Below, piece after piece: positions 1 through 32,000 of a stretch of DNA of 32,000 nt (its first letter is position 1; each line of letters starts with the position of its first letter). Source of the DNA: Methanopyrus kandleri AV19 (GTDB lineage: Archaea; JAADCQ01; Methanopyri; Methanopyrales; Methanopyraceae); NCBI RefSeq assembly GCF_000007185.1, contig NC_003551.1, forward strand, positions 120,001 through 152,000, in the 5' to 3' direction. The notes beneath the pieces are model-generated. The model was not told the DNA's origin and ran no database searches. It saw only the letters and a program-made list of their open reading frames with translations. The translations under genes and the position numbers were made by a program.

Positions 1-259
1 GGTCATAGTGTTCGGTGTGGTCAACGGCAAGGTGAAGATCTCCGCGCGAACGGACGATATCCGCCTGAACATAGGCGAGATAATGAAAGAAGCGTTCGGT
101 GACGTGGGTTCCGCGGGAGGTCACTCGAAGGCCGCCGCGGCCGAGATCCCGTTAGGTATCTTCCAGGACGTCGAGAGCGACATGGTGCTCGACCTCGTCG
201 AGCAGGCGGTACGTAAGCGGATCTTCAAGGTGATAGGTATCGAAGAGGAGGAGGACTGA
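1..259 (+). CDS. 3' part of a DHH/DHHA1-family phosphoesterase gene (5' end outside the window)
   Basis: The frame is open from the window edge to TGA at 257-259. GDVGSAGGHSKAAAAEIPL resembles the DHHA1 GGGH motif. The C-terminal tail is acidic. Confidence 0.45.
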   Translation, partial: VIVFGVVNGKVKISARTDDIRLNIGEIMKEAFGDVGSAGGHSKAAAAEIPLGIFQDVESDMVLDLVEQAVRKRIFKVIGIEEEED

Positions 260-261
260 AC

Positions 262-2106
262 TCACTCCACGGTTACGCTCTTGGCCAGGTTCCGTGGATA
301 GTCCGGATCGATGCCTCTGGCCACGCTCATGTAGTACGCCAGCAACTGAAGCGGTACCGTGTAAACGATCGGGGAGAACACCTCGCTGATACTCGGCACT
401 CGGATGACGTGATCGGAGTGCTCCTCCACGGCCTCGTCCTTCTCATCGGCCACGGTGATCACAGTGGCACCCCGAGCTTTCACCTCCTCGATGTTCGCGA
501 GCATCTTCTCGTAGACGCCGCCTGGCTGAGCTACGGCGACCACCGGCACGCCTTCCTCGATCAACGCCAGCGGACCGTGCTTGAGCTCACCCGCCGGGTA
601 CGCCTCCGCGTGCTGGTAGGTGATCTCCTTGAGCTTCAGTGCGCCCTCCATGGCGGTCGGGTATCCCGGACCACGGCCGATGAAGAACCAGTTGGGACGT
701 TCCTTGTATCGACCACCCATCACCGCTATCTCACGCTCCCGCTCCCAGCTGAGTACCTCCTCCAACATCTCCGGAACCTTGTTCAGCTCCGCGTGGTACT
801 CCTCCGCCTCCTTGTTCGTGATCTCCCCGAAGTGGCGGGCTAGCTCCACGGCCAGTGTGTACATCGCCGCGAGCTGCGCCGTGTAGGTCTTCGTGGCGGC
901 GACGGCTTTCTCGAAGCCGGCGTGGGTGTACATGACGTGATCGACCTCGCGGGTGATCGTGCTCCCGACGACGTTGGTCAGCGCGATCGTCGTAGCTCCC
1001 CGAGCGTTCGCTTCTCGTACAGCCGCCAGCGTATCGGCGGTCTCACCCGACTGGGAGATGGCTAGAACGAGGGTATTCTCGTCGACGAGTTCCTTTGTCA
1101 CGTACCGGAACTCGGAGGCTATCACCACGTCCACGGGGAACTTCGCGAGCAACTCGGTGGCATACTTCGCGCCGAGTCCAGCGTGATACGAGGTACCGCA
1201 CGCGACGATGTACAACTTGGTGTAATCGCCGCCGACGAGCTCTTCCGCCATCTCCATGAGGTTCTCCCGTTCGATCCGTAGCGTGTTCCTGACGGCTTCG
1301 GGTTGCTCGTGGATCTCCTTGAGCATGAAGTGTGGATAACCGCGGCGTTCCAGCGTGTGCGGATCCTCTTCAACTATCTGCACTTCCTTCTCTTCCGTGA
1401 CATCCTCAAGGGTCTCCGCGTCCAGTATTCTGACCTCATCACGCTTCACCACGACGATCTCGCCGTCGTCGATAGGGATCACGCGGTTCGTCTCGGGTAG
1501 TATCGCCGGTATATCGGACGCCAAGAAGTTACCGTCGTCTCCCAACCCTACTACCAACGGGCTCTCCTTTCTAGCGGCCAGGATTACGTCGGGCTCGCGG
1601 GTACAAATGGCGGCGATGGCGTACGACCCCTCCAGCCGGCGCACGGCTTCGACGAACGCCTCGAAGAACGACTTCCCTTCCTTCATCCCCTGCTCGATGA
1701 GATGAGGTACGACCTCGGTGTCCGTCTCGGAGTCGAACCGGTGTCCCTTATCCTCCAGCTCCTCCCTAAGTTGCATGAAGTTCTCGATGATTCCGTTGTG
1801 TACGACCGCGATCTCGTCACGGCAGTCCGTGTGCGGATGCGCGTTACGGCGGTTAGGGTCTCCATGAGTCGCCCATCGGGTGTGTCCGATTCCAATCTTA
1901 CCGGGAAGCTTTCTGAGGCTACGCTGCAGCTTCGTCGGCTCGCCGCCTTCGGTAAGCTTCCCGGCATCCTTCTCGAGGTACAATCGACCCTCGTGGATCG
2001 TGGCGACTCCGGCGGAGTCGTAGCCGCGGTACTCGAGCCTAACCAACGAGTCGACTATAATGGGGGCCGCGTCACGCTCCCCTGTGTATCCCACGATCCC
2101 GCACAA
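262..2106 (-). CDS. glmS: Glutamine--fructose-6-phosphate aminotransferase (isomerising), GlmS
   Basis: N-terminus CGIVGY is the class II (Ntn) amidotransferase nucleophile. There are two SIS domains ([10 protein letters not shown]) and the canonical C-terminus [11 protein letters not shown]. The ORF is open to GTG 2115, but the TTG at 2104-2106 directly precedes the Cys codon, as Ntn chemistry requires. Confidence 0.93.
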
Positions 2107-2120
2107 ACCGTTCACACCCT

Positions 2121-3176
2121 TTACGACGAGAGGTATTCCACAACGTCATAAAGCACGCGAACGGCATCCACGAGCTCCTCGATCGGGACGTGCTCCGAAG
2201 GGGAGTGTGCGTAGTCGATCGAACCGGGTCCGAAGACTACCACGTCCTTACCTCCTAGGTTACGGATGTAACCGGCGTCCGTGCTCGCCGGCCAGGTAAT
2301 AGGTTCGTCCGGGAGCCCGCGGGCGCTGAGAGCTTCCCGTAGCGCGCGTACCACTGGCTCGTCGCCCGAGAGTACGAACGGAGGTGCTCCTGCCCGAATC
2401 TCGGCCGAGACCCCCTCCACCTCGTGGAAGAATCGCTCGAGGTCCTCGGGAGACAGCTGAGTGTTGAGCCTGACGTCCAATACGGCCTCCAGGCACTGGG
2501 GTGTCACGTTAGTCGCCACCCCCCTGGAGTGGACGCTCGTGGGGTTGGCGGTAGGGACTCCAAGTGCGTCCTCAAGATCTTCCAGCATCTCATGGAGATC
2601 ATGCAGTATCTTGCAGAACTTCAAAATGGGGTTCTCCGGGTTGTGTGAGCCGGCGTGTTTGGGCTCTCCTTCAATACACAACCTAACTTCCACACGGGAC
2701 TTGTGCCCGATCACGGGACGTAGTTCCGTCGGTTCCCCGTTGATCACGTGGTTCGCTTGAATTTCCCCACGACGTAACACGTGACGAATGCCGGCCGAAT
2801 CGGTCTCTTCTCGGACTACCGCGATTATCTCCAATGGTCCATCCCATATCTCGGCCAGGGTAGCGTAAACGGCCAGATTGGCCTTCGCATCGCAAGCTCC
2901 TCGGCCGTACAGCTTACCGTCGACGATGCGGGGTTCGAAGGGTTTCTCCATCTCGTCGGGTGGGACGGTATCGAGATGTGACGTTAGACATACCTCTGGC
3001 TCTCCACGTCGTCCGATCACGTTCCCCAGACGGTCGATTTCCACCTCTAGGCCGGCACGCTCCAGGTCCGAAGCGTATCGCTCCGAAAGCTCTTCCTCCT
3101 CGCCGCTGACGCTGGGGATAGAGATGTAGTCGCACAGGAGCTTTACCACGCGCTCCCTGACATCCAACCTGATCAC
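2121..3176 (-). CDS. M20-family metallopeptidase/deacylase (ArgE/DapE/LysK-like)
   Basis: 351 aa. Motifs: [37 protein letters not shown] start overlaps the gatE stop (GTGA). It lies 14 nt upstream of glmS. Confidence 0.7.
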
Positions 3177-5116
3177 TCTCCCGAAATCTCTCGAATTCGC
3201 TCACGGACGAGCTCGCTTACTCGTTTACCGTCCGCCCGCCCCCGTAGGACCTCCATCACCTCACCCATGATCTTGCCCATGACTGCCATACCTCGCTCCC
3301 GAATCTTATCCTCGTACCTACGAATCGCCTCTTCGACCACCTCCTCGATCTCTTCCTCGGACGCCATCACGATGCCGAGCTCTTCCGCAAGCTCCTCGGG
3401 ATCGGAGTCCGGATCGGCCGCCAGGGCACCCAGCAGCTCCTCGATCCCAGACTTAGCTATGGCACCCTCGGCGTAAAGCCTCAGCACTTCCTTAACGTGG
3501 TCTATGGTGAGGTTATCCACGGGGTACCCGTCTTTTTCAAGCCGCGGGATCGTGTTCACCAGCGTGGCCGCCGCTACCTTGGGTTCCACCCCGGTCTCCT
3601 CCACAATCTCCTCGAACTCGTCCACGACTCCATGCTCGAACATCTGCTCCACTAACTCCTCCCCGAGACCGTACTCCTCGGCGAGCCTCTCCTTACGCTC
3701 CCAAGGTTTCTCCGGAAGCTCTTCCGCCAGCTCCTTTACCCTGTCCTCGTCGATCACCACGGGCGGGATGTCCGTCTCAGGGTACATTCGAGCGGCTCCC
3801 GGGCGGGGCCGCATGTACTCCGTCGTCCCGTCCTTCCGAGCGCGGCGGGTCTCGGCAGGGACGCCTTTCAGCGCCATGATGGCACGATCTTTCACCGCTT
3901 CCATGGCGGACTTAACGCGATCCTCCGGGCCCGCTATCAAGACGAACCCGTCACCGTCTTCCGCTCCGAGGCGCTGCCTGACGGCCTCAACTTCCTCCTC
4001 CGAGATACCGTACTTGGGGAGCTCATCGGAGTGGAACAGCCCCGAAACCCCTCGTCTCCTCGCGTAGTCGGCGAGTTCGGTACCGAACCTTCGACCCGGA
4101 CACAGCTCCCAGCCTAAGATCCCCTCGAACCCGGGCAGAAGCAGAGCGTACACTACACCACCGCGCTCGAGCTCCCGACGGATGACCTCGCTGTCCGTGT
4201 CCTCGAACACGTCCGTGACATCCATGGGCTCACAGTCGATCAGGTCCGTCTCACTGACACCGCGTTCACGAAGCTCGTCCCGGATCCTGAGGAGATTCGC
4301 CTGTCTCAACGCCTCGTACTTGACCACCTTGGGAATCAGGTTCAGGTCCTGAACACCCTTGATCTCCTGCACGGCACCGCCCTCTATCGAGACGTTCACG
4401 TCCTGCCTTACCGTACCGATTCCCGACTTCACACCGCCGACGGCTTTGATCGCCTCACCGATCCTCTCAGCGGCCTCACGGGCCTGTTCCGGTGTTCTGA
4501 TGTCCGGCTCCGTAGAGACCTCGATAAGCGGTATCCCGAGCCTGTCTAGGCAGTAATCAACCTCGAGATCCTGATCACGTCCCTTCACCTTGCGGGCGGC
4601 GTCTTCCTCCAGACACACCGTGCTGATACGGACGGGGCCTTCGGACGTCGGAACCTCACCACCGAACCCGACGAGCATTGTACGCTGGAAGCCGGTGGTG
4701 TTCGAACCGTCGATCACCATCTTTCGCATCACGTGCACCTCGTCGACGACGGACCCACCCAGAAGGAGGGTGACCTTAATCGCGACGTCAAGGGCTTCAG
4801 AACAAGGCTCGTGCGGGGGCTCTTCGTCCAGTTCGACTAGGCACGAGAAGGACCCGTCCGCCAGGTAGTAGAACGTTCGGTCGCGCTTGAACTCCTCCAA
4901 GGCCGCCGGATCGAACTCGCCCATCTCGCTCTGGACCGGGCGGAGCTTACGTCTGACCTTGGGCTCCTTCGGTACCTCTTCCACCAGCTCTGGAGTACAG
5001 CGACAGAACAGCTTTCTGGAAGTATCGAGCTGCCGGTGGATCTCAAGTCCCACCCGGAGGCCGATCTCTTCCCAGTCTAAGTCCTCTTCTCGCACAGGCT
5101 CGGGCAGGGGGGTCAC
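3173..5116 (-). CDS. gatE: Archaeal Glu-tRNA(Gln) amidotransferase subunit E
   Basis: 647 aa. N-terminal DWEEIGLRVGLEIHRQL, a GatB/E core, an inserted AspRS-like domain and a C-terminal YqeY-like helical tail. An alternative GTG start at 5095 is possible. Confidence 0.9.
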   Translation of the reverse strand: MTPLPEPVREEDLDWEEIGLRVGLEIHRQLDTSRKLFCRCTPELVEEVPKEPKVRRKLRPVQSEMGEFDPAALEEFKRDRTFYYLADGSFSCLVELDEEPPHEPCSEALDVAIKVTLLLGGSVVDEVHVMRKMVIDGSNTTGFQRTMLVGFGGEVPTSEGPVRISTVCLEEDAARKVKGRDQDLEVDYCLDRLGIPLIEVSTEPDIRTPEQAREAAERIGEAIKAVGGVKSGIGTVRQDVNVSIEGGAVQEIKGVQDLNLIPKVVKYEALRQANLLRIRDELRERGVSETDLIDCEPMDVTDVFEDTDSEVIRRELERGGVVYALLLPGFEGILGWELCPGRRFGTELADYARRRGVSGLFHSDELPKYGISEEEVEAVRQRLGAEDGDGFVLIAGPEDRVKSAMEAVKDRAIMALKGVPAETRRARKDGTTEYMRPRPGAARMYPETDIPPVVIDEDRVKELAEELPEKPWERKERLAEEYGLGEELVEQMFEHGVVDEFEEIVEETGVEPKVAAATLVNTIPRLEKDGYPVDNLTIDHVKEVLRLYAEGAIAKSGIEELLGALAADPDSDPEELAEELGIVMASEEEIEEVVEEAIRRYEDKIRERGMAVMGKIMGEVMEVLRGRADGKRVSELVRERIREISGE

Positions 5117-5582
5117 CCCCTCGCGGTACCGGTTCGCTTATCGGACGCCCTACGGACGCGGGTACGTAGTCCACGACGGCGAGGCCGTGCTGGAGGTTAC
5201 CTTACCGGGAGAGGGCACGCCACCGGCGGAGGGATTCCGCACGCTCCACTCCCTTAAACGTGACCTGGAGCGGTACTTCCGAGGCTACCCCGTAGACTTC
5301 GATGACGTCCCGGTGAGGATAAACGTTTCCGGAAAACCCCGGGAAGTGCTCGAGCTCGTCCGTGAGATCCCGTACGGGACGGTGGTCACCTACGGGGATA
5401 TCGCCCAAAAGGCCAACACCCATCCCCGGGTGGTAGGAGTCTCCCTCGCCCGAAACAGGGTCCCGATAATCGTGGCATGTCACCGCGTCGTAGCCGCCGA
5501 CGGGCTCGGTGGGTTCAGGTGGGGGTTGGAATGGAAGAGGAGGCTGTTAGAGCTGGAGGGAGCGTTACCATCGAGGAGGTAG
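5112..5582 (+). CDS. ogt: Methylated-DNA--protein-cysteine methyltransferase (Ogt/MGMT); start codon unresolved
   Basis: C-terminal domain IPYGTVVTYGDIA...NRVPIIVACHRVV with the active-site CHRV. N-terminal-domain-like sequence starts around 5120 (RFAYRTPYGRGYVV). The in-frame canonical starts are only ATG 4887, a TTG near 4960 and GTG 5187. Confidence 0.75.
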   Translation, partial: VTPSRYRFAYRTPYGRGYVVHDGEAVLEVTLPGEGTPPAEGFRTLHSLKRDLERYFRGYPVDFDDVPVRINVSGKPREVLELVREIPYGTVVTYGDIAQKANTHPRVVGVSLARNRVPIIVACHRVVAADGLGGFRWGLEWKRRLLELEGALPSRR

Positions 5583-6139
5583 GCCAGTGGATAGTGATCG
5601 TCGACCGTGAGGAGCTCGAGTACGACGGCTCGCAGCTCCGCAGGGCGTTCGCTCACGAGCGGTACGGAATTAAAGGGCGGGCCGTAGTGGTGTTTCGAGG
5701 CCCGATGGACGTGAGGACGGAATACACCGCTGATGCTGAGGACGTCGGCTCGCCTATCCGGGGCAACGACGTGCTGCATTTGCTCGTGGACGACCCTACC
5801 CGGGCCGATCCGCTGGTAGCAGGACTGCTTCAAAGGTTGCTGGTAGTCGTAACGAAGGAAGTCATCGAGAAGGAACTATCGACGGATCTGGACCGCGACG
5901 GTGACGATCTCCTACACGACGGTAGAAAGCTCACCGTGTCGGTTTTCAAGCCGGCGGGCCCCGGTTCGCTCGCGCACCTCGGGATCAACGTGACGACCGA
6001 AGGTGTTCCCGTCCCCGCCTCCTCCCTACGCGACCTCGGTTACCGTGGAGATCCACTCGACCTGGGTCGACGCGTTGCCGTCGAATTCGTCCGCGAGATC
6101 ACGGATGTGGAGTTGGACCTCACCAAGATCAGGTGGTGA
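5531..6139 (+). CDS. Conserved archaeal hypothetical protein (possibly DUF366/COG2029-like)
   Basis: Long ORF with neighbour-like composition. Motifs LEYDGSQLRRAF and VLHLLVDD recall DUF366, from memory only. It overlaps the ogt 3' end and the tfrB GTG start (6133) by 7 nt. An alternative GTG start is at 5594. Confidence 0.5.
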   Translation: MEEEAVRAGGSVTIEEVGQWIVIVDREELEYDGSQLRRAFAHERYGIKGRAVVVFRGPMDVRTEYTADAEDVGSPIRGNDVLHLLVDDPTRADPLVAGLLQRLLVVVTKEVIEKELSTDLDRDGDDLLHDGRKLTVSVFKPAGPGSLAHLGINVTTEGVPVPASSLRDLGYRGDPLDLGRRVAVEFVREITDVELDLTKIRW

Positions 6140-7611
6140 GGGACTTGAACGAAGCCGTCGTGATTCGCATCGAGACCCCCGAGCGATCGGAGCGCGTGAA
6201 AGTACCGTATCGTGAGGGGATGACGCTACTCGACGCGCTACGATGGATCAAGGAGCACGAGATACCGGACCTCGAGTTCGAGTTCTCGTGCCGGAACGCT
6301 CAATGTGGCACCTGCGCCGTGCTAGTGAACGGGAAAGCTCGACTCGCCTGCGAGTACCGGTTGGAACCCGGCCAGGAAGTGACCGTGGGGCCGTTGAGAC
6401 ACCTGCCCGTGGTTAAGGACCTGGCGGTCGATTGGTCGGCGGTCACGTCGAGGCTCCGGCCTCTTTCCCCTAAATCCCACCGAGAGTGGTTCCGTCGGAT
6501 GGAACCCGAGAAGCAGCGGAAATTGTACGAGCTCAGATCTTGCATCGAGTGCCTCTGCTGTGTCGCCGAGTGCCCCGTGATCAAGGCGGGATCGGCGCGG
6601 AACCCGGGTCCGATCGTGCTACGGAAGGTAGCGGAGGAGGCCGAAAAATGGGACGAGTCCCCCGAAATAGACGACTCCGTGTACGCCTGCACCACGTGCC
6701 ATACCTGCGCCGAGGTGTGTCCTAAGGACATAGAGATCCCGGCGAAGGCCGTCGAGACGGTACGGGCGAGACTCTACGAGGAAGGTAAAGGCCCACTACC
6801 CGAGCACAAAGAGCTAGGAGAGAGGGCCGTACGCACGGGCAGGTCCGTCGAGAAGAGGGACAGGTCGTTCTTAGAGGAGTACTCCGGCGAGTACGGGGAA
6901 GGAGACGTCAAGGCCATGTTTTTCACGGGATGTCTCGTGGACTACCGACTACCCGATACCGGGAAGGCCCTAGTCAGGCTGGCCGAGGAGTTAGGGATCA
7001 GACTGATCGTCCCTCGGGAGCAGGTCTGCTGCGGCTCACCGCTCCTGAGGACCGGGCAGCACGACCGCGCCGAGCGTCTAGCTTTCGAGAACCTGGAGAC
7101 GTTCCGACGGGTCGACCCCGACGTTATCGTCACCGTCTGCGCCGGTTGTGGGGCCACGCTGAAGAACAATTACCCTGAGCTCCTCGGTGATAGGTTCGAG
7201 TGGGATGTACTCGACGTCACGGAGTTACTCGTAGAGATAAGGGCACACGAGCGGGGGTTCCGGCTCCCGGAGCGTACAACGGTTACGTACCACGACCCGT
7301 GTCACCTGAAGCGGGGGCAAGGCGTCGAGGACGAGCCCAGGAAGCTCATCCGGTCGATCGAGAACGTCGAGTTCGTCGAGATGGAGGAACCGGACCGGTG
7401 TTGCGGGGCCGGTGGGGGCGTTCGATCCGGTCTACCGGAGCTCGCGGAGCTGATGTCCGACGTGAAGGCTCACATGGTACGCGAGACCGGAGCCGAAGTG
7501 CTGACCACGGTCTGCCCGTTCTGCGAATACAACCTCAGGGAAGGACTGGAGCGCAACGACGTCGAGGCACGAGTGGAGAACTTAACGGTGCTACTCTCCA
7601 GGGGTCTTTAA
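6133..7611 (+). CDS. tfrB: Thiol:fumarate reductase subunit B-type protein (SdhB/FrdB Fe-S domain fused to HdrB-like CCG domains)
   Basis: 2Fe-2S pattern CRNAQCGTCAVLVNGKARLAC (C-x4-C-x2-C-x11-C). Two ferredoxin motifs, CIECLCCVAECP and CTTCHTCAEVCP. Two CCG-domain signatures, VCCGSP and RCCGAGGG. Confidence 0.75.
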   Translation: MVRDLNEAVVIRIETPERSERVKVPYREGMTLLDALRWIKEHEIPDLEFEFSCRNAQCGTCAVLVNGKARLACEYRLEPGQEVTVGPLRHLPVVKDLAVDWSAVTSRLRPLSPKSHREWFRRMEPEKQRKLYELRSCIECLCCVAECPVIKAGSARNPGPIVLRKVAEEAEKWDESPEIDDSVYACTTCHTCAEVCPKDIEIPAKAVETVRARLYEEGKGPLPEHKELGERAVRTGRSVEKRDRSFLEEYSGEYGEGDVKAMFFTGCLVDYRLPDTGKALVRLAEELGIRLIVPREQVCCGSPLLRTGQHDRAERLAFENLETFRRVDPDVIVTVCAGCGATLKNNYPELLGDRFEWDVLDVTELLVEIRAHERGFRLPERTTVTYHDPCHLKRGQGVEDEPRKLIRSIENVEFVEMEEPDRCCGAGGGVRSGLPELAELMSDVKAHMVRETGAEVLTTVCPFCEYNLREGLERNDVEARVENLTVLLSRGL

Positions 7612-8607
7612 CCCCCAAGCCTTCGGGTACGTGCCCGGCTCCATCAGGACCCTCTTGGTGTCCACCATAATACCCCGATCCGCGTGTAGCATCTCCTTCC
7701 AAGTGGCCTTGGCCACTCCCAGCGCTACCGCCTCCCCTTTCAGCGTGAAGATGGCGACTAGATCGCCGGGCTGGATCCCCTTCTCCACCCTAACGATTCC
7801 CGGCGCAGCCAGGTTGGCTCCGTGGCAGATGGCGTCGACGGCCGTATCCCTGATCTCTATTCTCGGTAGGTGCTCGAGACCTTCCTCCATCGGTCGTACA
7901 ACGTGTCGTAAGGGCTCTTCCCATCCCTCCTCCTTCCAGAACTCGTACGCGTCCTTGACGTCGTGGAGCGTGACCGCGTTCTCCTCCGAGAACGGCCCTG
8001 TCCTCGTCCTCCGGAGCTCCGCCATGTGCGCACCGACACCCAAGGCCTCACCGATGTCGTGACACAGCTTCCGAATGTAGGTACCAGCCTGACACCCGAC
8101 CCTCATCAGCACGTCGCGACCGTCGATCTCGAGAATATCGATGTAGTAGATCTTCTTAGGACGTACCCTCCTCTTGACTGCCGAGCGTAACGGTGGCCGC
8201 TGAAGTATCGTCCCCTCGAACTCCTTCACAACGCGCTCGAGCTCCTCCTCGTCCACATCGCCGTGGAGATGCATAATCGTCACGTACTCCTTACCCGCCG
8301 GTAGCAGCGTCTGGATTATCTTCGTGGCTTTCTCGAGGGCGATCGGAAGGACTCCCGTGACCTTAGGGTCCAGGGTACCACCGTGACCCGCCTTGGACAG
8401 CCCGAAGATCTCCTTCACCCAAGCCACAACCTCGTGCGATGTGGGTCCGGCCGGCTTGTCCAGGTTGATGACACCCTTCATGATGTATTCCTCGATAGGG
8501 CGCTCCTCGGGAGGACAACCGTACCGTGGGTCCGTCTCCACCTCGGCCTTCGTGATCATCTCCCGATCCCGGTCGAACGGCAGCCGCCGGTCCTTGTCGC
8601 CGCTCAT
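7591..8607 (-). CDS. cbf5: tRNA/rRNA pseudouridine synthase Cbf5 (archaeal TruB, H/ACA RNP catalytic subunit)
   Basis: TruB core with GHGGTLDPKVTGVLPI (catalytic Asp) and a C-terminal PUA domain. ATG 8607 is preferred over TTG 8622. The 3' end overlaps tfrB by 21 nt. Confidence 0.9.
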   Translation of the reverse strand: MSGDKDRRLPFDRDREMITKAEVETDPRYGCPPEERPIEEYIMKGVINLDKPAGPTSHEVVAWVKEIFGLSKAGHGGTLDPKVTGVLPIALEKATKIIQTLLPAGKEYVTIMHLHGDVDEEELERVVKEFEGTILQRPPLRSAVKRRVRPKKIYYIDILEIDGRDVLMRVGCQAGTYIRKLCHDIGEALGVGAHMAELRRTRTGPFSEENAVTLHDVKDAYEFWKEEGWEEPLRHVVRPMEEGLEHLPRIEIRDTAVDAICHGANLAAPGIVRVEKGIQPGDLVAIFTLKGEAVALGVAKATWKEMLHADRGIMVDTKRVLMEPGTYPKAWGLKTPGE

Positions 8608-8664
8608 GCGTGGCCCCCTCAACGTTCGTCGACGCCTCTGGTGGCGCTCTCGATAATAACCTCT

Positions 8665-11600
8665 TCACCAGCCCCGTGAAGTTCCGATCCTCGGTCTCCA
8701 CAGCGTGCCGACTAGGATGACCGCCGCCAGCAGCGCGACGATGAGGGCTACGAGTATCCAGCGAGGGACCGAGGTGGTGACGGGGGACTGCGCCGAGGTC
8801 CGACGAAGTATCGAGGCCCTCGCCGATCTCTCCTGCGAAGGCTTACCCTTACCCGCCGAGCTTCCGACACTCACTTCGACGGTAGCGGCCGACTTCGCGC
8901 CGACAGTTCCCCGGAGCAGGACGCCCGTAACCGATACCGGGACGGCACCCCGACCGGGACCGCTGAGCGCAGCCTGACTGGCCAGAATCGCCGCGATCGT
9001 GGCCGAAATCGCGACCGCTTGACTCGCGGTAGCTCGCACCGCCAAAGTTCTGACAGTCCTGGCGGCCATCGGGGCGGTTTCTCTCGTGAACGCGGGAGAC
9101 GTGAGCTGCCGGAGGATCCGGGCGACGAGCTCCGGATTGTTCATGTAGTTGGCGGCGAAGACCGCCATGGCCTCGCGGAGGTTGGGAACCAGTCCCTCGT
9201 ACTGGGAGAGCGCCTCCAAGAGGCGCTGCTGCACTACCGGATTCCCGCAGACTCCCGGACAGCAGCATAGGACGCCCCGGAGGAGCTCGGGCACGATCAC
9301 GTCCCGGACGAGGGCTACGAACTCCCGGCTCTTGAGGACTTCCTCGCTGATCAGCTTGTGCTGCGCCCGGTCGTACGCGATCACGAGCAGAGACACCGCC
9401 AGCGAGAACAGACCCTCCGGGGAGTATCGCGCCAGCCACTCCCGGTTCTCCACGAGCGTACTCGCCGTCCGACGGAAAATCCCCTCCCAGCCGAGGAGTC
9501 CCAATGCGAGCGTGGACCAGCCGCGGATGAGGTAACCAAGGCGTTTCAGGAGTTCCACAGCACCCGAGTACCCGTGGAACCGGAGCCCGCGGACGTAAAC
9601 CGGGTTGAAGACCGTACGCATCAGATCGTACCATGCGTAGGTGTCGAAGGGCATGAGTAGGGAGTACCGGAAGGCGGCCGTCTCATTCCCGGTGAGTGCG
9701 GCGAGCGTACGGGTGGTCACGGTGGAGAACAGCGAGGTCATGTTCGAAGCCAGGAGCGCCGCCAGGTAGCTGCCCGCACTGAGCTGAGAGGCGAGATCAC
9801 GCAACCAGGGGGCTAGGTTCGGGTTCGCCGCGGCCATCAGTTGGATCTCCTCCGCGAGCCTGCGCGCCATCTGCGAGTAATCACCGCCTACGTAAGAGCC
9901 GAGGGCCGCGTTCCTGAGGTTCAGGACCAACGCGTCGATCATCGTCTCCTGCTCGGGTAGCAGCCCGTTGACCGCGCTCACGGCCAGCCTCAGACCACCC
10001 TCGAACGCGTAGATACAGTCGTCATAGAAGAACGTGGCCTTCTCGTCGGACGAAACCATCGTGTGAAGCGTGCGGTCGGGCGCCGCGAGGTTCAGTGCGA
10101 GGAGGAGCGGGAAGCTGGCTCCCCAGTGCTTCGGCCCGTAGACGTAGCTGAGACCGGATATCCAGCTCAGCGCCAGGTTCAACCGATCCTCCAGCAGGAA
10201 CTCTCCGGACTCGATCGTCTTGCCGATCACGTTCGTGTAGTCACCGGGCGCCTGACAGAACACGTTGAGGGCAGCCAGTAACGGGAGATCCTCGTCCGGA
10301 ACCTCCCGGACCTGCTCGATCCAGCCCGTAATGATCCCACCGTTCGGAGAACCTCCAGAACCGGCATCCGGCGCGGAGGTTATGTTCGACTCCCGACAGG
10401 TCAACAGCGCCAGGTAGACGGCGGCCCAGTCCAGGAACGGATAGTTCTCAGCCGGTGGCACGAGAACGGCGAGGGAGGCCGCGGTGTTGACGACGGATTC
10501 GAAGTCGTATCCGTGTTCTGCGCAGAACTCCCCCACCAGGTCGTAGAGCCGCCTCAGCCCCTCCTCGAGCTCGCGAGCCAGCTCCTCGTCCGGGGTCGTG
10601 AGCGCCCGCCACAGCGCCGCCCGGTACACGTGCAGCACGGTCTCGTGGATCGGATTCTTCCACTCACCCTGGGATAGCCGCTCCACGGTCTCGCGCAGCC
10701 ACCGGCGAACCCAGTACACCGGGTATTCATCGATCCCGCGGATCTCTAGGACTTTGTCCACGTCGCTGACGATCAGGGAGCTGTGACTCAATAGTCGGGC
10801 CAGGTAGGGTTCGGCGGCCAGAATCGCCGCCACTCGGCCCAAGAACAGTTCCGTCAGGATGTTGTGCGCGAACACGTCTCGGAAGCACGAGGTACCTGTG
10901 ACGATCACGTCGGTGAGTCGACGTGGGACCTCCCGAAGCACCAGGCTGGCCGAGATCACCGGCTCGTCTCCCACGAGCGTTACCGTGCCGATCACGGTGA
11001 CTGTCTCTCCCTCCTCCGGCACGCGTCCCTCGTCTATCCGCACCCGGACTTCCGTACACCCGTCCGTTAGGACGATGTACCGCCCTTCCACACGTTCGAC
11101 TCTACCGCGGATCGGAAGCCTGCCGAACGCCCGTCCGACGGCCGAGAGTTGCGTGGGCGTGAGTACTTCGTCCTCGATCCTCTTCGCCTCTTCCTCAGAG
11201 AGGACCCTGGCATTAACGACCTCCACGCGACCGCCCGTGGACACCAGCGTGCCCAGTACCATGACTTCATCGTCCAAGTGGAGCGGTATCGGCAGCACGT
11301 TGACCGGACACCGCACCTCGATGCGTTGACCGCCCATCGGAGGCTCGAGCACCAGGCGAACGGCACCCGATCCGAGCGACTCCATCCGGACGATGCGGCC
11401 CACGACTAGAATCTGGCCGAGGCGTCGGGTGTAGGATACGCCGCTGGGGTTCATACAGAGGGATGGATCGACGCCCGTCACGACCCAGTCCGCGTTACGG
11501 TGCGGGAGCACACCCAACAGGAGCATCTGGACCGCGATCGGTAGCCCCCTGGTGTTGATGTTGTCCGTCGCCCAGTCGAAGGCCACCACCTTCCTAGTGA

Positions 11601-14600
11601 CCGTACGTAGCGGGATCGCGACCGTGTAGGCCACGTTGATCGAGATCCAGTCCGGCCACTTCCGGGGATCGAACATGCACGCGTTCCGGCCCGTGGGTAA
11701 TGCGTCGATCTGTTTGAAGGGGCTCGAGTTGAAACCCGGCGGCACGTAGCCACCGCTCAGCGCGTTGAGGAAGTTCGTACGTTCGAGCCGCGCGCTCTCG
11801 AAGAGCAGTTCAACGATCCGGGCCGCCTCGCGGTGTAGGTCATCGGCGTCCCGCGTCTCGGGTCGCTCGATCACTTCACGACACACGTCCAGGGCCCTGG
11901 AGTAGTCCAGTGCCCCCATCACCTCGTTCAGGAGTACCTTCGCCGCGAAGCTAGCCACGGTGCCGACGGGATCCTCTCCGATCGGCGGCATCCCGAACAC
12001 GTGGAGGCCGATCGGGACCACCTCATGCTCCTCCAGGTCGTGCAGCAGGAAGTACAGCTTGGCGCAGTTCTCGTCGAATTTCCGCTCGAACGCCTCCAGC
12101 GAGCTCAGGTTCAGCAGCTCGTACGCTCGCGTCTTCTTTACCAGATCCAGAATCGCCGGTTTCAGGGAGCTCAGGTGGGAGGACTGGTACCTCTCCAGCA
12201 GCTCTAGGAGTTGACCCATGTCGCCGGTGAGCTCCTCCTTGACCAGGGACTGAGGTAGGTAGTTCACTATCACCGCCCAGCCGCGGCGCTTCGCCACCAG
12301 CGCCTCCGACGGGTCCGCGACGTAGTACGGGTAGACCTGGGGCACGTTTTGGATACATATCTGTGGGAAGTCCCACCAGGACATGAACAGAGGCTTGTAC
12401 GGCAGCCACTCGTACGTCCCGTGTTTACCCGTGTTCACAATCACGTGCGCCCGGAACACCCGAGTGAAGTAGTAGTAACAGGCCAGATAGTAGTGACAGG
12501 GTGGCAGCACGGTGGAGTGGTACGCGACGCTGATCCCGACGTAGTAGCCTCGGGCGGGCTGGGGCGCGACGATGACGTTTCCGAAGTCGATCCCCCGTAT
12601 CACGAAGTACTTCTTTCCGTCGATCTCGACGAGATACCGCGAGCGCTCGGGCGGGCCCCAACCCGTGAACCAGCCGTAGAAGGCCTCAACTCGGCCCCAC
12701 TTGGCGTGGAGGGACCGACACAGCTCGAGAGCCTGATTCACCTCCTTCGGATCCGTCAGGGCACCGATGACAGCGTCCACCAGTGACTCCACGTCACGTT
12801 GGAACTGCTCCTTCGTCTCCTCGGGAACGTCCAGGTATTGCAGATGACCCGCCACGTAGGATACGAGTGACTTCAGTCCGTTGACGATGGCCTGCAACTT
12901 CAGCGGGTCGGTGATCGGACCGTGCTTTTGGATCTGAAGCAACACCGCCTCCAGGTACCCGAAGATGCCTTTCTCCATGCACAACCGAGCCTCCTCGGGC
13001 AGCGACCGGTACCATTTCAGGTACTCGTCGAGCGGCAACAGGTGCAGGTACCGGATCTCCTGCTCCCGCTCCACGAACCGACCGTGCTCATAGGCCAGCA
13101 GCCGGAGAACGAGCCTGTGACCTTCCACGTTAACGCGCCTCAGGATGTACGCACCGACGTTGGAACCCTCCTCCACCATGAGTCGTCCGAGGGCGTCGGC
13201 GAGGGGCCTGATGAGCCGATAGGCCTTGTAGTAGAGGTCGAGGGCCTCCTTCCACCTGCCCTCCTGGGCGAGCTCTTCCGCCCGTTCTTCCAGCTCCGCG
13301 ATCCGCAGCAGCATCTCCTCGATCGATAACCCGCGTGCCTCGGCCGGGATCTCGTCCGCGAACTCCAGCAGCTTTTCCTTCAGTTCCTCGGGAATTTCGA
13401 CGCGGTAGCTCGCCTTCATCAGCCATGCGAGAAAGTTCACGATCGACGCGGGTACGTCCAACGATGAGGCCGTACCGACGCCCTCCTTACCCGGCTCCGC
13501 CGCCCAGTACAGGATTACGACACGCTTCTCCCGGTTCGGGGTATTGCGTAGCTCGATCCAGGCCAGGATCCTGTCGGCGGCTATGCGGATCATCTCGGGG
13601 ACGGGTGTATCCGAGCACCACACGCGGTCCAGTAGCGCCTCGGGACCGTCCTTACGCCACTCACGGACCGAGATCGGGATCCCCTCGATGGCACCCAAGT
13701 TCTCCGGGATCACGATATGGTAAAGGGCGAACCAGTCCAGACCGCTCGGAGTACGCCAGCACGTCTGCCACTCGCTCATCGTCCAGGGCAGACTCACGAG
13801 CTTGATCACGGGTAGGTTCAGCTCCTTCAGCAGCTCGACTTCCGGCGAGTCGGGGGAACGCATCTTGAAGAACCCCGGGAGAAGCGCGATCGTCTGCACG
13901 TTGTACTCGGATACGATCCGCTTCAGAGCCAGTAGTACGTCCTCAAGGCATCCGTCGAGGATGTCGTAGTGAAGGCCCAAGACCATCGGGTTCAGACCGC
14001 GCTCCCTCAGCGCCTTACACAGCTCGCGGATGGGGGCCGTCCAACCGCTCTCCATCCTCGTAGTGTCAACGATTACAAGTACCGTCGGTCCCTCCCGGCG
14101 GGGTTCCTTACTCAGAACCTCCTCGATGATATCAGGGAGGTGTTTCCGGAGGAGCTCTACGAACCAGGCGGGGTAACGGGTGTTACCGAGGATGACGCCT
14201 CCATCGCCGTACCGCTCGATCAGAGTCATGACTTCTCCCGGATTGGGGTCGGACGGGCGGATTACCTCGTCGCGCTCGAAGTCGTAGCCTTCGACCCATC
14301 CGTCGAAGGGATGGTAGGGACCGGGGTGCCTCTCGAGGAAATAGGAGAACAGCGAGCGGAAGTTCCGAACGGAACGCGACTGTACGTACAGGGAGAGTGG
14401 AATCTCCAGCCCGTACCAATTGACCTTCACGGAGTCCAAACTCTTCACTTCGGACGGTCCCGGGAGCACGTTGTCGAACTCGAACACGCGTTTCTCGGAG
14501 GACGATTCCGAGAACAACTCGTTGAGGACGTTCCCGAACACCGTGTTGCTCGTCGTGTGGATCAACAGCAGGGTGTCGGCGGACTCGACCGCCTCCCTCA

Positions 14601-14793
14601 CGTGTTCCTCGGGCACGAACCCTTTGGAAACCGTGTCCTCTACGATGACAGTTACGGGCAGCCCGGAAGCGGCCTTCGCGGCGGGCATACCCGTGGACCA
14701 GTACCCCGTGATGATGACCAACTTACCGGCGTGAACGGGTGACACGGCGATCAAGAGCACGAACGCGATGACAAGTGTCAGCCTGGAACTCAT
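8665..14793 (-). CDS. Giant (2042 aa) secreted, C-terminally membrane-anchored CobN/ChlH-like chelatase homologue
   Basis: Signal peptide MSSRLTLVIAFVLLIAVSPVHA|GK. CobN motifs NTGKHGTYEWLPYK, YPYYVADPSEALVAKRRGWAVIVNYL, ALPTGRNACMFDP, FDWATDNINTRG, DVIVTGTSCFRDVF. Ala/Ser/Thr/Gly-rich linker, then TM helix WILVALIVALLAAVILVGTLW and a basic tail. GGGGGGTGG SD-like sequence precedes the ATG. Confidence 0.85.
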   Translation of the reverse strand: MSSRLTLVIAFVLLIAVSPVHAGKLVIITGYWSTGMPAAKAASGLPVTVIVEDTVSKGFVPEEHVREAVESADTLLLIHTTSNTVFGNVLNELFSESSSEKRVFEFDNVLPGPSEVKSLDSVKVNWYGLEIPLSLYVQSRSVRNFRSLFSYFLERHPGPYHPFDGWVEGYDFERDEVIRPSDPNPGEVMTLIERYGDGGVILGNTRYPAWFVELLRKHLPDIIEEVLSKEPRREGPTVLVIVDTTRMESGWTAPIRELCKALRERGLNPMVLGLHYDILDGCLEDVLLALKRIVSEYNVQTIALLPGFFKMRSPDSPEVELLKELNLPVIKLVSLPWTMSEWQTCWRTPSGLDWFALYHIVIPENLGAIEGIPISVREWRKDGPEALLDRVWCSDTPVPEMIRIAADRILAWIELRNTPNREKRVVILYWAAEPGKEGVGTASSLDVPASIVNFLAWLMKASYRVEIPEELKEKLLEFADEIPAEARGLSIEEMLLRIAELEERAEELAQEGRWKEALDLYYKAYRLIRPLADALGRLMVEEGSNVGAYILRRVNVEGHRLVLRLLAYEHGRFVEREQEIRYLHLLPLDEYLKWYRSLPEEARLCMEKGIFGYLEAVLLQIQKHGPITDPLKLQAIVNGLKSLVSYVAGHLQYLDVPEETKEQFQRDVESLVDAVIGALTDPKEVNQALELCRSLHAKWGRVEAFYGWFTGWGPPERSRYLVEIDGKKYFVIRGIDFGNVIVAPQPARGYYVGISVAYHSTVLPPCHYYLACYYYFTRVFRAHVIVNTGKHGTYEWLPYKPLFMSWWDFPQICIQNVPQVYPYYVADPSEALVAKRRGWAVIVNYLPQSLVKEELTGDMGQLLELLERYQSSHLSSLKPAILDLVKKTRAYELLNLSSLEAFERKFDENCAKLYFLLHDLEEHEVVPIGLHVFGMPPIGEDPVGTVASFAAKVLLNEVMGALDYSRALDVCREVIERPETRDADDLHREAARIVELLFESARLERTNFLNALSGGYVPPGFNSSPFKQIDALPTGRNACMFDPRKWPDWISINVAYTVAIPLRTVTRKVVAFDWATDNINTRGLPIAVQMLLLGVLPHRNADWVVTGVDPSLCMNPSGVSYTRRLGQILVVGRIVRMESLGSGAVRLVLEPPMGGQRIEVRCPVNVLPIPLHLDDEVMVLGTLVSTGGRVEVVNARVLSEEEAKRIEDEVLTPTQLSAVGRAFGRLPIRGRVERVEGRYIVLTDGCTEVRVRIDEGRVPEEGETVTVIGTVTLVGDEPVISASLVLREVPRRLTDVIVTGTSCFRDVFAHNILTELFLGRVAAILAAEPYLARLLSHSSLIVSDVDKVLEIRGIDEYPVYWVRRWLRETVERLSQGEWKNPIHETVLHVYRAALWRALTTPDEELARELEEGLRRLYDLVGEFCAEHGYDFESVVNTAASLAVLVPPAENYPFLDWAAVYLALLTCRESNITSAPDAGSGGSPNGGIITGWIEQVREVPDEDLPLLAALNVFCQAPGDYTNVIGKTIESGEFLLEDRLNLALSWISGLSYVYGPKHWGASFPLLLALNLAAPDRTLHTMVSSDEKATFFYDDCIYAFEGGLRLAVSAVNGLLPEQETMIDALVLNLRNAALGSYVGGDYSQMARRLAEEIQLMAAANPNLAPWLRDLASQLSAGSYLAALLASNMTSLFSTVTTRTLAALTGNETAAFRYSLLMPFDTYAWYDLMRTVFNPVYVRGLRFHGYSGAVELLKRLGYLIRGWSTLALGLLGWEGIFRRTASTLVENREWLARYSPEGLFSLAVSLLVIAYDRAQHKLISEEVLKSREFVALVRDVIVPELLRGVLCCCPGVCGNPVVQQRLLEALSQYEGLVPNLREAMAVFAANYMNNPELVARILRQLTSPAFTRETAPMAARTVRTLAVRATASQAVAISATIAAILASQAALSGPGRGAVPVSVTGVLLRGTVGAKSAATVEVSVGSSAGKGKPSQERSARASILRRTSAQSPVTTSVPRWILVALIVALLAAVILVGTLWRPRIGTSRGW

Positions 14794-14853
14794 CAGCCAC
14801 CCCCCTCGGGAAGATACCGGACGGACTTCTTTAGGGGGAATTAAGATGGATGA

Positions 14854-14858
14854 AAAAG
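14854..14858 (-). terminator. Oligo-T (T5) tract just after the stop of the 667-aa gene; possible partial archaeal terminator
   Basis: The minus strand reads TAA-tcccgcttcc-TTTTT-catcc. An AT-rich CTTAATT box follows, about 50 nt upstream of the next ATG. Confidence 0.25.
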
Positions 14859-14867
14859 GAAGCGGGA

Positions 14868-16871
14868 TTACGGGCGTCGCCGCAGCGCCAGCGCCAGCAC
14901 GCTCAGTGCCGCCACCGCCGGCGACACTGCAGGCGCCTTCTTCTTGGCCTTTATCACGATCGTCGTGGACTTAACGCCATACTTGGGATCTCTGTACTCG
15001 ATCTTGAGCCGATGCTCTCCTCGCTTCTCGGGCGTGTAGGTGATGGTCGCCTTGCCGTCGGAAACGTCGGCTACGCCGATGATCCTGTCACCTTCGTACA
15101 CCCGCACTTCGCCCGATGAAGCCGGCTGACCGTCGATTGTCACCTCGATCTGGATCGTTACCGGAGTACCAACCCGCGTCTCCCGTGGAACTTCGACTTT
15201 TAGCTCGACAGTGTGTCCGAATATCTCAGACCTCACACTCTCGGGTAGCCCCTCCACGGCCGCCAGTGCCGCCACTACGTGAGCCGTGGCGAAGGCGCAC
15301 TGGTTGGCCTCACGGCCCTCGAAGAACCGGCTCATGTAGAGGTAGTAGTAGCTCTGTGGCGTCGGCACGTAGAAGTAGTACTTGAGTCCTTTCTCCTTGG
15401 CTTCCTTGTACTGGCTGACCAGCGCATTAACAACGTTCTTCATCAACTGAATCGCCATGTCGTCCTCGTAGCCGAGCTCGACCGCCGTACACAATCCGAG
15501 CAAAGCCGCACACGTGCTCGCGAAGTCAGGTGATCCCTTGATGTACTCGTTGTACGGGAAGTACCCCGGCTTGTCCTCGAGCTGCATTCCGTACAGCCAG
15601 CACACGTACCGCCTCAGTGCATCGTGGAGCAAGTCCTTCGCCTTGTCGCTCAGGTACCCAGCCTTCTCGGCCTCGCGGATCGCCCATAGCGCGTAGAAGG
15701 CGTACTTGACTGGATAGTAGTAAGACTTCCAGTACAGACCCTGCTCCACCGCCTGCTTCTCCAGGAAACACGGGTTACCGTTGCCCTCGTAGAACCGCTC
15801 CACCAAGAAGTTGACAGCGTACTTGATGATGTCAGCCACCTTGTACGTCGATCCTCCGACGTCCACATCGTCGTCTCCACTTATGAGCCCCGTTTTGACG
15901 GCGTATATCAGCGTCAACACGGCACCAGCGGTATCGTAGACGGCGCTGTAGTCGACCCAAGTGTCGTCCTTCAGCCTCTGTCGGACCCAGTAAGCTATCT
16001 CGTTCTTCGAGTCAACTATCAGCACATCCTTTTTGTCCTGCTTCGAGCTGCAGTATACTTCTGGAACCAGGATTCCATTCTTGATCACGTACACAGCGTC
16101 ATCCTTGACCGAGTTCCATAGATCGTCGTCGACGAGTCCTAGCTCACGACCGACTAACAGTGGGATCAGCTGGTACAGGCAGACACCACCAATCGATCCT
16201 GTACGTATGTACCCACTTTCTTCGAGCGTTGTCCGGATGTCCTTGAGCGAATACTGGTAATAATACCCACGTGGACTACTGACCGTTAGTACCCACTTAA
16301 TAGCTCGCTTCACGGCATTTTTGAACTGTTCATCTGTCACTCCTTCCTCCACAGCTAACACTAGCATAGGGACAGTGAACTTAGTATCTGAGTACCCCGG
16401 TTCGCCTCCGAACCCAACGTATCCGTACTTGTCGTTCTTCTTAACGTAAATTACGCACTTACTGTTGTCAATAAGAGCCACTATCTTATCTCCTAGTTTG
16501 ACCGTCTCCAGCCCGTAGTCTGAGGGGAAGTAGTTGTACTTTTTGACGTAAATTACCCGGCAGTCTCCCTTGTACGTGGTCGGCCATGTGCCGACGTCGA
16601 CATCCTCTACCGTGAAGTCCCTGGACGCCACGCCCTCGTCTTGCAGTTGGCCGTCCTGTTCGGTCGCGAAGTGGACCTCGTACTGCTTACCGTTGTAGGT
16701 GCCACCCGGGTCTCGCAGGGTGTAGGTCTTGCCGACGTCCTGCTCGGTGAACTGATTCTCCACCAGCCACACTACGCTGTCCTTCAAGCACTGGTCGGCG
16801 TCTTCGAGCGTGGCCGCGCTGACGGGTCCTATCGCCGTTACGCAGCATAGGATCACGAGCAACTGTCTCAC
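14868..16871 (-). CDS. Secreted, C-terminally anchored protein: alpha/alpha-toroid (prenyltransferase/terpene-cyclase-like repeats) plus Ig-like domain
   Basis: Signal peptide MRQLLVILCCVTAIGPVSA|AT. Repeated helical-hairpin motifs: SVVWLVENQ, AIKWVLTVSSPRGYY, AVNFLVERFYEGNGNP, YVCWLYGMQLEDKPGYFPY. All-beta Ig-like segment HTVELKVEV...TTIVIKAKKK. C-terminus APAVSPAVAALSVLALALRRRP. Confidence 0.8.
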   Translation of the reverse strand: MRQLLVILCCVTAIGPVSAATLEDADQCLKDSVVWLVENQFTEQDVGKTYTLRDPGGTYNGKQYEVHFATEQDGQLQDEGVASRDFTVEDVDVGTWPTTYKGDCRVIYVKKYNYFPSDYGLETVKLGDKIVALIDNSKCVIYVKKNDKYGYVGFGGEPGYSDTKFTVPMLVLAVEEGVTDEQFKNAVKRAIKWVLTVSSPRGYYYQYSLKDIRTTLEESGYIRTGSIGGVCLYQLIPLLVGRELGLVDDDLWNSVKDDAVYVIKNGILVPEVYCSSKQDKKDVLIVDSKNEIAYWVRQRLKDDTWVDYSAVYDTAGAVLTLIYAVKTGLISGDDDVDVGGSTYKVADIIKYAVNFLVERFYEGNGNPCFLEKQAVEQGLYWKSYYYPVKYAFYALWAIREAEKAGYLSDKAKDLLHDALRRYVCWLYGMQLEDKPGYFPYNEYIKGSPDFASTCAALLGLCTAVELGYEDDMAIQLMKNVVNALVSQYKEAKEKGLKYYFYVPTPQSYYYLYMSRFFEGREANQCAFATAHVVAALAAVEGLPESVRSEIFGHTVELKVEVPRETRVGTPVTIQIEVTIDGQPASSGEVRVYEGDRIIGVADVSDGKATITYTPEKRGEHRLKIEYRDPKYGVKSTTIVIKAKKKAPAVSPAVAALSVLALALRRRP

Positions 16872-16903
16872 TTAAGTCATCCCCAACACGCCGGCTTCGG
16901 GAC

Positions 16904-16916
16904 GTAATTAATACTT
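16904..16916 (-). promoter_or_regulatory. TATA-like box for the 667-aa gene
   Basis: AAGTATTAATTAC on the minus strand, about 35-45 nt upstream of the GTG start at 16871. A GGGGATGA SD-like element lies in between. Confidence 0.35.
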
Positions 16917-17010
16917 CTTTCGGTCACGATGTTACCAAGAGGCTGCGGGTTCCGCCCGAACACTAAACGTTCTATAATCCGTAACGATTCTAGGAGGGGC
17001 GGAGGGAGGT

Positions 17011-17391
17011 TCAGTCCCCGTGGATCTCCTCGAGTAGTTCCTCTACTATCTTCTCCCTGACCTCCTCACCGGTGACGCGTCGGAGGATAGCTCCTAGCGT
17101 CTCGTCATCGTCCACCGGGATGAAGTACGCCGTCTTACGGCCGAGACGCTTCGACTTCAACAGTCCCTCCTGCCTAACCTTATAGAGTGCGCTCCTGATG
17201 CTGTTGGCTTTAACGTTGTATCCTAGCTCTTTGAGCACCCTAACGATCTCATCGACGTTAATCCATTGACCCTTAAGGCTTGCCAGTAGCACCACTGCCA
17301 AGGCCGCTCCTAGGTTCGTTAGCTCGCCTTCACGAAGCCTTCTCTTAATCTCTTCGACATCCTTTTGGAACTCTTCCGGGACCTCGGACAA
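17011..17391 (-). CDS. Small winged-helix DNA-binding protein (MarR/ArsR-like fold)
   Basis: 126 aa. INVDEIVRVLKELGYNVKANSIRSALYKVRQEGLLKSKRLGRKTAYFIP fits helix-turn-helix plus wing. Both termini are acidic. It lies directly upstream of the surface-protein module on the same strand. Confidence 0.6.
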   Translation of the reverse strand: MSEVPEEFQKDVEEIKRRLREGELTNLGAALAVVLLASLKGQWINVDEIVRVLKELGYNVKANSIRSALYKVRQEGLLKSKRLGRKTAYFIPVDDDETLGAILRRVTGEEVREKIVEELLEEIHGD

Positions 17392-17442
17392 CTCCGATCA
17401 CCCCTCTACGTCTAATTTCCTGCACTGGCGGGATTCGGGCGG

Positions 17443-17455
17443 TTAATAAATAAAT
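17443..17455. promoter_or_regulatory. AT-rich TATA-like box in the longest intergenic spacer
   Basis: TTAATAAATAAAT on plus / ATTTATTTATTAA on minus. It could serve the minus-strand wHTH gene (start 17391) and/or a plus-strand small RNA beginning about 25-40 nt downstream. Confidence 0.3.
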
Positions 17456-17486
17456 CGCCGTGCGGTTACCGGACTGACTTACATGT

Positions 17487-17550
17487 GGACCGATGACGAG
17501 GTAATCCCCGGCCGACGGCCGGTGTGATGACGGAGAGCCGGCGGAGGTCT
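17487..17550 (+). ncRNA. Candidate box C/D sRNA (moderate)
   Basis: Terminal stem GGACC 17487-17491 / GGTCT 17546-17550. C-like ATGACGA 17493-17499. 12-nt spacer GGTAATCCCCGG. D' CCGA 17512-17515. 8-nt loop. C' GTGATGA 17524-17530. 11-nt spacer CGGAGAGCCGG. D-like CGGA 17542-17545. Confidence 0.45.
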
Positions 17551-18318
17551 TTATATTAATCCCAAGTAGTTAAGTACGGCAAGGGTGGTGTGAACGGCCT
17601 CCTCAGTTCTCACTACCTGCACCCCTTGATTTGGCACGAAGTTAATCACCGGATACTCGTCTCGAACCCCCGGATCTACGTCCAGGACACTCACCTCGCT
17701 AGACCCGAATACCAGGCACTTCACCGGACTCTTAAACTCGACTTCTCGAACGTCTTCACCGTATCTTGAAGTCACAATGATACCCTCCTTAAACTCCCTT
17801 AACACCTCATTAAGCTCATTTACAATCCTCACTCGATACCCCCAGTACTCCTCGGGCTCGGCCGGTTCCACCTCCAGCGGGTCCTCGGAGACGATCCGCA
17901 CAGTCACCCGTTCGTGTGGTTTAAAGCGCCATCTGGTGCGCGCGAGGCGGTCGGCACCTACGTCTACGAGCGCTCCGTTCCGACTTCTCCTAACGACGTA
18001 ACCCTCCCGTACCTCACCTTCCTTCGGCGAGTGGACCTTATGGTGGGGAGCCCTCAACGGCGGCATGACTCCGGCGTACCTGAGGTCACGGTCCAGTCTG
18101 AACACCCTCTTCCTAAGGTACTGGGGACACTCCTGATACTCTAAGAGCTTCCGTAGCCGTTCCGCGTTCCTACGGGTTCCGACGCCGTCACCGTATAGGT
18201 AAACCTCCTCCACTCGGTATATGGCCAGGGCGCGCGCCAGGGTCCCCACCCGATAAGCGTAGATCTTGGGGTCGGTCTCCTCAGAGAAGAGACTCCACGG
18301 GAACGCGACCGCCACCAC
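17551..18318 (-). CDS. SPOUT-superfamily RNA methyltransferase-like protein (DUF171/COG2106 type with inserted OB-like domain)
   Basis: 255 aa. N-terminus AFPWSLFSEE...VGTLARALAIYRVEEVYLY and C-terminus LVFGSSEV...NQGVQVVRTEEAVHTTLAVLN are typical of the trefoil-knot family. GTG start. Confidence 0.6.
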   Translation of the reverse strand: MVAVAFPWSLFSEETDPKIYAYRVGTLARALAIYRVEEVYLYGDGVGTRRNAERLRKLLEYQECPQYLRKRVFRLDRDLRYAGVMPPLRAPHHKVHSPKEGEVREGYVVRRSRNGALVDVGADRLARTRWRFKPHERVTVRIVSEDPLEVEPAEPEEYWGYRVRIVNELNEVLREFKEGIIVTSRYGEDVREVEFKSPVKCLVFGSSEVSVLDVDPGVRDEYPVINFVPNQGVQVVRTEEAVHTTLAVLNYLGLI

Positions 18319-18348
18319 GACGTAACGCCCCCTTCGGGGGAGATCGAG

Positions 18349-19011
18349 TTGCGGGTGGCGTCGGGCCTCGAACCGCAGGAAGGGTACGAGATAGGAGTGG
18401 TCGTGGACGCGCTGCGGGCCAGCTCGACGATAGTCACGGCCTTAGCCCTGGAAGCTGAGGCGATCGTACCACTCTCCTCCCCGGAAGAGCTCAAGCGGGT
18501 GGACGGACCCACGATCGGGGAGCAACACGGCAAGAAGATCGACTTCGCGGACTACGGGAACTCGCCGACCGACCTGCTCCGCCACGCGGAGGAGATCGAG
18601 GGAGAGACCTTGTACATGGTCACCACTAACGGGACCGACACCATTTTACGGGCCGCGGAGGTTCACGAGGAGGTGCTGATCGGTAGTCTGCTGAACGCCT
18701 CGGCCGTGGCCTCGAAACTCTCCGGTGACACCTGCTTCGTGGAAGCAGGTCACCGGGGGATGCTCGCTGTCGAGGACACTTACACGGCGGGCTACATCGC
18801 GCGCCTCGCGGGCGGAGAACCCGCCGACGGTAGGACTCGAGCAGCCATGGAGATGGCCCGCGGTCTTCCGGCGGAGGAGGTGTTCAAAGGCTCGAGGACT
18901 GGTCACGTGCTCGAACAACGCGGGAGGCTCGAGGACGTCGAGTTCTGCGCTCGTGTGGACGAGTTCGAGGTCGTACCGGTCTACGAGGACGGTATGGTGG
19001 TGCCTCAATAG
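18349..19011 (+). CDS. comB: 2-phosphosulfolactate phosphatase (coenzyme M biosynthesis)
   Basis: Motifs: VVVDALRASSTIVTAL, GEQHGKKIDFADYGNSP, TTNGTDTI, EDTYTAGYI. TTG start at 18349; the exact start is uncertain. Confidence 0.8.
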   Translation: MRVASGLEPQEGYEIGVVVDALRASSTIVTALALEAEAIVPLSSPEELKRVDGPTIGEQHGKKIDFADYGNSPTDLLRHAEEIEGETLYMVTTNGTDTILRAAEVHEEVLIGSLLNASAVASKLSGDTCFVEAGHRGMLAVEDTYTAGYIARLAGGEPADGRTRAAMEMARGLPAEEVFKGSRTGHVLEQRGRLEDVEFCARVDEFEVVPVYEDGMVVPQ

Positions 19012-19017
19012 TTGCTG

Positions 19018-19761
19018 ATGGATCGATTCGAGATGTTCGGCTCGGAGCTCTACGTACTTCGGACTGCACACGCCGGGGTGGACGGCGACCGGGTGCGACG
19101 TAAAATTCTGGAGTTGGATCCCGAAGCCGTGCTGGTGGAGTTATGCGAAGGTAGGCTGCTCTCGTTCCTCGCCGAACTTCGCGGTGAGCGGGCAGGATCA
19201 CGGACCGGTGGAATCACGGGGAGGTTAGTCGCCGTAGCCGAGCGCATCGTGGGTCGCGTCGTCGGAGGAGAGTTGGGCGAGGACGTCAAAGGGGCCATCG
19301 AAGCGGCACTGGAGCTGGAAGCCGAGATAGTCCCCGTTGACATGGACATCAGCTGGGTCTTCCGAAGGATGAAGATGAAAGCCTCGAGATGGGAACTGCT
19401 GAAGTTCCAATTCTCCGTGGCGATCGACGTCCTACGATCGTTACTCCGACCAGGTCAAACCAGGGATGTCGTGCTATCCTCCGTTGCGGACGAAGAGGCC
19501 GCTCGAGAGATGGTCCAGGGGCTCAGACGTGCTTTTCCCAGGATAGCCGAGGTATTAATCGACGAGCGCAATCGCGTCATCGCGGAGAACACGATCGAGT
19601 TCCTCCACAGCCGTGAGGACGTGACCAAAGCCGTTCTCGTGATAGGTGCAGCCCACTACGGAGTGCTCGACATTCTTCGGGACGCGGAGCTGGAGAGCGC
19701 GTCGCGTCACGATGATGAGGATACGGCGAGCGGAGAGGGTGAAGAGGAGACCGCGGGCTGA
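19018..19761 (+). CDS. TraB/PrgY-family protein
   Basis: Motifs: LYVLRTAHAGVDGDRV...LDPEAVLVELCEGR, AEIVPVDMDI, IDERNRVIAEN, VLVIGAAHYGVL. The ORF is open from TTG 19012 and the ATG is at 19018. The acidic tail is encoded by the C/D sRNA candidate. Confidence 0.75.
   Translation: MDRFEMFGSELYVLRTAHAGVDGDRVRRKILELDPEAVLVELCEGRLLSFLAELRGERAGSRTGGITGRLVAVAERIVGRVVGGELGEDVKGAIEAALELEAEIVPVDMDISWVFRRMKMKASRWELLKFQFSVAIDVLRSLLRPGQTRDVVLSSVADEEAAREMVQGLRRAFPRIAEVLIDERNRVIAENTIEFLHSREDVTKAVLVIGAAHYGVLDILRDAELESASRHDDEDTASGEGEEETAG
19712..19761 (+). ncRNA. Box C/D sRNA (strong candidate), embedded in the last 50 nt of the traB-like ORF
   Basis: C ATGATGA 19712-19718. 12-nt spacer GGATACGGCGAG. D' CGGA 19731-19734. 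4-nt loop GAGG. C' GTGAAGA 19739-19745. 12-nt spacer GGAGACCGCGGG. D CTGA 19758-19761, which contains the ORF stop TGA. Confidence 0.75.
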
Positions 19762-19785
19762 GCTGGCCGGCCGGAAGATTGAAAG

Positions 19786-19815
19786 ATTCTTGAATAATTC
19801 AAATTTCTTTATAGG
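19786..19815 (+). promoter_or_regulatory. AT-rich promoter region with perfect palindrome upstream of the DUF166-like gene
   Basis: Palindrome TTGAATAATTCAA at 19790-19802, followed by TTTCTTTATAGG. The SD-like GGATGAGGAGGG lies at 19824-19835, before the ATG at 19843. Confidence 0.35.
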
Positions 19816-19842
19816 GCAACAACGGATGAGGAGGGCACCACG

Positions 19843-20517
19843 ATGCGCGTGCTGTTCCTGGGCTACCGATACGGGAGTAGGGCCGCGGAAAACGTAGGGT
19901 CGAGGTCGGACTTCGACGTTGAGTTCCTCAAGGTGAAAGAACCCCCGGAGAACGTTATCCTGGATGAAGAGTACGCGAGGACCCTCTTGCCACCGTCCTA
20001 CTCCGGGTTCGATCTCGTCATTTCGTACCTCCAGCACCCGGACCTACAACTCGCGCTGGCCGAAGTTTGTGATTCCCCTATACTGTACGGTATCACCCCT
20101 GACCCGGCGGTTCGAGAGAAGATAGAGCGCAGTCACGACGCCGTCGCTTTCCCCGAGACCACTATGTGTTCCCTGTTGCCTGATACCGGTATCCCAGAGG
20201 TCGACCGATTCGCCGAGAGGTTCGGGAGACCGAAACTGGAGGTGTCGGTGTCCGGAGGAAAGATCCGGACTGTACGGGTCGTCCGAGGCGCTCCGTGCGG
20301 TGCCACTTGGGTAGCCGCCGAGCGTGTGGAAGGGATGTCGGTGGACGAAGAGGCCGTGAACGCCTTCGCTCTGGCGGCCTGTCATCACTGCGTCGCACCA
20401 CGCTTCGGTAAATTCGAATCGAAGGACGTCACGGCGTACCTGCACGGAGTCGCCTTGGCCGAAGCACTCGGGATCGAACTCGATGTGGACCTAGAGGGGT
20501 TCGAGCTCCCCATTTAA
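19843..20517 (+). CDS. Conserved archaeal protein, DUF166/COG1810-like (function unknown)
   Basis: 224 aa. Conserved-looking Cys motifs TTMCSLLPD, GAPCGATW and ACHHCVAP. The family assignment is from memory of the motif pattern. Confidence 0.5.
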   Translation: MRVLFLGYRYGSRAAENVGSRSDFDVEFLKVKEPPENVILDEEYARTLLPPSYSGFDLVISYLQHPDLQLALAEVCDSPILYGITPDPAVREKIERSHDAVAFPETTMCSLLPDTGIPEVDRFAERFGRPKLEVSVSGGKIRTVRVVRGAPCGATWVAAERVEGMSVDEEAVNAFALAACHHCVAPRFGKFESKDVTAYLHGVALAEALGIELDVDLEGFELPI

Positions 20518-20547
20518 CCGCTGTTGTTTGTTGTTTAAAGTTAAAGT
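20518..20547. terminator. T-rich convergent intergenic spacer with two short tandem repeats; likely bidirectional terminator
   Basis: GTTGTTT GTTGTTT AAAGTT AAAGTT sits between the stop codons of two convergent genes. Archaeal termination uses oligo-T tracts. Confidence 0.3.
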
Positions 20548-21369
20548 TTAGAGAAGCTTGATGCCCAACCCCTGTAGGATGAACTTCAACGATATGTACA
20601 GGAACACCACTCCGAATATACCCTTGATCGTCCACGGCTTGATCTTCTGAGTAGTTTTCGCGCCTAGCTTCACCCCGGCGATGGTGCCTAGACCCAGCAG
20701 CGTACCTCCTACCAAGTCCGTGAGGCCCTGGGCCATCTTGTACGCCGCTGAGACCGTCGCCATGGGAATCATGCTGATCATGGACGTTCCCACAGCGAGG
20801 TGGACCGGTGCGTCCAGTAGGTAGATGAACGACGGCACCAGGGCGTAGCCTCCACCCAGTCCCAGGATCCCCGTGAGGATCCCGATGCCGAACCCTATGG
20901 CGGCCTTGCTGGACGGCTTACCTGGAATCTCGTCGGCTTCGGACCCCGGGATCTTTTTGATCCACTCGTAAATCATCCGAACCGCGGCGTACAGGAAAGC
21001 CGCCCCGAGGATCACCTGCAGTGCTCCGGTATGCTTCATTATGAGGGCGAAGATCACGGAGCCCAGCAGTGCACCGATTGCGCCGGCGGCCAGCACGATA
21101 GCCGACGTTTCGTAGTCGATGTTTCCGAGTTTCGCGTGAGACATCGTACCGAACGTCGCCGTCCACACCACCGCGAAGACCGTCGTAGCGATGGCTTCCG
21201 GAATAGGGTACTTCAGCAAGAACACGAGCATGGGTAGCATCAGCACACATCCGCCGGTGCCTATGATACCGCCCAGGTAACCCGCTATGAATCCCGTTCC
21301 CAGCAACTCGAGTACCGCGAGTGCCGTCAGCCCGGGCAAACGCGTTGCCCTGCTCTCCTCTAATTTCAA
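20548..21369 (-). CDS. TauE/SafE-family (DUF81) anion/sulfite-sulfonate transporter-like membrane protein
   Basis: 273 aa, multi-pass hydrophobic. Gly-rich motifs GYLGGIIGTGGCVLMLP and GILGLGGGYALVP. TTG start. Confidence 0.7.
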   Translation of the reverse strand: MKLEESRATRLPGLTALAVLELLGTGFIAGYLGGIIGTGGCVLMLPMLVFLLKYPIPEAIATTVFAVVWTATFGTMSHAKLGNIDYETSAIVLAAGAIGALLGSVIFALIMKHTGALQVILGAAFLYAAVRMIYEWIKKIPGSEADEIPGKPSSKAAIGFGIGILTGILGLGGGYALVPSFIYLLDAPVHLAVGTSMISMIPMATVSAAYKMAQGLTDLVGGTLLGLGTIAGVKLGAKTTQKIKPWTIKGIFGVVFLYISLKFILQGLGIKLL

Positions 21370-21414
21370 AAGTTTTTTAATGTTTCGAGATTAGTTGAAT
21401 AAAGGGATGCCATC
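21370..21414. promoter_or_regulatory. 45-bp AT-rich divergent promoter region (TauE-family gene / usp)
   Basis: AAAGTTTTTTAATGTTTCGAGATTAGTTGAATAAAGG. This is the only AT-rich stretch between the two divergent start codons. Confidence 0.3.
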
Positions 21415-21891
21415 GTGCCTCGGAAGATCTTGGTGCCGTTCGACGGGTCCGAACCCGCCGAGCTGGCCTTGAAGTGGGCGCTTCTGGACGCGCACGACCA
21501 CGGATTTCCGATCAAAGTGATGTACGTGGTCGACCGCTCCTTGGACCTGCTCACGGGCTTCGCCCCCAGGGAGACCGTGCTGAAGGAGCTGAAGGAGAGA
21601 GGGGAGAAGATTCTGGAGGAAGCTGAGCAAATAGCCGGTGAACTAGGTGTCGACGTGAAGATTGAGAAGAAGGTCTGTGTAGGCATCCCGTGGCGTGAAA
21701 TCGTGAGGGAAGCGGAAGATGACGAGGAGATCAACCTAATCGTGATGGGGTCTCACGGACGAACCGGTCCAGAACACGCGATCCTCGGAAGCGTCGCGGA
21801 GAACGTGATCAGACACAGTCCCGTCAACGTCTTAGTGGTGAAGCGTGAGAAGAGGGTCGAGGATAGCGTTGAGGAGTCTTCCCGCCGCTAG
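21415..21891 (+). CDS. Universal stress protein (UspA family)
   Basis: KILVPFDGSEPAELALKWAL and GSHGRTGPEHAILGSVAENVIRHSPVNVLVV (G-x2-G-x9-G-S/T ATP-binding type). GTG start. Confidence 0.8.
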   Translation: MPRKILVPFDGSEPAELALKWALLDAHDHGFPIKVMYVVDRSLDLLTGFAPRETVLKELKERGEKILEEAEQIAGELGVDVKIEKKVCVGIPWREIVREAEDDEEINLIVMGSHGRTGPEHAILGSVAENVIRHSPVNVLVVKREKRVEDSVEESSRR

Positions 21892-22646
21892 ACCAAGCGC
21901 AGGCCGCTGAGCACCATCTTAGCCCCTACGAGGGCTAATACCACTGAAAACGCCCGCTTGACTCTCTCACCGCCGATCTTGTTGGAGAGCTCCGCCCCCA
22001 CGTATGACGATATTAACATGCCGGTAACTACTGCCAGGGCAGCCCAGAAGTTCACGTACCCTTCCATCCAGTACTGAGCGGCCCCCGCCAGCGCGCTGAC
22101 GGGGACGATCACGGAGGACGTGCCTATGGCGAGCATGGTCGGGAAGTTCAGGACTGATGCCATCACCGGGACGAAAAGCACGCCGCCCCCTGAGCCGGTG
22201 AAACCACTGAAGGCCCCTACGCCGAAACCCGTGAGCGATGCTACCGCGATGTTATCGCGGATCTCGTTCCCCTCCTCGGTTTCCCCGTCGAACGCCATCC
22301 TGAGGGCCATCGCGGAGCATGCAACTCCCAGCGCGACTTTGAGCACGTGCTCGGGAGTTAGGCATGCTAAATAGCTCCCCACCTGTGCTCCCACGATCGC
22401 ACTTAATCCGAAGATCGGTGCCGCGTCGACGTGTACGTTGCCCTCTTGAAGGTGCCTGTAGGCGCCGGTAAACCCGCCGAGACTTATGGCCAATAGCGTC
22501 GTGCCCAGGGCCAGGTGCATGGGCATTCCGGTGGAGTTCAGGAGTGGTACTAGTAGGAAGCCTCCCCCGACACCGAACATTCCGGAAACTAATCCTACGA
22601 GACCACCTATCCCCAAGTACAGCATCATTGACGGGTCGGGTATCAT
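21888..22646 (-). CDS. Second TauE/SafE-family (DUF81) membrane transporter-like protein
   Basis: 252 aa. GMFGVGGGFLLVPLL and GFTGSGGGVLFVPVM. It is a paralogue of 20548-21369. The 3' end overlaps usp by 4 nt. Confidence 0.7.
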   Translation of the reverse strand: MIPDPSMMLYLGIGGLVGLVSGMFGVGGGFLLVPLLNSTGMPMHLALGTTLLAISLGGFTGAYRHLQEGNVHVDAAPIFGLSAIVGAQVGSYLACLTPEHVLKVALGVACSAMALRMAFDGETEEGNEIRDNIAVASLTGFGVGAFSGFTGSGGGVLFVPVMASVLNFPTMLAIGTSSVIVPVSALAGAAQYWMEGYVNFWAALAVVTGMLISSYVGAELSNKIGGERVKRAFSVVLALVGAKMVLSGLRLV

Positions 22647-22703
22647 AGGGGAATTTCTTCCCCTCCGCGCTCTGCGCGGCTCGCGCAGACGCAGAAGTGT
22701 TAC

Positions 22704-23258
22704 TTAATGACATTGTCGCCCCCGTAGTGTCCTAAGGGCCGTCCCCACCACATTTCCCTTAACATGAGGGATCCACTCACGCTCCAACCGATCGAGAAAC
22801 TCCTCCACCTCATCTCGAAGCCCTCCGGCGTAGGGGCACACGTCCTCCGTCATTACGGTATCGACTTTCAACTCCTCCGCCAACGCCTTGGTGACCGCCT
22901 CCGGACAGCGAACTAACGGTCGGATGAGTCTGGGCCCTCCGCGCCATGTTCCCGTGTACCATAGCAGTTTCAACCGTTCGGCACCTGTGAGCAGTGAGAG
23001 TATCACCGTAGCCGCCGCGTCGTCCAGCGTATGACCTAAGGCGATGTAGTCGAATCCCTTCTCCTCCGCAAGTTGACCGAGCTCGATCCTTCGGAGTGTG
23101 CGACACGCGTAGCAGACCTTGCGGGCGTTCATCTCCTCTTTGAGCTCGAGTACGTCACTTTCGGGTTCCAGAAGGTAGGCGTGTATCTCCAGGATCTTCG
23201 CCTGCTCCTCAACGACATCCCAGGCGCTGATTTTCTTACCGTCCACCGTCGGGGCCAC
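22704..23258 (-). CDS. C-terminal fragment of a PP-loop ATP-pyrophosphatase / TtcA-TtuA-type [4Fe-4S] tRNA thiolase-like gene
   Basis: VCYACRTLRR...IALGHTLDDAAATVILSLLTG...DVCPYAGG gives the C-x2-C...C pattern of TtcA-type enzymes. This fragment is not in frame with the N-terminal fragment. Confidence 0.65.
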   Translation of the reverse strand: MAPTVDGKKISAWDVVEEQAKILEIHAYLLEPESDVLELKEEMNARKVCYACRTLRRIELGQLAEEKGFDYIALGHTLDDAAATVILSLLTGAERLKLLWYTGTWRGGPRLIRPLVRCPEAVTKALAEELKVDTVMTEDVCPYAGGLRDEVEEFLDRLEREWIPHVKGNVVGTALRTLRGRQCH

Positions 23259-23269
23259 GTGAGCCCCTT

Positions 23270-23419
23270 CTACCTCCCACCCGTACCCACCTCGAGTCTC
23301 TTCAGCCCGAAGGCCACCGCGAAACTGTCCTTACCTCCCGACATAGCTACCAGGATCCTCGAACCCGGCCGCGGATGGCCGGATCTCCGAACGCACTCCT
23401 TGATCTTGTCCTCAATCAC
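23270..23419 (-). CDS. N-terminal fragment (PP-loop SGGKDS) of the same thiolase-like gene, ending at TAG after a frame change
   Basis: From the GTG at 23419: VIEDKIKECVRRSGHPRPGSRILVAMSGGKDSFAVAFGLKRLEVGTGGR*. The ORF track extends to 23593, but that Arg/Pro-rich extension overlaps the divergent gene. Confidence 0.6.
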   Translation of the reverse strand: MIEDKIKECVRRSGHPRPGSRILVAMSGGKDSFAVAFGLKRLEVGTGGR

Positions 23420-23436
23420 TCGGGCGGGATCGTCGG

Positions 23437-23949
23437 GTGTACGTGGTGGGCGTGGACCTGGCGGCAAAGCCCGGAAACCCCGCCGGCTTCGCAGTTTGGA
23501 GAGAAGGGGAGATCGTGTGTTGGTCCGAGTCCTCCGATGATGAGCGCGTGCTGGAGGTATGTCGGAAGGCTGAACTGGTGGTCTTCGACGCACCGCTCAC
23601 CGAGTCCGATAGACCCTTTCGGCGGCGGGATGAGATCTTCCGCCGGTACGCTCCGGTCCTCCCCCTCACTTTCCCGGGCATGCGGGAGTTATCCAGAAGG
23701 GCGCGGTCTCTGGTGCGAAGGCTGGAGTTAGAGGTTTACGAGACGTATCCGCGAGCCGCGGAACGCTTCATCAGGCTACATGGGAACCCGGTGGACGAGC
23801 ACTCCAGGGACGCCGCGATATGCTGCGCGGTGGGACTGGCGGTGCTCGAGGGCGAAGCCCACGTCTTCGGTGAGCCGCCGAAGGCCGCGTTGCCGAAGCG
23901 GGAGCTGTCGGTCTCCGTCAGAGCTCTAACCGCTCCTCCCGACGTATGA
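23437..23949 (+). CDS. Predicted RNase H-fold nuclease-like protein (DUF429/COG2410-like)
   Basis: 170 aa. N-terminal VVGVDLAAKPGNPAGFAVW followed by FDAPL is typical of RNase-H-like DUF429 proteins. GTG start. The 3' end overlaps tmcA by 32 nt. Confidence 0.45.
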   Translation: MYVVGVDLAAKPGNPAGFAVWREGEIVCWSESSDDERVLEVCRKAELVVFDAPLTESDRPFRRRDEIFRRYAPVLPLTFPGMRELSRRARSLVRRLELEVYETYPRAAERFIRLHGNPVDEHSRDAAICCAVGLAVLEGEAHVFGEPPKAALPKRELSVSVRALTAPPDV

Positions 23950-26485
23950 TGACTTCCTTCGGCTCCCCTTCTTCGACCTCCACGATGACGGTACCCGTGA
24001 GCCCCTTGTCAGCCAGCCGCTCCACCGCCTTCCGGATACCCTCGACCGCGGCGCTCCGTTGTAGATCCTCCTTGTACTCCTCATACAGAAGACCCACCAG
24101 GTCCCTGAGGGATCGCATGAGGTCGGGTACTTCCTCACCCAGGACGTCCGCGACATCCGCCCACTTCCAGCGCTGCAGACACTTGGTGATGAGCAGCAGT
24201 TCCTCCTCCTCGGATAGTTCCGGCCTGTCCTCGGTGTCCAGGAAGTACGCCTTCGCCAGCTCCCGCACCGCGTCGGCGGCGATCTCGTACGTATGGACCA
24301 TATCCGCGTACTTTTTGAGCCGTCTGAGCTGGCCCTCGGTCAGCGTCGGCCGGTACCTCAAGGATGACATGGGTTCGAAGAGCAGTCGGGCTACCTCGGG
24401 CTCAAGGTCCCGATGTGTTTCGCCCAGCCAGTCCGCCAGCTTGATCCGGAACTCGAAGTTCGCCCTGTTAATGATCTCCTCGGCTTCCTCGGAGATCGGC
24501 CGGATCACGGCGACGGAGTACTCTCCGCTCACAGGGTTGCGGTTAGGGCTGATGTGCACGGGCACGAAACCATTACGCAACCAGAATCGGGTAAGTTCTT
24601 CGTTGGCTCCAAATCCTGTTCCTATCCAGTCGTAGTCCTTCTTTTTCGCTATTTTTGCCAGCTCCTTCAGAGCTCGAGAGCCAAGACCGTGCCTCATGAT
24701 GTCGGGATGTGTCGCTATCCTTACAATTCTAAGCCCCTTCATTCGTGGGAAATCCAGCGCGTCGTGATGTTGAACCATCAGATCCGGGATCACGTTACCC
24801 GGCGGTCGGTAACCGCGACGCATCTTGGTGATCACGTCTCTGGGTATAGTGCCCTCACGGGCTACCTGGAGCGCGGTGACGATCTTGCCGGTCTCCGTCT
24901 TGAGGGCGTAGGCCTCGTGATGTGGAGCGTCGGCGAGTACCATCACGTCGCTGGGTCGGTTGCGGTAGTGGGCCATCACGTAGATTCCGATGAACTGACG
25001 GAGTTCCTCCTCACCCTCAGGGTCCTCGAACCAGTACCTCAGGTCCGGCTTCTCGAACTCGACCCTCATTTCCTTCACGCATTCCAGGTCCTCCTTGTCG
25101 AGGTCCGCGGGCTCGGCGTCCAGGAGAAGCGTGTCGAACAGCCATCGTTCGATGGGGTCATCCGAATCGTAGCGGATCGGCTCGTGCATCTTGAACTCTA
25201 TTAGGCGAACATCCCGTCTCTTGCGAACGTTCTGGAGGAACCTCACCGAGAACCCGCGGCCCGCACCCTCGTAACCGTGAATTGTCGAGGAGTAGACCAC
25301 CTTGTCGTTGTTATCCAGGATCCGCTCCAGGATGGGTACGTGAATCGAAGCGGCCTCGTCGACTACCATCAGATCGCACTCGATCTCGGAAGCCTCGGAC
25401 GGACGCTCGTACTCGACCACGAAATCGTCGGTTTCTACGTACACGATGTTCCCCTTGTCGTCCCGTTCCACATCGTACTCGACACCGAGCTCACGCAGTG
25501 CCTCGAGTAGGAACTCGAAGAGTACGGCGACGTTCTCGGGCTCGGACGCCGTCACCACGACGTCGTACACGTCGGTCGTGACGCCCGCACCGGCCACGGC
25601 GATTCCGAGAAGCGCCGACTTGCCCCGCCCTCGGTCCGCCGTGAGGATGAGGGCGGTCTTACCGTTCGACTCCAGCAGCTCTTCGAACCTGATCAAAGCC
25701 CGGAACTGATCCTCGGTTGCACACATCCGATAGAGCTCTTCGGGAAGCACGGCGTCGTCCGGTGGATCGAGATCTGGCCGCTCTCGGCGCTTAACCTCCA
25801 CCTCGAGGTCGACATCTTCCGACGGTTCGGGCTCCGCGGTCCACTCGTCCGTATCCACTATCCAAACACCGTCGTGCTCCTTCAGCTTCCTGATGAACCG
25901 CCGGTTGAAGCGCTTACCGACGTGATCGAGCGTGTAAGGTGGTGTCACTAAGCTCTTGTGGAAGGCCGTCCACATGTTCCTCCAGCGGTCGAAGGGCGGG
26001 GTCTGGAAGATTACGAGACCACCTCCACGAACGGTTTCGACGAGACGACCGATAGCGTCCGGATCCAGGTCGTAGGAGAGGTCGATCACCATGAGGTCCC
26101 AGGTGGTACCGAGCGCCCGTTTGGAGCCGCTGAAAGTGAGCGCTTCTAATTCGTACTCGAAGTTCGCTTCCTCGGCGAACCCCTCGAGGACGCGGCGAAA
26201 CTCCTCGTAACGCTCACGAGCGTAGGTATCCTCCTTGAGACTGTCCGTCACGTACAGGACGGAAATGGGTCTGTCCCGGACGTCGAAAAGGACGTCCGCA
26301 GCTCCCGCCGTCACGACACCCGCGGCCTCCGCTTTGCCCTCATCACCCTGAAACACGATCATCCTTCGGTGCCGGTGGGCTAAGGCCTCGGCGAGGGCTT
26401 CCTCCCCCACGTCGAGCACGATCTCATCGACGTCCGCGAAGTCCAGCACGCCCTCGTCGAAGAACACTTCCGCCTTGTCCGGCAT
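23918..26485 (-). CDS. tmcA: tRNA cytidine N4-acetyltransferase TmcA (Kre33/NAT10 homologue)
   Basis: Walker A LTADRGRGKSALLG. Helicase-like domain. GNAT region LRIVRIATHPDIMRHGLGSRAL. C-terminal tRNA-binding tail. ATG 26485 is preceded by GGAGGGGG; the ORF is open to GTG 26557. Confidence 0.88.
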   Translation of the reverse strand: MPDKAEVFFDEGVLDFADVDEIVLDVGEEALAEALAHRHRRMIVFQGDEGKAEAAGVVTAGAADVLFDVRDRPISVLYVTDSLKEDTYARERYEEFRRVLEGFAEEANFEYELEALTFSGSKRALGTTWDLMVIDLSYDLDPDAIGRLVETVRGGGLVIFQTPPFDRWRNMWTAFHKSLVTPPYTLDHVGKRFNRRFIRKLKEHDGVWIVDTDEWTAEPEPSEDVDLEVEVKRRERPDLDPPDDAVLPEELYRMCATEDQFRALIRFEELLESNGKTALILTADRGRGKSALLGIAVAGAGVTTDVYDVVVTASEPENVAVLFEFLLEALRELGVEYDVERDDKGNIVYVETDDFVVEYERPSEASEIECDLMVVDEAASIHVPILERILDNNDKVVYSSTIHGYEGAGRGFSVRFLQNVRKRRDVRLIEFKMHEPIRYDSDDPIERWLFDTLLLDAEPADLDKEDLECVKEMRVEFEKPDLRYWFEDPEGEEELRQFIGIYVMAHYRNRPSDVMVLADAPHHEAYALKTETGKIVTALQVAREGTIPRDVITKMRRGYRPPGNVIPDLMVQHHDALDFPRMKGLRIVRIATHPDIMRHGLGSRALKELAKIAKKKDYDWIGTGFGANEELTRFWLRNGFVPVHISPNRNPVSGEYSVAVIRPISEEAEEIINRANFEFRIKLADWLGETHRDLEPEVARLLFEPMSSLRYRPTLTEGQLRRLKKYADMVHTYEIAADAVRELAKAYFLDTEDRPELSEEEELLLITKCLQRWKWADVADVLGEEVPDLMRSLRDLVGLLYEEYKEDLQRSAAVEGIRKAVERLADKGLTGTVIVEVEEGEPKEVIIRREERLEL

Positions 26486-26557
26486 TCCGCGCCCCCTCCG
26501 CCGCACTATTCCCTTGACGGTGAGATTCGACTTAAAGCCCGAGATGGTACACCCCAC

Positions 26558-26620
26558 TCGGGGATGAAGACGGACCTCGGGCCGAAGTCCGATGGGGAGG
26601 GTCCGCGCTACTGACCCGCC
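26558..26620 (+). ncRNA. Candidate box C/D sRNA (moderate; degenerate C'/D')
   Basis: GGG/CCC terminal pairing at 26561-26563 / 26615-26617. C-like ATGAAGA 26564-26570. 12-nt spacer CGGACCTCGGGC. D'-like CGAA 26583-26586. 5-nt loop. C'-like ATGGGGA 26592-26598. 12-nt spacer GGGTCCGCGCTA. D CTGA 26611-26614. A weak TTAAAG box at 26532-26537 lies about 27 nt upstream. Confidence 0.45.
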
Positions 26621-26637
26621 TCCTCGGGGGACCCGGG

Positions 26638-27321
26638 TTGACCCCCAGGATCATGGTGGGGACCTCCCCGTTCCTAGGAGCCGGCCAGTTCGGGCATCGG
26701 GCCCTTCTATACCGGCGCACCTTCTACCACCGTCCTGAAAACATCGTTGCGCTGCTAGAGTACTGCGCCGAAGAGCTCGGCGTTACGGGCGTTCAAGCCC
26801 TGGCGGATCCGGTCATTATCGGGGCGCTGAGGGACGCGGATCCCGATCTGGACGTCGTGGCGGTAGTGGGACTGAGGAACTTGGAGGAGGAGCTCGAAAT
26901 GCTGGAAAACCTGAACCTGCGTGCGGTGCTTCTCCACGCCAGCTGTGTCGATGGTGAGGACGTCGGAGAAGTGTCGGCCAAGCTGGACGAAATCAGAAGC
27001 CGATTAGATGTTCCGGTCGGGATCGCCACGCACCGACCGGACGAGACGCTCCCTAGGTGGGAAGATAAAAAGACGGCGGACGTGTACATGGTCCCCCTGA
27101 ACCCAGTTGGGGCGTTCATGGGAGACCAGAAAGCCGTTGAGGAGCTCTTGGCCGAAACGGATCGAACTGTGATAGCGAAGAAAGTATTGGCGGCCGGATC
27201 CTTACCACCGGAGGAAGGACTACCGTACGCAGCGCGTTACGCGGACGCCGTGGCTGTAGGAATCACCGGAAAGAAGGAGGCGGAAGAGACCCTGAGGATC
27301 GCCAAGAGGTACTTCGGGTGA
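26638..27321 (+). CDS. Conserved hypothetical protein (alternating beta/alpha pattern, possibly TIM-barrel-like)
   Basis: 227-aa ORF with neighbour-like composition and no motif I can name. TTG 26638 or ATG 26653 could be the start. Confidence 0.55.
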   Translation: MTPRIMVGTSPFLGAGQFGHRALLYRRTFYHRPENIVALLEYCAEELGVTGVQALADPVIIGALRDADPDLDVVAVVGLRNLEEELEMLENLNLRAVLLHASCVDGEDVGEVSAKLDEIRSRLDVPVGIATHRPDETLPRWEDKKTADVYMVPLNPVGAFMGDQKAVEELLAETDRTVIAKKVLAAGSLPPEEGLPYAARYADAVAVGITGKKEAEETLRIAKRYFG

Positions 27322-27367
27322 TGAACCCCTCGGGAGCGGACTTAGTGAAGAGACGTTCCAGCGCTGA
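27318..27367 (+). ncRNA. Box C/D sRNA (strong candidate), C box overlapping the stop codon of the upstream ORF
   Basis: C GTGATGA 27318-27324. 12-nt spacer ACCCCTCGGGAG. D' CGGA 27337-27340. 4-nt loop CTTA. C' GTGAAGA 27345-27351. 12-nt spacer GACGTTCCAGCG. D CTGA 27364-27367. Confidence 0.75.
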
Positions 27368-27399
27368 TGCTTCGAGGGCATCCTTCAAGGACAAGGAGG

Positions 27400-28779
27400 T
27401 CAGAGGTCGATTTTGACGTCCCGAACCCGCTCCAGAACGACCCGTTCCCCTGTTTTAACCTCCCCCTCGAAGTCGACTAGTACGGCCCCGCGCGTACCGT
27501 GAGTGTCCACGATTTTCCCCTCGACTCCTCCCTCCGTGCGGACTTTCTCGCCCACCAGACGCTCGGCGTGCTCCTTGTTTAAAGCTAGTCCATCGACGAC
27601 CGCTAAGCCCTTCCCCATATGGTCGGCCCTTGTAACGCGCCCACGTCGCCTGGAGACGCGCTTGAATGTCTCACGCTTCGAGGTATCCTCCACGAGCCCG
27701 GAGCCCGCTATGCGGAGCGTTGTCGGCGGTAAGTCCAACTTAACGAGGATCGTCCTATCCCCCTCCCTCACGGCCACGGGCTCGTTGAGCTTCGCATACA
27801 GGTAACTCGATTCGCCGGGTCGTAGGGAGTCTAGGAGGAACCCATCGTCGTGAGGCACGATCCGAGCCGGTACGGACCTCATTCCGACGTGTATGTGCAG
27901 CATGGTCTTCTGCCCGATGGATTGGGGGAACAGGGGGTCTATTTCCACCTTCAAGTCAAGGTATCTGGTGACCCGCAGGGAACCCTCCTCGGCCAGTTGG
28001 AAGCCCCGTTCGATCTCTTCCTCTCGGATCCCTCGTAGCGCTATTCCAACCCGATCACCCGCACACGCTTCCTGCTTGTCCTTCCCGAAGCTCTGGATGG
28101 ACTTCACTTCGACGGTCTTGCCGATCGGGTACAGTGTCAGTTCATCCCCGACCTCGACACGTCCGGTCAGTACGGTACCGGTTACCACGGTCCCGGCACC
28201 TTTGACGTGGAACGCGTGGTCTATCGGCATTCTGAACGGAGAATCTAGATCACGATTGGGAGGTTCCAGCACCTCGAGCAACGCGTCTTTCAGATCCTCA
28301 ATACCCTCACCGATCTTCGCGGAGACCGGGATTATGGGAGCGTCTTCTAAGGTGGTCCCCTGGAGTACTCGTTTGATCTCCTCGATCCGACGCTCGACGG
28401 TCTTTTCGTCCACCAGGTCCACCTTATTGAGGGCGATGACCCCACGGTCGATACCCAGGTGATTAAGCACCACCAGGTGTTCCCCGGTCTGTACCTGAGG
28501 GCCCTCATCGGCCGCTACGACCAAGATCGCGGCGTCGATTATTTCGGCCCCGGCCACCACGGTTCTGATGAGATCAGCGTGGCCCGGGGCGTCTACCAGT
28601 GTGACGGTGTAATCACCGAGCTCGAAGCTGGAGAACCCAAGGTCTATCGTAATCCCACGCTCCTTCTCCTCCGGGTGTTTATCCAACGCCGCCGTAGAAG
28701 GCTTCTCAGTCAGCTGCGCTGCGAGTGCCGTCTTGCCGTGGTCGATGTGTCCGAACAGTCCAACATGTACTACGGGCAC
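27400..28779 (-). CDS. selB: Archaeal selenocysteine-specific elongation factor SelB (EF-Sec)
   Basis: G1 GHIDHGKT, EEKERGITIDLGF, G3 DAPGH, G4 NKVD. Length is 459 aa with a short domain IV. It lacks the zinc knuckle of aIF2-gamma. Confidence 0.8.
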   Translation of the reverse strand: MPVVHVGLFGHIDHGKTALAAQLTEKPSTAALDKHPEEKERGITIDLGFSSFELGDYTVTLVDAPGHADLIRTVVAGAEIIDAAILVVAADEGPQVQTGEHLVVLNHLGIDRGVIALNKVDLVDEKTVERRIEEIKRVLQGTTLEDAPIIPVSAKIGEGIEDLKDALLEVLEPPNRDLDSPFRMPIDHAFHVKGAGTVVTGTVLTGRVEVGDELTLYPIGKTVEVKSIQSFGKDKQEACAGDRVGIALRGIREEEIERGFQLAEEGSLRVTRYLDLKVEIDPLFPQSIGQKTMLHIHVGMRSVPARIVPHDDGFLLDSLRPGESSYLYAKLNEPVAVREGDRTILVKLDLPPTTLRIAGSGLVEDTSKRETFKRVSRRRGRVTRADHMGKGLAVVDGLALNKEHAERLVGEKVRTEGGVEGKIVDTHGTRGAVLVDFEGEVKTGERVVLERVRDVKIDL

Positions 28780-28788
28780 GGCGCTGCA

Positions 28789-29439
28789 TCACCACCCTTC
28801 GTCGAAGAAGTATCGCACCTTCGCCCGATTGAAGAGCGATGAGGCTCCCGCCACTGCGGCCGCTGTGAAAATGTCTTCCCCTCCCAATCCACCCTTTGCC
28901 AGCAGTACGTAGGCGACTACTATCGGGATGGGTAGGACGGCATCGATGGCACAGACACGGCGGAAGGTGTTCCTAACGGACACCACGGTATCGATGGGCA
29001 TCCCCATGAGGACCCAGTGGTAATGCCGCTTCCTGAGGGCGATGACGCAAGGCAGGGTCACCAAGGCGATGAGCGTACCGTAGACCAGCGCCTTGAACTC
29101 GGTGATACCCATAAAATAGAACACCTTACGACGGAGGGCGGTGAACGCCATTAAAAGGCCGGGTATAGACGCGATCCCCGTGAACTGCAACCCCAGGATT
29201 GCGAACGAAAGTTTGAGGGCCCTCCTAACGCGTACGATCTCCGCACCCGTAGGCGGAGAACCGTTGCGAGCTTTCGTATCGAATATATGGATCCACAGCA
29301 GCACGTTGATGAACAGTAGGACCACGCCGGAGGCGAGCAGGTATCTCGGACCTTCGCACGCCACGATCAAATACGCTGTCCCGTAGGAAAACGCCAGGAC
29401 GAGGAGGTACGTCCACAGTTCTGCTGTCGCCGGGTTCAA
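28789..29439 (-). CDS. Hypothetical integral membrane protein (about 6 TM helices)
   Basis: 216 aa, strongly hydrophobic segments. It is separated by 9 nt from selB and 6 nt from the upstream gene. Confidence 0.6.
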   Translation of the reverse strand: MNPATAELWTYLLVLAFSYGTAYLIVACEGPRYLLASGVVLLFINVLLWIHIFDTKARNGSPPTGAEIVRVRRALKLSFAILGLQFTGIASIPGLLMAFTALRRKVFYFMGITEFKALVYGTLIALVTLPCVIALRKRHYHWVLMGMPIDTVVSVRNTFRRVCAIDAVLPIPIVVAYVLLAKGGLGGEDIFTAAAVAGASSLFNRAKVRYFFDEGW

Positions 29440-29445
29440 CGTCGC

Positions 29446-30309
29446 TCACCCAAGGTGACGTACTTCGAGCTTGAGGTTCCCGAGGAGTTCTCGGACGTTG
29501 AGCCACAGAGCCTCGGCCCCGGCGGGAGTGATCCCGTAGACTGGAACCCGGCTACCGACTTTTAATATGTACCTACGTCCGGCCGCACGTCGCACGGCCT
29601 TGGAGGCGCAGCCGGTGATTATATCGCAATACTGAACCAGTCGCTCGGCGTCCTCCTCGTCGGTTCCCGTAGTGTGTACCGCGGCTATCAGCACATCGTC
29701 GCCGAACTCCTCCCGAATGGCCTCAGCGTCTCCGGCGTCCGCGACGGTTACGGCGACGAACCTTCGCCCCTCCTCCAGCGCTATCTCGACGCCCTCACGT
29801 TGATCGATCCTCCCTAGTACAGAGCAGCCGGAGTCTTCCAACCTATCTACGACCTCGGGGATGGGGTCCGTATCCCGAATCCCTGAGATTTCGCCGCAAA
29901 GACCCTGAACGATCGCCGGCTTGTCGGTGACGACCGTACCCGCACAGTCCGAGACTATTACGGCGGCGTCGATGAGCCTGTGTTGTAGACACGTCATCAG
30001 TGTCTCAGAGACACCGAACGGAGTGTAGCGACGGCAGGACCGAATCCTACGCTTCGGGGTGAACATCCCCACCTCGTTGACTTTGTTCAAAACGTGGCGT
30101 TCGGCCGCCTCCCTGGTTAACTTGCTGAAGCCTTCCCGGCGACGCATCAAGGGACACCGCTCGATCATGGGGTCACCTTCGGCGCGAACCTCCACGTCAC
30201 CGTCCTTCCAGATCACCCGTACCGGTGTCTTCCCCAGACACTCCATCATGTGCTCATACTTCGCCACCTCGACACCCTCCGGGGGACGATGTACCGTTGC
30301 GTCTGACAC
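29446..30309 (-). CDS. Methanogenesis marker protein 8-like (DUF2099-like) protein
   Basis: 287 aa. The motifs MECLGKTPVRV...ERCPL, FGVSETLMTCLQHRLIDAAVIVSDCAGTVVTDKPAIVQGLCGEISG and DPIPEVV match my recollection of this methanogen-restricted family. Confidence 0.55.
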   Translation of the reverse strand: MSDATVHRPPEGVEVAKYEHMMECLGKTPVRVIWKDGDVEVRAEGDPMIERCPLMRRREGFSKLTREAAERHVLNKVNEVGMFTPKRRIRSCRRYTPFGVSETLMTCLQHRLIDAAVIVSDCAGTVVTDKPAIVQGLCGEISGIRDTDPIPEVVDRLEDSGCSVLGRIDQREGVEIALEEGRRFVAVTVADAGDAEAIREEFGDDVLIAAVHTTGTDEEDAERLVQYCDIITGCASKAVRRAAGRRYILKVGSRVPVYGITPAGAEALWLNVRELLGNLKLEVRHLG

Positions 30310-30746
30310 CGATAGGGTGGGTCGTCGAGCGTACGGACGAAGAGGGACTTGTGAAGGTGAGGGAGAGATACAGGAAGTGCCTCGAGGGGTTGGAGGGATT
30401 CTCCCACGTCTGGATATTATGGTGGGGACATGAAGCGGATCGGACAGTTACGAGGGTAAGGCCCGTTCACGGGGAAGTCCCCGAGCTCGTCGGTGTTTTC
30501 GCCTGCAGGAGTCCCGACCGGCCGAATCCCGTGCTCCTGACGCTTTGTCGGATACTGGAAGTTCGTCCGAACTCCGGCGAGCTTCGGGTCTCCGGCCTAG
30601 ACGCCCGAGCCGGATCGCCGGTGGTCGATATGAAGCCGTACCTACCCGGTTACGACGAACCCGATGGGGAGGTGTCGGTACCGGAGTGGGTCGAGATGGT
30701 CAAACGGGGTCACCGGCCTCCTCGAACTCGAGGTCACCGTCGATGA
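30297..30746 (+). CDS. trmO: TsaA/YaeB-family tRNA methyltransferase-like protein (TrmO family)
   Basis: Motifs: [48 protein letters not shown]. The ORF is open from 30225. The TTG at 30297 sits just before the conserved start of homology. Confidence 0.65.
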
Positions 30747-32000
30747 GCCCACGTAGTACGTCCGCTAGCTCGTCGACCTCCACGCGGACCTGCTCGGTCG
30801 TGTCCCTGTCCCTGATCGTCACCGTGTCGTCCTCGAGAGTTTCGTGGTCTACGGTGACGCAGTACGGAACACCGATCTCGTCGGCGCGAGCGTATCGTCT
30901 GCCTATCGAACCGGAGTCGTCGTACTCGACCGTAAATCCTTCCTCACGTAGCATGCGGGCCACGCGTCGGGCGTACTCGACCATGTCGCTGCGCTTCAGC
31001 AGTGGGAACACTCCCACCTCGATCGGCGCCAGCCAGGCCGGGAACCTGAACACGCCCTCCTCCGGGTCGAAGTTGTGCTCGAGGACGCAATACAGGATAC
31101 GATCGATACCGTAGGAAGGTTCGATCACGTGCGGGTAGAACCGCTCGCCCGTGACCTTCTCCTTGACGATTTCGTAGCACTCCGGTGGCACCTCTACCTC
31201 CTTGCCGTCGACTTCGACGGTGAGACCTCCCTTCAGCTCGTCCTCGCTCTCCGCGGTGATCCGACGTAGCGCCTCCGCGATCTTCGGGGCGTCCGACTTG
31301 AACCTCGGTCCGAGCTCCTTCATCACGGGTTCCGGGCGGTAGACTATCTTGGGCTCCTCCAGCTCGCGGAAGGCCCGTAGGTCCTCTCCGCTGTGTTCCG
31401 AGTGCTTCTTAAGGTCGTAATCCGTCCTGTCCGCGATCCCGACGACTTCAACCCACCCGAACCGCTCCAGCTTCACCTCCACGTCCCAACAGTCGCTGGC
31501 GTAGTGTGCCCGCTCTTCGGGAAGGTGCTGACGCGATCGGATGGCTTCGTTCGGGACCCCCATCTCGTTGAGCATACGCTTGGTGAGACCGAGGAAGTAG
31601 CCGATGGGTTGACTGACCATGCCCTCCTCGACTGCCTCACGAACGGACATCTCCAGCATCTCGCCGTTCTCCTTCCGCTGTTCCTCTATGGGGTAGAACT
31701 TGAGGACTTCGTCCGCGTAGCGCTCGAACCCTGGGTACTCCTTCTCCTCGGGGTCGAAGAAGACTTCAGCCTCGGCCTGAGTGAACTCGCGGAGACGGAT
31801 CACACCCTGTCGCGGGCTGATCTCGTTTCGGTACGCGCGACCTATCTGCACGACGCCGAAGGGAAGCTTCTGGCGCGCCCATCGGTAAAGGTCCTTGAAC
31901 TGGATGAAGATAGCCTGGGCGGTCTCCGGACGCAAATACCCCGTTCGACCCTCCTTGGGACCGATGTTCGTGTCGAACATTAGGTTGAACTCAGTAACCT
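30700..32000 (-). CDS. glyS: Glycyl-tRNA synthetase, archaeal/eukaryotic type (5' end outside the window)
   Basis: Motifs: [31 protein letters not shown], and the C-terminal anticodon-binding domain [10 protein letters not shown]...[19 protein letters not shown]. The frame stays open to the window edge. The 3' end overlaps trmO by 47 nt. Confidence 0.92.

Follow-up and report, generated by a model that had tools for sequence, protein, structure and literature searches.

Layout and conservation of the gene pair

Two minus-strand genes, here called B and A, lie one after the other in the window (the whole 32,000-nucleotide stretch of DNA analysed), downstream of a wHTH gene (Table 1). The first-pass annotation had described the two open reading frames, their 74-nt spacer and the upstream wHTH gene, and all lie where it had placed them. 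The spacer carries a T5 run (14853-14857) past the B stop codon and a strong Shine-Dalgarno sequence, GAGGGGGGTGG (14797-14807), ahead of the ATG start of A. In other Methanopyraceae loci the two genes are separated by 23 nt (L001) or 4 nt (L003), or overlap by 4 nt (L004), short spacings that are consistent with B-A co-transcription. A BRE/TATA-like element located ~38 nt 5' of the GTG start codon of B may be the archaeal promoter from which the B-A unit is transcribed. The wHTH gene, 139 nt upstream of B, is syntenic with the pair in the genus Methanopyrus only and was not found beside it in loci L001-L004; it is probably context, outside the B-A system.

Table 1. Positions of the genes and features in the window.
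Feature	Positions	Strand	Extent	Description or basis
wHTH gene	17011-17391	-	126 aa	PaaX/Penicillinase_R-like; PaaX E=3.7e-6 (Pfam)
BRE/TATA-like element, CGAAAGAAG-TATTAATTA	16905-16922	-		read from sequence
Gene B	14868-16871	-	667 aa	ORF; 100% identical to M. kandleri database protein
B predicted signal peptide, MRQLLVILCCVTAIGPVSA/AT	16815-16871	-	residues 1-19	hydropathy 2.26; putative cleavage by the -3/-1 rule
B Ig-like domain	14964-15188	-	residues 562-636	Big_3_5/Filamin-type; Pfam E=8.3e-9
B C-terminal tail, KAPAVSPAVAALSVLALALRRRP	14871-14939	-		Pro-rich, hydrophobic, ends RRR
B-A spacer	14794-14867	-	74 nt	sequence
Gene A	8665-14793	-	2042 aa	ORF; predicted export and C-terminal anchor
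A predicted signal peptide, MSSRLTLVIAFVLLIAVSPVHA/GK	14728-14793	-	residues 1-22	hydropathy 2.24; present in 9/9 orthologues
A domain-III catalytic segment (H791, E795, E830)	12304-12423	-		alignment
A domain-V insertion	10909-11481	-	residues 1105-1295	alignment with P0018/CobN
A C1593, in FFYDDCIYAFEGG	10015-10017	-		in-register alignment to solved CobN 9uk9
A cysteine cluster, CCCPGVC(GNP)	9247-9267	-	residues 1843-1849	invariant, 9/9 orthologues
A Ala/Ser/Thr/Gly-rich low-complexity stalk	8764-9111	-	residues 1895-2010	composition
A C-terminal TM helix, PRW-ILVALIVALLAAVILVGTL-W	8698-8760	-		hydropathy 3.12

The presence of the gene pairing in related genomes had been set beforehand as a refutation test. 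B is followed by A in four divergent Methanopyraceae lineages (52-62% identity) in which the flanking genes differ. The B family is confined to the Methanopyraceae, with 8 members among 1.84 billion representatives. A paralogous pair, in which a toroid gene precedes a CobN-like gene (A'), was also found. As the first-pass annotation had noted, no ATPase partner is encoded nearby: AAA+/vWA genes are found neither in the 32-kb window nor in L001-L004, whereas a control, the cytoplasmic archaeal CobN P0018 (locus L015), does adjoin an AAA+/vWA gene. In the Methanopyraceae loci examined, the pair has no linked MotA/ExbB-DUF2149 module, transporter, corrinoid gene or Ni/Co gene, and the genomic context is therefore uninformative on the substrate.

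Protein A: family, topology and active site

Protein A matches the Pfam family CobN-Mg_chel (PF02514; 453.9 bits, E=1.6e-135), which backs the family assignment made earlier from five CobN/ChlH motifs, all present in the translation. Homology segments with reference CobN proteins cover residues 229-1862, and PDB matches include CobN, ChlH and HmuS (9d26 among them). As judged by alignment, A is a complete six-domain large subunit of the CobN/ChlH/HmuS superfamily, lengthened by insertions. The insertion in domain V, ~180 residues beyond P0018/CobN and also present in A', gives weak Pfam OB matches (Ten1_2 and tRNA_anti-codon, E=0.04-0.09) and is predicted to form two OB-like beta-barrel repeats.

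Signal peptides of A and B were called solely by hydropathy and the -3/-1 rule. The putative cleavage sites, VHA/GK in A and VSA/AT in B, have small residues at -3/-1, and a hydrophobic N-terminus is present in all full-length B orthologues. The C-terminal TM helix of A is followed by the basic tail RPRIGTSRGW; the N-terminal signal and the C-terminal TM are kept in 9/9 orthologues, and the pattern of PRW, TM helix and terminal W is common to the orthologues and A'. The terminal hydrophobic segments and basic tails described earlier for both proteins are thus borne out by hydropathy and kept in all orthologues. The stalk was also correctly recognized, with an Ala/Ser/Thr/Gly fraction of 0.53 compared to 0.26 over the whole protein; it varies more among orthologues (identity 0.51-0.65) than any other part of A. 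By contrast, the sequons put forward as signs of a surface glycoprotein are not enriched: A has 5 N-x-S/T sites for 6.3 expected and B none for 1.6 expected, numbers at or below chance that lend this argument no support.

Orthologues of A are named 'cobaltochelatase subunit CobN' at NCBI, and the Pfam match agrees with that name. However, A scores far below the cut-off of every NCBIfam CobN/BchH equivalog model (e.g., 282.5 vs 822 bits), carries a predicted signal peptide and C-terminal TM, and lacks neighbouring genes of the CobS/T or ChlI/D type, in contrast to the cytoplasmic control. In addition, the CobN Asp is a Cys in A, and methanogen genomes encode CbiX, the early-insertion chelatase of the anaerobic route (PMC3087415). 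A cytoplasmic CobN of cobalamin biosynthesis is contradicted by the predicted topology and the equivalog scores, and we consider this annotation highly improbable. The statement that known CobN/ChlH proteins are cytoplasmic does not hold: HmuS (PMC12583661) and BtuS1/2 (PMC6460266) are exceptions, and the same combination of signal and C-terminal anchor is found in ~23/80 of the nearest A homologues. In an approximate NJ tree, the Methanopyraceae A clade lies beside the exported classes.

In domain III, H791 corresponds to ChlH H621 and HmuS H538, E795 to ChlH E625, and E830 to ChlH E660 and HmuS E577; the roles of the aligned residues are taken from PMC13297055 and PMC12583661. Within the CobN family alignment these positions are conserved in 81/81, 80/81 and 81/81 sequences, respectively. 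The third active-site position, occupied by H1174 in ChlH, H1209 in HmuS and Asp in CobN, is C1593 in A, which hence keeps two of the three catalytic positions, the His and the Glu. Among the 81 sequences, Cys in this column is invariant in the Methanopyraceae clade (9/9) and unique to it (0/72 elsewhere: D45, T9, H7). Conservation among A orthologues peaks in the cavity segments (0.90-0.96 vs 0.51 in the stalk). The exported homologues P0026, P0025 and P0089, as well as A', carry variants of the invariant cysteine cluster.

These cysteines raise the possibility that free Ni2+, Co2+ or another soft metal is bound by A, together with B, at the cell surface, with His791, Cys1593 and/or the CCCPxxC cluster as ligands, and is then passed to an uptake system with no tetrapyrrole turnover. 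Cys1593 stands for Asp/His at a metal-proximal position, and the loci examined show no linkage of the pair to tetrapyrrole-related genes. By analogy, a lead comes from the M. marburgensis 'CobN1', which is produced under Ni limitation only and was called a possible metal-chelating protein (PMC12350162). However, a Ni/Co transporter is likewise not linked to the pair, and the conserved tetrapyrrole-cavity architecture, with its PTGRN and KRR motifs, exceeds the needs of a metal site. We regard metal capture as unlikely.

Protein B: a predicted toroid

AF2 models of B (pLDDT 83.8/85.0, pTM 0.78/0.88) gave confident Foldseek matches solely to (alpha/alpha)6 barrels, and B models as an (alpha/alpha)6 toroid with beta-sandwich and hairpin inserts. 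The toroid fold proposed earlier is supported by these models, whereas kinship with terpene cyclases and prenyltransferases is not, beyond the fold level. The barrel is shared with class II terpene cyclases, prenyltransferase beta subunits, complement/A2M TED domains, transcobalamin, GH88/GH105/GH76 hydrolases and cellobiose 2-epimerase; glycoside hydrolases, epimerases, TED domains and transcobalamin score as well as the cyclases and prenyltransferases. The likeness to known toroids is at the fold level, without a family-level match, and the inserts, signal peptide and C-terminal tail set B apart from them. No PDB sequence match was obtained, even with a profile search; the SQHop_cyclase_C signal is weak (E=0.037, far below cut-off; E=3.9e-5 in the cousin P0092), and the B orthologues do not share a conserved DxDD-type acid motif.

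The Ig domain claimed for B was found as a Big_3_5 match. It is limited to the M. kandleri-type subgroup, is missing from P0004-P0009, and gives Foldseek matches to CARDB/PKD/SoxY-type Ig folds. As for the C-terminal helix, the hydrophobic segment is present, but a plain TM anchor is not assured: a tail of this kind is also found on four unrelated secreted Methanopyraceae proteins, and no curated sorting-domain model matched. The tail is a candidate membrane anchor or lineage-specific sorting signal.

The first-pass annotation named corrinoids or F430-type cofactors as the obvious candidates and noted the toroid fold class in cobalamin carriers; its most specific version would be a corrinoid/F430 salvage system with B as a transcobalamin-like carrier. 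Exported and cytoplasmic relatives of A are often in corrinoid uptake/salvage loci, and transcobalamin is among the B fold matches (rank 14, prob 0.97). This match is nonetheless weak (TMt 0.34, rmsd 10.4 Å), about a dozen unrelated (alpha/alpha)6 families match B at least as closely, B lacks the transcobalamin-type beta domain, and no BtuFCD, CbiZ or cobamide gene lies beside the pair in any Methanopyraceae locus examined. The present results give no evidence for corrinoids or F430 as the substrate, and we find this version improbable.

The fold matches also bear on a non-catalytic envelope role, in which the CobN scaffold and the toroid would be reused as structural, adhesive or cell-wall-binding parts, B for example acting as a six-hairpin glycan-binding/processing module on pseudomurein or S-layer. 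The best TM-scores are with glycoside hydrolases, polysaccharide lyases and epimerases (TMt up to 0.58), B has an Ig-like domain, and the stalk-and-anchor features of both proteins are typical for envelope proteins. Moreover, A' lacks the catalytic His, the Glu and the FEGG motif and retains the full architecture, indicating that a CobN-like scaffold can persist without the canonical active site and keeping such a role in play; BtuS1/2 of B. fragilis are themselves dispensable for dechelation (PMC6460266). However, the fold matches are weak, with E-values of 3e-3 at best and 8-14% identity, no glycosidase catalytic signature was identified in B, and the catalytic His/Glu and cavity motifs are invariant in the A clade over 53-100% identity, suggestive of an active site under selection. 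We therefore doubt an envelope role.

A possible extracytoplasmic tetrapyrrole-handling unit and its known relatives

We tentatively favour, at somewhat less than an even chance, a Methanopyraceae extracytoplasmic two-protein unit in which A is an ATP-independent tetrapyrrole/metal-handling enzyme. A Sec-type signal peptide would direct the export of A, and the flexible stalk and single TM helix would tether it, with the catalytic body between membrane and cell wall; B would be an exported, C-terminally anchored toroid. Without ATP, A may use either a metal-tetrapyrrole or a tetrapyrrole together with a metal ion, the substrate being possibly a corrinoid or a Ni- or Fe-tetrapyrrole. His791/Glu830 and Cys1593 in the cavity would serve as metal ligands and in proton transfer, and might thereby allow removal or exchange of the metal, as HmuS does with haem. 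B could bind or deliver the ligand, or it could retain A in the envelope by contact with it.

The enzyme reading draws on the PF02514 score, the full domain coverage, the conserved H791/E795/E830 and the conserved cavity. It is further favoured by the exported relatives, their position in the tree and the bacterial salvage loci; by the missing AAA+/vWA genes, present beside the cytoplasmic control; by the B-A adjacency kept despite different flanks, together with the paralogous pair; and by the response of methanogen CobN homologues to metal supply (PMC12350162), M. barkeri BtuS-annotated proteins varying with the Fe/S source (PMC10846266). Against it count the Cys at the third catalytic position, the degenerate A', and the lack of linked transporter, corrinoid, Ni/Co or MotA/ExbB-DUF2149 genes.

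Canonical CobN/ChlH proteins (BchH; PDB 9uk9, 7c6o, 4zhj) belong to the same overall fold family as A and share the motifs GxHG..E(W/F)(L/M)P, NP(S/G)E..AKRR, PTGRN and FEGG, the domain-V motif of A being nearest to CobN and FEGG identical. Unlike A, they are cytoplasmic, of 1200-1400 aa and AAA+/vWA-dependent, with Asp (CobN) or H1174 (ChlH) in place of the Cys. A proteobacterial exported CobN-like clade (GRHSTYEFLP, annotated 'CobN') is among the closest non-Methanopyraceae relatives (E about 1e-60) and lies within the sister group of the A clade in the approximate tree. Like A, its members have a signal peptide, often a C-terminal TM, and no AAA+/vWA partner; they differ by their size (~1400-1450 aa), an Asp at the third catalytic position, the absence of a toroid partner, and their TonB-receptor/BtuFCD/cobalamin-salvage loci, in some cases with MotA/ExbB and DUF2149 downstream.

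The ATP-independent reading relies on HmuS of Bacteroidota, a membrane-anchored haem dechelatase on the periplasmic side that was found to need no ATP, whose structure is solved and whose His-538/Glu-577/His-1209 are equivalent to the active-site positions of A (PMC12583661; PDB 9d26). A lacks the HmuS motif LSLDHxxEFMGG, having FFYDDCIYAFEGG with Cys replacing His-1209, and the Met-rich insertion; its N-terminal 330 residues gave no alignment to solved head/neck domains, so that the HmuS heme ligands there are not alignable, and these differences also count against the favoured reading. Its locus is without an hmu-type operon (TonB receptor, HmuY, MotA/ExbB, DUF2149), and A is ~600 aa longer, the OB-like inserts and the stalk being among its extra parts. 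Among the 80 A matches, the HmuS-like P0089 is the remotest (E=2e-22); it shares a CxxxCGNP-type cysteine motif with A. HmuS and the B. fragilis BtuS1/2, for which a membrane-anchored periplasmic location is predicted (PMC6460266), have in common with A the superfamily, the six-domain body, terminal hydrophobic segments that put this body outside the cytoplasm, and the lack of an AAA+ partner; HmuS and A also share the catalytic His and Glu. Exported, membrane-anchored CobN homologues were hence already known in bacteria, and the earlier description of an undescribed surface system overstated the novelty; what is new is the Methanopyraceae-only toroid partner, which HmuS systems lack, the clade-specific Cys and the two predicted OB-like barrels within the domain-V insertion.

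Two adjacent genes for predicted exported proteins

The two genes of the module were found exactly where the first-pass annotation had placed them, on the minus strand and separated by 74 nt (table). The upstream gene encodes the toroid protein (B), which is 100% identical to a Methanopyrus kandleri entry and thereby identifies the source of the DNA, and the downstream gene encodes the large CobN-like protein (A). A BRE/TATA-like CGAAAGAAG-TATTAATTA element and a GGGGATGA Shine-Dalgarno sequence upstream of B may have a regulatory role, as may GAGGGGGGTGG, located 3 nt ahead of the ATG of A. B is separated by 139 nt from an upstream wHTH gene (PaaX/Penicillinase_R-like); like the other neighbours of the pair, the wHTH gene is syntenic within the genus only, and it was rejected as a dedicated regulator on this ground. 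The G+C content of positions 16001-18000, which take in the wHTH gene together with the 5' portion of gene B, is 0.52-0.55 versus ~0.60-0.65 elsewhere, gene A included, possibly as a result of codon or amino-acid bias or of foreign origin. The window also encodes an archaeal SelB-type selenocysteine elongation factor (27400-28779, minus strand), a Usp protein between two TauE/SafE exporter paralogues (20548-22646) and a 2Fe-2S/4Fe-4S/CCG-domain (HdrD/TfrB-like) protein (6133-7611, plus strand), the start of which overlaps the end of a DUF366 gene. Pfam gave no match for the ORFs at 23437-23949, 26638-27321 and 28789-29439, and the Rfam scan of the window found no RNA family.

Coordinates of the module and of related features (L numbers, homologous loci)
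Feature	Location	Strand	Remark
Gene B	14868-16871	-	667 aa ORF
Gene A	8665-14793	-	2042 aa ORF
Two tandem beta-rich OB-like modules	10909-11481	-	A residues 1105-1295; insertion in domain V
CCCPxxCGNP cysteine cluster	9247-9267	-	A residues 1843-1849; invariant; end of CobN body, near its C-terminus
Pro-rich hydrophobic + RRR(R) C-terminal tail	14871-14939	-	gene B
Same kind of tail	L001:7014-9899
Same kind of tail	L004:5758-6744	-
Same kind of tail	L003:15760-16851	-
Same kind of tail	L011:9914-11290
Paralogous pair, toroid gene	L011:9914-11290		Methanopyraceae MAG
Paralogous pair, exported CobN-like gene	L011:11307-17388		Methanopyraceae MAG

At the N-terminus of both proteins, a short basic n-region leads into a hydrophobic core, and the -3/-1 positions hold small residues; the signal-like cleavage contexts fall between VHA and GK in A and between VSA and AT in B. 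Hydropathy places a hydrophobic segment followed by a basic tail at both C-termini. The N-terminal hydrophobic segments are kept in all full-length orthologues and the C-terminal ones in all orthologues. In A, the C-terminal TM comprises 19-21 residues and is preceded by a low-complexity stalk (ASTG 0.53 vs 0.26 overall), the least conserved part of the protein. Both A and B are predicted to be exported, and the hydropathy profile and positive-inside tails predict that the body of A lies outside the cytoplasm, held by its terminal hydrophobic segments in the manner of HmuS, the haem dechelatase of Bacteroidota. The argument that N-glycosylation sequons mark surface glycoproteins did not survive a test for enrichment: A has 5 sequons vs 6.3 expected from composition, and B has none vs 1.6.

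The C-terminus of B is of a kind that recurs in the lineage. In four unrelated secreted Methanopyraceae families, the protein closes with RRR(R) behind a short hydrophobic stretch rich in Pro (e.g., FLPLPPLVPPIRRRG, SPVILPIAPPRARRRRS and LPVLVPPLVPVRRR), and such tails were counted in 9 of 334 ORFs in Methanopyraceae DNA vs 0 of 142 in other loci. We consider the tail a candidate lineage-specific C-terminal sorting signal; in deep-branching members its shortness and high Pro content are incompatible with a TM helix. Among curated CTERM models none scored above its cut-off with the B tail (MYXO-CTERM, 12.2 bits, cut-off 20; GC_trans_RRR, 11.9, cut-off 15.85).

A chelatase body with a modified active site

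The expected relationship of A to the CobN/Mg-chelatase family was borne out by Pfam CobN-Mg_chel (PF02514; 453.9 bits, cut-off 24.5, E=1.6e-135). Homology extends along the whole multi-domain body, as phmmer aligned segments 229-500, 586-940, 995-1109, 1500-1616 and 1727-1862 with reference proteins, and sequence matches in the PDB comprise CobN (9uk9, 7c6o), the Mg-chelatase large subunit ChlH (4zhj) and HmuS (9d26). Judged by its sequence, A is a full large subunit of the CobN/ChlH/HmuS superfamily. All nine CobN/BchH equivalogs (NCBIfam TIGR02257 and PRK) score far below cut-off (e.g., 282.5 vs 822 bits). The extra length of A is made up of insertions at about 500-700, 1105-1295, 1300-1500 and 1614-1727, in which Pfam scans gave sub-threshold TPR and OB hints only; the OB-like insert sits between the conserved GV.P and R..DV..(T/S)G.FRD motifs.

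In ChlH, H621, E660 and H1174 are named as essential (PMC13297055), and the cavity of HmuS holds the dyads His-538/Glu-577 and His-1209/Asp-1208 (PMC12583661). We assigned the corresponding positions of A by motif spacing and by a family alignment of 81 sequences. The catalytic His of the HFG(T/A)HG motif (ChlH H621/HmuS H538) is H791 and the Glu at +39 (E660/E577) is E830, both kept in 81/81 sequences, and E795 is kept in 80/81; the first His of the motif is replaced by Asn in A (NTGKHG). Conservation is highest in the segments of A that form the cavity (0.90-0.96 identity). The third position differs: the domain-V acid/ligand residue opposite the His, which is His in ChlH and HmuS and Asp in CobN, is Cys1593 in A, within FFYDDCIYAFEGG. 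In this H1174/H1209 column all nine Methanopyraceae proteins have Cys, which the 72 other homologues lack (Asp 45, Thr 9, His 7, others 11).

Although the odds fall somewhat short of even, the reading we favour is that A is an extracytoplasmic, ATP-independent class-I chelatase-superfamily enzyme. It would handle a tetrapyrrole and/or a metal outside the cytoplasm in the HmuS manner, with an active site formed by His, Glu and Cys, and B would either present the ligand or position A in the envelope. That A might instead capture metal ions without tetrapyrrole turnover is rather unlikely. The CCCPxxCGNP cluster may bind a metal or an Fe-S centre, or form a disulfide. Similar cysteine motifs are found in further exported homologues (CCCINCCGNP in P0026, CCHHTC in P0025, CTEFVCGNP in the HmuS-like P0089) and are absent from the cytoplasmic CobN/BchH matches examined.

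The toroid partner and the conservation of the pair

Sequence searches with B returned a Big_3_5 Ig domain (residues 562-636), a sub-threshold SQHop_cyclase_C match and nothing else. Membership of the prenyltransferase/squalene-cyclase repeat families failed at the HMM level (13.5 bits vs a cut-off of 26.1, with a match in two of seven family members), and the family profile found no match among PDB sequences even at E <= 10. The toroid fold itself fared better. In the AF2 models of B, about 13 helices are interspersed with hairpin inserts and a beta-sandwich (residues 49-144); pLDDT and pTM are 83.8 and 0.78 for the full-length protein and 85.0 and 0.88 without the Ig domain. As Foldseek with full-length B was dominated by Ig-domain matches, with spurious helical ones at TM about 0.14, the Ig-less construct was re-modelled for the search. 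All its near-1.0-probability matches were (alpha/alpha)6 barrels (TMt up to 0.58), namely GH88/GH105/GH76 hydrolases, cellobiose 2-epimerase, class II terpene cyclases, A2M/complement TED domains, transcobalamin and GGTase-beta, all weak in detail (E 3e-3 or worse, identity 8-14%). The models confirm the (alpha/alpha)6 barrel as the predicted fold class of B; as only a fold class and no family can be assigned, no function can be assigned either.

Two of these matches can be examined more closely. Class II terpene cyclases are defined by a DxDD motif, which is not conserved in the B family: VDDD in M. kandleri becomes VDDT or VSDS in orthologues, D249 alone being invariant. Transcobalamin and intrinsic factor sandwich the corrinoid between an alpha6/alpha6 barrel and a C-terminal beta domain. 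The transcobalamin match of B (8ixu) is at barrel level only (rank 14, TMt 0.34, rmsd 10.4 Å), and the C-terminal domain of B is the Ig-like Big_3_5, which is confined to the M. kandleri subgroup and lacking from most orthologues.

The B family is small, with 9 clusters in a search of 5.8 billion sequences and 8 matches in 1.84 billion representatives. Repeating the word-indexed search with the B profile brought no further members, and an exhaustive HMMER search added only fragments, the distant cousin P0092 and P0094. Members traced to source are Methanopyraceae except P0094, a repetitive vWA protein that was judged a spurious match. The pairing holds in related genomes: B precedes A in lineages with 62/66%, 54/56% and 52/53% identity (B/A) and unrelated flanking genes, as well as in L009/L010. 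The gap between the genes is reduced to 23 or 4 nt, or replaced by an overlap of 4 nt. In two deep lineages, a divergent ABC-2-type transporter (ATPase and ABC2_membrane; L003:4542-6600, L004:3759-5752) lies directly upstream of the pair, a transporter that M. kandleri and L001 lack.

A paralogous pair was found in a Methanopyraceae MAG (L011). Its toroid protein, P0092 (28% identity to B), has no beta inserts and is encoded 16 nt upstream of A', a paralogue of A of about 2000 aa. A' shares with A the OB-like inserts, the CCCP cluster, the stalk and the PRW-TM-W ending, and PTGRN is also kept; however, its catalytic His is Arg, its Glu is Gly and the FEGG motif is lost. An apparent frameshift near 13.6-13.7 kb of the locus interrupts the A' gene, and a FeoB gene (5184-7157) lies about 3 kb upstream of the pair. 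The unrelated flanks and this second toroid/CobN-like pair indicate that the pairing is old and robust, and A' indicates that loss of the canonical active site need not entail loss of the architecture. A non-catalytic envelope role for A itself is rather unlikely, given the His and Glu kept throughout the alignment.

Exported relatives and comparison with known systems

The exported topology had been regarded as new, which it is not. HmuS of Bacteroides, a CobN/ChlH homologue with predicted N- and C-terminal anchor helices, is drawn on the periplasmic side and takes iron from haem without ATP (PMC12583661), and for its B. fragilis relatives BtuS1/2 a membrane-anchored, periplasmic location is predicted (PMC6460266). 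About 23 of the 80 best homologues of A likewise combine a signal-like N-terminus with a C-terminal TM, among them a proteobacterial clade of large size and two fusions with Big or PQQ-propeller domains. Exported, anchored CobN homologues are known in bacteria, and have been noted without a function in archaea. In an approximate NJ tree of the conserved core the Methanopyraceae clade is monophyletic with the exported classes as sister, a placement that is tentative because the NJ distances are nearly uniform.

The bacterial exported genes lie in corrinoid uptake or salvage loci, which combine (i) a TonB receptor, the CobN-like gene and BtuFCD (L006), (ii) BtuFCD, CobB/O/Q, the CobN-like gene, MotA/ExbB and DUF2149 (L008), or (iii) CbiK, a TonB receptor, an HmuS-like gene, MotA/ExbB, DUF2149 and cobamide genes (L014). 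MotA/ExbB and DUF2149 often follow the exported bacterial genes, which suggests a proton-motive-force-linked periplasmic module apart from the AAA+/vWA system. In the control locus L015, the cytoplasmic archaeal CobN P0018 is adjoined by an AAA+/vWA gene, together with BtuFCD and CbiZ. No AAA+/vWA partner gene was found in the window or in L001-L004, and no MotA/ExbB-DUF2149 in the window or the Methanopyraceae loci. With the missed equivalog cut-offs and the predicted signal peptide and C-terminal TM, this led us to reject A as cobaltochelatase CobN proper; a cytoplasmic CobN, as annotated, is most improbable despite the shared chelatase body, and these proteins are very likely misnamed as 'cobaltochelatase subunit CobN' in the database.

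Corrinoid contexts dominate among the relatives of A (L006, L008, L014, L015), CobN homologues of methanogens are responsive to the supply of Ni or Fe (PMC12350162, PMC10846266), and none of the genes linked to the Methanopyraceae pairs points to a particular ligand. The corrinoid/F430-carrier version of the first-pass annotation is quite unlikely. Within the ATP-independent chelatase reading that we favour, a fuller picture seems unlikely as a whole: B would be the dedicated toroid carrier that feeds a (de)chelatase of the archaeal surface, hitherto uncharacterised, whose His/Glu/Cys site needs neither ATP nor a proton-motive partner, and a hyperthermophilic methanogen could thus remove or exchange Ni, Co or Fe in tetrapyrroles from outside (corrinoids, F430-type, haem-type). 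If true, this would be the first function for many orphan archaeal CobN homologues.

What Archaea use their many HmuS/CobN/ChlH homologues for was stated to be unclear in the HmuS study (PMC12583661). The pair is a compact test case: A is predicted to be exported, keeps the His and Glu and has a unique Cys, neither an ATPase nor a MotA/ExbB module accompanies it, and its partner, which has another fold, is strictly co-inherited. Should A be active, a class-I chelatase body could work extracellularly in archaea with another helper and another ligand set, which bears on the supply of Ni, Co or Fe to methanogens or on the salvage of costly cofactors; if it is inactive, the scaffold would have been reused as an envelope component.

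HmuS, defined biochemically by ATP-independent, reductant-dependent removal of iron from haem, is among the closest known systems, and A was rejected as a member of its family. In place of the HmuS motif LSLDHxxEFMGG (His-1209, Glu-1212), for which P0089 has SLDHVYEFTGG, A has FFYDDCIYAFEGG, and it lacks the Met-rich insertion (no stretch of 120 residues holds more than 6 Met). Residues 1-330 of A align to the head/neck of no solved CobN, ChlH or HmuS chain, the part that carries the heme site of HmuS (Met-79, His-254). An hmu-type operon (TonB receptor, HmuT, MotA/ExbB, DUF2149) surrounds P0089 and the homologue P0033 and is absent from the window and the Methanopyraceae loci. What sets the Methanopyraceae clade apart from these systems is the lack of an energising module together with a restricted toroid partner, OB-like inserts and a unique Cys at the third catalytic position.
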